This document shows, piece after piece, positions 1 through 64,000 of a DNA stretch of 64,000 nt. The translations under genes were made by a program, and so were the position numbers. The stretch is taken from assembly GCA_965637545.1 (NCBI GenBank), contig OZ281498.1, positions 27,528,001-27,592,000 of the forward strand, read 5' to 3'. How positions within the stretch are numbered: the stretch's first letter is position 1; each line of letters starts with the position of its first letter. The notes beneath the pieces were generated by a model, which was not told the origin of the DNA, did not search any database, and worked only from the letters and a program-made list of their open reading frames with translations. The DNA comes from Phallusia mammillata (taxonomy: Eukaryota).

Positions 1-149
1 TAACAAACGATTTTTAGATTTTTATGCGCCTTGTAAAACTAGGTAAAGTTAATCTTACATGTTGTTGCGGAAAATATTGTATTAAATTAACTTTCAACGG
101 TTGATTTCAACCCACGGGCCCGAGTTTGGTGACTTCTGACTCACATAAT

Positions 150-211
150 TTTCCTCCAAAAACATTAAATTTCCCACTAGTGGGAAATTTCCCACCGGTT
201 AAGAACCACTG
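150..211. mobile_element. End of a hAT-type MITE (TIR AAGAACCACTG) with a 24-bp perfect palindrome at 167-190
   Basis: AAATTTCCCACTAGTGGGAAATTT followed by CCCACCGGTTAAGAACCACTG; related to the mini element at 51728. Left boundary not defined. Confidence 0.55.
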
Positions 212-445
212 GTATAGTGTATAACAAAGCGTGTCTACTTGGGCCACTAGTTTACCCATTAAACAGATTTGATTTTAAATTTTGTTACCTTGATCAATGG
301 AAAATGCTGGCCAAAATATTCTTCAAACATTTCGGTAAATATTCATGCCATCATCAGTGATATGAATTTGTAACAGTTTACAAATAGTTGTTATGGGGAG
401 AAAGATTTAAACAAAATTTTTTTTTTTTAATTTATGTTTTGTTAC

Positions 446-3400
446 CTCGGTTTTCCCCACATCAACATGTGCATGAATTCATCCCCAATCGTGGCAGACA
501 AGTTTTTGTTTATTAAATAGTTTGTCAGTTTTGATTCCATCTCCTGTGTAACAAACAAATGATTAAAACCAAAGCGAACTCCAAACTGAAGAGTTAAAAC
601 AAGCAACATTTTTGGAGGCTGAAAAAATCGAATTCCCCATTTTTTCAGCTTTCGGATTAAATTAGGTTGATTCTAACGTCATGGAAACAAAAAAATCTAA
701 TTTAAAAAAAAATCAAAAATCAAAATCCAGTTATGGAAATTATTTCATAAAACTGATCAGTTTGCAAAATTTGAGTAACCCACCTGAATAACAGACTCGC
801 ACGACTCCTTCATACAGTCGAGGACATTGTCCATGTATGACAGCGTGGACACTAGATGGCAGGCTTTCTGGGAAACTTCATTGCACAACAAAATGTCCTC
901 GAAAATTCGACTTAAATCAAACTAAAATAAAAGTTGGATTACAAACTGTTGGTATAAACAGCTATACAGACTGTCAACTAGAAGAGTGGCTTTCTGATAT
1001 ACTTCCATTTTATATATTCTATACGATATTTACCAATTTACTATACACATCATTTGATCTACACATATGATTGTTTTTGTAAACAAAAACAAATGGGTCC
1101 CCACACGCGCGTTTGTGCAGATTTACAGTAAACAAATGTTGCGGTGATTTTTAGATTCTTAAGGACAAATTTTTAGAAAGCATTAACCCAACAAAAAAAA
1201 TTGTTCGTATTCTTTTTGCACTCTTATTGTCATATAATTACAAAAACATTAAAAAACGTAACAAATACTTTAATCTAATCTCTTGCTTTGACCCAGATAT
1301 TGTCGTCCAAGGTCGGATTTTCAACACATTTTTTTTAGAAAGCTGTAACAGTTGTGTTACAGACACTTTAAATTAAAAAGCAATTTGCTACAAGTGTGTA
1401 CATAACAAATTGTTTTTCATTTAACTTTGTTTCGCAAAACGAGTACCATTGACCTGTAGTAACCTCTCAGTGTGCACACGCCAAACGACTGTTTGACTTT
1501 TGACACCGTTTTCAATAGCACGCCATCCTTGGTGTTCAACAATACTGTTAAGCCTAATTTATACATGAGTATTGACTCCTAAATTGATTGTCAAAAAAAC
1601 GCTACGTTATGACGAAAGAAAGGTCTGAACTATGTTTGTAATACCTACTAGTTGACCTTAAGTAACCCGTGATCATGCGGCGGCCAACCTGACAACGAGC
1701 ATTTAAAAAAACATTTATTTGGCAAAAAAGTCAAGTTAACTTTTTCATCTTTACTTCGATTAACAAAGTTTTGCTTGACATATACAAAACCGAAGCACGG
1801 TTATTAGGTTTAAATCACGTCATAGGTGTAAAACCTTCGCCAAAACTAAAAACGTGAGTGATAACTTAATAAAATGACATAGCATTGCTGTGCACAACAG
1901 CTGATTTCTAATCACTGAAACGACGTCTCGTAAAACGTCTGTCCGACGTCAAGCTGAGCCCTCCCGCTATCGTAAACCAGTGAGTTACTTTCTTGGTACT
2001 TCTGCCTACAGTGTCTTTCTTGACCAAACGAGCGTTAGACACATTTACGTTTCGGGGGCCTGTGGGTGAACCGCTGGGTCATTCGGGGTCAAACTTCTAG
2101 AGAATCAAGTTCAGATTGATAACTAAGATATGTCCAAATTTGAATAAATTTGAAGCACTTTTTCTTTACCAAACCAGCATTACAAACCAGCGTTAAAAAA
2201 TATACGTTTAGGGGGCCTGTGGGTGAACCGCTGGGTCAATCGGGGTCAAACTTCAGGTGGACCAAGTTTGGATTAATATCTAACATGTGTCCAAATTTCA
2301 ATAAATTTGAAGCACTTTTTCTTGACCAAACCAGCGTTACAAACCAGCGTTAAAAATTTTACGTTTCGGGGGCCTGTGGGTGAACCGCTGGGTAATTTGG
2401 GGTCAAACTTCAGGTGGACCAAGTTTGGATTAATATCTAACATATGTCCAAATTTCAATAAATTTCAAGCACTTTTTCTTGACCAAACGGGTCTCACAAG
2501 CCAGCGTTAGACAGAAAAAAGAAAAAAAGAAAAAAAAAATACGGACAAAAACAATATGTGTCCCCTTCAGGGAAGGGGACCCATAATAAGAACTGTTACT
2601 CAATAAAGTGTAAAAATTACCAACTAATGCTGTTACCACATATTTCCTACAACTTACTGCAATTATTTCACAAGTTTTCTGATGACTTTTATCTGATTGT
2701 ACAGTTGTAATAAGATGATAAAAGTCTGGTGTTACACATAAATCCAATATTGATGTCTCTGGTTGTTTCTACATAAAAACACTGCATAAGTAGGGGTTAT
2801 CAACTGTCTTTCAATATGTTGCTTACCAATATTGTAGCAACGTTGACTGAAAATATCGGAAATATTCCGTACGCAAAACCAAGTATGTTACTGTGATCAT
2901 CGCATGACATTAGCAAATTAAACCTGTGAAAAGAATAGTAATTGATTCAACCACTTATTTGATGAAAAATATAGCAACAACTTCGCAAACAATAACCAAG
3001 GTGGAGGACGTAATTGGTGCATTAAGACCCATGGAGTTTACTTACATCTTAAATGCATTGAGTCAAATATGAATTTTAACAATATTTTTGGATACGAAAC
3101 TGAAGATGCCAATTAGGCAAAACATACATATTCCACGATATCCATCGACTGAGTGGAAAATGTTTTCCATTCTTGTTTAATCACTAAAATGATGATCGTC
3201 TGTGACCATGCTGCCTGTTAAAAGGTCCGATACTATTCTGTTTTCTCAGTATCTTAACAATGATAGGCTTAGATGCAGTGCACCCATGCAAAGAAAGAAA
3301 GTAACATTTGACTAGTATCTCTTGTATTACCTCAAGTCTGCCATGATGAGTTTTGCATCGATGATTTTTACATCTTTGGAAGCCAATTGTGGAAGTTGAG

Positions 3401-4604
3401 CCAAGTAGTCTTTAAATGTAAGAGATGCCATTCGTCTTTCAAACTCCAAATCTGAAACAAGTATATATTGTATATTCAACAAGTGTACATAGTTTTATTT
3501 CAAACAACCAAGACTGGTACTGTTTAATATAGTTCCAAAACACAGTAAACATTTAAATTCTTACCATTCATTTCTTGGCTTTCAAACCATTGAATAGAAT
3601 GCTGCGAACTTTTCAACGAGAACTGTTCAGAGTTAATCGTCCAAAACACCTGAGCTTTTTCCATTCCAACAAATGCAATTCCATTCTCTTTTGTGTTGTA
3701 AGCAACAGCTATCACTGAACAATAATAACACTTGCTAAGCAAAAAGTAATTTAGGGTTAGCCAACACACAAACTTTGCTAACAATGTCAGTAGATAAAAA
3801 ATGGCAAACCGTTTTTTTTATTCATATATTTGGAACAGGTCACACAATTTATTCACTATTGCAGACTGCATTGCAGGTTAAAAAACTCAGTTTATTCTCT
3901 GAATCTAAACAAAGGTTTTTTATCTGATAGATATATTTTTGACTGAAAAGCCAGTTTTATCTGAGAAGCCAAATATTTAGAAAAAAACACATCCAGCCAC
4001 CAGTACAGAATTATCCAGCTATTTGATTAATCTTTTTTATTGCATAAAGATTGTGAATCCCAACCATAGTCAGTTGTTACAGAAATTGTCCAGATTGTCA
4101 CTGAAACCATTTAATTGCATAAAAAAGCATGACGAATTGATTATGCAGCTTAAATGTTCCTCTCTATACATATGTAATTTAATAAACATGTGTGTGCCCC
4201 TATAGGCTACATGCTCAGCACCCACTACTCTACAGCATCAACTAACTGAACGTTAAAAAAGTTTGGCATGCATGCAAGAGATCATACTTTATGTTTGTTC
4301 ATTATTATGTTCTTATTTGCACTTAAGTAAACACTGTGGCAGAAATTACGTTTGGTTGGAAGCAAAAAATACCACCATACACACCTCCGCCATCTGGTCT
4401 CCAGCAAATATCATTTATCAAAGCATCCTTTCCAGGAGCAGGTAGACTCCAAACTTTCTCAATCGATGACAAACGATGCAGCACTACCTCTCCTGTGCTT
4501 GTTGCCATGGCAATAAGGTCCCGTTTTGGTGACCACGACATCAACTGGACTTCACATTTCAGGTTGCGCTCACCCACCAACAGAAACGAACACTCCTCTG
4601 ACAT
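446..4604 (-). CDS. ANAPC4: Anaphase-promoting complex subunit 4, N-terminal part (continues beyond left edge)
   Basis: Phase-consistent GT-AG exons: 4604-4385, 3714-3565, 3451-3331, 2923-2827, 2768-2658, 921-784, 543-446. Peptides WSPKRDLIAMA..WRPDG, FAYGIF, DEFMHMLMWGK match APC4 as recalled. Next exon not identified. Confidence 0.92.
2016..2510. repeat. Tandem array, about 3.2 units of about 157 bp, in ANAPC4 intron 5
   Basis: TTTCTT(G/T)ACCAAAC unit starts at 2016, 2161, 2318, 2475. The near-identical ORFs at 2150 and 2307 are by-products of the repeat. Confidence 0.95.
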
Positions 4605-5782
4605 TTTTACTTAACATACACAGCGCTGCCCTAAATAAAATTAATAAACAAAAGTAAAGGATGTTTTGTTAGTTTTTCCAAATCCACAATACAAATACAC
4701 GTCAATATTCATTTATACCAGGTTGAAATAATTCTAAGATGCATTTCAAACAACATAGATTGCCTGGAGTTTATAAATCAACACAATTTTACGGACTTAT
4801 AGCTGCATGCCTCTTGTGACAGTCTGCAGAGTAAGGAAGCTGCACAGGCGAGGTTTTTGTCAAAAAAAACTTTTTACACACCCTGTTTATATCACTTGCA
4901 TTTAACCGGGATAATCAGCCTTGAGGTTATATACAATACAGGCGCATGACATAGTGGTCCTGCTGTCAGTGAAATACATTTAGCACCAGATAATAGGCAC
5001 AGCAGCAGCACAGTCCATCCTACAAATATGCAACAACTTGCAGAACTTTTAAGATGTAAATTACTTCGGGGCCTTCCCACATCTTTATTTCACTCGGACA
5101 ATATACTGTATTAATATTTGTAAAAGTCAACAACTGTAAAAACTGTCAAAACGCGAAATCATTTCCAATCAGTTTAATTTGTATCATCCACAATCCACAT
5201 GATAATACTCATTCCATTGCGTGATTAAGGCACCGTCTACTTGCCCACTTTGTTTTTGTTTACTTTTGCAAGTCGCAAAAATAATAAACTACTGGATCAT
5301 AAATCACGTGGTCAAATTGTCTTATTTTCTTCCACCAATTGGGACTTTCCTTTTTCGCGGGCTATTTTCACATAAAGATCATTTAACAATGATTTGCAAA
5401 ATTACGTAAAAATCAAATACAGACTATTTGCAGGTAATAAGAAAGTTTTTTTAGTTTATTATTCATGAGAAAATTGTTCTTTAGGCACGATATTGAAACA
5501 ATACACCGATGTTTTTTGAACCAGATGTCAGCTTGTTTATACACATCCTGAAATATGATTTAATATAGACTACTAGCCAGTACTTACTGAAAATGACAAT
5601 GTTGTTACTTTGAACTGCGCTGCAGATACAGAGAAGTTATTCACTCTGATAAACACGACATGAACATGAAGAAACAACGTCCACACAATAAAATTCATTT
5701 TCTAACAAAGGTAGTTAATGTTGATGGGTCGTTTCAATTCCATATAATAACAGCAGTTTGTGAGTTGAGTCCTTCTGTTGTT

Positions 5783-8700
5783 TCAAGCATAATATCCCAT
5801 TAGAAACGTCACAGCCATTGCCAGTGTAATAGCCAGGGCATTAAGGAGGAAATTTTCGGAAAATAATTCCTTCTTTCTTCCGGGTTTTTCTGATGCTCTG
5901 CTGCTTCGGTTGCTCTGAGATTCTACACAATGTATTTCGTAATTTACTGCCCAATTGCAAGTATTTAACATAGATTTAATTTAATAACTAAACGTTTATG
6001 GGTTATAGTATTAGGGTGTTATTTTTTCAGGGAATGTATTGGAGATCAAGTTGCCAAATTTTGAACTAAAAATATTGATGCAAACGAGCTCGGGGTGATA
6101 GAAAATTTTAAACTCACCAAAATCTTCATCCAAATCTCTGTTTTCTTTTTCCGGTTTCAGATTTTTTGTTTCTTTTTCATCGCCTGTCCCCGAACCGTCG
6201 TTTCCGATTTCTGTTTCTGCTTTTTCTTGTGCCTGTTTTGTCTCATTCTCATTTTTATCCCCGCTTTCATCATCTTTCACAAGTTTCTCTGCAATGTAGC
6301 AAAAACGTAATAACTTAGTTGAGATCGTTATCTCCTTTGCAAGAGGTTGCTTAACGAGCTTTGTGTAGACAAATGTGGACGACGAATTGGGTCACGTGTT
6401 GTTGCTATTAATGTGTTACCAGCTATTCTTGAGATGTACACAAGGTTCTAAATTCAATTAAGTGTCCACATACGTTCACTGCCTTAAGACATCGACTATT
6501 CAGACGTTATACTATCAATAAAATGCTGGAAATCAACCACGGACCAGCTTCGGGCGTTCATGCATTACTCGTTTTTCACAATCTAATTTAGCGCCAACCT
6601 TTAGTTGTTTCTCCCACTTCCTCAACCTCGTAAATTTCCAACCGCTTGGTGGGGCTCGTCGGTCTGGGGCTTTCCAATTCTGTGACGTCATCTTTTGTAA
6701 ACCAGGTGGTTCCCCTTAACTGCAACAGTTTGTTTAAAAAACTTTTCTTCAGTAGATTCCAGTGAATGAAAGCAATTACCTGCTTTTCCGGCAGAGGTTT
6801 TGTGGCGTAACTGACAGAGATTGTGACGACACAAGAGACAGTGAATACAATCGGAGCCACGTGCAAATAATTTACCCTGAAAACAGTTTACCGTGAAGGT
6901 TATTTCACCACACAGTGTGAAAATAGCTTCTCACTTGTGAACGATCCAAGGTCTTGACTCCACCTCGTCACAAGCTGGTCCGGAAAAATAAAAATCCAGG
7001 ATTAATCGGATGACTCCGCCCGTAAATCCACTTATAAGACCCCAGAACGCTCCCTGCAACACGAACGTAAACTTCCAATGTTTACTGATAACCATTTCAC
7101 ACATTATCACCTTTTCATTAATACGGGGCCACAGAATTCCGAACAAGTAAAGAGCAAAGATGGGAGGACCTAGCGCTGATTGGATTGATTGCAAATAGAG
7201 GAAGAGCTGTCCTCCGGCGGATGATAGGATCACCGGGATCCAGAGGATGCTGATCACCACCAGGACACAAACAGTCAATCTGCGCGCAGGGAACAAATGG
7301 ATGTTGCATAAGTAAAGATAACGTCATGTACTGTTACGTCATCATAAAACTCCAACATAAAAGCCTGCCTACAAACGTTTTAAAACAGGGCTGGGCAACC
7401 TTTACTGTAGGGCCAATTATAAATGTCAAAATTGGCTCGCGGGCCGCACATGTGCATAACACAAAGTGATTTTGCTTTGTTTCTTACCAAATATGCTTAA
7501 CTGCAAGCAAAATTCGTATTTGATTCTAGCCACATTTTGCCACATCGCAGAAAACTAGCACCAGGCGCATTAATCAGTTTAAAAATATGTAATAATTGGA
7601 CTCGTTTGCCAGTACTTTTGAAATCCAAACGTCTCTGCGGGCCGCACAAGCTTTAATGAAGGGCCGCATGAGGCCTGCGGGCCGCAGGTTGCCCACCCCT
7701 GCTTTAAAACGTCCACAACAAAAGTCCTTTAATTTGAATTTCCCGCGCAAATTTATCCTCCTTACTTCCCAACGATCAACATCTCTCTCTCGGACGCCTC
7801 CTTGCGGATTCTCTTCCACACGTCGATGGTGAAAATTGTGCTGGTGCTGTTGAATATCGATGTGAGGGAACTCATCAGAGCAGACAACATCGCCGCAACC
7901 ATCACTCCGCGCAAACCTGCGGTGAAACGTCACTGTGCGTCATCATAAGTGCGATGACGTCATATAGACGTGTGTTACCTGTGGGTAGGATTTCTATGAC
8001 GAGTTTGGGGTAGGCGATGTTAGAACAACCCTGTGCGTTGCCACAGACGCGCTCACATTCGCCTGATGTTGCGCAGGCCACCTCATCCGGAAAAAATACT
8101 CGGCTAATCATGCCTGAAAAATATGGAGCAGTTCTTTAATCCAAAAATTAGTCAACAAAATCTGGTCTTGAAGGGTGTATTACACTTGTGGGTGAGGTCA
8201 GCCTGTGTAGATCACAGTTTAACTCAATGACTGTTGGCATATGTATGATTACTTCTGGAGGAACAGACCTCAGCTGTGCTAAGCATTATTGTTACTTGTC
8301 ATATTTAAGCGAGAAAGTCGTAACATAACGAGAAACATTACAGGAAAATATGGAGTAGTTCTTCAGTCTGAAAATATGACAACAAACTTGAAGAGATGGG
8401 GTGTATTAAACCCTTGTGGATGAAGTCAGTCTCTGTAATTCACAGTAAAAATCACAACGTGACTGTTGACTTTTTTTGTCTACTTAACGAAGGACAGATC
8501 CTAGCTGTGCTAAGCAAGGTTGTTACTGTTCATATTTTCAGCGAGAAAGCCGTACCAAAACGAGAAAAAATACAGATGATTTCGTAAAGTGGTGGAAGCC
8601 CGTGAAGAAAGCAAAATCAAATCTGTATATTTGTCACAAAAACACCAAAGAAAAAAATGAAAAAAATGCTAAACAACAACTGGTCATATTTGATTTACAA

Positions 8701-11700
8701 TTCCTACCCGTCATAACAATCATGTACATTGGGATAATCTTGAGCGCTCCAGCAACGATACAACCTGCTTTGGCGTGTTGAGGAGACTTTGCAGCAATCG
8801 CACGCTGCACAATCACCTGTTCAACGTAACAATGTGTTCATTCATACGTAACAACCACCATTGAATCCCACTCCCACCTGATCCGTGCACCAATACCACG
8901 ACCCAAGGAAGTAGATTCCGAGGATCATTCCGGGCCACGGGAGGTCTGAGGTTACTGGGTCACGGAAGATGTGGAACGAATCCGCCCTCGGAATTCCGCA
9001 AGAGGTGCTATTTCCCGATCGTATGATATCTATGGAGGTTTGCGGTATGGCTTGCATGTATTTAATCTTCAGGTTTTCGTAACCTCCGATTCTTATAAAA
9101 CCTGTAAGAGGATGGAATACAGTGGTGGGATTCAGCAGGTTCGCACCGGTTTCAAAGAACCGTGTCACGAAATTTTATGAGACCAGCGAACCGGTTAGCA
9201 TTACTGGTTACTGTCAATGGACTTTTTGTAACAAAACCGGCGGAAAAATATTACGCTTGTGACAAAACCGCCTGACAAAAAATTTGAAACCCACCATTGA
9301 ATGTAAGTCAATTCAAAAAATGCAAATGGTTTTCTACAAAAGAAATTTGTGTTTAGTGGGAACCTTTGAGAGGTCCCTACTTTAAGCGACGATCAGAAGA
9401 ACTGCACGAGATCAGTCATGCAGATTTTTGTTGTATAAGTGAAAATTAACACGTTTTCGGAAAATATTTTGGTCCCTTGTTGTTTACGTGAAGAACCAGC
9501 AAAAAGGCAGCATTAGTGCCGTTAACAATCGTCTTTTATGCAAATTTGAATTATGGCGGTTTGGCTTTAATATTATTGCCCAGAGCTTTCAAACCCCGAG
9601 TCTTAAACCAGCATATTTAATACCGTTTTATTATTTAGCGTTCTCATTGAGATGTTTTAAACCAACAATGCTGGGAGTTTAGATTGTTATAAAGTTGTAG
9701 TTCAACTTCTTACTCATGATCATAAGCAACATTCCTCCTAGCAGCATGACAACAGTCTGCATCGTATCTGTGTAAATCACCGCCTTCAATCCTCCAAGTA
9801 TTGTGTAAATTGCCGTCACAACAAGGAGAGATACTGGAAGTAAAATAATTTTGATCAGCGAACTATAATAGTTGAACTATTCACAAACAGAATAACCACT
9901 TATTGTTTGAGTAAGGCTGGTGTATCCACCTTTTCTAGCTTTCTAGTAGCCTATCAGGATGTTTTTATTGATGAAAATTGGTGTGTTTTTCTTGCAAACG
10001 TTTGCACATTGTTTTCAGTGGGGTTGATATCACTTAAGCAGACTTTTAGTATTTCTAGATATGTATTTTCTTTGTATTTAACGTTTCACCATTGCGCAGC
10101 TATTTCCGGCTTGGTGATTGTTTTAGTTTATATTTGTAACGATATGTTGTCTATCACCGAGCGAGATAAAGTTAATTAAACTTCTGGTTCGGAAAGCGAC
10201 TATAAACGTTTTAAACAGACTCTATCATACCTTCACCTACCAACAATTCAACCAAAAAGTGAGATGAAAGAGTAAAAGTGAAATTACCGATAGCTAGATA
10301 CATGTTGATATTGAAGGCTTCTTGAATGAAGAGAGCCCCAGCATAAAGATCAACAGCGATCTTAGTAAGAACGTATAAAGCGAGGGAAATCACCGAAAGT
10401 GTTACTCTCAATCTGGACCCGCCGAATCTTCGGTGCAAGTATTCCGGCATAGTGTAAACCTGGAACATTCGGTCGTTTTGGTAAACAACATGCACTACGA
10501 GTTTGTACGCATTCGAGCTGCACTGTATGGTCGTTATTTTGTCTATTAATACTTGAAGTTGTTGATAAAAATCGAAACTGGCGATGCCCTACTATACAAA
10601 GCTGACATAAGCAGCATACAACGCACGCAACAGTGCCTGCATGGTTCGACTTTTATGAGGTTACTACTACGTACCGAGTATACATTTGTAGCTCGGTTGA
10701 GCCTGACAAGATGTCGTGGGTTCGAACCCCACCGCTCATTTGTTGCCCTCGCAAGTTGTAAAATGTTCTTACAAGTCCACCCACGATTTTCTACCCTAAA
10801 ATTCATCTTGAAATGAAACGATGCGCAATAAGCAGCTATTTCCGGCAAGGGGAATATTTTAGCGCAATTGTGTTACTACGATTTGTTTATCCAAGCGAAA
10901 AAAACTCAAACAAAACTGGGGTTGTACTTAAAAAAACATATAACTGCAACATGGCAACCTTGCATGCGGTGTAGATTGGCAGAAACATCCAACCCAACTG
11001 AATTATCTGATAGGGCGCGATCCATTCAAACGAGCCAATAGCAATTCCTCCCGCCGCCCCAGCTCCCGCCAACCCGATAAAATGTCCGCTCCCGATGTTT
11101 GAAGCAAATAGAGAAGCTCCTACCGGCAGCCACCACATGTGCTTGCCCGCTAGAAAGTAGCTCTTAACTGTGTTGCCAGATTTGCTGCACGATGCCTGTT
11201 AAAAAATCACGGGTTTAAACACTCTGCTTTTTAATCATAAACATAACTGCCAAAGTACTGGTGTATATAGAATACTATGATTAAATTACTTTTCAAGTCC
11301 GTGTATAGTACTCTGCTTTTTCTTTATTATTAATATCTGCTGGCACGAACCACTAATATTTAGAAAAACGTTGGCACGCGAGGTCATTAACACATGGAAA
11401 TAACAAGTAAATTGGCACGCGTCACCTAAAAAGTTGCCGATCCCTGATATAGTGTTTATGGGAAACATATATGCAGGTACCAGCTTTAATTTTAATGCTC
11501 GATAATCTTAATGCTAAAACATTTATATGCGTATAAACGAAATGACAAGTGAACCAATCAACACCTTCAGAAAATCAACACATGTTGTCACCTTTTGTTG
11601 TTTGTCGTTGAAACTTGCACGTGTATATAAGTTATGTGTGTCTTTCGAACGATATGCGAAGCCTTCACATGACTTACCTCGATTCGATTATGTGCAAAAA

Positions 11701-12198
11701 CTGAGTTCACTTAAAGATTAGGTCAAGAACAGTGGTCGGCAACGGCCGGTCCGCGAGGAGTTTGTTACCGGGCCGTATAATTTTCCAGGTTTATTGCTTT
11801 AAAACATTTTGCCCATGTATCCCGGGGATGACAAACTAATTTAGGAGTTTCATCGCTGAATTTTTGTAGTTTGTTAAAGACCGGTCCGCGATGAGATTTC
11901 ACTTTCAAAAACGATCTGCAGTTAAAAAAAGCTTGCCGACCCCTGGTCTAGAAGGTGCACGAAACTGATCAGGCTTCTTATTGGGGCAATGAAAGAAAAC
12001 ATTAACGCCACAATACTTACGTCTTCGACAACTTACCCATATTCCGACGGCAAAAGTGGCCGCCATATACGTCACTACTATTACGACATCGACAGCTCCG
12101 AAAGTTGCTTGTTCTTTCTGGACCATTGTTACATCACTGCTTGTCATAGAAGCATCGGTCGTCTCCATGACAACAGTGGTTTGCAATACCGACGCCAT
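5783..12198 (-). CDS. Sodium:solute symporter, SGLT/SMIT (SLC5A1/9/10/11-like) subfamily, about 711 aa
   Basis: 14 exons: 12198-12037, 11195-10959, 10459-10288, 9833-9714, 9101-8878, 8816-8708, 8113-7979, 7916-7766, 7279-7111, 7053-6935, 6876-6780, 6719-6599, 6273-6118, 5946-5783. Motifs [68 protein letters not shown]. Exact orthologue not assignable. Confidence 0.95.
7386..7701. mobile_element. hAT/Charlie-type MITE (CAGGG..GGGCAAC TIR family)
   Basis: TIRs CAGGGCTGGGCAACC / GGTTGCCCACCCCTG; flanks TTTTAAAA / CTTTAAAA; internal GCGGGCCGC repeats. Confidence 0.85.
8116..8570. repeat. Diverged two-copy tandem duplication (about 228 bp unit) in SLC5 intron 6
   Basis: GAAAAATATGGAGCAGTTCTT... 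at about 8116 and GGAAAATATGGAGTAGTTCTT... at about 8343, with colinear similarity (GGGTGTATTA, GTCAG, AGCTGTGCTAAGCA, GCGAGAAAG). Confidence 0.8.
9120..9299. mobile_element. hAT-type MITE, CAGTGGTGGGATTC family
   Basis: Both TIRs present (right one degenerate), shared internal GAACCGGTTAGCATTACTGGTTACTGTCAATGGACTTTTTG core; TSD not preserved. Confidence 0.88.
10688..10737 (+). mobile_element. tRNA-derived SINE head fragment
   Basis: GTAGCTCGGTTGAGC (A-box-like) and GTCGTGGGTTCGAACCCCACCGC (B box/T arm); no acceptor stem. Confidence 0.55.
11310..11446. mobile_element. Partial hAT-type MITE (TGGCACGCG subterminal repeats; end GTTGCCGATCCCTG)
   Basis: Same end structure as 45660-45840; left end not located. 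Confidence 0.5.
11730..11945. mobile_element. hAT/Charlie-type MITE
   Basis: TIRs CAGTGGTCGGCAAC / CTTGCCGACCCCTG; TSD GTCAAGAA / GTCTAGAA (Charlie-like NTCTAGAN target). Confidence 0.85.
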
Positions 12199-14396
12199 TT
12201 TGTTTGCAAGAAAAACTTATCGTTTTGTTCTCCTAACTGCAAGACTATAGCTAAGCACATAGAATATACCAAAGTCAATGTTATTTACACTGATAAAAGC
12301 GACCTGTATAGGACGTCGAAACGTCGAAATAAAACTACATTTGCCAGAAGATCTCTATAAACTTGATATTATGCCTGGCAGCAATAGCTTACTTAAAAGT
12401 CCCTAAAACTTGCGTAAAATCGGGAAAAAAACCTTTTCAAATAACCGTTACTGGAGAACTGAAAGTAAACATGTGCAAAAGCGCCTGGTAGTCTCGTTTG
12501 CATGTTGCAAACACTGCACCCAATATGTACAACTTCCTCACAACTATTAGGACAACCTGTGCTTTGTTATATGCAAAACTGTGCAGATTGCAAGAGGTCC
12601 GGAAAGTAATTCACACGAATGACCGATCGCCCTGTAGTCGGTTCCGGAAAGCAGGTTAAGTTTACAAGATTCTGGGGTAACTTGTTTGCTTTAATCCGCC
12701 GCACCGAGCAAACACGTGTTTCTTGTTATCTACACATGTTTGGATATCTAATATATCAGCAGACTTCCACAGGATGCAAGGCGTTCTTCGTGGTTAATGA
12801 TTAGAACATTTGCTTGCGGTGGAGAAACATTAGCTTGCCTGATGCACGACATACAAAAACTATTCATTGCATACAAAACAATATTTGACACTTAACGACT
12901 TGTAAGACCACAGGAATCAGCCTGTGTGACAGGATGGTGACCGACTGTCTTTATTTATCAAGTACATAAATAAAGGGAAGGACCGAATGGTCTGGCGCGC
13001 CTGACCCAAATACAGAGAAAATAAAAACCCGGATCGGGATTCGTCCCCGGGATTGTCCTGGGTTCGAACCCCGTAAAAAAAGTACTCAAATGGGCGATAT
13101 TATTGTTTCTGTTTCGAAAATAAAAAAATTCATTGACGCTGATCGTCTGCCGCGCTTCTTGAGTATTTGGTACACGACTTTTCTGCTAAATGTTTTTATT
13201 ATTTCAACTTGATGGCGGACACGTTGAGACAAAAATACCAGGAGATCTAAATAGGATAAAATACATTTTTTAATTCAGACGTTTAATCAACTTGTGTCTA
13301 CCATAGAAACAAAATACTTTTTTTAATTTCTTTTTCTCCCTATTTAAAAAATATTTGGTGAACGTTGAAAAGAAGAAAATAAAATCATTCAGCCAAAAAC
13401 CCACATTCCTCTAAATACGGTGAAAATTTTGCACGTGGTCCAGTGAAAACAAATAACGTGGTTACGAAATCTACGTAATCAACATACGTAACAGTGGTAA
13501 CACTACCTCCCATTATTATCGTTTATGACGTAATAGAAGTGACTCCGTGAGATAAACAGCTGTCTTGGTTGTCACGTTTTTGGTCAATACGTATTTGATG
13601 ACAACATTTAACTAATTTTTGTTTCTGGTTTTAGTGAGTTTGGTTTTAGTTGTGTTTGTTTAGGATGAAGTAAGTGCTATAAGCCTATTTATAACTGTGA
13701 GGTATTACATTATTGCTATACATGTAACACGCAGACGATATCTGCAAAGATATAAACATTCATTTTAAGATAACTGTTTATCAAACATGTTTTTTGTTAT
13801 ATATTGGGCATGAAACTACTTTAAATTGTGCCCATTTATTCGCTGAACTAGAAATTCTTAATTGTTTTCTGTTAAAGTAACAAAATTTGTCCGGGCTGAT
13901 AAAAGTTTGTTGGGCAAAAAATGATTATAACAATCTGTTATAATATCAGTTAATATCATACTTATAAAATGTGCATTAAACTTCTCCAAAATGAAGTTTT
14001 TATGCTTAATTCAAAAGGTCAAAAGATTGTTTTATTAGTTTCCAAGATAAATGCAGTGATTTTGGTCAGTGTTTGTCTCTGGTGTAATTTATAACATAAT
14101 GTTTCTGTGATGCCCTCCTTACACAGCCCTTGCTTATATTTTCATTTTAGAGACCATTCAAATCATTCAAAACAGCTTTATAGTTTCAAACATAAAAGGA
14201 TGATCAGTTTGTTACATTTGCTGTAAAGTATATGGTGAATGCAAATAATGTGGATTTAGCAAATAATGGATTTAGCATGTATGGTGTTGAAATATCTGTA
14301 ACTTTATTTTCTTTCACAGATGAATCGAAATTTAGATTTGCATTTTCCCAAACTTTCTGAAATAAGTTTCCTAAATTTTCAGTGTAGAAGAATTTG

Positions 14397-17300
14397 ATGC
14401 CGAAAAACAAACCAAAGAAGTCCAAAGGCCGTGGGTTCAAAACCAGAGCCGAACAGCTGCAAGGTTTTCATTCTTTTAATTCCATGAAATAATAAACAAT
14501 ATTACATTGTACATAAATTTGAAGGTGTTTTAAATTATGAATAAAAAGTTATTTGATCAAATAAATATGGTCTCAAAATGCAGTGGCCTGAGACTTAATA
14601 TTTTTATTGTTGAAATTTATACAATAATATAACTGCATTTAAAATGGTGGGTAGAGTTGGTAAAAAATCTTTATTCATGCCGCCACAATGATAAGCAATA
14701 TGCAGACAGTGCACACTGTTTTGGCCTATAATATCTCATCAGTGCAGCTGGTGACAAGACATTGATTAGCTGTACAGGCTAGAATAGCCGGGCTATGACA
14801 TTACAGTTTGTTGAGCTTATGGGCTGAAAGTCATGGCTTACAATATATTTCATATGTACCCAGTGGTGGGATTCAGCCGGTTTGCATCGGTTCTATAGAA
14901 CCATCTCACGAAATTTTATGAGATCAGCGAACCGGTTAGCATTACTGGTTACTGTCAATGGACTTTTTGTAATAGAACAGGCTGAAAAATATGACTTTTG
15001 TGATAGAACCAGCTGACAAAAATTTGAATCCCACCACTGTATGTACCACATCTGTATTTACTATTTCACCGCTAAATTTGGCCAATTTTTATTTCCAGCT
15101 GGTGAAAGTGCATCTCAATCCCAGGATGAGGAGACTCTGAGTGACACCAGCAGTGTCGCGACAGCTGCCAGCGACTACCATGACGATGTGGCAAATGGAG
15201 GTAATTATATGTTTAAAAGTGGCTATGTGTGCTTGCCATAAAATACACTTTAAACTGTCAGAAAAACTTGGCCCCAATTGAAGTTAGAATATGTGGAGTA
15301 TTCAGTAAATCTTTAAACGTGTGTAGAAAGCCAGTTTTTAGCTTTGGTGTTGACTATCTGTTAATGCTGTAATCTTCTCTTGATTGGAAATATATTAGAT
15401 CTTATTGTGGCTTTTTTTATTGACCCCTGAGGTTTGAAAGAACTGACTGTTTGAATTAGGCCGCTAAAAGTTTCCTTAACAAAGTTTCTTACAAAGTAGG
15501 ACACAATACACCATAAAAAAACACTTTTGTGACATGCAGAAAATGCAGTGGAAGGATCAACCCTTGAAGATACAGAAATAAGATTAAAAGAAGTCATCGA
15601 AGGATTGACAGAAAAGAATGCAAAGCACAGGTAAATTGGGAACAATGTTTTGGTCTTTTTGTGACTGAACGATACATCTGTGTATTCAATTTTAAAATAC
15701 ATACACAGTCAAATTTGGTTAATCATCATTTGGGCGAAAAGTTTGTCTGAATTAGCCATACCACATTACAAATTTGTACCTTGAGTTCTTGTGCGAATAA
15801 GGCGAAGATCCAGATTAACCAAGGTTTACTGTTTAGCCTAATATGGTTACCCGCATAACCCATTTTGTTGCATAGAGATTGTAAATCCATAACATGTCTA
15901 ATTGCATGTACACAATAGCTTTCAAAGTTGTTATTTTATGAACATGTTTCAGCTATACTATAGAAGTGACAATACCCTAAAATAGACCTGTATATTATCC
16001 TGTCGTATTCAAACTTTGAGACAATCATCTTTACAATATTACAGACAGAATTGTTTGATTGAGATTCGGAAAGCATTTGCCTCAACTTGGCTGGTTGCGT
16101 TTCTGGAGAATTATCAAGAAACACTTCTGGATTACATGGAAAAATGTCTCAGGAAAGGTTGGTTTCAAAAACCAAGTTAAAGGCTAAAATACTTGGCATA
16201 ACAAAACAAACTTCACATTAAGTGTATTAGCTGTTGTTTGCAATAGACACAAATTACAGGGATGTTTTGTCTAAGTTAGTATGGATCTTTATCAATTTCA
16301 TAAACTTTGAAAATACCTTTACACGTTTTCTAGGCTGCCTTTTGCAGCCTTTGTGATTTGCGCATGCAAACATTACTTCATCCTGTCACAACAATGTGAT
16401 TCATTGCTGCTACGTAACTGTTGTTTTATGATGTCACAGGCAAAGGGGAAGAACAATCGTTAGCTGCCGATGCACTAGCTGTTGTTGGAACGCAGGTTGT
16501 TGCATGTGGAGAGGGCGAAAGACTTTTCCTCCAGTTCAAGTCTATTTTGCTTGTTATCATTTCCGACAAATCTGCCTCTACTGTTGCCAGAACTAATGTG
16601 AGTTATGAACATTTCCAATATTTATTTATTGCACAATTATGCACATGTTCTTTACGTTACTTGTTCAATGGCATAGGAATTGCAAATCCCAACCCATAGT
16701 CATTTGTTTACTAAATTTTGAGGAAATCACAATGTCCGTTGTTGCAAGCTAAATAGAGGCTTGTTGCAAACCTTATATAAGCTGGCCCACAAATTTGTGT
16801 CTATGGATACATTTGGTTTAACGACTACAAGTCGCCCACCCCTAATCTGATGTAACATTTTTGGGATAAAACTGCATAAGGTTTAAGGTGTGACTACTAA
16901 TACTACTGAATATCGATGCCACCTTCTTAGGATTTTCCTACTGTCATTCCTTTAGGTTGTCATTTCAGATTAGGAGGCAAAAAAAAAGTTTTTTAATGCA
17001 CTTTATATGAAAAAAGTTAACTCTAGTACATGATTATTTTGTGATTTTCAAAGAAATATGTCTTGTGGTCCATTAGTTACCACCCATAAGCAGCTGTTAA
17101 AATTTTTACTACATTCGTAAGGACATTGGACTTTTGCTTGTGCTTAGTCATATTTTCTTACCTGATTCGTTTTAAAACCCAATTTTGCAACCCTGAATAA
17201 AAACTTGTTACATATTTCACAGTGTTGCCGAACTTTGGGATTGCTTACATTCATGGCAGTTGATGAAGTGGCACAAATCTACTCGTGCATGTCAGCATTT

Positions 17301-20300
17301 GAAACTGTTTTTCGACAGTCGTACTTGAAAGGAGACAAGAGTGTTCCGACTGTTTCTCCACTTGTTTCTGATTTGCATATGAGTGCACTGTCCGCTTGGG
17401 GTTTATTATTATCGGTCGTGCCGTGGTCAAAAGTTGTCGAAAGCGCTGAAAGGTGAGATACCTGGTGTAACTTCGATCATTTGTCACAAAGAAAACAGGA
17501 AAATTTTAATGATGAATAAAATGGCCTGAAAACAACAAGTGGCATGCTCAGATGATTTAGAAGCAACAAAAGTCACTTTTTATGTCTTAATACACTTTTA
17601 AACAGATCCGTGTATAGTGCTCTAAGTAAAAAACATAACTTTTAGTATCTGTAGATTTTGTTATTGCTGAGATTACTATTATGGTAAAAAAAGTCTCTTT
17701 TTCTTCAAAGAATATTTTGTTTGTCAACATTTACGTGCTGATATTAATTTACAAACCGAGATTTTCTAGCGTTATACTCATGGGTATTATACGCTTTCAC
17801 AAAACTGCAGTAAGTTGGTTAAATATTTATTAAAAAGATTTTGATTTCTACATAGCCACCTTTCAAAGCTTCCTGAACTTTTGACGAGCAACAATGTAAT
17901 GCTTCGGATCACAGCTGGTGAAACTATCGCTCTGTTCTATGAAATTTACAGGACAGAAGATTCTGAGGTAAGAACAGAAATACTAAGCGACTGACTTTGA
18001 CCTGAACAAACTTGAGGCAGGGTTGTGGAGTCTGTTAAAAAACTTCTGACCCTGACTTTACTCATTTTTCGGACTCCAATCAAAACCAAAGCCTTCATGT
18101 TGCCCATGGACAACTTCAAATATGACTTCAACTTCACATTGTGAAAAAAAAATTAATCTGACTTCACAATTGTGATTTGAAGCAACTATTGAATCCTCGA
18201 AACAGCACAACACAGACTTTGAAAGTGCATGTTATGGTCAATTTTAAGCTTCTTAGATTTAAACGAAAGATCAATTTTAGGCTTCTCAGATTATTTTTAG
18301 GCACTGATCAACTATAATGGCGACAGCAAGTGGTGAAACATTTATACTAAAAAGTTTTCATGAAATACAAACGTTTTTACTTTAGCTACATCAGCCTACA
18401 TTGATGAACACGATGTTTGTATTTTACAGAGATTAGTTCGTCGCTTGTTGAACGTTCGTGATTTAACTGAGGATCTTCATCTACTGGCTACAGATAGCAG
18501 CAAGCACAGAGCAAAGAAAGACCGGAGGCAGCAACGATCGAGTTTCCGAGATATCTTACGAGCCGTGGAGGTATGTTGTTGAAATCGAGAAAATTTGTAT
18601 TATTTTGTTGAAATTGTGGTTGTTTTTGTCTGCAGTTTTCCTAGGGCTAAGCCATATGCATTTCATAAAAAATGACCTGGTTAATCTTATAATCAAGTTG
18701 ATTGCATAAAATGCATGGCAAAATTGTTATGCGATTAAACGGATTCATCTGTAATAGTGGTTTAACCTAAATAAGTGTTAATCTGGGCGATTTTTACAAT
18801 ATAACTTTGGTTTAGAAGCAGACTACTTTAGGTAATACACTATACCAGGGGTGGGCAACCTGTGGCCCTTGATTAAAAGTTGTGCAGCCGCAGTGACGCT
18901 TGGATTTTAAATGTACTGACAAACGAGTCCAATTATTACATAGTTTTGAGCTGATTAATGCACCTGATGCTAGTTTTCTGCCACCTGGCAATTTGTGGTT
19001 ACAATCAAATGCAAATTTACTTGTAGTTAAGCATATTTGGTAAGCAACAAAGCAAACTCACTTAGTGTTATACATACGTGTGGCCCGCTATCTAAATTTG
19101 GCAATTGTATTTGGCCCCACAGTAACAAAGGTTGCACACCCCTGCACTATACTGTTGTGTAAGTATTTGTTGCAAGCCTCTTTTCTTTACACAGAACGGC
19201 GACACTCCGGAGGACAGCATAAAATTTGGAAGCGAGATTCTCTACATTTGTTCATGGACAGGAAAAAGGCAATATTCTGCAGTCAAGGATACTTTGTCAA
19301 CTGGAATGAACTTTCATTTGAAGGTCAGCATCAGGTCAAAAGTTTATAGGTTTGAAGCCACAACAGAAAAAATATAGATTGAAATGCCTTACTTTTACCA
19401 AGATTACACTAGTGCTGCACCGAAATTTCGGTTGGCTGAAACATTTCTGCCCAATATACTGTGTTCCCATGGTTTCAGCCAAATGTTTTGATTGTATGAA
19501 ATTAATACACAAACTTATAATTTCGCCAATATGAAACAACAAAAAATAACTCATTGTTGCATCTATAAAATACAAGCAATGTTCTTTGCAAAATATTATA
19601 AGTTTTTGCAAAGCTTATGCATAATTTCATATGCATCAGGGTTCGGTCTGATTTAGCTAAAATTATTTGGTTTCGACCGGAACCTTTTTCAATTAGGCTC
19701 AGTACTGTTAAAACACTCTACCCAATCTTCCACACCTTGTAGTTGCTTAGTCGAATATTTTTTCATTGCAATTCTGTCTTGAAAACTATCATTTGGAATG
19801 TTTGTTTTAAGGAAAATCCACTGTTACGTGATATTTTTGAGCTTGGCGCTCCACTACTTGATGGAGAAGCAGGTCGCCTAAATCGTGGCTCACATTTTGA
19901 AAGGGTGAGTTTTTTCAAAAGTTTTATTCCATTTTGTCAAACCAAAGCATCACAAACTTTTTTACAAACCGTCACACAAGCATATTAAACAATATATTTT
20001 TTACTTATATAGATTTCCCCATTGTTGTAACATATCTCATACCTAAGTCAAAACATTTACCAAAAGACTTAAATATGTTTAATTCCAATTCCACCATTTT
20101 AAAGTTTACCCCTTACTAGCAGTTAAACGTTATGTGCTGAAATTTTGTAAAAAGCAGAAATTTGACATGTTTGGGCAGAATATATTAATGCTTGTGGTTA
20201 CGACATACCCTTTTAATGGTTAAGACCAGTGGCGGTTCGCACCGGTTCTATAGAACCGTCTCACGAAATGTTATGAGATCAGCGAACCGGTTAGCATTAC

Positions 20301-21017
20301 TGGTTACTTTCAATGGGCTTTTTGTAACAGAACCAGCTGAAAAATATAACTTTTGTGATAGAACCGGCTGACAAAAAATTTGAATCCAACCACTGGTTAA
20401 GACCTGAAGTTACCACACTGCTAAACAACTTATCATGTTTGGTTGAAATGTTTTGCACACCTTTATACAACCACATAAAATATTTTTACCCATACCAGTT
20501 ACCCCAGTGCTGTAACAGATCTTATATTTATAGCTATTCGCCAAAAGACCAAGTCCAGACTGTTAAATTACAAGTCCATCATTTTATGGTTTACTTACTA
20601 GAAATTTAACATTAAATACTTGTTTTTTTTTGTAAAAGCATGTTAAGCCACAAGATATTATAATTCTTTTGAGATTATTTGATTAAAAGTTCATCTTTTG
20701 GTGGATAAGACCTTGCATCACCACATTGCTAATGAATAGTTGTTTGGGATGCAATTTCCAACTAGGATACAGAAGAAATATTGTGGCGTGTGGTTGACAT
20801 TGTCAAAAACATCTCACCAATATCTCAAAAAGGCGTTTTACCATCGAACTAAATACACTAAAAGCCCAACTCCAATTTTACTTGCACTGCACTTTTGAAA
20901 GCCTTATAACTGTTTCTTTCACATGTTTCACAGCATCTATACAACCAGGCAATCTTTAAGGCGCGAAGCATCGTTCGTGGCAGGCAGCGAGATAAACGCG
21001 TCGGATTTGGTGTTTGA
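14397..21017 (+). CDS. IFRD1: Interferon-related developmental regulator (IFRD1/2 family), about 439 aa
   Basis: 11 exons: 14397-14463 (donor uncertain), 15099-15200, 15540-15630, 16045-16157, 16440-16597, 17223-17452, 17856-17967, 18430-18570, 19195-19323, 19812-19904, 20934-21017. MPKNK start, CLRKGKGEEQ, LRITAGETIAL, LATDSSKHRAKKDRRQQRSSFRDILRAVE, KAR..RDKR end. Confidence 0.95.
14861..15039. mobile_element. hAT-type MITE, CAGTGGTGGGATTC family
   Basis: Perfect TIRs; perfect 8-bp TSD TATGTACC. Confidence 0.95.
18846..19144. mobile_element. hAT/Charlie-type MITE
   Basis: TIRs CAGGGGTGGGCAACC / GGTTGCACACCCCTG; perfect TSD CACTATAC. Confidence 0.92.
20227..20395. mobile_element. hAT-type MITE, CAGTGGTGGGATTC family (left end internally deleted)
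   Basis: Same core; perfect TSD GTTAAGAC. Confidence 0.92.
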
Positions 21018-22412
21018 TTTTTGTGTGACTTTTTAGGAATTAGGAAATTTCTGTACTTGTTTTGTGTTCATGTCTCTCGTGTTTAAACTAGTGGTGGTTC
21101 CAGCCAGGAAGGATTATTAAGTTTATGGCTACATATGTTTTGGCTTATATTAGTGTCACTTTATTCATAAACCACCACTAATTTCAAAAACTGCGGAAGT
21201 CTGTCATTAGGGTTGTGTTTAATTTTGTGCTTTATATCTGGTCTTGTTTGAAAGAACAAGCTTTTGATAATTCTGTCCCCTGCTCAGCATTTAGAGATGT
21301 ACTGTTACTATTTAATTTGATTATGTTTGTTTAATGTGTCTCCTTTAAACAACAGTCCCTTAATTACCCAAAGACAAAAGTAACACATTCAAACCATTTT
21401 TGTTGATTTATTTCCACAAAAAGCCTTACCAACTTTCCAATGGGTATAACTACTAAATTTTTGAAACATAGATAATTCTATATAATACCAGCATAAAAAT
21501 GTCCAGATTTTTTACAATTACTTTGTGTATTTTCTCAACTAAAATCGGGTTAGGTTAGTTTTCAGTATGAAATGATTCGCCTCATGCAGACTTGTTGATA
21601 TATTTGTCGCTTATTTGTTTCTGCTTGGTATGTTTTCTGTGTCCATTTTCAACTTCCACCCAATTCACTGCTTGTTAGGAAATTAACAACATGCATATAA
21701 ACTATGCAGATATCACTCTGTCCTTGCAATTGTGTGCTCTCAAAATTTTGCTTCATAATAGCTTAAACAAAACCTTCTGCAAAAAGATTTGAAACGCCTG
21801 TTGAGTTTATTGTAAAAAATGGATTATTAATGACATTATTGGTGAAAGTTTATGTGGCAATGTTGGTGTGACAGTGAAGAATAAATGCAAAATGATGGTG
21901 AAACAAAAAAGTTGTCTCTTACAAAAGAACATCTTACTATGATTTATCAGATATCAGACCTGTTGGTATCTTATACAACGGAAAAGAAGAGATTAGTTTG
22001 ACAATAGCAGTGTTTCAACACTTGCGATGCACAATCATTTGTCTAACACAGTTCCAATTGAACCTCTCCACTTATCACAATACCTTCAATTGGAGCTTAC
22101 TGTCCAGAAAAAGGTTCTTTCTACTTTCTTAACAAAGAAAAGGAACAAAAGTTATTGGAAAAAGGAATTTATTGAAGCGTTGACCCAAACTTTTGAACAC
22201 AAAACAACGAGTTTTAGGCCCATAATACATTTTGTAGCTGCAAAGTAATTATGTCCAGTAAGTTTATGTACATATTAAGCGAACCAATTGGTCTGTACAT
22301 GGCAGCAAATTGCGACATGCCTCCCAGCTACATGCATGATCGGCTACATGACATTCGGCGCTGAGATTAGCACAAAACAATATCATTGAGAATTGAAAAT
22401 AACATTGCAAAG

Positions 22413-24250
22413 TTAGTCGGCGTTGTTTGGAGTAGGACTGCGGGATCCACTTTTGCGATCACCGTTGCGGTCTTCAGGAGTTCTTGATCTAAACAATACA
22501 ACACATATTGTTGAAATGTGTAGGTTAGCTAACACTTCAATATTTTAAACTCTTATATATTTTTGCAACATTACTGAAAGTACTGAAACATATCCCCAGA
22601 AAATGTATGTTTCAAGAAACAGTTATAAGTCAGGTTGCAACAATCTATTTACCTTGATCTGGAGCTTTTTCTGTCTCCATTAATGCTGCTGTGGTGCGAC
22701 CTTGAGCGAGATCGTGACCTTGAGTGGGAGCGGGAACGAGATCGACTACGAGATCTAAACAATTCAAAGTTTGTTGCTTGAGAAAATACTAAAAACAACA
22801 TTGACGGAAGCCTTCACTCAAACCATTTTTCCCTTGAGGTAAGTTGTGCTGATAAGCCACAAACACATGTGTAGTACATTTAAACACAGTTTACATCACT
22901 ACACATCAAGTTTTCTAGTTCCAACCTTGATCGGGATCGTGGACTTCGGGAGCGAGATCTTGATCTGGAACGAGAACGACTTCGGCTGACAGATCGGGCT
23001 GATTTATCTTCCACCAGACGAATTCGACGTCCGTTGATCTCGGTGTTGTCCAGCTTTTCAATTGCTCTCTTCATGTCATCGTGTGTAGCAAAGTCAACTA
23101 TGCCTTCATTGCGACGATGCTTGTGTGCGTCTGCATATGTCACTTCACCAGCTTCTCTTAAGTAATCCTTCAAACATTCACAAAAGTTAAGGCTGCTAAT
23201 TATTTTACCAGTAACATTTTATGAATTTGGAACAAAATGTCAAGGTGTTCCTTGTGCTTGTGTGAGGAGTGAAGAACTCAATGAAAATCTGAAAAATAGG
23301 GTAAAACACAAAAAGTTTTAATCACAGTACCTTCAAATCTTGCCAGCTAACTCGAGTGGATAAATTCTCCACAACCACCCGAAACTTGGTTCTTGTTGGA
23401 GGTCCGTACTTCTGGATGGCTCGGCTGTCATAATAGTTAACACGTCGGTCGTCTCGTCTGCCGTAGCCCCGGTCTCCTCCACCGCCGCCGCCGCCCCTGT
23501 GGTCACTTCTGTGGTCTCTCGAATCTCTGTAGTCTCGTCCACCGCCGCCTCCTCCACCACTGTTCCTCGGGACCCCCCTGGTAGTTTAGGGACAGAAAAG
23601 ATCCTGACTTCAGCCAGAGAAACAATGACACATACGACCAGAAGATCGCTGATGGTTACACATCTCAGCTACAGGCGTTAAAACATCACATCGCATCAGA
23701 CAGAGCTACAGGGTAGAAGCGACTAGACACACGATAGGACATCATGAGGACTATGGCCACAGAGCACAGAGCGCGTAAAGTAGCCATCACCTGCCATAAC
23801 ATTCAGTCATGGTTACAAACTGGGACGTAAAATTCAGTTTTTTTTACTTTATTTTTTTGACAAATTTATCCACAGGGTCAAACCAGTTAAGCAGTTGATG
23901 AGATGGTTGGGTTTGACGTAATTTCCATGTAGGGCAACTGCTATTTGAATCAGAATGTTATGATTTTAAAAAGGCTCTCAACTAGGTTTAATAAACAACA
24001 ATCTTAATAAAATCTCACCGCTTATTGCTTACCGTGCGTGCTCCACTGTGACTCTTTCCCCGCACAAATCTCGGTTGTTCAGTTCGTAAACTGCATCATC
24101 TGCGTCTCGTGCATCGTCGAACTCAACAAAACCGTAGCCATTCTTCAGGTTGATGTCGCGGATTTTTCCGAAGCCCTTGAAAAATCTTTCCACGTCCCCT
24201 TCCCGAGCTCTGTAGCTCAAACGACCAATAAAGACGCGGCAACCAGACAT
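22413..24250 (-). CDS. SRSF4/5/6: Serine/arginine-rich splicing factor, SRSF4/5/6 (SRp55/B52) family, about 294 aa
   Basis: Exons 24250-24033, 23577-23331, 23167-22926, 22754-22653, 22488-22413. RRM1 ([16 protein letters not shown]), pseudo-RRM signature SWQDLKD, C-terminal RS domain. Confidence 0.96.
23636..23790 (-). other. Candidate poison (PTC) cassette exon in SR gene intron 1
   Basis: GGCAG acceptor at 23791, in-frame TGA immediately after the junction, GTATGT donor at 23635 leaving a 58-nt downstream intron. Confidence 0.65.
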
Positions 24251-25185
24251 TTTCGTTTTAGATGTAAGTTAGCTACAGAAAAGCAAAAAGACATAAAAGT
24301 TAATTGCAATGCCAGCCACTAACTACTTTACACGACTGATATGATAAGCATCAAAGTATTTATTTAAAGTATTGCGACTTACAATAGCCACAAAAATTAT
24401 GTTCAGCACCACAAGCAACAATTCGTTCACTTAATATCCTCAGTAATCCGCCTTTTACAGTTGTTAGTCGCCTCAAAAACTATTCTTCGTCTGAAACAAG
24501 GTCTTGTTTTCTTGAATCTGCATATTTTCGCAAATAAATTCGTTTCTATCTGTAGCAAATATTGCAATTGAACTGCTAAAAATCTCTCCCTAAGTTTACA
24601 AAATCGCAGCAATGGCGAACAGGCAGGACACGTGACAGCCGCACATAATCGAGCTGTAAATCGATGGCGGGAAAAAATAAAAAATCAACAAACAAAATTA
24701 CAAGGGTAAAGTCGGTCTGATTTGCTTGTTATGCTGATCTTGCAAGCAAAATAACTTCTGTCGTACAGTGCGGAATATTTTCTGTTAACAATTTTTGTAC
24801 TTTGCTTGCCTTGCACCTCGCCTTCACTAATTTGCCACCTCAGCAGGTCATGCGTGTTCACAACGCCAACACGTCTTGCCTTTTTTCACCAAATCGCGTG
24901 GGTCAATCCGTCTGTCTGGCAGCATTTGCAAACAACAAATGACTGGTCATCCAGTTATCAGCTGTAGAAACAATACCTTCGCCAGTTCACTCAATTAAAA
25001 CCTTAAATAAAATCGGGTCAAGTGGTAGGCCACAGGCTAATTACCGTTTTAATCCTGTATTTTTTGTATCTCACTTTAGCTTGGTCATTGAGCACAGGTG
25101 GCATTTGGATTACACACATTTCAGTTTTAAAATGTCTATTTAGTAATTTTATAAAGCACACATACTTTTACTTGTATATTCCAAT
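24251..25185. promoter_or_regulatory. Divergent (head-to-head) interval between the SR gene and GTF2F1
   Basis: Start codons on opposite strands about 935 bp apart; promoter elements not individually identified. Confidence 0.45.
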
Positions 25186-27734
25186 ATGTCATCACAAATT
25201 GACGAATATACTGTTTGGGTTCCGAAACAAACTTCAAAAAAATACAATGTTATGAGATTTAATGCTGGAGACAGAGTCGATATTAGAGTAAGTATATTTC
25301 ACTGTTTGTCATAGAAATTCCGTTTATTTATGTAACAAACTGTTTTCTCTTAAAATTATAATTTGTTTTGATAATAATTGTTGCTTGAAATTGCATGAGA
25401 AGTTCTGTTCTTTTTATATCAAGCTTTTTTCTCCTAAAAATTGTACTATATTTTGGTAATAATTGTTGTGTGTTGTAGAATTGGGTGGATGGAACTTTGT
25501 CCCGAGATCTCAGTGCAAAAAAGATTTACGTTGAAGAAGATGACCAACCAGAGTTTGGTGAGGGAAGTGAATATGGAAGAAAGCAAAGACAAAAGGTGAC
25601 AATAACAATTTAACTGCAACACTCATTCATCATGATAAAAAAGCTATTGCTTAACCTCATCATAAAATATCAACTTTTCCCTTATATCCAGTGGTGGGAT
25701 TCAAATTTTTTTTCAGCCGGTTCTATCACAAAAAGTCATATGTTTCAGCTGGTTCTGTTGCGAAAAGTCCATTGACAGTAACCAGTAATGCTAACCGGTT
25801 CGTTGATCTCATAAAATTTCGTGAGACGGTTCTAAAGAACCGGTGTGAACCGGCTTAATCCCACCACTGCTTGTATCACAATATCTATCTATATTTGTCT
25901 GTTTATCCAAGTTGTTTGTTTGCTTTTTAGGCAAGAAAACTAAAATATGGACACAGGGAATCCGTGTTTAAAGTTAAAGACCAACCATGGAATTTGAAAG
26001 TTTCTACCATCGAAAATCAGCCGGACTTTAAGAAAAAAGTGAATGGCAAAGTTCCAACAGACATTAAACCAAAAGTTGTCATGAAAGAGTTTTCAGGCAA
26101 GAAGGAGGGTGGAATTGGAGAAGGGTCAGTTTATTTTGTGTTTACTCAAAGACCAGACTTTACTTTCGAGGCGAGCCCTGCTGAAGATTGGTACAACTTT
26201 CGTCGAAAAATCTCGCATCGGACTTTAACTGATGAAGAAGCGGAAGCTGCGTGGGACAAACGAGACAAGATTATGAACCACCTGAATTACATGGCAAGAA
26301 AACGGTTGCATATTAAAGAAGAGGATGACATTGATGAACCTGAGGGGAAGAGCATGAACAAAAAGAACCTGAAAAAGATTAAGAAAGAAGAGAGCGATCT
26401 TGTAATTCATGACGACGAGGATTTAGATTTGTACATGAGTGATAGCAGTAGCGACGATAATGAGCCTTCGGGTTCGAAAAAGAAAAAGAAAAAAGCGAAA
26501 GAAAAATCAGATGACGAAAAAGAGGAAGCTCTGGAGGACTCGGATGACGGGGAGCATGATGGAGATGAAGTGATGTACGCCAGCGACGTGAGCAGTGAAA
26601 ATGAGGAGGTAAATGACTCACGTGTGGTGCCAAAAGGTCTCGACGAGCTTGAATCCTCGTCCAGCAGCGAAGATGAGGAAGAAGAAGCAAAAAAAGCCGA
26701 GGCAAAGGAGAACGAGACGGTGAATAAACTTGTGAAGGGCAGCGATGATAGCGCGTCTTCATCAGAGTCGGGAAGCGATATTGAAGACGAGGACGCTTTG
26801 TCAAAAAGTGCTCTTTTCATGCATGTGAAGAAAAGTAAAGATAAAAAGGGTGGAAAAGGAAGTAAACAAGGCAGCAGATCATCTACGCCAACTGCTGAGC
26901 TGAAAGGTACTGCTGTGTTTAAATGTTTTTTTATGATTTATTACTGAACCAAGTTTTGCATTCATATTAAGATAGTTGACACAAGAAAACCTTAATAATA
27001 ATCAATGTCTTCCATTTTGATTTTACATTAATTTTACAGTTTAATTCAAGATTTTATAGTCAACACATAAGTTTCCTGTGTTAACCATCTTCTTAATTTA
27101 ATATATCTTTGAAACATAATGAAATAGCAAACACATCCTTAAATAGTCATAATTGAAAAGTGTGTGGTTACGGATAAGATAAGTGTGTTCATAATTAATT
27201 TTTTACAAAAGTGTTGATGTATACTTTCTATTACATTAACTTGTATGATAAACTGTTATTACTACACTAATATAATAAACATTGTAATACGTTATATTTG
27301 TGGTTTAAAAATTATTTGCTTTGTCAGGCACACCAACAAAATCCAAATTAACTGACGTCGCAAAAAAGCTGGAAAAGCAGGGTCGGAAATCGCCGTTGGT
27401 TACCGGTGGGTCGGTGTTGGGAAAACGAAGCGCTGGAAGCAGTCATAACGACAGCTCAGTTAAACGACAGAAGATTGGTCAAAGTAGTACATCTTCTCCG
27501 GGACCTAGCACTCCGCCGAAAGATCTGGCTCAAGGTGCGATAACGGAAGATGCTGTGCGTCGTTACCTTACACACAAACCCATCACCAGCAAAGATTTGC
27601 TGAAAAAATTTAAAACCAAAAAAACTGGACTGCCAAGTGAAGAAATTGTGAAAAAGGTTGTTAAAATTTTGAAGAGGCTGAATCCAGACAAGCGGAACAT
27701 TAATGGAAAAATGCATTTGTTTTTGGAAAGTTAA
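25186..27734 (+). CDS. GTF2F1: General transcription factor IIF subunit 1 (RAP74), about 533 aa
   Basis: Exons 25186-25287, 25479-25595, 25931-26906, 27328-27734. EYTVWVPK..KKYNVMRFN, DQPW, WYNF..HRTLTDEEAE, acidic/basic linker, C-terminal winged helix ITEDAVRRYLTHKPITSKDLLKKF. Confidence 0.96.
25689..25869. mobile_element. hAT-type MITE, CAGTGGTGGGATTC family (opposite orientation)
   Basis: TIRs present; TSD CTTATATC / CTTGTATC. Confidence 0.93.
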
Positions 27735-28303
27735 ATGTTTTTTGTGAATCACTGCAATTTGTATTCCTGGATTTTAGGCAATGTTCATCTAATTTTTTTT
27801 CTCATACTGTTGCAGTGAAAATTGGCTTATGCTTTTGTGTAAACCAACCAACCAACTAACCAGTTTAAACAGCGTTTAGGATAAACTGTTCAGTTTCTTC
27901 TTGAGGCTAAACTATTTGTAAATGAATGATATGTTGGAATTGTATGTCGCTCTGTAAAAGTTTTGTACAAAAAAGTTTATGTTGTGCTTAATGCTTGTGG
28001 TAAGGTAAAATAATGGGCTGCAAGCCTCATATCGAATTACTTTAAATATTTTTTCGCATTGCAGTAGTAAATACCTATTCATTTAAATAGTAAAAAATGG
28101 TGGGACAAATGCAGTTTATCCGAATTTTCAGTGTACAAACCGTTGGTAACATGTGGTAACCTGTTGTACAAAATAACTTGTCAAACTGGTTGCGCATTAC
28201 AACTTTTCTATTATTCTTTGCATCATGCCCCTTTTTCTTTTGACCTTGGTTTGTCTTTTTCTTCAGGTTTTAGGGATATTTAAACATAATATTAAATTGA
28301 AAT

Positions 28304-31300
28304 ATGTCGAGTTCCAGCAACAATGTGAACAAGATATTGGCGAGCACATCAAGACTTGCATCATACAACATGTTGTTACAGGTATGTGAAAAAAAACTAT
28401 TTTCTGTTTTGCATTTAATAGTTTATATTTTACAAACTACCCATGTTGTTGATGTATTTTGTGATTGAATGCACTGAAACATCAATGTATGTGCTCTTGT
28501 TTTTTCAATTTGAAAATAATGAACTGAAATACAAATTTATTTGAAACCTAAACCTCTGTATCCCAAGCAACGCAATAATATTAAGAGTGACTAATGCAGT
28601 TCAATAGAGCACTCTTGGCAAAATGTATTTTGTATGAATTTCAAATGTGGAATTTTGTCTTTTATGCAATATTTTAAATTCCAAGACAAAGACAATGATG
28701 TTTCAGAGTTAAAAGGACAAACTATGGAGGAACCAATGGAAAAGAAGAGCAGATTGGATGTTGCAGTGTTAAATCCTTCCACTTGCATTAAAGATAAGAG
28801 GATATCTTGTGTATTGGGTGATGAATATGCTGCCAACAAAGATGCAGTTGGTTTGGTGAAGGGACTGGCTGTGACACTCACAAGCAAAAAGTATGCGTCG
28901 CAAGTTTTGAAACATTTAACGGAGTATCTGCCACTAGAGGGCCTGCAACATCTCAAGCGAGTTCGAAGTGTCAAAACACATGATGGGGATAAACTTCAGG
29001 TTCTTATGTTCGTTGCAACGCTGCATGAAGATTTTATGGACTTGAATAAAACATTAAATATTAAAGAGATTAAGCCAGTAAAGGATTTTATCATGGACCC
29101 AATGTTTGTGGCCATACCGATAAAACCTCCGTTAACTAGAGATCAGTTCAACATATGCAAGCAGTATTGGCCAGTTTCGTTTCATGAGGATAAGAAGATC
29201 AGTAAACTTTTGTCATGTAGTTTGTTTACAGACGATGATATGGACAGAATTGAAGAAAATATGGACTTAGCAATTAAAGCTGCAAGAATTGGTAAAAAGT
29301 TTGATCCGAGATGTGATCAAGGTGTAGTAATTGTTGATCCTGCCACCAACTCAATCATTTCAACTGCATTTGATATGAGAAACATGGAATGTGAGATGCA
29401 AGATGGCTACTTTGCAAAGCATCCATTAAACCATGCAGTTATGGTTGCCATTGATCTTGTGGCGCGATCACAAGGAGGCGGCATGTACACATATAAACCA
29501 TTTCTAAAATCAAATTCCAAAATCAATGATGGGTTGTATTTTAATTCAACTTTGCCTACTTCTGCAAGAAATACTTCTGATACGTCGGACAAGGGCTATT
29601 ACATTTGCACTGGATTGGATGTTTATGTAACAAAGGAACCATGCATTATGTGTTCTATGGCATTGTTACATTCACGAGTTCATTGTGTTTTCTATGGTGT
29701 GAGTCGGCCTGGTGGTGGGTTGGGCTCGGCGTATAAACTTCACGCAAGAAAGGATTTAAATCATCGGTTTGAAGTGTTTTGCAATGTTTTAAAATCAAAA
29801 TGTCAAGTTTTATAGCAGTTTTAAAAACAGTCTTGTACTTCTGCTGTTACATGTTTTTTGAAACAGGTTTGTTTTCTGTATGATATTTTTGTAGCTGCTT
29901 AGTGAGGTAAGGTAATGGTGAAGTGTTTTGCTATCTTTTGAAACCAAAATATCACTCTTTCTAGCAATTTAAAAATGTTATTACTTGCACTGAACTACAT
30001 GCTGTGTTTTGGCTTTTCAAACAGTTTTTTCTGTTATAATTTTCTCAGTGAGGTAAGGCATGAACTTTTTGTTTTTCAGTTATCGTTTCGAGTTCTTACG
30101 TTTGTGCTGAATGCATTCGTACTTCGATACATCACAAAGGAGACACTAGGTGTCGTGAATGTTCGACTTCTACTTCTCTACTCAACTGTTTTGTTTATGT
30201 CAAGAGAAGCATTTAGAAGGTAAAGTTGATTGAAGCTTACTTAATGAGGAATTTTCTTCGGTATAACATCATTTACATTTTCAATTTTTTAATCACTTCT
30301 GTTGTTTTAGTGAATTTTGTTTTAGTGACTTCTGTTGTTTTAGTGATTCTATTCACTAATACCAGTTTTGTCAACATGAAATACCCGTAGTCTTCAACCT
30401 TTATAGCTATTGCTGTGATTCTATGCACTCTTGTGATTGATGTAACAATTACCAGCTTTTGGCAACCAGACATAAAATACAAATATTAAGCTAGAAAAAT
30501 GCAATAATCCTATTTGGTAGTCATCTATTGTTGTCAAATGTGAAAAGACTTAAACTGATTTGTTTCCTACAGAGCTTGCCTAAGTACTGATACAAGTCAT
30601 GAAGATGGGAAGACAACAAGTTCCAAAGTTCGATGGAAACAAACTGTCAACTTATTATGGTGCATGTAAGTTCCAAAAATATTTTCAAAACACCATCAAT
30701 ATGCCAGTTTTAAAAGCAGACAGCAGTTCTACAAAACCGGATAGAAGTATTAATAATAATGGCTATAATTCTTAACATGTAGATTAAACATCACTTTACA
30801 CATGTACAGTGTATTCAGCAAAACATACCATGCGAGCATATTTACTTGATTCAGAACTATACATGGATCTGTTTCTAAGTTTTATGAAGAATATAATGTC
30901 CCAAATAGACGTAAAAAGTGACATGCTTTATTATTCAAACAATTTGGCAGATGCTCACATCAGTGATATAAAGGGCCACACCATTTTATCACAACTTTAT
31001 AACCAGATGTGTAGTGGTGTACTAAATGTGAAACGTATTTCATCAGCTTGTTGGTATCTTAACAAACTTATGTAATCTCTTTTTGTTTTGTTTTTTTAGA
31101 CTTCCTGTTGGCGTGATTTGCAATGCACTTGCAACATACACTTGGATAAACTTGCTTGAAAACCCAGATCCCACCATAACACCACATTACACATCAGCTG
31201 TGTATGTGTTCGGTCTGTGTGCATGGGCTGAACTGGTTGTGGAGCCGCTGTGGGTGATTGCACAAGCGTTTCTCTTCATCAAACTGAAAGTGATCAGTGA

Positions 31301-34300
31301 AGGACTCGCTATTCTCGCAAAATGTATCGTCACTGTGGTTTTAGTTCTTTTGCGCCCGCATTGGGGTCTTGTATCATTTTCTATTGCACAAGTGAGTGAT
31401 GTGAAACAAAATGTGTGGTATTTTCAAGTTAATGTAAAGTTTATAATCATTAGTTTTCATGAATATATGAATGTAAAATGAAAGAAAATATATTTTGTCC
31501 CTCACTAACTCTAAATTACAATGGACATAAATTCATAACTGTGATCAGGCCTAAAGAGTCTATGCAGACCAGTCACTAGCAAGGCACACCCATGTACAAA
31601 TCATAGCACACAAGGCCCATTAAAGGCATTATACAGAATCAGCTGGTAACCAAGCATTCCAAAATGGCAAGGCAAAGGCTAGAAAAATTTGGCCTGCGGT
31701 GGGATTGGAACATCACTAACTTCTAATATTTTCCCATAATTGGCTCTGTTTAAATAAAGTTTGTCATGTAAAGTTTAAAATGTTGTTGTGAAAATAAATT
31801 CCAGTGTTATTTTTCAATTTATTGCTTAAATTTCCAGGTTTCTTTTTCCATTGTATATATCTCAATTTTCTATGGATACTTCACTTGGTTCGTGACAACA
31901 AACAAACAGAAGCAAATGGATGATTTTCCGTTTTCATCAGTGGCCGATTTCTTTCCAAAGTTTTATGTTTCTGAAGGATTTGTCGACAGAAAAACTGCAA
32001 AACTTACTAAAAGTTTCTTCAAACAATCTGTGCTTAAACAACTATTAACAGAAGGTACAACTGCTGTGAATGTCGTATGCTGTAGCCAGCCAGTGGTGGG
32101 ATTCCAATTTTTTATTAGCCGATTCCATCACAAAAGTGACATGAGCTACTTGGATTCCAAAAATTTGTGTTTCAGATAAGATGCAAAAGTCCATTAACAG
32201 TAACCAGTTATGCTAACCGGTGCGCTGCTCTCATAAAATTTCGTGAGACTGTTCTATAGAACCGGTGCGAACCTGCTGAATCCCACCACTGGTTTTAACA
32301 TCAGCGAGATTCTGACTACTTGAACTATTTTCTGTTTAAATAATTGTACAATTAAGTGACATGTCTATATGTTGTGGTACATACCAATCTAAGTATATAA
32401 TGGCATTTCATGTGCAAAACTTTTTTATGCAACTAACCAGAATATGTTTGTTTTTTCAAATAATGGCTTGGGTTTCGCTACTCTTATGCAATTAAATGGA
32501 ATTTGTATTTAACTTGTTGTAATTTACCTAAATTACCTGTACAACTTAACCTTATTATTGAACTTCTCTGTAAATATTTCCAGGTGAAAGATATGTGATG
32601 ACAATTCTGAACGTTCTCAGTTTTGCCGATCAAGGTGTTTATGACATCATAAACAACCTCGGTTCTCTCGTCGCACGGTAAGTTTACAAAACTGATTTAT
32701 TAAAATTTTCGTTCTGTAAACAAAATGTTTTTCTAGGTTTATTTTTTTACCAATTGAAGAAAGTTTTTACTTATTCTTTGCAAAAACGTTGAGAAGAGGG
32801 GAGGATTCGACAAAACAAAGCAAGGTTATAAAGCTTTTCTATTGTATACTGTAATAACTTACTTCGCCTGGAGAAGGTTGATATCATTGTTTCAAAAAAT
32901 TGAAACTTAACACAAACAACTTAAACTGACTTTGAGTTGTTGTTATTCTGTGGTTGGTGACGGCAGTTCAGTCACTGCAAATAAAACAACAATTTGACTT
33001 AAGTAACTGTTGATAAAAAGCATAGTTTGACATTTGCCCGACTGTGTGTAAAGCTCAGCAGCCAGCACAATCTTTGAAATAAACTCAATTACAACTTTTT
33101 GTTACATTGTCTACAATTGCCACACCTCGCATTTTAAACAGTGCTGTGACTTAATTACCAGACTTGACTGGCAACTTACATTTGTACACAATTTAAATGA
33201 CCATACTTAGTTGTTTTTACTGTCATTGTTTATCGAGCTCAACAATTGACTAACGCTTGCCGATTTTCAGGATGAAATCAAAGCGGTAACCCACGTATTA
33301 TTTTGTCTTCTGCGATTGGTTGTGTTAATTGGATCAGTGATCCTTGCATTTGGATTGCCCTACTCCAAGTTATTGCTGGATATTTATGGAGGAAAGATTT
33401 TAAGTGCAGGTGAGTTTACAGGTTTAAGACTCTGCTTATTTGTTGCAAAGGTAATGAAGTGGTTACTGCATCTTATCCTGTTTTGGTTCTTTGAGCAGGA
33501 TTGCACCCAGCCCAATGGAATCTGGTGACTTAAACTCTCTCTTATGGCATGTCAATATTGGATTTATTATTCTCACAAAAATTGCAACCAGTGGTGGAAT
33601 TCAATTTTGTTTCAGCCGGTTCTATCACAAAAGTCCTATTTTTCGGACGGTTCTGTTACAAAAAGTTATATATATTTTTCAGCCGGTTCTGTTACAAAAA
33701 GTCCATTGACAGTAACCAGTAATGCTAACCGGTTCGCTGATCTCATAAAATTTCGTGAGACGGTTCAATGGAACCGGTGCGAACCGGCTGAATCCCACCA
33801 CTGCTTAAAACCAATGTAAACCTATTTTAGGTGCAAAAACATAAGTTGTTTTCACAGCATTGGTTGATCAGCATTTTTGTCAATAAAATAATAACTACAT
33901 GTTTTCTGTCTGAACCGCTTCTAGTTCCTCTCACACTTTGGGGAAAAGCCACAGAGCATATTTGTCTTAATCAATAAAGCCTTCCAGCTTTTATTGATAA
34001 AATGTCAAATTTCATGAAGTGGAACAAAAATAATGGGCAAACCAATGATAGAGTAATGAATATAAAACAAGCATCAAACACAGAAGTTTCAATCTTATAT
34101 GTCATGTTGTGATTTTCAATTGAAACTTTTATAGGTGTTGGACCGGTGCTATTGAAATTTTATTGTCTCTATGTGCTGACAATAGCAGTTAACGGAACAA
34201 CCGAATGTTTTGTGTTTGCTGCAATGAACCAAGCTCAAGTTGACAGGTTAATAATAATTAATCAAAATCAATGTTTTTAACAATGAGTGTCACATGCTAA

Positions 34301-35370
34301 GGAATGATAGACCTTTTGAGGCTTAATTTAAATGACATTAGTGAATTAAATCAATCTCTTTGAATGTGTTTGCTTCAATAAATACATATTGTCTGAAACT
34401 GTCCTGTACAAAAGTTTGGTCAGTGCCAAGAATTGTGTTGTTTAAATCCACTGCAAGATTATTGGGCAAATCAACCCTTCAGTCATCAAGTTAGCATTCT
34501 CATACAAGTTGGTTTAAAATATTAAAATATGGGACCAAACAAGAGTATGTTTGAATTTAGGTAAGCACCTTTGCCCCCTTGAGAACTCCCAAGTGAGATT
34601 TTTTTGGGTTCGATTTTTCAGTCTTTCAATGCAGATATAAGCTTGACATGAAATAACATTGTAACTTGTTTGTAGGTACAACAAAAAGATGTTTTTGTTT
34701 TCATTGTTGTTTCTTGTCACCTCTTATTACCTCACAAAGACAGTCGGATCTGTTGGATTTATTTTGGCAAATTGTTTGAATATGTCGGCCCGGATCATTC
34801 ATAGTATCTGGTTTATCAAAAGGTAAAAAAAATATTTTGTTTCTTGTTCCATTTTTTGTTTTTATAAAACATACAACATAGACAAATCTGGTTAATTAGA
34901 TAAATCACTTCATCGCAAACAGATCATAAATCCCAATGCAGCTGCTACTTCACCAGGCTCCGATGATGACGTAGTGAAATTGTTTGGGTAATCGCATAAT
35001 ACCAGTTAATTGCATAAAAAGGTTTAGGATTAGGTAATGGGGATAATAATGGCCCAAACAGAAAATTTGGCTGAAATGTAACAATTCAAAAAAACATTTT
35101 TTTAGATTTTACAAAGGAATGGATGAAATAAAATCACCTTTGCTTGGAATAATACCCAGTAATAAAGTGATTGTTTCATTAATTGCGTCGAGTTTTATTT
35201 GTTTAATATCTGAATCTTACTTATGTTGTGATCATGGCTGGCTTTGTAGGTTAGCTCACATTTCAATTGGCGCTGTTTGTTTATTTGTTTGTTGCATCAC
35301 AATATGGTTGAATGAAGGCTCTGTCGTCCAGTTCTTACATGAGCAATATTTCAAGAAGCATTCTGAATGA
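28304..35370 (+). CDS. RFT1: RFT1 Man5GlcNAc2-PP-dolichol translocation protein, about 554 aa
   Basis: 11 exons: 28304-28381, 30080-30219, 30573-30665, 31100-31391, 31838-32054, 32584-32677, 32737-32824, 33271-33409, 34135-34246, 34676-34822, 35106-35370. [10 protein letters not shown]|[70 protein letters not shown]. Confidence 0.95.
28724..29815 (+). CDS. ADAT3: tRNA adenosine-34 deaminase non-catalytic subunit ADAT3, intronless CDS (about 363 aa from ATG 28724; ORF open from 28634), nested in RFT1 intron 1
   Basis: [22 protein letters not shown] (V replaces the catalytic E of HAE), [35 protein letters not shown]. Confidence 0.95.
   Translation: MEEPMEKKSRLDVAVLNPSTCIKDKRISCVLGDEYAANKDAVGLVKGLAVTLTSKKYASQVLKHLTEYLPLEGLQHLKRVRSVKTHDGDKLQVLMFVATLHEDFMDLNKTLNIKEIKPVKDFIMDPMFVAIPIKPPLTRDQFNICKQYWPVSFHEDKKISKLLSCSLFTDDDMDRIEENMDLAIKAARIGKKFDPRCDQGVVIVDPATNSIISTAFDMRNMECEMQDGYFAKHPLNHAVMVAIDLVARSQGGGMYTYKPFLKSNSKINDGLYFNSTLPTSARNTSDTSDKGYYICTGLDVYVTKEPCIMCSMALLHSRVHCVFYGVSRPGGGLGSAYKLHARKDLNHRFEVFCNVLKSKCQVL
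31535..31712 (-). mobile_element. tRNA-derived SINE copy (5' truncated)
   Basis: Reverse complement matches the body of the 36790 and 50598 copies (CCAAGCATTCC, TGGCAAGGC, GCGGTGGGATT). Confidence 0.75.
32091..32291. mobile_element. hAT-type MITE, CAGTGGTGGGATTC family
   Basis: Both TIRs and shared core; no clear TSD. Confidence 0.9.
33589..33803. mobile_element. hAT-type MITE, CAGTGGTGGGATTC family, with internal duplication
   Basis: Both TIRs; the segment GGTTCTGTTACAAAAAGT occurs twice. Confidence 0.9.
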
Positions 35371-35431
35371 TGTGCAACAGCACTTAGTTCACTTATGTAC
35401 GCTGTAATCGTTTTTTTACTATGCACTTTGC

Positions 35432-35437
35432 AATAAA
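35432..35437 (+). terminator. AATAAA polyadenylation signal of RFT1
   Basis: Canonical hexamer about 60 nt after the RFT1 stop codon. Confidence 0.5.
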
Positions 35438-36103
35438 CAAGATCTTTCTACCTATTTTCTATCTCTATCTTCAGTTGTGGAGATACATTCTTTCTTGGAT
35501 TATTTTCATGAATATATTATTCGGTTTTTAACTTGTGTTTTCAAGTTACTTGCCACACAGGACAACGGTATCTGGCAACTTTGGTGATAGCACTTCACTA
35601 AAGGTGCTTATGATTCTTTCTGGTAAGTTTTTACGGTTTTTTACTGAAGGGTTGTGTCTCCTATATGATGCGGTTCTGCCAGCAAGTATATGGGTTGGAA
35701 TTCGTGCAGATAACCGAAGTTTTCAACCTCCTAGTGAAAAAGTCGACCATGCAGTTTACAATACCAGTTCCCTATGTTTAGTAAGTGATCTTTAAGCCTA
35801 CCAGCTTCACTTTAAACGAAAACAAACCTGCTGACCTCGCAAAAATTACCCAACTTCGCGTTTGGGACTCTACTTTGTTTGATTGTGCACGCCTGCTTCC
35901 CACTACGACTAAAAAAGCTTTGGTCACCTGTCAATCATAATCTTTCCAGCAGCAACACACTCAAGTATTAGATAAATGGAAAGAAACTTGTTGTCTGGTG
36001 AAAAGACATTTTATTTATAGATAACTTTCTAGAATCTCTGTGCCATTGGGCCTTTGTATCCAGTGTGTCTTTCTGGGTTTGATAGAAGGCCAAGTGTCTA
36101 TGG

Positions 36104-36658
36104 CAGGGGCGGGCAACTTCTCCAGTCGGCGGGCCTGATATGGGAAAATGAAGTACTTGGCGGGCCGGATTCCTGAATCGATATATTAATCGCGTATTTA
36201 TCCAGTGATTTAAAACGGATTTTTGAGCACCTAAACCAAATACATTCAAGAACATCACAAATACAATAAAGTCCAAACAATCTAACTGATATAACATAAA
36301 ATTATTCACCACAGCAAATTTAATGCATACACCACAGACTTGATACTGCTGAAACACTAACTAGGCTACACCTGTGGAAAGAAAGAAAACCGAGAAAGCA
36401 GGCCAAACAAGGTTGGCAGTTATGTCGTAACAATGGACGTATGGTGCAATGGTTACAACGGCGGGAAAGTTTTTTGCTAGTGGGGAGCGTTACTGTCCGT
36501 TACAACTATAATTTGACGCAGTAAGCAAGTAGTAGGGGATTGCGGAAGACTGTGGCCGTGGACCACATTATCATGCAAGACCAGAAACTGTCTGCGGGCC
36601 GCTCAAAATCCCGTCGCGGGTCGGATCCGGCCCGCGGGCCGTATGTTGCCCACCCCTG
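36104..36658. mobile_element. hAT/Charlie-type non-autonomous element, 555 bp
   Basis: TIRs CAGGGGCGGGCAAC / GTTGCCCACCCCTG; perfect TSD GTCTATGG; GCGGGCC subterminal repeats. Confidence 0.93.
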
Positions 36659-36789
36659 GTCTATGGGGTACTTGTCCTACATATTACTGGACTGATGGAC
36701 TGTTTCGCTATCAAAGGCGATTAGTAATAAACCTTTAGGCTACACTGTAATAATAGACACTTTAGGGCTGATCCCAGTTATATATTTAT

Positions 36790-36960
36790 GTTTATCTGTG
36801 TAGCTCAGTTGGTAGAGCGCGTGTCCCGGAAAGACTCCTGTCGTGGGTTCGAATCCCACCGCTGGCTGGATTTTTCTTGCCTGTGCCTTGCCGTATTGGA
36901 ATGCTTGGTAACCGGCTGATTCGGTATAACGCCTTGAATGAGCCTGACGTACTATGTTTT
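36790..36960 (+). mobile_element. tRNA-derived SINE with intact A and B boxes
   Basis: TAGCTCAGTTGGTAGAGC at 36801, GTGGGTTCGAATCCCAC T arm, no pairing acceptor stem; body shared with three other copies in the window. Confidence 0.85.
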
Positions 36961-37414
36961 GTAGTAACAATGTGCGAAAACAGGAAACGCTGTACATGGA
37001 TATATGTAATAAAAATCAGTGTAAAAACGTTGCGATTATCATGCATACAAACAAGCATAGAATGGTTTAAAACACAAATGTTACTCAGTTTCAATGCACA
37101 TTTTGTACAGCTCAAAAAATCCAGGTGTGTATAAACATTTGATTGTTTGCAAAATATAGTACACAATAATATAGTGCTTCGAAACGAAAAAAAAACGTTT
37201 AGGCTGCGTTTAAATATTGTTATCGCGTTGAAGATGACGTGTCCATTTGCCGAAACATTCGACAATAAAGCATGTGCCATTTACGTTCATTTGGGTTATA
37301 ATATTTCTAGCAAGTCATTGTTTTTGTGTAAAAGTGTGGAACAAGGCATAGAACGGGTTTATCCCTACAGGGAAAAAGATGGGCAAAACCGAAAGTTTAT
37401 TGTTTATTTCAGCA

Positions 37415-40400
37415 TCAGATATCGGTGTCTGCAATATAAGGAGAGGGTCGGCTTCCTTCAGGCAAGCTATCATCCAAATCCACACTAACCGCCCTCGGTA
37501 AGTCGAACATCTGAGGACCCAGACTCGGTTGCCAACCACGCCGGGTTGCTATGTCAACGTTTCTCCGTGGCAACGTCGATCCCTCACTCGGAGTCTTCCA
37601 ACGAATAGGGGAAGTCCCCTGATCTTTAGCATCAACTGCTACGTCACCGGGCTCCGATGATGACGTGGTGACGGTGGTCTCATCCGATGTTGACGACGCG
37701 GCACGTTGCTCGACAGGTGGCGCTGTTTCATCATCCGAACTCTCAAAACTGTCGCTGGATTCGTACGAGCTGACGTCACTGTTGCTCTGCGCGCTCCTCC
37801 TAGATTGCTCCTCACTCCTCCTACTTCTTCTCCTCTCGCTTCGACGACGTCTGGAACTCGGCGTTCTGCTTCGGTGACGACGACTAGCCGGGCTGCGACT
37901 GCGATGACGTCGACGACGGTCACGTGATGAGGATCTTGAGCGCCTCCGTGCGGCAGCAGCTGCGGCTGCGTCGATACTTCGTTCCTGGAAATAATCAACA
38001 TCACATTAATGCGACAACAGATGTTGAAAAATGAAGAATAGTTTAAAATGAAATCAACCCTACAGTCGCAGTTTTCCGGTAATTACCGTCATCTACATCA
38101 AAATAATCCAAAACCCAGTGTGTAAAACCCAAGGCCAGTGGTTCTCGACCGGGGTCCGCAAAGCGTTTTCAGGGGGGTCGCGACAACTTCTTATGTCGCC
38201 CAAAAACGAATTGATAAATCGCTATTAAAGTAAAGGCTTCAGAGATGGTAAACGCGCTGCAATAGCTAAAACTTCAAAGGGGTCGCAATTAGATTACAGC
38301 ATCGAAAAGGGTCCGCAAAGGCAAAAAGGTTGAGAACCACTGCCTTAGGCCAAACAGAATCAACCGGTGTACACAATATTTACATAATATATATATTTCA
38401 CCAAATGTTTATGGCATCTTAAGTTCTAATGGTTCAACGAACATAATGTAGCATCAATTTATTAAATTTCTCATATCACGTTGTTTAATGTTGTTTTAAT
38501 TGATCAATTTTCTCATAAAAACCTATTAAATGTTCCAATAACGTCCACTCATATAAACGGGTTTTTTTACCTGATAAGCTGGCTCCCTCGGTGTGTAAGG
38601 GTTGGCTCGTTTCACCTCGTCATGGACGTAAGCTTTGTTGTTGAAACTCGCCAAGTCCTTCGGGTCGTGAGTGAACAACGCTCTGAAATCGTGTGGGTTA
38701 GAAAAAATCAAAGAAAAATAAACTGTTGCTACCAAACATATCGTAGTAACATTTGCCAGAAGAACGTTGTTAAGTTTTTATATCAAAGAAACATTGGGTT
38801 GCTTATTATTGTGGTGCACGGTCAGTGGTGGGATTCAAGTTTTTTGTCAGCCGGTTCTATCAGAAAAGTCATATTTTTCAGCTGGTTCTGTTACAAAAAG
38901 TCCATTGACAGTAACCAGTAATGCTAACCGGTTCGCTGATCTCGTAAAATTTCGTGAGACGGTTCTATGGAACTGCGTATGGCCCATTATCGTCTCCATC
39001 TTGGAAAAAGAAATATAATAGACACCCAAAAACTTACTCTTTTTCCTTCTTGCGCCGCTTAGCGGAATAACAGCAGCAAGCTATGATGATAGCGCCCACT
39101 AGGAGCAGAAACGCGCCCACGGCAGCGAGTATAATCATCCACAACGCCACCACCGTCTCACATTGAGACCCCAGGAACCAAACGTCACTTTGTGAAATAC
39201 ATCTGTAACACAACAAACTACGTCAAAAATGTGTTCACAAGGTCATGGGTTCTAATCCCATCTCGGTCGCTTGTGTTTCCTGAGCTAAAAACTTGAGCGG
39301 TTGCCACACAATAAAGTATGTCATTGATTGCTGACGTCACACACTCGTTTGTTCACGTCACACGTCACCCTATTGTGACGTATTCGGCCTGATGTGTTTT
39401 TTAATTGAAAGGTTCGGGACAAAACATATCAACTGTTGCTACAATAATATACAGACTAAATCAAGCTCTTATAGCAAATGTATTGTTGTAACGTTCCCAA
39501 TAAGACGTCGAAACGTCCTTTCAAGCAATTCATTTGCGAGAAGAACATTATTTAGTTTAAGTCGCCACAAAATGTTTTTCTGAGTAAGAAACTTGAGCGT
39601 CATTGCTCCAACCCAGTGGTTCCTGATGGGTTGAACTACATTGAAGTCACCAACTGCATAAGTCGAAACAAAGTTAAACAGACTCGCAATAAACCAGGCA
39701 GCTAGATGGCGGACTCATTGTGAGCAAAACGCATTCAGGCGTTGCGCGCCCACCGAGGATAAAAATCAATCAAACAAAATTAGGTTTAAATTAGCTCGTG
39801 TTTTGATGTTGTAAAGCATAAGGAACGGTGCTTACGTGCATGTCGGGGTCTCTGCGATCGAAGCTTGTGCACAAGTTCCGTTGTTTTTGCAGAAATCCTT
39901 AAGACAGGGTGACACGCAGTTAACTTGTACTCCTGCCGGTGCTTCGTTGCAAGCTGTGTTGGCTGGACACGTCACTGTTCCGGGAGTGTCGCATAAACCT
40001 TGACCTGGGAGTAAAGAACCGACATTGAATAGAAAAGTTACACAGAAGTCATTGCTTTAAAACGCACGTTCGATAACGCACGGTACGGATTTGAAATGCT
40101 TCTTGGATATACTACTGTGGGGAACTTCTTAGTTTTCTTGTGAAAACAATATGAAAATAGTAATTCGTATGTTAAATAGTATAGTTAAATGGTTTTAGAG
40201 ATTTTCGCCTGATATACGCATACAACTTTTTCAAGCGTTTCTGCACGTTTTTGTTCTGTCATTAACATTAATTGAAAAAACCCAAAAAACACTTGTTTTT
40301 AAAATTATTTTTTTCCATAGTCAGTTCTGAAGGCACTCGTATAAAAGGTGGGCACATTTTTGCGAGCTACAGAAACCTTGGGAAAACATACATAACCTTT

Positions 40401-41648
40401 TGTTCAAACCACAGACTCACCCGTAAACTGAAAAGCTGCTTCGTCCTCCGCCACAACAGCAAAGAATGTGCCAAACGGACCAGAGAGCAAGTCATTCACT
40501 ATCAAGTTATAATTTCCTATCCCATTTGCGATATCAGCATCTGAGGTGGTTTGATTCAGAACACTGTACCTGGCTTCTACATCATATGTCACCTGCAACA
40601 AAACACCAACTTAGCTACCATATTTATCACGTTTCAGTCCTTTCTGGTCCTAATTTTGCCTTCAGTACACCTATTTGCGCAAATGAAAATGCAAAGTAGT
40701 TAAGTCAGGCCGGGTTCGGGCTTGAAAAGTTTTAGGAGACGGGCTTGATTCGGGCCTGGCTTTATATTCTGTGTCAGTAATTGTTGTGGCTAGTTTGCTG
40801 GACTTAACGTAATGTCCAACAGCCCTAAAGCGTCTTGTTAGGCCATTGTCTACCATTCTCCATTGTATCTGTCTTCTTTATTATAGTGCCTATTTCCCAA
40901 AACAACCAGTTTTATTCAACTCCAATGTTAGACAAGTAAGTGTTGTACTTACATCAGTTTTTTCTGCATCGACAACAGTCGTTCTGACGTTGTTTGCTGT
41001 TTGGAATCCAACTAGGTTGGCTTCGTAGAAAGGCCCGATCTGCGCAAATGAATATTCTATAATTTGTTTTAACCGGGATCAGTTTATAATTGGAGTTAGC
41101 TAGAATCAAGCGTTTTTATACAATATAAAACAGTGTCATCTGCGAAAAACTGTATTGCAACATGAAGCAGAAAACTTACAGATGTGATGAAATTGTTCGA
41201 TGTGAAAGTTGAATCTTCAAAATTTCGAGTTAATCTCACAGTTGTTGTGTAAATCTTGACGGTATTTGCAGCTGTAACAGAAAGTCACAAGGTTACGGGT
41301 TCGATTCCCCCTGGAAAACATAAACACGATAAAACTCACCAATTACTGCGGGGCTGTCGCTTACATTCACAAGGGGAAATCCCGGAATCTGTCCAACTTA
41401 AAATAAAAAGCATTGTTTTATACTTATGACATCATAATACCGCTGCACGCAACACAAGAGATATCGAATTAAGCTTAATTTCCTCGTTAAATTTGTTTGA
41501 AAATATATGTTTCGACAAAACAGGGGTATGGTAAAGATTGTTTATTTAATCACTAAAAGATACCTGTTAGAAACGGTTGCGTCACAATCACGGCTATTGT
41601 GAGGTAATGAAAGACTTCCGAACCGGAATTCCGTCGACAAACGGGCAT
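37415..41648 (-). CDS. Paralog C: type I membrane protein, signal peptide / SEA-like / EGF-like / TM / RS-rich tail, about 502 aa
   Basis: Exons 41648-41564 (signal exon less certain), 41396-41340, 41271-41180, 41039-40953, 40592-40421, 40004-39836, 39202-39038, 38682-38571, 37984-37415; all phases compatible. Cys pattern CKNNGTC..C.C..WFLGSQCE; TM LWMIILAAVGAFLLLVGAIIIACCC followed by KRRKK. Confidence 0.85.
38136..38342. mobile_element. hAT-type MITE (CAGTGGTTCTC TIR, GGGGTCGC core)
   Basis: TIRs CAGTGGTTCTCGACC / GGTTGAGAACCACTG; flanks CCCAAGGC / CCTTAGGC. Confidence 0.85.
38823..38973. mobile_element. Truncated CAGTGGTGGGATTC-family MITE
   Basis: One TIR plus core; the other end is missing. 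Confidence 0.85.
39230..39640 (+). mobile_element. Fragments of a second tRNA-derived SINE family (Ciona Cics-like core)
   Basis: GGTCATGGGTTCTAATCCC..GCTTGTGTTTCCTGAGC at 39240-39300 and TTGCTCCAACCCAGTGGTTCCTGATGGGTTG at about 39604 resemble the ascidian SINE core as recalled; reverse-strand relative at 44200-44265. Confidence 0.6.
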
Positions 41649-44199
41649 TGTGACGACACAAAACAGAAATATGATCTACAGTGCAGGATTTTTTTAAATG
41701 CAACTTATCGTGGAGAAAATGAACTGAAAGTTGGTTTAACTTGAATCTCGTGCTTTGTAGGTCAAAGTTCATGAAAGGTTTAAAGTTTTGTTGCTACAAA
41801 ACTATTGTCCTCAACCTTATTGCTACTATTTGACATATTAAACAAAATTGTTGGGTCGAAAACAAACAACGTACAGGAGAACCATTAAACACAGAATAGA
41901 AGGACGCTTTTTTAATTTGTTTAATCCCTTGATTTAATCAAGGTATATATATAAGCAAAGTCCATAGCCTTGTTGTTTCAAAACGATATTACAGTTATCG
42001 CAAGCTTTGTCAAAACTTTAAGCAATCGTCAAAGAAAACACAACAGCAAATTTGAATTACAAACGACAATATCATACTCCTATCTTCGCCATTTATGCGT
42101 TTAGGGCTACTGTTTGAAATATCGCGAACAAAAAAAGCTCTTTACGGTCTTTTTCAGTAATGCGAATTTCAGAAAGCATGTACGTTGTCCAGTTTTGATA
42201 TGCTGCTGAACTTAACCACAATGAATATTACATATTTGAAGCACCACTACATGAAACGTTATGACAGCACTTCACCAGCTAATATCGATTATACTGGTTT
42301 AAAACACGATTTGTTACGTTGGGTGTTAAAATATTAAACGTTTCAGTGACGATAACAGTTCGGTAACGTTTAATTATTATTAAAAACATATTTCTGTTCA
42401 TCGAGTTTTATGCAGTAAGCAATGCGATTCACTTAAGAAAGTTACTTGTTTTAAACATTTGAAACACTAAAGTTTAACTTGAAAAAAATCTGAACTAAGT
42501 TCATCCTGAAGTAAAAATCATATAATATTCCCCAAGCTATGCTCTACAACTCAACGCAACTTTATTCAACACTCGAATAAAACGATTTCCTCTATTTCTC
42601 ATTTTAACAAAGCACATAACAATGTTCCTCTTGTTGTACACTCTACAAATGTTCCCTGCCTATATGAAGTCATAAAAGCGATTCATGGTTGCGGAACGCT
42701 TGGTTTGTTCTCACATAAACCTCTTTGTGACGACATAGTTCTATTTGAACGCCCACTGCCTCTGCGAAATAGCTTGATAAAAACCTTTTACCGAAACAGG
42801 CTATGCTTGACTGGCAGTGCGCAAACACGATAAAGCAAACAGAGAGGGGCCCTGCCTCAGTAAAACACCACAAGCTCTCCCTGGTTGGTTTCTTTATTGC
42901 TGTATAGCCAGGACGTGAACACTGGATTCCACCGGGGAGGGTCAAATCGATGCGGGTTTGAATTTTACGATCATGTTTATCGATTTGTCAATATTGTCTC
43001 ACGGTGTTACGTCACAGAATATTTTCACGAGATTTATCGTTTTTCAAGTCTGAAAATTTTATTTCACCAATTTTTTTCCAGGTTTCTTATTTAACGTTTT
43101 GGTGTTTAACTTGCTGACTTCCAGCAGATTGAAATTCTGTTCTCCAAGCTTCAAACCAATTGTTTAAACTTCTCTTCTAATAAAGCAACTAAACATATTT
43201 GTACAGCAAGAAAAGTATCTGTTTCCTTACAACTGTACATCTTCTAAACTAAGACTGTAGTTGATCATTAACAACTTGAATGATTCCTAGCCAGATTTGA
43301 ATCTTATCGCAAAACGTTCTTGCTTCGCGTTTTCAACAAGTTTTGTTGATAAAAGTTTTCCAGCCAGACGGGCCGATAACAAACTTGCAAAGAACCCTGT
43401 TGATTTTCTGATCAAACGTAGATTTCTTGTCAGAACCACAAACGAAATGTATTTGTGCGGCAAAAGTGTAATAAATGCAAGTGTACGACGAATGGAAACA
43501 TAAACATTAAATAAAACATATTTATAGTCGGAATACAACTTGAACAAAAATGCCTTTTGGTGCCTTTTTGCGGTAAAATCTTGTTCTTATAACTTATATA
43601 ATTAACTGATATTAAGTCAGAGCCATTTACTTCTTTATAGTATTAAAAAAATATTGAACTGATATGTGCGGTAATCTCACGCTTCACGTCGACGAATGAA
43701 TGCCACATTATCATTGCAATGTTCACGACTTGAAGTTGATAAATATAGCTGTAGTTTTTGCAAACCGAGTTTTTTGTGCAAACAAATCGGTAAATTAAAC
43801 AGAAATGTATTTGGTTGCATTTGAACTTTGATCTTTCAGCAGTTTGTGGCAAGCTTTTGCCATTTGTGGCAAGATTCTGTACTGATATGAACTGAACATG
43901 GATCTTTATAGTTTCCATTTACACTGTCGACTCCTGCAAACAATATTTTTTGTGTTAGCTCGATTTGAGAGAGGGAGTCACCCCACAACTTTCTCGGTTA
44001 ATCAGAAAAAATGCTTACACAACATAACTTTACTCATTTGTTGTTTGTTTAAACTTTATCCTCGGTGGGCGGGCAACTAAATGCGTTATGCTCACAATGA
44101 GGGCTCCGTCGAGCAGCCTGTTTTATTGTTCGTTAAGTCATTTTTTTGATTTTTTTCTATGCACTTTAATTCAACCCATCGGAAACCACGGATTGGAGT

Positions 44200-44265
44200 T
44201 TCTTGCTCAAGGGAACACAAGCCACCGAGATAGGATTAGAACCAACAACCTTGTGAACATACGGC
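44200..44265 (-). mobile_element. SINE fragment, same family as 39230
   Basis: Reverse complement GTTCACAAGGTTGTTGGTTCTAATCCTATCTCGGTGGCTTGTGTTCCCTTGAGCAAGAAACT. Confidence 0.6.
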
Positions 44266-44321
44266 GGTTGCGATAAACACCTGGCAATCTTGGTGAAAGA
44301 TTTGGATCAGAACTTTACTCA

Positions 44322-47300
44322 TCATAACTTCACTCTACTCACCATGGCAACTGGGGGTTTCGGTCGTTTGTCCACCACAGCATAAGTGGGAGATTCTGAT
44401 CTAGGTGGAACTCCCAATCCCACTCCTGCCATTCCTCCTGCTCCTCCCACTCCTCCTACTCCTCCCACTGCTCCTGCATCAGGGAAGTTGGCCAACCTCC
44501 TCTCCATCAGATGAGTGTATCTTGCATCTGTATCGTCTTCCCGGGAAGAGAAGGAAGAACTTCTGCTGTGGATTCAAAACATAAAGTTGTGTGGAATCCA
44601 ATCATATGTTTAGCTCAGTGGTTCTCAACCATATGCTTTCCCACAGTTAAAAAGAAAAGGCCTATCCGTTGATTTACCGATTAAAACAGGATTTAGGTGG
44701 TTTGCGGCGATAGAAAAACGCGATCAGTGTAAGGTAGAGAATCACTGGTTTTATGTAAATGAAAATCAAATTTTAATTCAAAACAAAATAGGAATAAATA
44801 GTTTAGCCCATGTTTATGATTCAAATCCTTACTGGCAAATAGTAAAAAAATCTTGTATGTTCTAAAATAACATTATTTTCGAACACTACATACAGATCTG
44901 TTCATAAGTTTAATGGTGAAATAACGGTCGAAAATATACCTAAAAAGCGACATGCTTTGATTTTTCTAACATTTCGGCAAATGCTAATGTCATCATCAGT
45001 GATATTATTTTCAATTCTCAAATAAAGCAACTTTGAAACTGCTTTGGTTTCAACAACTCAATGTTTTAAACTTCCAACCTTCTGTTTTCCGCTGTATCTG
45101 CATTCTGAGGAACACCGACTGCGGCGTAATTGAATTCACTGGATGTTGATGAGGAGGTTGGATCATGCGTGGAGTCAAGGGATGTTGCTGCAGGAGTCCC
45201 AAAAGTCCTCGGAGCCGCGACAGGAGGAGTTACAACCTCCGGAAGAGGATCAACAACTTCTTTTTCTTCTTTATTCTCTATCTTCTTTAATTCTTGTGGC
45301 TCCGATTTTTCTTTCTGAAACAAAACATTAACAAATATTGTGAGATGATTGACATTTGGAAGACTGCTTGATCTAGTTATGCCATCCATAGATTAACTTT
45401 TCATTTTCTCTGTGTAGTTATAGTAGCTATAGATCGAGCTACTTTTTCTCGACAAAGTCGGGTCAGTGGTTTGCAGGAGTTTTTTAAAATGTCAAAAATT
45501 TGAAGTTTTTCCTTAAGTTTTGAGAATATAACATTGAAGTTTAGTGCGTTTGTAAAGACCAAGGGACGCACAACCAGGTTTTTGTTGTGTCCATGTGTTA
45601 ATGACTCGCGTGCCAACGTTTTTCCAAATAATAGTGGTCCGTGCCAGCAAATATTAATAATAAAGAGAAAGCAGAGTGTTTTGTGCATGTAAGGCTGAAT
45701 TTTAAGACAATGGCGTGATAAAAACTATAAACAAGCAGTGTAACGGGTTAAATCGTTACTTCAATATGAACACGAAAATTGGTTTCCGTGCCATGTAAAC
45801 CACCTCGACTGGCACGCGTGCCAGGGGTTGCCTGCCCCTGATGTAAAGTACATGTGATGTGGTTGTTAATAGCAGTAAGGCTGTAACCTCTGGTAAAAGT
45901 TTAAAAAGTAATTACCCAATTTGCAATTGTTATAGTTCATAACAAAATCTAGCGACTCCGCCGTTCAAATGTTACGATATGTTCTAGAATTCCAACAAAA
46001 TTCACTCACGGCTGATTTCAGACCCAAAGCCGATTTGATTGTGACGAAAACTTTCTGATTCTTCGACATCGGCTCGTCTCGCTCCTTCGACGCTTTGATG
46101 AAAGCTTTTCTCTTTTCCTTCTCGATCCTGAATTGTGACGTCATTATTGCGTGGCGATTAAATAGTGACGTCATAATTGCACAGAGAAAAATGACATCGT
46201 CACTTTTGGCGTTAAATAGTGAGGTCATAATTGCACAGACGAAAGTGACGTCATTATTGCACAGTAAATTATTTGTGACGTCATATTGATAACAATCGTT
46301 TTGTTTCTAAAGTGATTGTGGGACCAACCGCTTTTGCAAAATGGCTTTTTTTAATTCTGACTGAACACTTGAGAATATGACGTCATTGACAGTTTTATGA
46401 GGTAACCATCAGAAAGTCTGACCAACCTCTTGTCGATTCCCCGGACACAGATGCAGGTGATGAAGATCACAAGCAGGATTAATAGGAAGATCACAACGAA
46501 GTAGACGATCGGCATCCACAAATTCAACATTGTCTTACAGTTTGAACCGACAAACCAGTTGTTAGCAGATGTCACACAACTAAATACATCAACTGTTGTA
46601 TTAAGTGTGTGCTGGCTTTTCTCAATAGGCAAAGGACGTAAATTTCGGAAAACCAACAAGTTACCCTGGCAACAAAACGCAGGTTTTTAAGCGAGCTTTG
46701 AGCAGTCAAACATCACGAAAAACCTTGAGTTTATTGAAAGCATGACTATGCTTTAAACGTCATTGAAACACTGAAAATACTTTGAAATACAACAAGCGTG
46801 CTTAAGAGTATATACGTTTCACCCGAGCTTCAAGCAAACTTTTTGCAATCAACCATAACGATTAGTCAAATAAGGCCTCGAGGTTATTAAAAGCTTTTCT
46901 ACAGCCCACTTCAAGCGTTGGGAAAAAACAAATAAACCTATTTTTACCCAAACAATTTAGTTGACCACACGAAGTGTGTTCCGGAATCCGCTTTAAAAGA
47001 GAGTTCACCCAACCTTCTAAATGAACCTTACCTGCAATGCGGTGATACGTTTCCGTTATTCTGTATACATCGGCCATCGTTGAAGCAGATTGTCGAACTG
47101 AAGCACTGTGACGTACAGTTGACGTCATTGCCTATGACGTCATCGACACAAATTGCGTAAGTGTTGCACGCCGCTTCAGAACACGGGCTGTTGCCTAAAG
47201 ATTATAAAAACAAAACTTTTGTCATATTATTGGATTAACATTTTCGGCTGTTTGTTATTGCTTATGTAGTAATGTAGTACTTGACGTCCAAGATGTTTGC

Positions 47301-48984
47301 ACTAGAGTTGTATTCGGTACAATGGTTTAACTATAAATCGGTATCAGTGACTAACTTGGTGAACCTAACTGAAGATGGTAAGAATACTTGAAGAAAACAA
47401 CTTACTGAAATGCAGATTTTGTCCCAATTATTGATGTTAAAACTTTTTCATGCAAAGTGCACCTTTGCGGTTGTGAAGTCTTGCTTAAATAATTTTGTGA
47501 ATACATTAGCTAGCTTTATGAAATTACGCTTTGAAACTGCGCGGACACTTAGAGATGCGTTATTGTGTTTCAGTAAACAAAGAATTTACAACGAATTATG
47601 TGGGTTCAAATCACCTGTTGCACTAAATCCGCCCGCCCAAGTAAAGCTGCCGAAGTTTGTGTCGTTTTCGAAGGCAATTTGCACTCGAGTCTCGTTGCTG
47701 ACGACATCCACGACTTCGGCGTTTGTGTAAGATTCCAGTAAAGTAAAGTTGTAAGAAACTGTGTAGTTTGTCCGGTATGTGATCTGCATTAAACTCATCG
47801 TTAGTTCAGTTCATGTCACAGTTTGTAGCAAATTTTACTTTTTTACCCTATGTCTTTAAACTGTTGTAGGAGAGTTCAATTGACTTTACTTAAATTGTTT
47901 TGCTTATTTTTCAGGTAGCAAAATCTTTTTTTTTATTCAGTCAGTTTCAAAATTGTAATAGAAAATAAACAATTGATTGGTTTATTTTGTAAGATTTATA
48001 AAAGAATTTCGTCGTTAGTTCAGTTCATGCCGATGTTAGTAGCAAATTTAACTTTCAACCTAGACCTTAGAACTGTTGAATGCGCGTTTAAATGACTTTA
48101 CCATTCATTTGTTTGTGTATTTTTGAGTTACAGAATCAAGTTTTTTCTCAATAAGTTTCGGAATAGTGGTGATCAGAGACTGAAATATTGATTGCATCGT
48201 TATGTCAAGTTTATACAAGTAAAATTCGATCGGGTTAAACCGTCAGGTAGATGTTCGTATTTAGCTTGTTCTTACAGCTTGTTCTTGTTTGGCTTGTTTT
48301 CAAATGCAGATATTTCTGTCAAGATCCAGTTTGTATACTTTGTGATAATTAAATTAGCTTCTTTGCAGCGACTAAAGTTGTAGCCTTTTGCAAAGTTCAA
48401 ACACAAAAGTTAAATTAAAACTAAAAACCATCGATTAAATGTGTTATGTTGTCACGAGAACACTTGGTTCGTAAACAATAATTAACAATACTCACGTTAT
48501 TAGAAGTATCAGGTTTCGCAACTTCTACAGCAGTAACCCCAGGAATAGCTGAGTTGTAGTAATTCTCCACCACAGCAGCAAGCAAGCTTGCGTTGAAAGA
48601 ATCACCCGCGGTTACGTTCAGGTTCAACTGCGTCCTGAAGGTTTTGTTGAAATCAGCTGCGAAAAATTGAGGTTCGTTAGAATTTTCCGACGCGAGGGTT
48701 GGCATGGTAACCACGACGTTGTCATGGCGACTTACCAAATGTTGTTGGAGCTTCGTATTTGAAAGCAAGTTCGTTTCTTTGTTGTCCGAAAACTGTAAAA
48801 ATAAATAAATAAATAAATATATAAGTAAAAAGTGAAATGGAACCAGAATTCAAAGATTAATACTTTTAGGAAAAAAAATGGTTGACATTTTTTTTGAAGC
48901 AGAAAATGAACAAATTATGTAAAAATAAAACCAACCTAGACAAACGTTGGTGACAATGAAGCAACCCACAGCGTACAGTCGCAT
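44322..48984 (-). CDS. Paralog B: type I membrane protein, signal peptide / SEA-like / EGF-like / TM / Tyr-motif and Gly-rich tail, about 449 aa
   Basis: Exons 48984-48936, 48792-48736, 48656-48496, 47783-47615, 47194-47032, 46579-46427, 46127-46010, 45314-45079, 44565-44322 (a GTGAGT donor at 44342 could add a further last exon). Signal MRLYAVGCFIVTNVCLVFG; many N-x-S/T sites; CFNDGRC..C.C..WFVGSNC; long hydrophobic TM. Confidence 0.87.
44616..44747. mobile_element. Degenerate hAT-type MITE
   Basis: CAGTGGTTCTCAACC ... GGTAGAGAATCACTG; no clear TSD. Confidence 0.6.
45660..45840. mobile_element. Partial hAT-type MITE (TGGCACGCGTGCC family)
   Basis: End GGCACGCGTGCCAGGGGTTGCCTGCCCCTG; other end not found. 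Confidence 0.55.
46136..46283. repeat. Short imperfect tandem repeat built on TGACGTCA + ATTGC
   Basis: Four perfect TGACGTCA and one TGAGGTCA within about 150 bp. Confidence 0.85.
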
Positions 48985-50597
48985 GATTTGCGAGTTATTA
49001 CGTCACAGGAGAGGAACTGTGACGTCGATTGTATCAGTTTTACTAGATCTCAAATATTTGTCGACATTGGTTTGAGCAAACGAGCCAGATTTTTTTAAGA
49101 GGTTTGTTCTAAACCGAAAGAAGATTTATTGAGATCGCAGAGCAAAAGTAATTTATGTCAACCTTGTAAAATTAACCATAAAAATCGACTTTCTTCCTCA
49201 AACAATGCTCTTTGTTTGTTTCTTTTGTTTAAAGTAGAATCTCTCGTAAAAATTTTTTATTTTTTTATATTTAACTGTTATCTAGGGTTACGCCTTTCTT
49301 TTTATGCTCTAATGGCTGGGTCTATTGTGGCGCTCAATTGTCTGCAAAGAACTGGAACATCTTTATTGTGACGTCACAGTTGCGTGTAATTATTTTGACA
49401 AAGGATTCGAAACACCTGACTTTCTGGTGATGCTGTTTTCGCTAATTACTCAAAAATTTCTGTTGAAGTTTATTGTTATATTCCTGGCTAATACTCCGGC
49501 TCAAATAATTTGCCAGAGTGTTTGTATGCAGTGAAACATTGACCGTTCAACATGATTGTTTTTTGGACAAGTTACATGTTGAGTTCTTGCCTAATTCTCA
49601 ATCTTAAAACATTTTCGAAATTTCTGCCATCGTAATATGGCTTTGTTGTCACACGTAACTTCATCTGTACAGAAATCATTGTATTGCGATGAATGGAAAC
49701 CGGAACGGGTTTTAACATTCACAACAAAACCTTTTCATAACTTTCTGTTTAAACTACATCCAACATTGAAAAGTACTTCCTGAAAATATAATCAACTTTT
49801 TACTTTTTGCCACTTGTATAACCTTGGTCTTCCAAACTTTTCCGATCCTGTAAACTTGCACATTTTGCTGAGACAGACAAGACGTGCTTTGTATTGAAGC
49901 GAATGATGCTCATACTTACAAGGAAATACATTTTCGCTTGATACAAAAGCACAGGTGAATTTATAGCGAGCAACAAAATTGTCGTTCAACTCAGCAGAGC
50001 ATATAATCATAAAGTCTGTCCTACACACAAAGGTTTGTTTCAATAACTACATTCTCGAACAACTCTGTTTGTTTGGCGCCTTTTTCTCCTTGTTACGTCA
50101 CTATGCCGCTTGTTACTGGGGAATGGTTGACAAATAATGGGGGGGGGGGGGACTTTAGGGCGGGTTTGAACGAAAGTAATAAGTGAAAAAATTGACTTGG
50201 ATAAAAGGATTTTCTTATTTTACACGATCAGCTGATAAAATTATGTCACTAATAAAGCGCGATCAGTAAAATATTATAACTGCATTAAAAAGTACAAAAA
50301 TCACATCGTAAACAGTTTGATTAAAGAAACGACAAGAAAAAAAACGAAGATACAATCACATAAATGAACAAAAATTCGAAAACAAAATTTATGGTTTGAA
50401 AATTTATGAGATGAATAATATGTTTGGGTGTCCGTTAGGTGTCGGTAGAGCTGCGTCAGATAAGCTTTGATTCGCTGATGTAATCCTGGTCCTGTGAAAG
50501 TGATAAGTTGAACCACCCAAGCATAGCACTGAGCTGGTGCTGCTTATGCTCTCGCATTATGTTATCAAATGCATAACAACTAAAATTAACATATTTT

Positions 50598-50790
50598 TAT
50601 AACTGGGATCAGCCCTGAAGCGTCCATGCAGACTAGCGATCATGGCACACTTATATAAAATCATAGTTATACGCCAGGTCTATTGAAGGCGTTATATCGG
50701 ATCAGCCGGTCACCAAGCATTCCCATATGGCAAGGCGTAGGCTAGAAAAGTCTAGCTTGCGGTGGGATTCGAACCCATGACACGAGTGTT
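50598..50790 (-). mobile_element. tRNA-derived SINE copy
   Basis: GCGGTGGGATTCGAACCC head end, CCAAGCATTCCC body, ATAACTGGGATCAGCCC tail; an opposite-strand fragment lies at about 50870-50920. Confidence 0.85.
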
Positions 50791-51727
50791 TCCAGGGGTG
50801 TTCGAACCCAGATCGTCAAAATATCTGCTACATCATACAATAATCGGAATTTGTTGATTTTCCTCGCCTTAGGAATGCTTGGGAGACCCTAACACCTTCA
50901 ATAGGCCTGGTGTGCTATGACAAATGTTCAGCAACGTAAAACTTGATTTTGTATTGTTAATATTTTGTGCAAGCACGATTAGTTCAAGCCAACAATCCTC
51001 TACATCCGTTATTTCACTTTTAGTTTGCTTGGGGAATTAAATTTACAAAAAGTGTTACACAACTTGGCCCCAATACAGTGTCAGCAAGTTCACCAAGAAA
51101 CAAATTAAACAAATAAACCACCACAGCATGCAAAAGATGAGGCTACTCTTAAACATGCAACAAATACATTCCATGCCTTCACACTTGCTGCAACTGACAA
51201 GCGATGACGTAATAATACTCGCCTGTGACGTAACGATTAGTGGTAAGTCGAGTGACGTCATACGAAGGTGATCTGTTAACGTGGTTAGAATGAGTGACGT
51301 CATCGACGTAATACGACAGTGACGTCACTTGTTGATTACGTCGTGTTAATAATACAAAAAAAAGCATTTAATAATCTAGCAATAAAAAAGACTAAATACG
51401 GATTACTAATTTATAAACTAAACTTGAGATATGACGTCATATCCCTGTGACATCATAAGTACCAATTCGGCAAATGTTCCAAACGCTACAAATAGGAGAA
51501 ATTGGGTATTTTTCAACCAACGCATTTTATTTCATGCTCTTTTTATTATATTGGTTGTTTTAAGGATAATATTCAAAATCCTTATTTTTCTTTTTTTGTT
51601 GCTGTTAGATTAATCCAGTCAGTTTTAGATTTTAGCCGAATTCTTTTTTTTTCGTTCGGTCCAAACTATTTGTCTGGATTAGGCGAAGATCCGAATTGAC
51701 CCAATCCGGTTTAACCAAGGTTTACTG

Positions 51728-51772
51728 CAGTGGTTCCCAACCAGGGGGGAATTCCCCACTTGGGAACCACTG
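51728..51772. mobile_element. 45-bp minimal hAT MITE (TIRs only)
   Basis: CAGTGGTTCCCAA ... TTGGGAACCACTG; TSD GTTTACTG / GTTTGCTG. Confidence 0.85.
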
Positions 51773-51812
51773 GTTTGCTGTATTTCAACCCAATAAGACT
51801 GTTATGTTTCAC

Positions 51813-54800
51813 TCAGCAAACGCCACCTACCGGTTCTTGGCTTCTGGCCTGTTTATTCGGAATCGAGTATTTCGGCATTCCACTGCTCGACTCTGCAGGC
51901 GTAACCGGAGCCCGCCAATCAAATCCTCCAGGCAGGTCAGTTGATGCGTATTGTTGAGAATCACTACCCTCTGTTACGTCACTATCGGTGCTTGTGCTGC
52001 TGCTTATGTCCTCATAATGAGTTGGGATCTTGGCAGGAGTTACTCCTCGTGATGATGGTGAGGATGTTCTCGTGGAGTTTCGGGAGGTTATCACGGATTC
52101 GGAAGGAGGACTCGTTCTCGGAGGAGCCGGATGTTGATCAGTGCGGGCTTGAGGAAGAGTTTTATCTCTCGTGTAACTCCCGTTTGATTTCTTTTCATGA
52201 TCCGCTTTGAACCGTTCGAGGGCGCTCGCGTTCGCTTGCTGGGGATTTAATATTTCTATGTTGTGAACTTACATCGGTTGACAGACAGCTTTATTTAAGT
52301 TTACTGGAGTGATTTTGTATGAAACAGTTTTTGCTAAAGTTAGAGATTAAATTTATCGTTTTCCAACATTTACTAAATGCCCAAATATTGGCAAAATGGT
52401 TAATTGATTTTGCTTTAACGTTCACGGACAATATTGTTGGTTTTATTCAACCTTCAGTGGGTCGTCCTGTCGTGGGTAATTCCCGTTTGTGATACTAATT
52501 TTCGGCTGCTGGGCAATTTTTTTCTGATTTGGATATTCGTACTTCTTTGGTTTCGGTTTAAATCTTCTAAAAACAAAACCTGGCTTGGTCAAAGTGTTGA
52601 TTAAAACATACCGGAAACAAATTTTCTTACCTGATTCTGACGTCACGATACAAACAAACACCGACAATGATGATTATGACGAGACAAATAATGACACAAA
52701 CCAGCACGACGATGGGAATCCATATGTGAATGTAAGTTTCGCAATGTCGTCCAATGTACCATGAGATAGTGCCAGTGGGGCAACTACAAATGTCAAATAT
52801 ATGTTGTGGTGTTGAACACTAGGTGTTAAATTACCATATTGATGTCAAAAACGTCTTGTAAATCTTGATGTTTTGAATTGTTTTAAAATGGTAAGATTTT
52901 AACAAAAGATATAAACACGTAAATGCCTTTGTTTTTCAAAATGATTCGGCATTTACATAACATTGGCCATCGTCAGTAAGTAACACTTTTCACTGTCAGC
53001 GATTAATTGTTCCAAGTTCCAACTACGAAAATATCAGTAAGTTTTACAAAAACAGGCAGCCGCATATCAGTAAACATTTCAATAGGCCAGCTGTAAATAT
53101 TAACTTAATTTACACCATGTGTTTATTGGTTAATAGTTAGGCCAGCTGTAACTTAAAGGCCAGCTGTAACTTAATGGGAAATAATAATGCGCACGTTCAC
53201 ACTCTTGTAATGTTACCAGCTTTGAAACTTTATTTGTGAAATCCACCGACCTGCAAACCGGCTGCACCGAACCGTCGCTATGGTGACACCAGCCATTGTT
53301 ACGACAGAAGTTGACTTTGCATGACGACATACACATGACGTCAATCCCCTCAGTTTGTTCTTCGCAAAAAGTGAACCTTCCTTGGTGACATTCGGCTTTG
53401 TCACAAATGCTGTCGCCTTTAAACACAACAACATGTTACTAAAATCACACAAACTGGGTTCGAATCCCACCGAGGGTGGGATTGTTTGCTAACCTGTGAA
53501 TCTGAAAGTTGAAAGATCGACGGTGAAGGAATTGGTGGAGTCGTTTCCCTCAATGCCAAGTTTGACGGCTTGTATTCTGCCTATCAGCTGACGTATGGCC
53601 CTATCACTGTTGTTGACGTCATTCCGAAGTGTGACGTAATTATACGTGACGTCATACGTCAACTTGAAACGAAGGTAACCGGGTTTAAGTTGAGTTATAA
53701 CTGGATGTGTAAAGTTTCTAATCTCGTTACCAAAACTTGTGTTGAGTTTTGATCGTTGGGAACGAGATTGTCGACCCTGATAAAACCTTCTGATGTTGAG
53801 CTGTAAAAAGCTTCCGCCTGAAGATAGGAAAAAGGCAAGTGTAACAATTTGTTCAGTTATAATTGGAGGCAAATACGAAGAATGAAACATATGCCATTTC
53901 AACGACATTGTTATCATTTTCGCTCACAAATAAAGGTGTAAACTCTTAACTTAGTGGAAATGTTTCGTTTTGTTGCATTGTTGGCTCAGGGACGAATTAA
54001 GCTTGTATGGGGCTTCTAGCTAAAACTTGAGAAACGCCCCTATCTATTGATAACTTGTAAAATCGTTGTTAATACCAGGGAGTCGAACCACTTGTCATAT
54101 GGGTTCAGGTTCGGTTCGGGTTCACTTGGTTTTGTTTTTAAGGGTTCGGGTTCGGTTCAGGTTTTTAAAAATGTATATTTTCGGGTTATGGTTTTGTTCC
54201 GGTTTGGTCAAATTATCCGGTCCGAACCGGTTTGCGGTTTTTAAACCGGTTTAAATTTTTATTCATTTTAATTTAATTCTACCCATCATCTACCTGACCT
54301 TAACAAACTCCAAAAGAATTTTGCCCGTGCACTGTTATTTTTGACACGCCCTATAAGTGTTATATCGCAAATTCTTCAGTGCGCTGTTTTGAACAAAATC
54401 ACAAAATATTAAACAAACTGCATTTTTTACTGGTTCGGTTCCGGTTCGGGTCCAACGCCCAACAAAATATGCGGTTCAACTCCGGTTCGGGTTTTCACAA
54501 AATCGTAATTAGCGGTTCGGGTTCGGTTCGGGTTTAATGAAATTAACCGTTCAAACCGGTTCGCGGGTTCGGGTTCAGTTCCGGTTCGACTCCCTGGTTA
54601 ATACGGCAAAAACATTAAGGAATAGGAAGCCCTTGACTGAATCCAGCCAGCACGCGCTTTCAAATCGCCATTATATTTATTTGTGCTTATAGAAGAAGTT
54701 TTCCATACCGCTTGTATGAAGATCTGGTTGGTGAAAGTCGCAGTCGTTCGTAAAAACACGGTAGTTGTGTAAACCTTCGTGGTTGTGTTTGCTAAAATAA

Positions 54801-55463
54801 CAAAATCACGTGAAACGACACGATGTCACCACGACTACCTTTCATATAATTCAGTTGGCCAAAGTTAGAATATTACAGTTTAGCGTTGAAATGCTGTTGT
54901 ATTTCAAAGTACAAAGAAAAATATTTGTGTTAAAAATTCTCACGTGGTCGAATCGCTTGATCTGGGATTGTCACAAAAGGGTATTCCCCGTCAACTTGGC
55001 ATGAAACTGAAATATGATTTGAAGGAAATAAAATATTACTAGTTTTCATATTTCAACTCAACAAAACGGTTAAGCGACATGCTGTTTTCAATGTGTTTCG
55101 GCCAATGCTTATCACATCGTGTTAAGTCACGTGATAATTATTATATTTAAGTTAGATGAAAAGTTGATAAACAAGACGCTCCATATAGCACATAATTTTT
55201 ATGTGATTCTTTAAAAGGTTATGTGTTGAATGAACTGTAAATTGTGCTGTAACCAAGTAAGCTTGCGCTGCACGTTGGTCGTTAAGTTAAAACATTTAGT
55301 TGGTTTAGCAAGGCAAGCAATGGATACGTTGGTAGTAGGCAAAATACATGGATAGGTTGCTAGGGCCTCATTTTTCATTCACCCGACCGTAAAATCGTAC
55401 AGGAAACCCTTTAAACTCACCAAGTGTGACGAGCGAGAGGATAAATCCGAACTTTGCCCACAT
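51813..55463 (-). CDS. Paralog A: type I membrane protein, signal peptide / SEA-like / EGF-like / TM / Ser-Pro-rich tail, about 434 aa
   Basis: Exons 55463-55421, 55006-54944, 54791-54709, 53817-53731, 53662-53494, 53416-53251, 52783-52631, 52566-52452, 52238-51813; all phases compatible. Signal MWAKFGFILSLVTLVSC; FCRNNGWC..C.CP..WYIGRHCE; TM IWIPIVVLVCVIICLVIIIIVGVCL. Confidence 0.87.
54076..54596. mobile_element. hAT-type non-autonomous element with many GGTTC(G) subterminal repeats
   Basis: TIRs CAGGGAGTCGAACC / GGTTCGACTCCCTG; perfect TSD GTTAATAC. Confidence 0.93.
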
Positions 55464-58341
55464 TTTACACATTCTCTCAAGCGTGAAATGACGTCACTTT
55501 GTCAGAAAGTTGGTGGTGTGATAATATTATCTTTTCCCAGTTGAGCGGTTGCAACAAAGGCTTTCGAAAACACTCAAAGTTTGAAAGACCCTTGAGATGA
55601 AGCGGTTTATGCCGTTAAGTTGTATTTGAATATAAATTGATCGGTGATCTGTAAATGAACGAAGTTTGTAAAAAATATAAAAAGTTTTCGTTTTCTAATT
55701 ATCAATCATTCAAAAGTATTTTTATACTGAAGATTTTACCTGGGCGCTTTTGTGCTTTCAAAAATGGACCAAACGTAAATCTAATATGGCCTATATCTTC
55801 AATTCACTTAAATTTATTTGAAACTTCTGCCTCGCAGTTAAATTACTTTTATATCATCTTATTATAACAGCAAACACACAACATTTTAACTCATTTAACT
55901 TAACTTATAACCTAAAACTGTTCTATTTCTCTCTCATTCCATTTTCCAATCTGATCCTTTCTCATAATATTATTTCGTGGAGCCTTCAAACTTGAACAGT
56001 TTTGTTCTGTTCTATGCCCGATTTGAAGTGAAGAGGTTTCGTCTGTCTTTCGTCAAACCTTCCCGTCACCGCTTCACTGACTGTGGGTGAAAAAATAAAT
56101 GTGACATTATAGTGGGGGTTGTATGTATGGGTAAGTGAGGGGGGTTCGAGATATTTGTGTGGGTGACTCATCCAACATATGGGCACCGGCACATAGAGGG
56201 GGCACTTGCTCACACTCGGAGTATCAAAGCCTTAAATTTAACATATTTTGTCGAAAAAACTTGATGAATAAAAATGCATCAAACTCCAAAAAGTAAAGAA
56301 AAGAAAGTCAGTAATTGTAACAATACTCTTTTTCGTTGACGAAAATCTGTTGATGTACTTTTTCTTGAGAAACATAGGCTAATAACGACTAAACTGATTA
56401 ACTAATGCGTAGTCGAAATGTGTCAACGTTGTGAAACAACGCATTAGTTTAATCGTTTTCCAGTATTTCAAATGTAATTCCGATGAATCTTTTGGGTTTT
56501 GTGGATATTTTATGAGATTTCCTTATTTGGTATTGCTTCCGAAAGCACAGACTAAACCGGGATTTGAACTGCCAACCTTGAAAGCACAGGCATTTGCGTT
56601 TTAGTTTCTCTGCAACTGTACATAACGCCTTATGCCGTTTACATTAGTTGCTAAAATATTTTGTTTTGTTTCATTTTGAACAAAATAACAAATATTTGCA
56701 TTAAATACGATTTCTATGAATATAATAACACTGCACAGCGTTTCTCTTCATATTTTTCTGCCTTTTTTGTAAGACAGTTCCTACTCACAGTCAAAAATTG
56801 TCTGTCACAGTTTATAAATTCAAAAGGACTGTTTTATATTTCTCTGCACTTTCATGTTTTGACCATTTACGTTTTTTTGTAAACTCAGACACAAACTGCC
56901 ATGTTAAAAATCCGACAGCTGTTCAGCGAAAAAAGTAATTTGAAACACTGTTTTGAAAGGAAACCACAGAATGAAAAAGAAAGAGATTTTATTTTCTGCG
57001 TATGAAAGACAATTTATTGTTTTCTAATTAATTAGGACACATAACAAAAATTTATTTTCTACTATCAAGTTATTTGAAGTGTGCACTGTTCGGAAATACA
57101 TATTTCAGCAGGTTTTACTTGTAAACAAGCATTTCAGACTGTTTTCGTTAGTGCTGACTGCTGACTGCTGATTGAAGAACACTTTTTTAGATTACAGTAA
57201 ATTTGTTATTTGGTGAAGGTTTTTCGAAAAGAGTTAGGTCTTAGTAACAATATCACATAACAAATTGCATAGTTTAAAATTGCTGATACTGCTCCACTAG
57301 TTAAAGTAGATCCTACTGTTTTGCCAAAAGAATAATTCCTGTTATCTGGCAGTCCTTATAGGTTTCAATGTGATATGTTAGATTTGTGCATATAATTTTA
57401 TTTATTAATGACATAAACTTTGTGTTATAATACAATTGTTAAATGTTTTTAGCTTATTTTGTCAATTTTTTGGCAGTTATTTTGGAATTAAATGTTGATA
57501 AAAAATCTCAGATAAGTGAAAACTTAGACAAGTTGTCTGGTAACTGGAGTAAACCAGTTTAATAAAGTATATTTAATTTAAAAAGAAGGTTTTAATACAG
57601 TTGAGTTGTATGTTGGTATCCATACTTTACTGACCAGATATTGTATGAACACCTGATTTCTTTACATCTTATTTGTGAGGTACCAGTTATTAGTTTATTT
57701 AAAACAACCACTTAAAAATATAAATACATTGCATTGATGTAGATTTCACCAACCTTTGGCTCAGAAGGCTTTCTTTTGAAACCCTGTCTTTTCTTTTGTC
57801 TTTTTTAAGCCCTTGTGTGGCTCTTAACAGAGTGATGAAAATGCACTTAAATTTATTCAAGTATGATTCTCTAAATAAATGGCTCTTCAAGCTTGAAAAC
57901 GTTGTCACTCGCTGCCCGGCAAAAGTGGCCCTATAACAGATACAGTTCAAGATAACTGCAATATCTGTTGAAGTAACTAAAGGTGTTGTACATTTACTGA
58001 CACTATGAAACTATTCAATGGTTTAAGTACTTTTAAAGTTGTAACATTGTTCCGAAAGTATTTTTCAGTCTTATGTGGTAGCATCTTTGCAGTTACCAAG
58101 ACTATGTTTTTAGACTCCATGCTTAAAAAAAACATATTTAGATTTTTTCCTTCTCGATTCAAAGCGCATACTTATGTTGTAAATATGCTTGAAAAATGCT
58201 GGATATTTACGACTTTTATTTTTTAGGTTTCTATGTTTAATTACTGCTGCATAAAGATGTGTGATTTGTAAATTATTTGCTGAAACTGTAAACACAAATT
58301 TTCATCATGGCTTCTCGATTGTCGACCAAAAAGGACAGCAA

Positions 58342-61300
58342 AATGAGGATTCGAGCTTTTCCTGTAAGTTTTTGTGTAAAACTTTTCTAAAACTCCTTAT
58401 TTAAAACATTTTCCTAGATTTTACTGCTTATTTGTGTACATATATATTTAATGCAACATATAGTTAAACAAAACTCATGTAGTTTCACCTAATTATATAG
58501 CTTATTGGTTTTTGTGTATTTATGTTGCAATGCTGCTAAGTTTGTGTTCAGCCAATGCAAATTGCAAAGCATTTATTATTCATTCATGTAGTGTATTGAT
58601 GATGTCACAATGGGCATTGTTTTAAACATACACATCAATCATCTGCCCAAAACACTGCCTGTTTTTCTGTGTGTAATGCATTGAAATGGACTGAATAAAA
58701 TGTAGGAGTTAATTTAGAAAGGTTAATCGGGGCATGGAAAGGTTTTCAGTTACTTCACTGCATTACAATCAGGTTTGTTTAAAACTGCTCAAAATTTGTT
58801 GAAATATTGGACTATTTTTATGACCAAAACTTGTTTTACTTTATTATTAGTGATTTTTGTAATGTTATTTTTTGGCACTAAACCTAATTGTAGGTTAACT
58901 AAAACAGTATTTCTGGAGCTTTTTTCGGTATGACCCCTTTATCAGCTGCTTTTCTAGAAAATTGTCCCCTTTAATGAAAATAATGACATATTTAATTCAC
59001 TTTTAGAATTAGTTTTCACAGTAAAAATTGTTATGTGAGAAATATATTTAAGAAAAGTTGACCAAATTGCCCACCTTAATCATTGGAAAAGCCATTTGAG
59101 CAGAAATGCCTTGCCCCAAGTTTTGTCAGGGCCCCCTAGTTGATTGCAAAAAAGGGGAGTGTTTCTGCCCACTTTAGGGAGTCACTAAACTAAATTATAA
59201 AAACATTTTTTGCTTGTTTATTGTGGAAAACAATGTTTACATATTTGCTTTTCAGATGACTATTGATGAGAAGTATGTGTCGAACATCTGGGATCTTCTG
59301 AAGAAAGCCATTCAGGAAATCCAAAAGAAAAACAATGGTGGTCTTAGCTTTGAGGAGCTTTACAGAAACGCATACACGATGGTTTTGCATAAGCATGGTG
59401 AAAAACTATACCAAGGCCTCAGACAAGTGGTCACAGATCATCTGAAAAACAAGGTACAAGAAAATTAAAAAATTGTTGATACTACAAACTTTGGAAAGTT
59501 TTGTTTTGTTACATATTATATATTTGGACAATGTTGTGCAACTGTTTTACACCTCAACAACTTACTACGTTGGCTGCCACATAATGGTTTGTGGACTCAA
59601 TAAATATAGGTGTATGGGATGAAACAGTATAGGATCGAAAGACAATTTTTGTATGTCACTGGTTACGAACACAAACCCCAAAACACCCTGGACTTATTCC
59701 AGTTTGCGGACACTACATAGCTGATATAAATTACAATCGACCCAGAACTCTTACTAATTTTACCCCCGAATTTATTTTGTATAACATCATGCTTGAATAA
59801 TTTTTTACTTGCTGGCTGTTTGTGAGCTAGTTTCATTCGAAAGGTTTTACTTTAGGTCAGAAGCGACGTCCTGGGTTCACTAAACAACAATTTCATGCAA
59901 ACTTTGAACTTATCGTGGGACGACCACCAAACTTGCATGGTGATGATACGAGATATTCTCATGTACATGGTGAGTTGCACTGAACAATTTCACTTTGCTC
60001 ATTTAAATCTCATTTAAATTTTAACATTTAAATTTAAATGTAAAGAATGCTCATTTAAATGTTTCAAAACCTGGTTAGTAATTAAAATTCTCACAAGGTT
60101 ATTTTTCTGAAGGTCAAATTTTTTGTTGCCGTATATATTTGTGATGTCATAAGTGCTCAAATAGGCACAGCCAATGAGCATTCTTTACAATTTTATTGTT
60201 AACAAACACTTACTGTTTTAATTATCACAACAAAATTTAAGTTTATTATAAGCCGCAGACAGTACATACTGTTTCGACCTGTAATGTCTCATCAATGCAG
60301 CTGGTGACGAGAGATCAGCCATATTTGCTAGTGTGGCTCGATACTTTTACAAAGTTTATTATATAGTTTTTACAAGGATGTTGATTAGGACTTGCATTTA
60401 ATTGAATTTGAACAAAATCTTTTGTTTTGTGTAGGATCGAGTTTACGTCCAGCAGAGCAACGTTGACAGCGTCTACAACCTCGGATTAAAAATCTTCAGG
60501 GACGAAGTGATCAGAGAGCCGGAGATCCAGGAATATTTGCAAGAAACCCTTCTTGACCTCGTTGCAAGGGAGAGAAGAGGGGAAGTTGTAAACAGGTTCG
60601 TCCAACTACCAACATTCTTTAAGCTGTCCATGCGATATGACCTGGTCAAATCCCTAAGTCTGTTACAGAATCTTTTATGCCTGCAAAAGTCATGGAAATA
60701 GCAGCAGTTAGATTTGGGTGTCAAACTGTCAATTTTTGTTATGGTTCAATTTTTGTCAATTTTATACATGCGTTATTAGGTCGACAGACATTTTCTGGGC
60801 CTGCGAAAGACATAGAGATAGCAGCACTTCAATTTGGTTGTGATTTGAAGCCTCCACACTGGCTGCGTTATTATGTCGACAACATTGGCTGTTTCAATGA
60901 TTCTATGATACTGAATATTTAAATTGCCCCTGTTTCCTTGTTGTTACCATTTGTATAAATTACAAACAATTATTGACTAAACAATACACATTTTGTTTTT
61001 ATTAACTTTATGGTCATAACATACGCTTCACAGAAGTTACAAACCTAATTATTTGCAGGGGAGCAGTTCGAAATGCTTGCACCATGTTGATGAACGTAAG
61101 TCTTGAAGGTCGGGACGTCTATGAAGCAGAATTCGAAAGACTTTTCCTTAAACAATCAGCAGAGTTTTACAAGGTGGGTTAAAACTGTGGAGATTTTTAA
61201 TCACAGTACGCCAGGGCCATTGAAGGCATTATCCTAAATCAGGAGTGTCCAAACTTTTTTTAATGAGGGCCAATTTTTACCAAGTGAAGACGCCAGCGGG

Positions 61301-63875
61301 CCAACGTTTTTTTCAATATTAGAACACAAATATACAGGATTTAAGAAATTGTGGAATTTTGTTGCGTCAGCACGATGTACACTTCCTTTTTATCAGGAAA
61401 TAAAGTTCCATGGAAGGCTTTTGCGTGAAGTCGCAAGTCGCCAAATCCTCTAAACCTAATCCGGACGATGACGGGCCATGATCAACACAATTTGAAAAAA
61501 ACAGCTGCGGGCCACTTGAAATGCCGCCGCGGGCCGCATTTGGACACCCCTGTCCTAAATCAACCATGCCCATATGGCAAGGCGTATACCAGGGCTTCTC
61601 AAACTGTAGGTTGCAACCCAAATTGGAGTCGTGAAGTGTAATTGGGTTCGCGAAACATCATGCGTTATTATGTCATTGTCACAATATATGGTATTTATTG
61701 GTTAAACATCATTCACATGTATAGGCTACACCCATCAAGGGGCACATAGAAATTTCTTTTCTAAAATGGGGTCGCAGAGCAAGAAAGTTTGAGGAGCCCT
61801 GGCGTCGACAATGTAAAAATCTAGCCTGCAGTGGGATTCAAACCCACAACAGAGTCTTTTCAGGACTCGCGCTACACCAACTTAACTATGTAGGCTCTGT
61901 TGTGAACCTTTGAAAGTAAAGTCACAATCACTGACATGTTTTATTGCTTGTGCAGCTGGAAAGTCAGAAGTTTTTGTCGGAAAACAGCGCTTCAGTTTAC
62001 ATTAAGAAGGTGGAGGCAAGAATTGAAGAGGAGGCGGAGAGAGCTCGACATTATCTCGACCCTTCCACGGAACCAGAAATTATCAAAGGTAAATCATGTG
62101 ATACATTTAACTCAAACACACAATATTGACTTCTGGAAATTCTTACAAAAATAGTATTATCAATATAGTTTGCTCTTAGATGCATTGGTAAGCAAGATTG
62201 TTTCACTTTTTCCATCTTTCTTTCGTATTACAAAAAACAGACATACATTGAATTCAACACCCATTGCAGTATTATGTGCTGAAATGATTGTAAACTATCA
62301 TTTAAAAAGATGTAAGCAGTGGTGGGATTCAGACGGCTTGCACAGGTTCTATAGAACCGTCTCACTAAATTTTATGTGACCCGGTTAGCATTACTGATTA
62401 GTGATTACTGTCATTGGACTTTTTGTAACAAAACCCGCTGAAAAATATGATTTTTGTGATAAAACCGACTGACAAAAAATTTGAATCCCACCACTGGATA
62501 TAAGGATTGTACAAATTCTTTTTTACTTAAGTATGTTGGCTGGTTTGTGATGTGCATGATAGTGCCAGTCAGATACATTGTTTTCATGTTTAGTTTTGGA
62601 GTATGAGCTTATCGAGCGTCACATGAAAATAATTGTTGAAATGGAAAACTCTGGAGCCGTTCACATGTTGAGGCATGACAAGAAAGATGGTGGGTTGAAA
62701 CTGTTTCTGTTGTGACAAATTTAACATTGCTTTTATTGATTTAACTGAATGCCAAAACTCTATGTAATAAATTGTGGTGGTTTACTGTCCAAATTCATAA
62801 AGATTAAAATTAAATCACATATGTGGGTTAACCATGCAGTTGTCTATGCCAATGTTTTAGGAAACTTTCATAGACTCAAATAAGTCCATAAAAAGTCTGA
62901 AACACAGACGTCTTTTGTGTACAAATTCCCTCAAACTTAAAACTGTTTTTATTCCGCAGTATTTTCACAGTTAGGTACACAATTCACGGTTTAAAAAATT
63001 CTAACGAGAAACAAACAAGCCACTAAATTTGTAGAAAACATAACACTATGACAATCAGCTTTTGTCATTCTCAAATGATTTCAATGAATATTACATAGCA
63101 TTTTCACAGTTGTTAAATAAAGACAAAATAATTCAAGACCAAAAGTAGTTTAGAAACACTGGTTCATGACCAAACCTTACCAACTTACTAATGTTTCGAT
63201 TCTTTTCAGACTTGCTGTGCATGTACAAGCTGTTTGCGAGGGTCAACCAGGGGTTGGTGACGCTCCGTGATTGTGTCAGTCGGTATTTGAGGGAACAGGG
63301 AAAGAGTTTGGTGGAGGACTGTGGACAAAAACCTGCTGTTGAATATATACAGGTAAACACGAGCTGGAATTACCTGTAATGTTGCACTCTGGGTTCAGAC
63401 TTTGTTACAACAGTAACTTGAAACATGCCGTGTTTTTAGTGTGAATTAGAATTATGCTAAGTACGGAACATCAATTTGTGTTGTGTTTTTATACAATGTG
63501 AAAAAGGTAAAACTCTTAGTTATGTAATCTTCTTGGTAAATGCTAATTTGTTTCCATTCAAAAAGGTTCTTCTGAAAAAATTATTTAAATCTTAATTAAG
63601 ATTAAACTGCTTTTAGTTTTTCAAGTTGAAATATTTAAATCACAGTTTATAACCAATTTTTGTTCGGACATCAGTAACTTTGTATTCTGACCTTCCAGAA
63701 TCTGCTTGATCTCAAAGACAGAGTTGATAGTTTCTATCACATTTCATTCAAATCCGACCCTTTGTTCAAGAAAATGATTTGTTCCGATTTCGAGTGGTTC
63801 GTTAATCTTAATCCAAAGTCACCAGAATTTCTTTCATTGTTCATTGACGACAAGTTAAAGAAAGGAATCAAGACA
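58342..63875 (+). CDS. CUL3: Cullin-3, N-terminal part (continues beyond right edge)
   Basis: Exons 58342(or 58307)-58362, 59256-59453, 59856-59969, 60435-60595, 61059-61173, 61956-62088, 62594-62689, 63210-63352, 63699-63875. MRIRAFP|[69 protein letters not shown]. Confidence 0.97.
61240..61552. mobile_element. hAT/Charlie-type MITE inserted in the SINE
   Basis: TIRs CAGGAGTGTCCAAA / TTTGGACACCCCTG; perfect TSD TCCTAAAT. Confidence 0.92.
61590..61801. mobile_element. hAT-type MITE inserted in the SINE
   Basis: TIRs CAGGGCTTCTCAAAC / GTTTGAGGAGCCCTG; flanks GCGTATAC / GCGTCGAC. Confidence 0.85.
62317..62496. mobile_element. hAT-type MITE, CAGTGGTGGGATTC family
   Basis: Both TIRs; TSD GATGTAAG / GATATAAG. 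Confidence 0.93.
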
Positions 63876-64000
63876 GTGAGTAGATGGGTTGATGTAATTT
63901 AAAGCGGGGTTCTGACCAATTCAACACTATTTATGTGTTTTTCTGTCAACGTTCAGTTACAAATGTTAGTTCTTTTTATGATTCTCATGACATTTCATAC

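Follow-up and report, generated by a model that had tools for sequence, protein, structure and literature searches.

RFT1 and the ADAT3 gene nested in its first intron share a trans-spliced first exon in Phallusia mammillata and probably form one transcription unit

Introduction

Intronic retrogenes that capture the 5′ exons of their hosts have an intronless coding exon in a host intron and are expressed via the host promoter and first exon. At the cholinergic locus, the exon shared by the two genes is non-coding. Same-strand pairs with a common first exon are already known from this locus (ChAT/VAChT) and from human, where ADAT3/SCAMP4 is among 24 pairs with a common first exon and different coding sequences (PMC2568002). 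Operons of the Ciona type have no intercistronic region, and a single AG serves both as the polyadenylation point of the upstream mRNA and as the site at which the downstream cistron receives the spliced leader (SL) by trans-splicing (PMC1488885). In a 2024 survey of mouse and human nested genes, the two relative orientations, same and opposite, were “broadly similar” (PMC11694760), which does not support the premise, taken in a sequence-only reading of the locus described here, that most nested genes are antisense to their host.

The RFT1/ADAT3 locus of the ascidian P. mammillata adds a new case to the same-strand pairs with a common first exon, and no new mechanism. The papers searched pair ADAT3 with RFT1 in disease-gene lists only, in line with the sequence-only reading, which knew of no description of the pairing; the NCBI annotation of Ciona already shows RFT1 and ADAT3 as overlapping genes.

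Results

ADAT3 lies on the same strand within intron 1 of RFT1

A stretch of 64,000 nt of P. mammillata DNA (the window) was analyzed together with assembled RNA contigs. On the + strand, an intronless ADAT3 ORF sits within RFT1 intron 1, confirming by sequence and RNA joints what had been proposed from the letters alone; the ATG at 28304, the donor at 28382, the ADAT3 CDS at 28724-29815 and the in-phase exon 2 at 30080 had all been placed correctly. The nested ORF is of the cholinergic-locus type, with a single-exon CDS inside 28382-30079 and both genes on the + strand.

27321-27734, + strand: last coding exon of the upstream gene, TFIIF-alpha (GTF2F1); Pfam TFIIF_alpha 2e-23
28382-30079, + strand: RFT1 intron 1; 1698 nt, phase 0, enclosing the whole ADAT3 exon
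28707-29995, + strand: ADAT3 terminal exon; CDS 28724-29815 (363 aa, intronless), then 3′ UTR

GTF2F1 is a kept upstream neighbour of ADAT3 on the same strand at L001-L005, that is, at every tunicate genomic locus with an upstream flank. An Rfam scan of 27600-30700 found no RNA family. The DNA contigs of run X15 are collinear with the window across 27300-30088 and the RFT1/ADAT3 order is repeated in Ciona and in two further ascidian assemblies (L006 and L010); misassembly, which the sequence-only reading had named as a possible refutation, is therefore excluded.

The nested ORF matches Pfam dCMP_cyt_deam_1 (PF00383) at 2e-11 and aligns along both domains with the structure of mouse ADAT3, 7nz7_B (3e-53). 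The ADAT3-specific N-terminal domain is present, residues 40-252 aligning to residues 38-238 of mouse ADAT3. In the C-terminal domain, which has the cytidine-deaminase fold, the PCxxC zinc motif EPCIMC aligns with EPCVMC of mouse ADAT3, and the H-A-E motif has Val in place of its catalytic Glu, aligned to LHAVMVCIDLVA of 7nz7_B. This Glu-to-Val replacement defines ADAT3. The best database matches are named ADAT3, and a P. mammillata UniRef entry is 97% identical. Judged from these alignments, the ORF is ADAT3, the non-catalytic subunit of tRNA adenosine-34 deaminase, and it appears to be the sole copy in the organism rather than a duplicate.

RNA contigs over the ADAT3 exon cover 28704-29681, 29652-29763 and 29734-29995. 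Contig 3′ ends at 29904, 29955 and 29995, at least 85 nt before 30080, mark a putative poly(A) region only; neither AATAAA nor ATTAAA occurs in the ADAT3 3′ region. This region contains a duplication:

29766-30066, + strand: diverged tandem duplication over the ADAT3 3′ end, with a unit of about 150 nt (pairwise alignment A1)

The duplication was not reported by Tandem Repeats Finder, though pairwise alignment shows it, and it is not conserved in Ciona. Both copies end in a 5′-splice-site-like 12-mer, AGTGAGGTAAGG (29901-29912 and 30047-30058), which occurs at just these two places in the 64 kb; AGGTRAG sites on the + strand of the window number only seven. The first 12-mer (GT at 29907) was considered as a donor to exon 2 and rejected, no such joint being listed and the RNA contigs reading through.

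The host gene encodes RFT1 from exon 1 onwards

Downstream of ADAT3, RFT1 continues as follows:

30080-30219, + strand: exon 2; acceptor ...tttttcag before 30080, phase 0 with exon 1
30573-30665, + strand: exon 3 (RNA joints)
31100-31391, + strand: exon 4 (RNA joints; Pfam Rft-1 profile 88-188)
31838-32054, + strand: exon 5 (RNA joints)
32584-32677, + strand: exon 6 (RNA joints)
32737-32824, + strand: exon 7 (RNA joints)
33271-33409, + strand: exon 8 (homology to Ciona RFT1 and splice sites)
34135-34246, + strand: exon 9 (homology to Ciona RFT1 and splice sites)
34676-34822, + strand: exon 10 (homology to Ciona RFT1 and splice sites)
35106-35370, + strand: exon 11 (homology to Ciona RFT1 and splice sites)

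Introns 2-7 have GT..AG joints in three RNA studies. Exons 1-11 give an open frame of 554 aa that ends at 35370 and runs collinear to Ciona RFT1 (562 aa) from end to end. RFT1 is a membrane protein of the Rft-1 family that belongs to the N-glycosylation pathway. Exon 2 alone matches Pfam Rft-1 at profile positions 15-59 with 55.7 bits, and exons 1 and 2 together match positions 4-60 with 70.8 bits. Because exon 1 extends the match and raises the score by 15 bits, it is genuine RFT1 coding sequence.

These data bear on whether the arrangement could be an artefact, either a misassembly or a chance ORF at exon 1 with RFT1 starting 3′ of ADAT3, for example at the ATG at 29975. The ORF opened by that ATG (29975-30223) crosses the acceptor and continues in frame into exon 2, and the best DNA run could be the assembly's own source sample. 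Against this stand the RNA joint 28381>30080, the region 29996-30076, which is covered by no listed RNA contig and has low RNA depth, the gain in Rft-1 score, and the conservation of exon 1 peptide and gene order in Ciona and L006, with the NCBI Ciona RFT1 model beginning at the homologous ATG. An artefact can hardly be the explanation, and the sequence-only reading's own proviso, that RFT1 transcripts might start downstream of ADAT3 and never include 28304-28381, is answered by the same joint.

RFT1 and ADAT3 mRNAs share a first exon that carries the spliced leader

The 5′ part of the locus is organized as follows:

28247-28266, + strand: SL trans-splice acceptor; polypyrimidine tract, then AG at 28265-28266
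28267-28381, + strand: first exon shared by RFT1 and ADAT3 mRNAs; 115 nt, an RNA contig ending at 28381, where both joints branch
28382-28706, + strand: proximal intron, spliced out of the ADAT3 mRNA; GTATGT donor, weak acceptor, joint 28381>28707

An X1 contig over 28265-28381 bears 18 loose 5′ letters, CGGGATTCTATTTGAATA, which with the AG contain the 16-nt ascidian SL ATTCTATTTGAATAAG (published in PMC1488885, Table 1), preceded by GGG. Pyrimidines make up 17 of the 20 nt preceding the acceptor AG. As the 5′ end of both mRNAs is made by trans-splicing at 28267, the true transcription start site is erased; the common exon implies a common acceptor, and one promoter is thereby not strictly proven. 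Inside the exon, the RFT1 ATG at 28304 opens 26 codons that end in ...LLQ at 28381, directly before the GTATGT donor at 28382. In Ciona and L006, identity to this exon 1 peptide is 56-59%. Neither SL trans-splicing, nor the upstream ORF described below, nor the NCBI annotation of the nesting in Ciona was mentioned in the sequence-only reading.

From 28381, both mRNAs diverge into coding sequences of unrelated Pfam families. The joint 28381>30080 (GT..AG) was seen in run X1 only, at a depth of 21, and the joint 28381>28707 (GT..AG) in two studies, X1 (depth 21.4) and X5 (depth 58.4). Both junctions had been suggested beforehand, together with an alternative, 28381>28686, which was not seen among the RNA contigs. 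With exon 1 and its donor common to both mRNAs, the suggestion that one pre-mRNA must choose between the two products holds. The RNA evidence consists of assembled contigs rather than reads, and such contigs show neither how abundant a form is nor where an mRNA truly begins and ends, and do not reveal rare forms. The acceptor at 28707 has 8 pyrimidines in the 20 nt before its AG, the lowest among the 12 acceptors of the locus; the other 11 have 11-18, with 14 at 30080.

Many nested genes are transcribed independently, and VAChT has, according to the reference list of PMC3053374, promoters of its own in the first intron of ChAT besides the shared exon. An ADAT3 promoter of this kind in RFT1 intron 1 is nevertheless very unlikely. 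None of the three RNA sets has any depth in the wholly intergenic bin 27900-28099 or in the proximal-intron bin 28500-28699, which lies inside 28382-28703, and the ADAT3 contigs of both X1 and X5 start at the joint with exon 1.

A splice choice would decide between the two products

We consider it quite likely that RFT1 and ADAT3 belong to a single transcription unit with a common first exon, in which splice choice decides the product. The primary transcript receives the SL at 28266/28267, as found in the RNA contig, and the single 5′ splice site at 28382 is joined to either of the two acceptors seen in the joints. Use of the weak proximal acceptor at 28707 yields a two-exon mRNA with the entire ADAT3 ORF in its terminal exon, and use of the strong distal acceptor at 30080 yields the 11-exon RFT1 mRNA. 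Since the ADAT3 exon and its 3′-end site preclude RFT1, each pre-mRNA would give one product, and the ADAT3:RFT1 ratio would be set by proximal splicing and polyadenylation competing with distal splicing.

Through the shared exon, the RFT1 start codon becomes an upstream ORF in the ADAT3 mRNA:

28304-28712, + strand: upstream ORF of the ADAT3 mRNA; RFT1 ATG and 26 codons (28304-28381) spliced to AGT TAA (28707-28712)

In the computed spliced sequence this ORF has 27 codons, is out of frame with ADAT3 and leaves 11 nt between its stop and the ADAT3 ATG. The RFT1 AUG has an A at -3. Ribosomes on the ADAT3 mRNA would meet this AUG first, and ADAT3 would be translated by leaky scanning or reinitiation with reduced efficiency. 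An RFT1-ADAT3 fusion protein was also considered and rejected, as each candidate acceptor gives a stop, either before ADAT3 or out of frame with it.

The upstream AUG would pose no problem if the productive ADAT3 mRNA were made in an operon-like way, with the leader spliced directly to 28707, the upstream ORF gone and the exon 1-ADAT3 joint minor or non-productive. SL trans-splicing is active at the locus, and downstream cistrons of Ciona operons are always SL trans-spliced (PMC1488885). Contig assembly may clip short dead-end branches, and a leader joined straight at 28707 would be one, so its absence proves nothing, and 59 loose contig ends lie outside the listing examined. Yet the contig that enters the ADAT3 exon runs in two studies into 30 nt of exon 1 and not into the leader, no SL loose end was found at 28707 among those listed, and the RFT1 intron that contains ADAT3 is spliced in cis around the gene, whose RNA ends without abutting the next acceptor. 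This operon-like route is unlikely as the productive one, although it may coexist with the transcription unit with alternative splicing that we favour.

Conservation of the nesting

In Ciona intestinalis, the RFT1 CDS (9821-16636) encloses ADAT3 (10001-11161), and Ciona exon 1 is MSKSNKDINTVLASASKLASYNMFLQ, followed by a gtaaag donor. The best acceptor, itself a prediction, leaves 10 nt between the stop of the upstream ORF and the ADAT3 ATG; in L006 the predicted acceptor gives a gap of 72 nt instead of 10-11 nt.

RFT1 was absent within 10 kb of ADAT3 in another, related tunicate clade, a lamprey, a teleost and an abalone. In L002-L005, tblastn with the partial and full RFT1 models gave no match above chance, and a pattern search found no exon-1-like ORF upstream of ADAT3; Pfam searches of 20 plus-strand ORFs near ADAT3 in L002 and L004, of which 19 lie downstream of it and one directly upstream, gave nothing. 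Protein searches for RFT1 returned one match with exon 4 as query and ten with exon 2. The best tunicate-like RFT1 fragment (P0122) lies on a contig of 165,008 nt, separate from the ADAT3 contigs. In the clade without nesting, RFT1 may have moved away or may lie more than 10 kb from ADAT3. An intron at the position of RFT1 intron 1 is implied in an insect RFT1 (comparison of P0123 with P0124), and ADAT3 may have entered this ancient intron in an ascidian ancestor and may use the host promoter.

ADAT3 is intronless in tunicates, a lamprey and a teleost and multi-exon in an abalone, which suggests, and only suggests, a retroposed origin. In tables of CDS ranges, which may fail to show a host whose shared exon is non-coding, the lamprey locus has no other called gene within 10 kb, and the teleost neighbours are TsaD, an ALKBH-like gene and ORMDL, with no SCAMP. 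The earlier statement that vertebrate ADAT3 lies in SCAMP4 has support in the shared first exon of the human pair (PMC2568002) and none from the lamprey and teleost loci. That ADAT3 repeatedly occupies first introns was likewise an overstatement: there are two hosts only, and recurrent capture rests on these two cases.

Discussion

The locus is an RNA-supported example of two housekeeping genes, unrelated to each other, that are expressed from one pre-mRNA by splice and 3′-end choice in a chordate model group, and it is unusual in that the host start codon serves as an upstream ORF in the guest mRNA. For ascidian annotation and expression quantification, reads from exon 1 have to be assigned to both genes, and a knock-down, morpholino or CRISPR cut directed at RFT1 exon 1 or its donor would hit ADAT3 as well. 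Because the human ADAT3 gene has another host as partner in its first exon, the question why some genes come to depend on a host promoter can be tested by comparative genomics. A more far-reaching proposal, which we regard as rather unlikely, is that chordate ADAT3 is a promoter-less, intronless gene surviving only on a borrowed host first exon, independently that of RFT1 in ascidians and that of SCAMP4 in mammals. With a stop that lies 10-11 nt ahead of the ADAT3 AUG in Phallusia and, as predicted, in Ciona, the conserved upstream ORF would then set through termination-reinitiation how much ADAT3 is made, and would couple the capacity for tRNA editing to the activity of the RFT1 promoter.

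Comparison with known systems

Like intronic retrogenes, ADAT3 has an intronless coding exon in a host intron and uses the host first exon; it differs in being apparently the only copy, with no duplicate, and in that retroposition is only suggested. Operons of the Ciona type have the same spliced leader, one primary transcript for two genes and probably one product or the other per transcript (PMC1488885). Their cistrons are tandem, without spacer, and the leader is placed on the downstream cistron (PMC1488885), whereas here a gene lies in an intron and cis-splicing proceeds from a common donor; with exon 2 cis-spliced and the ADAT3 RNA ending at least 85 nt short of it, RFT1/ADAT3 is not an operon of this type.

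The cholinergic locus, with VAChT/unc-17 in the first intron of ChAT/cha-1, likewise has a nested ORF in a single exon on the same strand, makes differing mRNAs by alternative splicing and is kept across distant species (PMC3053374). Its partners act in one pathway, whereas no link is evident between the editing of tRNA I34 and the handling of the N-glycan lipid carrier, and its shared exon does not, as that of RFT1/ADAT3 does, contain a host ATG and 26 codons.

The human pairs ADAT3/SCAMP4, CPNE1/RBM12 and ANG/RNASE4, among others, also combine two unrelated proteins with a common first exon on the same strand, splicing and polyadenylation make the choice, and ADAT3 itself is one of the partners (PMC2568002). 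The human pairs have one promoter (PMC2568002); at RFT1/ADAT3, where the start site is erased by the SL, the shared exon suggests a common promoter without strictly proving it. In comparison with human ADAT3/SCAMP4, the host is RFT1 and the shared exon is SL trans-spliced; in comparison with CPNE1/RBM12, whose shared exons are non-coding (PMC2568002), the exon bears the host start codon and 26 codons.

ADAT3 lies within the first intron of RFT1 on the same strand

The features of the locus are listed below.

27321-27734, + strand: TFIIF-alpha (GTF2F1; Pfam), which ends at 27734
28267-28381, + strand: exon 1, common to the RFT1 and ADAT3 mRNAs
28304, + strand: RFT1 ATG, opening 26 codons that end at 28381, with GTATGT directly after
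28707, + strand: acceptor of the ADAT3 mRNA
28724-29815, + strand: ADAT3 open reading frame
30080, + strand: start of RFT1 exon 2 (phase 0), preceded by the acceptor ...ctttttgtttttcag
35370, + strand: end of the RFT1 stop codon

The reading frame at 28724-29815 (363 uninterrupted codons) matches Pfam dCMP_cyt_deam_1 (2e-11). Its closest solved structure is mouse ADAT3 (7nz7_B, 3e-53), in an alignment that spans both the N-terminal and deaminase domains and takes in PCxxC as well as the pseudo-catalytic H-A-V motif, and by this homology the predicted protein is ADAT3. It shares 352 of 363 residues with the UniRef entry for ADAT3 from Phallusia mammillata, a phlebobranch ascidian, which assigns the window to this species or one very closely related to it. 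The differing residues cluster at 29214-29419, where RNA runs show allelic SNPs; the linked SNP cluster in this interval, present in runs X5, X7 and X15, suggests two diverged haplotypes.

RFT1 exon 2 and later exons match the Pfam Rft-1 profile. When exon 1 was joined to exon 2, the start of the match moved from position 15 to 4 and the score rose from 55.7 to 70.8 bits. Because the match becomes longer and higher-scoring, exon 1 codes for the genuine RFT1 N-terminus. The RFT1 model has 11 exons and 554 codons; exons 1-7 were set by RNA joints and exons 8-11 by homology to the Ciona gene together with splice sites. Introns 1 to 7 were confirmed by seven GT..AG joints in RNA contigs, introns 2-7 in all three RNA studies. 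Introns 3, 4 and 5 hold very highly repeated elements (30700-31099, 31500-31899 and 32100-32299), with DNA word depths up to 112,672 and 837,749 vs ~380 elsewhere, and at 32291-32296 RNA contigs continue into many unrelated flanks. In intron 2 (30280-30337), the DNA contig set X15 carries 20 other letters for 56 nt, an indel polymorphism.

One trans-spliced first exon feeds two acceptors

A single first exon capped by the spliced leader (SL) and a single donor feed two mutually exclusive acceptors. Contigs of three RNA-like sets from different studies (X1, X5 and X7) and of X15 were placed on 27300-33299. The RNA sets behaved as RNA, covering exons and showing zero depth in bins wholly intronic or intergenic. 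The joint 28381>28707 was present in X1 and X5 and the joint 28381>30080 in X1, both using the same donor. The latter spans ADAT3 and confirms the same-strand nesting proposed in the sequence-only reading, which had placed the ATG (28304), the donor (28382), the ADAT3 frame and exon 2 exactly and had named both junctions. Its view that one transcript must choose between ADAT3 and RFT1 is supported at its core, and is sharpened to two acceptors joined to one donor. Misassembly, which it had considered, is countered by X15 DNA contigs that are collinear over 27300-30088.

De Bruijn contigs break where two paths diverge, and the exon 1 contig (28265-28381) terminates precisely at 28381. It carries 18 additional 5' letters (CGGGATTCTATTTGAATA); with the AG that the genome has at 28265-28266 they read ATTCTATTTGAATAAG, matching the 16-nt Ciona spliced leader (PMC1488885 Table 1). 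SL trans-splicing thus forms a mature 5' exon spanning 28267-28381. The GGG ahead of the leader resembles a template-switch remnant and would mark a complete 5' end.

The main rival explanation is that the leader is added straight onto 28707, making ADAT3 mRNA additionally or mainly by that route; a 16-nt leader branch at this site is prone to clipping in contig assembly, and the joint recovered there is the one from the shared exon. An intronic promoter is argued against by the bin 28500-28699, which held no RNA contig. Likewise, 29996-30076 was covered by none of the listed RNA contigs, which speaks against both ADAT3 read-through to exon 2 and initiation of RFT1 downstream of ADAT3. An in-frame ATG at 29975 runs across the exon 2 acceptor (29975-30223); an intron-retaining transcript from this ATG, on which the same uncovered interval bears, could encode an alternative 35-aa RFT1 N-terminus.

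The ADAT3 mRNA and its signals

The ADAT3 mRNA is modelled as SL, exon 1 and 28707 to ~29995. The RNA contigs over ADAT3 stop at 29904, 29955 and 29995, which are contig ends rather than mapped poly(A) sites. In this mRNA the RFT1 ATG starts an upstream ORF of 27 codons whose TAA (28710-28712) lies 11 nt ahead of the ADAT3 ATG and whose frame differs from that of ADAT3. The leader also holds a one-codon ATG-TGA. An RFT1-ADAT3 fusion protein was ruled out for every candidate acceptor that lies downstream of the donor and ahead of the ADAT3 ATG. Both start codons have A at -3, with T at +4 for RFT1 and G at +4 for ADAT3. None of the 12 acceptors at this locus has a poorer pyrimidine tract than 28707 (8/20, vs 11 to 18/20 for the others and 14/20 at 30080).

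Splicing to this weak proximal acceptor would tie the RNA to ADAT3's terminal exon and 3'-end site, and skipping it would yield RFT1 mRNA. To translate ADAT3, ribosomes would then have to pass the upstream ORF that stems from RFT1 by leaky scanning, or reinitiate after it.

The interval separating the ADAT3 stop from RFT1 exon 2 (29816-30079) contains neither AATAAA nor ATTAAA; upstream cistrons of Ciona operons have also been reported without this signal (PMC1488885). A diverged tandem duplication at 29766-30066 comprises ~50 nt of the ADAT3 CDS end and ~100 nt of 3' UTR. At the end of each copy stands AGTGAGGTAAGG, which is close to the 5' splice site consensus and has no other occurrence in the 64 kb; the second copy lies 21 nt ahead of the exon 2 acceptor. 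These candidate U1-binding sites could influence ADAT3 3'-end formation; the duplication and its AGTGAGGTAAGG copies are not conserved in Ciona.

Conservation and age of the arrangement

In Ciona intestinalis (L001, NCBI gene table), TFIIF-alpha (6026-9444), RFT1 (CDS 9821-16636, 562 aa) and ADAT3 (10001-11161, within the RFT1 CDS span) all lie on the same strand. Ciona RFT1 exon 1 reads MSKSNKDINTVLASASKLASYNMFLQ, followed by gtaaag, and with the best predicted acceptor (9979) the upstream ORF would stop 10 nt before the ADAT3 ATG. An ascidian-like locus (L006) has exon 1 at 3022-3105, ADAT3 at 3241-4410 and RFT1 exon 2 at 8335-8472. In L010, whose ADAT3 is sister to that of Phallusia, a 96% identical RFT1 exon 2 follows ADAT3 by ~450 nt. 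Loci L002-L005 and L011 form a separate, well-supported tunicate ADAT3 clade, and no recognisable RFT1 exon was found within 10 kb either side of ADAT3 in L002-L005. Just downstream of ADAT3, L003 has a LINE-like ORF of 1049 aa (13589-16738, - strand) that encodes endonuclease and reverse-transcriptase domains.

TFIIF-alpha lies upstream of ADAT3 on the same strand in all tunicate loci with upstream flank (L001-L005 and the window), even in L002-L005, the clade without RFT1. Since human GTF2F1 and ADAT3 both map to 19p13.3, their linkage could be ancient. Lamprey and teleost ADAT3 are intronless with no overlapping CDS, the teleost gene neighbouring TsaD, ALKBH-like and ORMDL; abalone ADAT3 is multi-exon and spans 17 kb.

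Two insect RFT1 protein fragments, P0123 and P0124, are the same except for additional residues that P0124, apparently an intron-retaining version, has directly after ...NIIFQ. The break coincides in position with intron 1 of Phallusia RFT1, falling after ...Q and before V/L; from this, intron 1 is probably old and ADAT3 would have moved into it.

Comparison with known gene pairs

A full-text literature search for ADAT3 and RFT1 together gave disease-gene lists only. The pairing, of which the sequence-only reading knew no description, thus appears undescribed in the literature searched, but the overlap is already visible in public Ciona annotation. That reading had also held most nested genes to be antisense; in mouse and human, where first introns are frequent hosts, nested genes share their host's orientation about as often as they oppose it (PMC11694760). 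Its proposal that ADAT3 repeatedly occupies first introns stands as a hypothesis on two hosts, RFT1 and SCAMP4. The Phallusia locus fits among same-strand nested or first-exon-sharing pairs, such as the classic conserved single-exon VAChT inside ChAT's first intron (PMC3053374) and the 24 human same-strand pairs with a common first exon and unrelated proteins catalogued in 2008, including ADAT3/SCAMP4 (PMC2568002). It is distinct from a Ciona-type operon (PMC1488885) and, unlike CPNE1/RBM12 (characterised in PMC2568002), its shared exon is SL trans-spliced and carries the host start codon.

Follow-up and report, generated by a model that had tools for sequence, protein, structure and literature searches.

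RS domains typify splicing factors and are heavily underrepresented in membrane proteins; the lamin B receptor (LBR), at the inner nuclear membrane, is the one well-studied exception. The locus described here raises the question of what a long, Arg-only RS tract does in the tail of a secretory-pathway, cell-surface-type protein, where its composition has been kept through deep ascidian divergence. It lies in a stretch of 64,000 nucleotides of the Phallusia mammillata genome (the window; contig OZ281498.1, positions 27,528,001 to 27,592,000), to which all coordinates refer. None of 52 known SR proteins is annotated with “intrinsic component of membrane” in GO, compared with 5341 of 20600 human proteins; an earlier note on this DNA was thus right to call such domains rare in membrane proteins and to name LBR as a known case. 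The Phallusia protein provides a natural, easily manipulated case for extranuclear roles of RS domains, be it clustering, trafficking control or nuclear signalling, and also bears on whether cytoplasmic SRPK has membrane substrates. Phallusia and Ciona embryos accept injected or electroporated constructs.

The tract is encoded by a minus-strand gene, the coding sequence of which comprises nine exons joined across eight GT..AG introns and yields 502 aa:

37415..41648, minus strand: gene “paralog C”, orthologue of Ciona LOC100182499, based on model and transcripts
41648-41564, 41396-41340, 41271-41180, 41039-40953 and 40592-40421, minus strand: coding exons 1-5
40004-39836, 39202-39038, 38682-38571 and 37984-37415, minus strand: coding exons 6-9
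37415..37984, minus strand: terminal coding exon of 189 codons and the stop TGA, entered in phase 0, encoding the RS tract, an acidic tract, two linear motifs and the terminal T-D-I

The ATG at 41648 has an in-frame stop 10 codons upstream, the last exon follows an AG acceptor at 37986-37985, and its frame ends with the TGA at 37417-37415. This exon is open without a stop, and its translation is exactly the peptide quoted in the earlier note. As stated there, the frame is absent from the list of open reading frames, which holds just the last 52 aa of the exon, because the frame lacks an ATG, GTG or TTG before 37573. Use of the junction 38571>37984 and of this frame, which the note had assumed, is confirmed by transcript contigs from four runs of four studies, in which all eight joints are present (0-1 mismatches per piece). 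One contig of about 1.9 kb spans all nine exons in three of the four runs, while in X12 the contig is broken at 37592; the full-length contigs extend about 210 nt beyond 37300. The run labels (“RNA?”) are a guess only; that the runs hold cDNA is shown by the intron-less GT..AG joints of the contigs. Chance is excluded by shuffling: a fully open frame was obtained in 33 of 20000 shuffles of the last exon, and when the residues of the tail were shuffled 20000 times, 39 R+S within 50 residues were never reached.

The gene is not new to databases. The predicted 502-aa product is 97% identical (16 differences) to the P. mammillata “uncharacterized protein LOC100182499” (P0002 / CAB3262735.1), and a literature search on LOC100182499 retrieved no paper naming the protein. 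What is new is the RS feature and its conservation.

The product is predicted to be a type I membrane protein, composed of a signal peptide, a SEA-like fold, a Cys-rich EGF-like module, a single transmembrane helix and a disordered tail of 236 aa. The helix stands out in the Kyte-Doolittle profile (19-residue peak of 3.0, with no other peak above 1.6), and the exon encoding it is 63% identical to that of the homologue L001. From the sequences and their alignment, a hydrophobic segment resembling a signal peptide is apparent at the N-terminus, and N-glycosylation sequons as well as 11 cysteines (10-12 across the homologues) are found on the N-terminal side of the helix. These features, along with the basic cluster that follows the helix, place the tail in the cytoplasm, in line with the earlier note. 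The elements of helix and tail are, in order from the membrane:

39070..39150, minus strand: transmembrane helix (residues 239-265), with the stop-transfer cluster KRRKKEKE behind it
38616..38639, minus strand: juxtamembrane NKAYVHDE, residues 291-298, a sorting or PTB-like motif of the NxxY/F type (N-x-x-[YF]-x-x-[ND]-E)
37949..37969, minus strand: run of 7 Ala, abutting the RS tract on its N-terminal side and not conserved in the homologues
37784-37960, minus strand: span with at least 70% S+R in 20-aa windows, residues 322-380
37793..37948, minus strand: Arg/Ser-rich core (residues 326-377), 52 aa long, of which 26 are R, 15 are S and none is K, with 17 RS/SR dipeptides
37646..37792, minus strand: acidic Ser/Thr-rich tract, residues 378-426, with many S/T-x-x-D/E (CK2-type) sites
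37598..37627, minus strand: linear motif KDQGTSPIRW, residues 433-442, with G, S, P, I and W invariant in 9 sequences
37499..37558, minus strand: conserved linear motif VDIATRRGWQPSLGPQMFDL, residues 456-475
37418..37429, minus strand: C-terminal D-T-D-I, a class I PDZ-ligand-like end with T at -2 and I/V at 0

According to a published definition (20-residue window, S at least 20%, R at least 20%, S+R at least 70%; PMC9479744), residues 322-380 qualify as an RS domain, with a peak of 85% S+R in a 20-residue window. RS/SR dipeptides cover 54% of the tract residues, yet they arise from runs of Arg and runs of Ser rather than from consecutive repeats. The net charge amounts to about +19 over residues 314-373 (sum of 20-residue blocks), and the acidic Ser-rich tract follows directly, as the earlier note had described. 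An AF2 model of the tail, built on a 9-sequence alignment, leaves the RS and acidic tracts without secondary structure (pLDDT 50, pTM 0.12).

With SR and SR-related proteins (Cascarina and Ross 2022, PMC9479744) the tract shares its S+R composition, RS/SR dipeptides, interspersed His and disorder, and by analogy heavy phosphorylation would be expected. In contrast to SR proteins, the Phallusia protein has a membrane anchor and passes into the secretory pathway, and no RRM was matched by Pfam in P0002 or four homologues, which leaves it outside the classical SR (SRSF) definition. The term “SR-protein-like” used in the earlier note therefore holds for the composition, but not for a strict alternation of Arg and Ser or for the domain context. 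An SRSF4/5/6-like gene in the same window (about 22655-23029) does encode alternating RS. Capture of an exon from that gene was considered and rejected, since the likeness is compositional only and no DNA match exceeds 13 nt.

The codons of the tract are mixed (6 Arg and 5 Ser codons), and a search for a DNA tandem repeat within it found none; the poly-Ala run is the only DNA-level tandem repeat of the last exon. Microsatellite expansion is thereby ruled out as the origin of the tract, which appears to owe its composition to selection at the protein level and not to slippage of a repeat.

Relatives were retrieved with a profile (A2) made from only the RS-free last 73-82 residues, such that the tract itself played no part in the search. 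The representative search yielded 11 true homologues from Ciona, Clavelina and further relatives, and two spurious sequences (P0012 and P0013) that were discarded. A lysine-free RS tract occupies the same position in all five full-length proteins, and three of the six tail-exon ORF fragments also contain a qualifying tract, which confirms the conservation in orthologues raised in the earlier note. Besides the Phallusia protein, qualifying sequences are those of Ciona and Clavelina, P0003, P0007, L001/P0001, P0005 and P0008; seven of the qualifying tracts have no lysine and one has a single lysine. P0009 reaches a peak of 70% S+R without qualifying, P0011 reaches 40%, and P0006 is a fragment of 99 aa, perhaps too short to extend to the tract. 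Single qualifying spans measure 21-59 residues, and P0003 has two, of 37 and 27. A word search with the 189-aa exon, which covered proteins of 104-331 aa, gave one match, a tail-exon ORF. No kin outside the tunicates was found with the ectodomain word search, which returned Ciona relatives only, or with the A2 profile, so that the protein is so far recorded from ascidians alone.

The tail elements around the tract are conserved as sequence. The NxxY/F-type motif is found in all five full-length homologues with N291 and E298 invariant, and most homologues retain an SSYESSDS-like core of the acidic tract. In the VDIATRRGWQPSLGPQMFDL motif, 9 sequences agree without exception on I, R, G, W, P, S, L, G, P, M and F. 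Each of the 11 homologues has T-[DT]-[IV] at its C-terminus, a putative PDZ ligand that conforms to the class I pattern x-[ST]-x-[VIL]-COOH. The tract between these elements cannot be aligned between species, varies in length and is weakened or lost in some copies, and the tails of the paralogs are unrelated. All of this would be expected if compositional drift had left a tolerated low-complexity spacer between functional motifs. We nevertheless regard this explanation as improbable: R+S composition, exclusion of K and position persist across two ascidian orders and further relatives, from Phallusia to Ciona and Clavelina, despite sequence turnover and mixed codons. Moreover, 15 of the 16 positions at which the deposited allele differs fall in the ectodomain and 1 in the 236-aa tail, a distribution that suggests within-species constraint on the tail.

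The earlier note had proposed a phospho-regulated tail that might bind RNA, form condensates or reach the nucleus after proteolysis. A possible role of the tract is suggested by LBR. The RS domain of LBR self-associates, and phosphorylation by SRPK1 and Akt dissociates the oligomers (PMC5617974); reversal by SRPK1, Akt and CDK1 has been described (PMC5617974; PMC4841541). In LBR, SRPK1 docks on the peptide RSRSPGR, and SRPKs reside mainly in the cytoplasm (PMC5617974). Both LBR and the Phallusia protein are integral membrane proteins with an RS tract on the cytosolic or nucleoplasmic side and an RSRSP-type peptide, and two RSR[ST]P sites in the Phallusia tract resemble the LBR docking peptide. 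The two proteins otherwise differ considerably. LBR is an eight-segment sterol reductase of the inner nuclear membrane with a Tudor domain and an N-terminal RS tract of 20-43 residues, whereas the Phallusia protein is single-pass type I with a SEA-like/EGF-like ectodomain. At about 52-59 residues, its tract exceeds that of LBR in length; it is also richer in Arg, lies C-terminally to the transmembrane helix and has an acidic block and a PDZ-ligand-like end beside it. The lack of Pfam matches to the Tudor and ERG4/ERG24 domains and the single transmembrane peak place it outside the LBR family.

Accordingly, the parallel is one of tract rather than of descent, and we assign a probability of about 0.45 to the reading that the tract serves for charge regulation and self-association under the control of phosphorylation, like the RS domain of LBR. 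The unphosphorylated tract would constitute a block of about +20 charges that could pair with the adjoining acidic block, in cis or between tails. Such pairing would cluster the protein, much as LBR oligomerises through its RS domain, and mixed-charge cohesion is reportedly specific for arginine. Kinases favouring Arg-Ser contexts (SRPK, which is mainly cytoplasmic, CLK or Akt/PKA-type enzymes) might then neutralise or invert the charge of the tract, dissolve the clusters and alter the access of partners such as PDZ scaffolds and PTB or sorting adaptors to the flanking motifs. SRPK processivity may be poor, because the tract consists of R runs and S runs and not of a strict alternating repeat. 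Furthermore, many Arg-dependent readers besides kinases would fit the same composition, which speaks against this reading.

One such reader is COPI. Arg-based retention signals are known from the C1 cassette of the NMDA-receptor subunit NR1, from K-ATP channels and from GABA-B1, and resemble the Phallusia tail in that R-x-R occurs beside phosphorylatable Ser and a C-terminal PDZ ligand. The tract could thus be a dense R-x-R array that mediates ER/Golgi retention and retrieval, with release by Ser phosphorylation or engagement of the PDZ ligand. At the motif level this is consistent with the 11-16 overlapping R-x-R in every full-length homologue tail, the strict use of R without K, as required by such signals, the PDZ-ligand-like end kept in all homologues and the distance of more than 50 residues between tract and membrane, which is compatible with COPI access. 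Yet, one short motif suffices for retention; the precedents comprise 3-5 residues, whereas here a block of about 50 residues is conserved as such, and a tract of 40-60 residues with 30% Ser and an acidic block would go unexplained. An assembly partner that might mask the signal is also not known, and we consider this role unlikely. Published work on RXR retention signals includes a study on the delta opioid receptor (PMC6589700).

The charge on which the self-association module depends could also act without self-association. In a MARCKS-like switch, the polybasic tract would rest on acidic lipids of the inner leaflet, or be bound to RNA at the membrane, until its Ser residues are phosphorylated. 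While the net charge would suit either ligand, the known polybasic segments that bind lipids make free use of Lys and aromatic residues, and the tract, without K and almost without aromatics, is unlike them. RNA binding gains from a human survey, in which high-Arg RS domains track with this activity (PMC9479744), and loses from the absence of an RRM or any other RNA-binding domain from the Pfam results. As either ligand would also face competition from the neighbouring acidic block, we deem a switch of this kind distinctly improbable.

The ectodomain bears on a further proposal, according to which the tail acts in the nucleus. It is encoded by the following exons:

39836..41271, minus strand: ectodomain exons, encoding a SEA-like domain followed by a Cys-rich EGF-like module

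An AF2 model of the ectodomain (pLDDT 68) adopts a ferredoxin-like beta-alpha-beta-beta-alpha-alpha-beta fold, and in the VIA comparison of this model SEA domains account for five of the six top matches (Z 8.1-9.2), including Gpr126 (9.2), MUC16 (8.9 and 8.5) and TMPRSS6 (8.3). Other searches were less specific: Foldseek returned only generic ferredoxin-like folds (E>0.01) and nothing significant, the ectodomain profile had no sequence match in the PDB, Pfam recorded no SEA match above threshold in P0002 and four homologues, and an exon-by-exon Pfam scan of paralog C found no domain. For the Cys-rich module, Pfam EGF scores of 14.3-14.8 bits, below the cut-off of 21.5, were obtained for P0003 and P0007 only. 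The conserved cysteines include C169, C177, C183, C194, C198, C203, C209, C220, C222 and C235, and the Clavelina and Ciona savignyi proteins are labelled “EGF-like domain-containing” in UniRef.

The predicted order of SEA, EGF, transmembrane helix and phosphorylatable tail matches the C-terminal architecture of the transmembrane mucins MUC3/12/13/17 and of IMPG2, and the SEA domains of MUC16 rank near the top of the structural comparison. The Phallusia protein differs in that it lacks a mucin repeat domain, the G-S-V-V-V autocleavage site and a Pfam SEA or EGF match above threshold; the tails of transmembrane mucins and IMPG2 are not known to be RS-rich.

Shedding is common among type I proteins of the SEA and EGF kind. 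If shedding were followed by intramembrane cleavage, the tail would be freed, its phosphorylated RS tract could serve as a transportin-SR-type import signal, and its entry into speckles could alter splicing or transcription. Phosphorylated RS domains can indeed function in nuclear transport and speckle recruitment (PMC9479744), and the junction protein ZO-2 is driven into the nucleus when SRPK1 phosphorylates its SR repeats (PMC3744950; PMC10164977). Against this stand the absence of the SEA autoproteolysis motif G-S-[VI]-V from every homologue, the conserved PDZ ligand and NxxY/F motif, which suggest a function at the membrane, and the sole transcript form seen, which encodes no soluble tail. 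Nuclear signalling thus appears very improbable, and slighter still is the chance that regulated proteolysis and an SRPK-phosphorylated, transportin-SR-imported RS tract together form a surface-to-splicing route that arose in tunicates.

The distribution of the tract within the family counts against the self-association module. The two neighbouring tandem paralogs have no RS tract and their tails are unrelated; since, in addition, three ORF fragments lack a qualifying tract, it seems dispensable in some contexts. An R/S-like alternative frame in the paralog B exon at 46140-46036 was set aside, as the only AG acceptor (46129-46128) gives a Lys/Glu-rich frame in the predicted product.

The DNA encodes paralog C, the Phallusia mammillata orthologue of the Ciona gene LOC100182499, on the minus strand in nine exons, which are separated by GT..AG introns throughout and specify a product of 502 amino acids. 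An in-frame stop lies 10 codons 5' of the ATG.

41648-41564, 41396-41340, 41271-41180, 41039-40953, 40592-40421, 40004-39836, 39202-39038, 38682-38571, 37984-37415, minus strand: the nine exons of paralog C, placed by coordinates
37986-37985, minus strand: AG acceptor directly before the last exon
37417-37415, minus strand: TGA stop, following the peptide end D-T-D-I

A run search yielded about 20 small runs containing roughly a third of the sampled words, the exonic share of the stretch, and two further runs with nearly all sampled words, which are probably genomic. Contigs from four runs and four studies were aligned to the window. In each run exactly the nine modelled exons are joined, including 38571>37984, with 0-1 mismatches per aligned piece, and in three of the four a single contig of ~1.9 kb spans all joints. 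These runs, labelled RNA as a guess only, are cDNA, since the GT..AG joints occur without intron. Full-length contigs extend ~210 nt beyond 37300. The contig of one run (X12) is broken at 37592, where another run (X8) carries A>C (plus strand), a synonymous polymorphism at the third position of a Thr codon. No alternative isoform occurs in the contigs of the four runs and, because they join precisely the modelled exons, they contain no other acceptor, other frame or earlier stop; the splice junction and frame proposed in an earlier note are those in use.

The last exon is in phase 0, as 939 nt of coding sequence precede it, and direct translation stays open up to the terminal TGA. The exon peptide starts with ERSID and continues through a seven-Ala run, a 52-residue Arg/Ser tract, the acidic Ser-rich tract likewise described before and ~75 further residues. 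In a mechanical ORF list the frame is represented by its final 52 residues only, since there is no earlier start codon, which explains why the frame had been noted as absent. A fully open frame arose in 33 of 20000 random exon shuffles, and the observed 39 R+S in 50 residues was reached in none of the shuffles of the tail's own residues.

Judged by its sequence, the product is a type I membrane protein. A single hydrophobic peak (residues 239-265) is followed by KRRKKEKE, a signal-peptide-like segment is present at the N-terminus of all homologues, and sequons as well as 10-12 cysteines lie on the N-terminal side; the tail is therefore cytoplasmic, in agreement with the earlier assignment. The AF2 model of the tail (pLDDT 50 overall, 42-45 across the RS and acidic tracts) predicts disorder.

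Residues 326-377 comprise 26 R and 15 S, with 17 RS/SR dipeptides and no K; across residues 314-373 the net charge amounts to about +19. According to the published compositional definition of RS domains (>=20% S, >=20% R and S+R >=70% per 20-residue window; PMC9479744), the qualifying span is residues 322-380, where S+R peaks at 85%, and by composition the tract is thus an RS domain, as had been claimed. The lack of an RRM sets the protein apart from classical SR proteins, and the lack of a Tudor or reductase domain from relatives of the lamin B receptor (LBR). The stated rarity of RS tracts in membrane proteins, LBR being one case, is borne out by a human survey, where intrinsic membrane proteins account for 0/52 known SR proteins vs 5341/20600 of the proteome (PMC9479744). 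The tracts of membrane examples in model organisms are short (20-43 residues). As an observation, the RS-type membrane-protein tail is well supported.

A word search with the tail exon retrieved one 178-aa ORF (P0001) on a 10.7-kb ENA metagenome contig, which also harbours a TM exon (63% identical) and a small exon matching exon 8; its tail exon likewise starts with ERSID, followed first by an RS tract, then by an acidic Ser tract and by C-terminal motifs that are almost identical. A profile of the last 73-82 residues only, devoid of the RS tract, was searched against a library of 1.8-billion representatives and gave 13 matches, 11 of them true. These include the deposited Phallusia protein (P0002; CAB3262735.1 / UniRef A0A6F9DIK4, 502 aa, "uncharacterized protein LOC100182499"), Ciona intestinalis LOC100182499 (P0010, 487 aa), a Clavelina lepadiformis protein (P0004, 508 aa), two full-length proteins out of transcript assemblies (P0003, P0007) as well as a number of tail-exon ORFs located on large ENA contigs. 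Phallusia belongs to the phlebobranchs and Clavelina to the aplousobranchs. Ectodomain searches reach Ciona relatives only, and therefore the family is tunicate-only so far; a literature search for LOC100182499 found no paper mentioning the gene.

All five full-length homologues, retrieved with a query free of RS residues, carry a qualifying tract in the corresponding position, as do three of the six tail-exon ORF fragments; the conservation in orthologues that the earlier note put forward as a check is thus observed. Seven of these tracts contain no lysine, and the eighth has one. P0009 peaks at 70% S+R and falls outside the definition, and the P0006 fragment, at 99 aa, may end short of the tract. 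In P0011 (contig L003:10001-10483) the RS tract is lost in favour of an Asn/Arg-rich sequence, the Trp of the IRW motif is also gone, and no ectodomain or TM exon was found in the 10 kb upstream; this copy may be decaying or divergent. The tract sequences are not alignable between homologues, and neutral drift is one explanation to be weighed. The exon DNA contains no tandem repeat other than the poly-Ala run, and six Arg and five Ser codons are used in the tract, which argues that composition is maintained at the protein level. In the flanking elements listed below, unlike in the RS tract, the sequence itself is conserved.

25 residues past the TM helix: N-x-x-[YF]-x-x-[ND]-E
SS[YF]ESSDS-type acidic tract
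[KR]DQGTSPIRW
DIAxR[KR]GWxPSLGPQMF
C-terminus: T-[DT]-[IV]

An expressed, conserved and Arg-specific RS-type tract thus resides in a predicted-disordered cytoplasmic tail, adjoining an acidic block and sorting/PDZ-like motifs. We infer that it may act as a switch of charge and self-association under the control of phosphorylation: the tract would self-associate through charge, and phosphorylation would change its state. That Arg is used so strictly is consistent with Arg-specific readers; in a study of mixed-charge cohesion, lysine was reportedly unable to replace arginine. Lipid or RNA tethering is an alternative; in a polybasic patch that binds lipid, however, Lys should be tolerated, unlike in the Arg-strict tract. 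The 11-16 R-x-R motifs per tail also accommodate an array of R-x-R retention signals, freed by phosphorylation or PDZ binding, and a cleaved tail might instead be imported into the nucleus. The closest precedent for the proposed switch is LBR, where the RS domain drives oligomerisation, phosphorylation by SRPK1/Akt/CDK1 dissolves the oligomers and the peptide RSRSPGR docks SRPK1 (PMC5617974). Similar docking-type strings are found in the tails of Phallusia (RSRSP and RSRTP) and Clavelina (RSRSRSRSP), and SRPKs would have access to the tail, because they are mainly cytoplasmic (PMC5617974).

The window model differs from the deposited protein by 16 residues, 15 in the ectodomain (39836-41271, residues 78-233; nine within residues 145-166) and one (S347N) in the tail, a match that by itself identifies the organism as P. 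mammillata. Judged by these two alleles, the P. mammillata protein has a highly polymorphic ectodomain and a constrained tail. Exon-wise and whole-protein Pfam searches gave no match above threshold, just generic TM-region matches and a sub-threshold EGF. Databases were queried with exon sequences or public proteins, the joined model being confined to local comparison. The AF2 ectodomain model (pLDDT 68) features a beta-alpha-beta-beta-alpha-alpha-beta domain and then a Cys-rich module; in structural comparison this model matches SEA domains best (Gpr126, Z 9.2; MUC16, 8.9 and 8.5; TMPRSS6, 8.3), and a Foldseek search with this model was not significant by itself. A motif search of the protein and its homologues found no GS[VI]V autocleavage motif.

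Two tandem paralogs upstream (A and B) share the ectodomain plan and the Cys-rich and TM exons, and their tails are unrelated.

45065-46581, minus strand: paralog B, tail Lys/Glu-rich in the frame dictated by the sole available acceptor
51813-52094, minus strand: paralog A, tail Ser/Thr-rich
22655-23029, minus strand: classical alternating RS domain of the SRSF4/5/6-like gene, 15 kb from the paralog C tract

An R/S-like frame in paralog B reads through an intron and was rejected, as no AG acceptor can reach it. Exon capture from the SRSF4/5/6-like gene is not supported, because its RS domain and the tail tract show compositional likeness only and no DNA homology.

Within intron 7, contig depth at 38770-39063 rises to 1800-11700 vs 10-60 on exons, with numerous loose ends and contigs that continue into unrelated sequence; the pattern resembles that of an abundant dispersed repeat that is transcribed. 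Short tRNA-like/SINE-like fragments lie on the minus strand at 36740-37000 (3' flank) and 39218-39340 (intron 6), and strings of the GFEPTT and GIRTHDL types, characteristic of tRNA-derived repeats, occur in the translations of their ORFs.

Follow-up and report, generated by a model that had tools for sequence, protein, structure and literature searches.

The closest described counterparts of the proteins considered here are the membrane-proximal parts of the SEA-type mucins and of IMPG2, which has about 1,200 residues, a further SEA domain and regions that are mucin-like and bear glycosaminoglycans, and whose C-terminal part runs SEA-EGF-EGF-TM. A further parallel is offered by the ErbB ligands and CSPG5, which also place one EGF-like module directly before a transmembrane (TM) helix; in ErbB ligands, 8 residues separate the fifth and sixth Cys of that module. 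In MUC3, MUC12, MUC17 and MUC13, a SEA domain, an EGF-like module, a single TM helix and a short cytoplasmic tail follow one another in this order. MUC3, MUC12 and MUC17 are encoded by a tandem gene cluster and have a class I PDZ motif (PMC9578598).

In a 64,000-nucleotide stretch of the Phallusia mammillata genome without N (contig OZ281498.1, positions 27,528,001 to 27,592,000; hereafter the window), three neighboring minus-strand genes, A, B and C, encode proteins in which a signal peptide comes first, then a Cys-free domain (about 118 aa), a module with 10 Cys, and a TM helix that leads into a tail. We propose, with a probability of about 0.7, that they are ancient tandem paralogues encoding compact type I membrane glycoproteins, mucin-less SEA-EGF-TM proteins that act as PDZ-scaffolded surface adaptors or sensors. 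This tunicate family is the membrane-proximal cassette of the SEA-type mucins (MUC3/12/17, MUC13) and IMPG2, minus the mucin (PTS) domain. Like the MUC3/12/17 genes, the ascidian genes stand in tandem and have candidate class I PDZ-binding C-termini (TDI in the RNA-confirmed sequence of C, STV predicted in B). Unlike the mucins, they have no PTS region in any member, as a sequence-only reading of this DNA had claimed, and only about 20 residues in front of the SEA-like domain. They also have four extra Cys before the EGF pattern, an Arg/Ser-rich domain in C-type tails, and a SEA sequence too divergent for Pfam. The G/SVVV autocleavage motif is missing, again as previously read: G[ST][VIL][VIL] occurs in no member's first 200 residues. 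The likeness shown to mucins is one of architecture and predicted-model match and does not imply orthology to any mucin gene. In IMPG2, too, Cys-rich EGF-like modules and a TM helix come after SEA, whereas the ascidian proteins have 430-510 aa, one SEA-like domain and no detectable sequence similarity to it.

Three genes with a common exon plan

The sequence-only reading had placed same-strand genes at 51813-55463 (A), 44322-48984 (B) and 37415-41648 (C), and we find them there on the minus strand. Each has nine exons (nine or ten in B), all recomputed borders are AG/GT, and homologous borders share intron positions and phases. Recomputation also reproduced the shared sizes it had listed (57/57 nt in B and C, 87/87 in A and C, 169/169/172, and 153/153/165). 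The features are as follows.

37415..41728, minus strand: gene C, 9 exons (85, 57, 92, 87, 172, 169, 165, 112, 570 nt), 502 aa; 5' UTR from 41728, ATG 41648
41728/41648-41564, 41396-41340, 41271-41180, 41039-40953, 40592-40421, minus strand: gene C exons 1-5, spliced RNA
40004-39836, 39202-39038, 38682-38571, 37984-37415, minus strand: gene C exons 6-9, spliced RNA
40421..41271, minus strand: gene C SEA-like domain, three exons (92, 87, 172 nt), residues ~48-165, no Cys
40004-39836, minus strand: gene C Cys-rich exon, RNA junctions
39202-39038, minus strand: gene C EGF end, TM helix, juxtamembrane CCCY and KRRKKEKE, 165 nt
38682-38571, 37984-37415, minus strand: gene C cytoplasmic tail exons, frame fixed by RNA junctions
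43919..48984, minus strand: gene B, predicted, 9-10 exons (49, 57, 161, 169, 163, 153, 118, 236, 244 nt in the 449-aa read-through form), 447-449 aa
48984-48936, 48792-48736, 48656-48496 (fused), 47783-47615, 47194-47032, minus strand: gene B exons 1-5, sequence model
46579-46427, 46127-46010 (donor uncertain), 45314-45079, minus strand: gene B exons 6-8, sequence model
44565-44343, or read-through to a stop at 44322, minus strand: gene B exon 9, sequence model
47615..48656, minus strand: gene B SEA-like domain, two exons (161 and 169 nt)
47194-47032, minus strand: gene B Cys-rich exon, sequence model
46579-46427, minus strand: gene B EGF-end and TM exon, 153 nt
43919..43933, minus strand: gene B terminal micro-exon, predicted; 4 codons ESTV plus stop, class I PDZ-type end
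51813..55472, minus strand: gene A, predicted, 9 exons (43, 63, 83, 87, 169, 166, 153, 115, 426 nt), 434 aa; borders AG/GT, no internal stops
55463-55421, 55006-54944, 54791-54709, 53817-53731, 53662-53494, minus strand: gene A exons 1-5, sequence model
53416-53251, 52783-52631, 52566-52452, 52238-51813, minus strand: gene A exons 6-9, sequence model
54944..55006, minus strand: gene A exon 2, 63 nt, phase 1, N-terminal family motif EYPFVTIPD, exon scan
53494..54791, minus strand: gene A SEA-like domain, Cys-free, three exons (83, 87, 169 nt), family profile positions 16-140
53416-53251, minus strand: gene A Cys-rich exon, 8 Cys
52783-52631, minus strand: gene A EGF-end and TM helix exon, 153 nt

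Spliced RNA contigs from 4 runs in 3 studies confirm every junction of the gene C model, and a single contig covers all nine exons. A further exon of 112-118 nt, added here to all three models of the sequence-only reading, follows the TM exon and comes before the tail; it is RNA-proven in C (38571-38682). The UniRef entry 'Uncharacterized protein LOC100182499' from Phallusia mammillata is 97% identical to C (16 differences in 502). Gene A starts at ATG 55463, with a second in-frame ATG at 55472, and the intron between its 87- and 169-nt exons is only 68 nt long (53730-53663). Exon 2 of gene A is an addition to the model of the sequence-only reading; its EYPFVTIPD aligns with the FPLV.V.D motif of homologues.

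The three proteins are only 25-29% identical to one another. Profiles of single exons recovered the other two genes from the 240-Mb genome with E-values of 1e-21 to 1e-27, and by this measure their homology is far beyond chance. The same search returned no copies besides A, B and C.

The ectodomain

Along the protein, the signal peptide is followed by a short conserved N-terminal strand (FPLV.V.D), a divergent SEA-like alpha/beta domain, a 4-Cys element, a six-Cys EGF-like module abutting the membrane, the TM helix, and a disordered, motif-rich tail, an order that supports the architecture previously read here. We examined AlphaFold2 models of homologues from two clades: the C-clade query, P0001:29-270 from a C allele (pLDDT 88.5), has the order beta-alpha-beta-beta-alpha-beta, and the A-clade homologue reached pLDDT 85.3. 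For A and B themselves, we infer a SEA-like fold from models of homologues that are 28-39% identical. In both models the best solved-structure matches were SEA domains: that of Gpr126/ADGRG6 (PDB 6v55) was the top VIA match (Z 9.4 with rmsd 2.6 over 101 aligned residues, and Z 9.6 with the A-clade model), and others were TMPRSS6 (Z 8.3 in both) and MUC16 (Z 7.6-8.2), the SEA-match values of 8-9.6 being only slightly higher than the usual VIA noise of 7-8. Crystal and cryo-EM chains aligned with rmsd 2.6-3.4 over 92-109 residues and the MUC16 NMR entry 1ivz with 5.0-6.4 over 110-115. At 3-13% identity, and with contexts as different as a 7TM receptor, a protease and a giant mucin, these model-based matches show likeness of fold and not of function.

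The earlier assignment of the Cys-free domain to SEA held on the structural side and failed with sequence profiles. Pfam SEA (PF01390) matched none of the 17 members at E<=1, and a PDB search with the family profile found no SEA chains. Since the Z-scores lie near noise and Cas RRM-like proteins tie with them (Z 8.0-8.7, A-clade model), the modeled fold is certainly ferredoxin-like, and calling it SEA rests partly on context. Whole-module comparisons bear out the likeness to IMPG2 and MUC3/12-type proteins that had been named from the sequence: the four nearest predicted models in the Atlas were a chordate EGF-like protein, IMPG2 (second; TM by query 0.46-0.47, 120-149 residues aligned), mucin-3A and mucin-12. 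In a language-model search both clades led to the same mucin-12/SEA clusters, with scores of 0.78-0.79, values that make these clusters leads only.

In the Cys-rich module, 4 Cys precede a six-Cys EGF pattern, and all 10 Cys, a W and a G are invariant in the alignment of homologues. Its EGF part weakly matches Pfam EGF and, in the PDB, EGF, TGF-alpha and Spitz.

Two other accounts of this ectodomain deserve consideration. One possibility is to see in the Cys-free domain a generic ferredoxin-like sandwich, its resemblance to SEA convergent and the family unrelated to SEA-module proteins. The missing Pfam SEA signal, the Cas RRM-like ties, and a Foldseek list with no match at E<=0.001 and headed by ABM/IsdG/ACT-type domains would all fit; we nevertheless consider convergence improbable, because solved SEA domains ranked first by Z in both models and also by Foldseek TM-score (0.48, versus about 0.3 for bacterial domains), because the IMPG2, mucin-3A and mucin-12 models match the entire SEA-EGF-TM module rather than the sandwich alone, and because the domain is extracellular and membrane-proximal, as is typical of SEA. 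Still less probable is that these are membrane-anchored EGF-family growth-factor precursors, similar to neuregulin, Spitz, TGF-alpha or CSPG5, whose EGF module is presented or shed to an ErbB-type receptor. Matches of the family profile in the PDB are indeed confined to EGF, TGF-alpha, Spitz, betacellulin and neuregulin, the nearest Atlas models include CSPG5, and G-x-R-C follows C-x-C in most of 17 homologues (alignment A3), though not in A (GRHC), B (GSNC) or C (GSQC). Yet all those profile E-values exceed 0.001 (0.006-0.7), the fifth-to-sixth Cys spacing is 12 residues rather than the 8 of ErbB ligands, and the EGF module is preceded by a SEA-like domain. With only about 6 residues between the last Cys and the conserved W that opens the TM helix, no stalk is left for a sheddase, and the large conserved tails would go unexplained.

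Age and relatives of the trio

Searches of 1.84 billion representatives found 24 homologues, none of them outside tunicate or tunicate-like sequences, in agreement with the lineage restriction proposed earlier. The homologues whose source is named belong to Phallusia, Ciona, Clavelina and Styela, and all are annotated 'uncharacterized'; the trio is shared with other sea squirts and is unnamed and unstudied in databases. Introns of family genes fall at conserved profile positions of about 19, 50, 83, 140 and 195. Exon 3 of the gene B model (161 nt, profile positions 15-83) is a fusion of two ancestral exons, judging from the split at ~50 in all other family genes examined. The tree has two clades, C-type and A/B-type, each with support of 99/98.

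In Clavelina, A-like, B-like and C-like genes stand in the same order and on the same strand, with a convergent RFT1/ADAT3 next to them, just like in the window; tandem pairs occur in Ciona and Styela. This shared order beside RFT1, together with the tandem copies, identifies the divergence of A, B and C as old paralogy. By sequence and gene order, the trio is a set of ancient tandem paralogues, not a recently diversified one, and the 'diversified' of the earlier reading, if taken to mean a fast, lineage-private expansion, is not supported, given the three genome copies and the one-to-one positional orthologues in Clavelina.

A related proposal, that these are lineage-private, rapidly diversifying recognition receptors (immune, gamete or allorecognition) with ectodomains under diversifying selection, draws on the low paralogue identity, on the very long branch and 10 ectodomain N-glycosylation sequons of B, and on the C alleles: between the genome allele and database allele P0001, 15 of 16 differences fall in the ectodomain and 1 in the 240-aa tail (Fisher p = 2e-4). 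We think it unlikely, given the small copy number, the conserved order in Clavelina and tandem copies in Ciona and Styela, the invariance of all Cys and core residues, and the 7 of 8 RNA-contig variants that are synonymous. About equally doubtful is the idea that A, B or both are unexpressed, decaying copies and C the sole working gene. A 15-billion-protein collection holds the C protein and neither A nor B, and B, with the longest branch in the tree, has lost one invariant Gly. Both genes, however, have nine intact exons with canonical splice sites and no stop, and keep all 10 Cys and 15 (A) or 14 (B) of the 15 family-invariant residues; their Clavelina and Ciona orthologues are annotated with several isoforms, and the layout of the predicted terminal micro-exon is conserved in B.

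Cytoplasmic tails and gene ends

The tail of C contains N-x-x-[YF], an Arg/Ser-rich stretch, SPI.W, R.GW.PSLGP.M and a C-terminal TDI. C-type tail motifs are invariant in 7 orthologues, whose C-terminus is always T-[DT]-[IV], and B-type proteins end in STV, TTV or TLV. The C-type end is a predicted class I PDZ ligand that would hold and sort the protein, the juxtamembrane Cys cluster, which comes with a basic stretch, is likely palmitoylated, and the Arg/Ser-rich region may be phosphorylatable. A/B-type tails carry candidate P.Y..V tyrosine motifs and, at least in the B-type, an S/T-x-V end. The conserved tails point to PDZ-scaffolded membrane proteins rather than to a receptor, immune or gamete role. 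The ectodomains would be uncleaved, N-glycosylated and stalk-like at the cell surface, where the tails would hold and sort them. The function we infer for the trio is most likely that of PDZ-scaffolded surface adaptors or sensors, comparable to a membrane mucin's C-terminal subunit, and most likely not that of a fast-evolving recognition repertoire.

Two of the gene ends may differ from those first read. Gene A has a GTAGGT donor after ...QEP at ~51830, and its stop at 51813 may be intron read-through. Gene B has a donor, ATG|GTGAGT at 44343/44342, leading to the micro-exon at 43933-43919, and probably ends in those 4 codons rather than at 44322. The positional orthologue of B in Clavelina has a donor after ...NRPL, and as its protein P0002 ends in ...VSTV, that gene must have a terminal exon, although a scan for one found nothing. 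In the Clavelina A-like gene a micro-exon encoding ESIIV was located, and the Ciona B-like protein ends in TTV.

Gene models and expression of the cluster

The three genes lie in tandem on one strand of a window that contains no N, and their final models, derived from minus-strand open stretches and splice borders, comprise nine exons each.

Genes of the cluster
51813-55463, minus strand: gene A, 434 aa
44322-48984, minus strand: gene B, 449 aa
37415-41648, minus strand: gene C, 502 aa

Exons of gene C, from RNA evidence
41728/41648-41564, minus strand: exon 1
41396-41340, minus strand: exon 2, 57 nt
41271-41180, minus strand: exon 3, 92 nt
41039-40953, minus strand: exon 4, 87 nt
40592-40421, minus strand: exon 5, 172 nt
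40004-39836, minus strand: exon 6, 169 nt
39202-39038, minus strand: exon 7, 165 nt
38682-38571, minus strand: exon 8, 112 nt, formerly missing
37984-37415, minus strand: exon 9, 570 nt

Our initial models of A, B, and C were all rejected, as the reading frame was broken after the transmembrane exon in each of them. This shared break implied a missed exon with a length of 1 modulo 3, which RNA then revealed in gene C (112 nt) and which homology places in A (115 nt) and B (118 nt). Spliced contigs from four runs in three studies cover every junction of gene C, bearing out its model, and one RNA contig (X19, record 4) spans all nine exons; these junctions fix the frame of the Arg/Ser-rich tail and give a protein of 502 aa. 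All splice borders are AG/GT, and homologous borders of the three genes share identical phase. Exon sizes reported in the sequence-only reading were all correct on recomputation, while exon 2 of gene A, 63 nt encoding the family motif EYPFVTIPD, had been overlooked. The present work thus corrects details of that reading and newly supplies the exon models of A and B. Exon 3 of gene B represents two ancestral exons fused, B having lost an intron that, in every other family gene examined, divides the SEA-like domain within its first half. An intron of only 68 nt (53663-53730) separates the 87-nt and 169-nt exons of gene A.

Several other features of the locus emerged alongside these models. In gene C, intron 7, which separates the transmembrane exon from the 112-nt exon, showed contig depths in the thousands at 38700-39100 in all four runs, compared with about 10 to 30 over the exons of C, with numerous loose ends and odd short joints among contigs. 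Because of this depth, these loose ends, and these joints, we read the segment as a dispersed, highly transcribed repeat that is outside gene C proper. Translated open frames at 36792-37280, 39218-39340, and 44088-44276 contain G(G)IRTHD(L/R); located in introns and close to the 3' termini of these genes, the stretches have the appearance of tRNA-derived SINE copies. On the plus strand, an open frame at 59214-59468 resembles the N-terminal part of a cullin, which would leave the trio flanked by RFT1 and a cullin gene.

Ectodomain fold and likeness to membrane mucins

The sequence-only reading had described each protein as carrying a SEA-like domain, and profile searches gave this description no backing: the SEA profile PF01390 matched none of 17 family members at E<=1, and a genome scan at E<=10 returned only sub-threshold exon matches, none of them in the window, although scanning exon by exon is a weak approach. 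Predicted structure was where the description held. Two proteins were folded as stand-ins, the database allele of gene C (P0001) and an A-like protein from Ciona (P0007), with spliced A and B used for alignment and tree only. An AlphaFold2 model of P0001 residues 29-270, built with a 17-row alignment, reached a mean pLDDT of 88.5; in it, a domain of beta-alpha-beta-beta-alpha-beta order is accompanied by a small module rich in disulfides and by a transmembrane helix. The Cys-free domain of the Ciona protein, modeled alone (pLDDT 85.3), has the same order of elements, and both models can be superposed on solved SEA domains.

Searches with these models differed in how clearly they singled out SEA domains. 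Foldseek against the PDB returned nothing at E<=0.001 for either model and ranked generic ferredoxin-like domains first, and its best TM-scores for the second model (0.48) belonged to SEA domains. In an exhaustive VIA search, solved SEA domains headed the list for the models of both clades, with Z values that barely exceed the noise level of the tool. For the first model the top match was the Gpr126 SEA domain, residues 373-506 (Z 9.4, rmsd 2.6, 101 residues aligned), followed by TMPRSS6 SEA (8.3), MUC16 SEA (8.2, 7.9, and 7.9), and then protocadherin-15 MAD12, TROP2, and dystroglycan. The second model gave Gpr126 SEA (9.6), TMPRSS6 (8.3), and MUC16 (7.6-7.8), with Cas RRM-like domains tying with SEA at 8.0-8.7; HAT SEA scored 6.3-6.4 over both models. 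When the whole module was compared, the closest Atlas models belonged to a chordate 'EGF-like domain-containing protein', to IMPG2, to mucin-3A, and to a mucin-12 family, in keeping with the link to IMPG2 and MUC3/12-type modules suggested from sequence. Language-model features pointed, for both clades, toward the same mucin-12/SEA clusters with scores of 0.78-0.79, which serve as leads only. On this evidence we class the Cys-free domain as SEA-like in fold and context, with a sequence too divergent for profiles; the divergence is such that no database annotates the SEA domain of this family.

Autoproteolysis at G|S[VI]VV, between strands 2 and 3, occurs in part of the SEA family only. The motif G[ST][VIL][VIL] was found in none of 20 sequences within the first 200 residues, in keeping with the sequence-only reading, and in gene C strands 2 and 3 are joined by a turn reading V-D-A-E. 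The Cys-free domain lies downstream of the signal peptide, with the transmembrane helix about 70 residues further on, and ectodomain N-glycosylation sequons number three in C, four in A, and 10 in B. This layout suggests an extracellular, membrane-proximal SEA-like domain in a glycosylated single-pass protein.

In the Cys module, four additional Cys precede a six-Cys pattern of the canonical EGF type, C-x4-C-x5-C-x10-C-x-C-x12-C, in which an aromatic residue and Gly stand ahead of the last Cys; this pattern stops about six residues short of the membrane. The six Cys, W, and G are invariant both in the three genes of the window and in 17 homologues. Pfam EGF profiles did not reach their curated cutoff: PF00008 matched six of 17 members with a best E-value of 0.012, and its single-exon matches scored 12.6-12.8 bits against a cutoff of 21.5. 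Searching PDB sequences with the family profile returned only weak matches to EGF ligands (E 0.006-0.7). One role that an EGF-like module next to a membrane could serve is that of a growth-factor precursor, as in the ErbB-ligand EGF family. In ErbB ligands the fifth and sixth Cys follow the spacing rule C5-x8-C6, whereas 12 residues separate them in this family, and its last Cys is followed after about six residues by the conserved W that opens the transmembrane helix, which leaves no shedding stalk. We consider a ligand role less likely than that of an uncleaved surface protein.

Compared with MUC3, MUC12, MUC13, and MUC17, the trio shares the order of SEA-like domain, EGF-like module, transmembrane helix, and PDZ-binding end, the last a predicted motif at the C-termini of C-type and B-type proteins and only a candidate in gene A. 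It differs in having no long Pro/Thr/Ser-rich mucin domain; only about 20 residues connect the signal peptide to the SEA-like domain in all members, in agreement with the sequence-only reading. Mucins of the MUC3 cluster bear the class I PDZ motif, and such SEA-type mucins emerged in vertebrates (PMC9578598). Word-based and HMMER searches alike turned up only tunicate-like relatives, and it is predicted structure that suggests a relationship of the trio to mucins. Should such a relationship hold, the family would mark a dated step in the evolution of mucins and provide a minimal model of the cassette alone, for example in sorting, scaffolding, or mechanosensing. A bolder and in our estimate unlikely reading is that the trio descends from an ancestral mucin-less SEA-EGF-TM-PDZ gene and that vertebrate MUC3/12/17, perhaps also MUC13, arose from such a gene by gain of a PTS exon. 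Were it true, the anchoring and signaling cassette of gut mucins would be older than vertebrates, and a simple chordate would allow its study free of the mucin domain.

Conservation and variation of the family

A search with the Cys-rich exon profile, using HMMER against 1.84 billion representatives, gave 24 matches. The best was P0001, a 502-aa allele of gene C listed in UniRef as 'Uncharacterized protein LOC100182499' of Phallusia mammillata; the others came from Ciona intestinalis, C. savignyi, Clavelina lepadiformis, Styela clava, and transcript-sized contigs. All relatives are named 'uncharacterized' or, automatically, 'EGF-like domain-containing protein', none has a precomputed Pfam domain, proteins A and B are absent from the collections searched, and searching for exact records of the C-like and B-like proteins of Ciona returned none. 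Word-based searches were weak tests: full-length C, a query dominated by Arg/Ser words, yielded four matches, its ectodomain found only the query, and its C-terminal 83 residues found the query and Clavelina. We found no paper under the locus names, accessions, or family.

Within the 240-Mb genome, profiles of one exon per gene recovered all three loci at E-values of 1e-21 to 1e-27, which places their relatedness beyond chance even at pairwise protein identities of 25-29%. No further locus scored better than E 0.3 with these single-exon profiles, and thus the family has three members in this genome.

The sequence-only reading took this divergence as a sign of a lineage-specific, diversified receptor family, and a recent private expansion is contradicted by what other tunicates carry. 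In Clavelina, A-like (476 aa), B-like (449 aa), and C-like (508 aa) genes follow one another in the same order on a single strand and are succeeded by convergent RFT1/ADAT3, and in the window about 2 kb lies between gene C and the end of RFT1. Tandem copies also occur in Ciona and Styela, and intron positions are constant in every gene, at about 19, 50, 83, 140, and 195 of the family profile over the Clavelina, Ciona, and Styela loci, with phases 1, 0, 0, 1, and 2. Because gene order, tandem copies, and intron positions are shared, the cluster is old and stable. The tree resolves a C-type and an A/B-type clade with support of 99/98 each. A conserved three-gene family with a mucin-like membrane-proximal cassette is described here in the sister group of vertebrates.

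On whether the ectodomains are diversifying, the data of gene C point in two directions. Of the 16 residues at which the genome allele departs from P0001, the SEA-like domain holds 11, the Cys module four, and the 240-aa tail one, an ectodomain excess of 15 to 1 (Fisher p = 2e-4) that, with two protein alleles compared, amounts to a hint only. This excess suggests either balancing selection or a single haplotype of strong divergence. Contigs from other individuals agree with the genome allele in the exon concerned. Seven of eight RNA-contig variants are synonymous, which argues against diversifying receptors. We consider such a role less likely than that of an anchored surface protein.

Cytoplasmic tails and C-termini

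Gene structures, expression of C, fold, conservation, and motifs are matters of observation; read alongside them, A, B, and C would be N-glycosylated, uncleaved surface proteins, each with a compact SEA-EGF stalk for which the tail provides both anchoring and sorting. PDZ scaffolds, likely palmitoylation, and tyrosine motifs could be the means, joined in C-type proteins by phosphorylation of the Arg/Ser stretch. In such an arrangement the proteins would be akin to a membrane mucin's C-terminal subunit. Tails of seven C-type orthologues all have a basic stretch, most have a juxtamembrane Cys cluster, and they carry N-x-x-[YF] and a stretch rich in Arg and Ser, alongside SPI.W and R.GW.PSLGP.M, both of them invariant. 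At the C-terminus, each of the seven has T-[DT]-[IV], an ending of the class I PDZ type.

B-type proteins end in STV in Clavelina, TTV in Ciona, and TLV in a further species. The stop of gene B at 44322 is preceded by a strong ATG|GTGAGT donor, and a good acceptor at 43933 opens a four-codon exon, ESTV plus stop. Given this layout, together with a donor at the homologous point of the Clavelina B-like gene, whose protein ends in ...VSTV and in which a scan located no terminal exon, and the micro-exon ESIIV located in the Clavelina A-like gene, we think that gene B truly ends in the predicted ESTV exon. Between B and C, unspliced RNA contigs cover 42642-43299 in runs X1 and X2 only, with RNA mapping having ended at 43299. 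If B does end in the micro-exon 43933-43919, this segment could be its distal 3' untranslated region, and B would be expressed. A donor of this kind also follows ...QEP in gene A, at about 51830, and beyond it lie several candidate PDZ-type terminal micro-exons, at 51444 (...SQV), 51272 (ITFV), and 51193 (LQQV), with no basis for choosing among them.

The Arg/Ser stretch of gene C (37415-37984, minus strand) is SR-protein-like, lies in the frame proven by RNA, and is unusual for the tail of a surface protein. It is kept in the orthologues P0003, P0005, P0010, P0013, and P0018, which include proteins of Ciona, Clavelina, and Styela. As a side reading, the C-type tail might couple a surface protein to regulation of the SR-kinase type. 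At the Clavelina A-like locus (L001, 3224-3823), three alternative C-termini follow ...KKLSQPQ, namely, the micro-exon ESIIV, an exon encoding IVYVGEEMAI, and read-through into the intron, and the PDZ-type end of this protein may be switched by alternative splicing.
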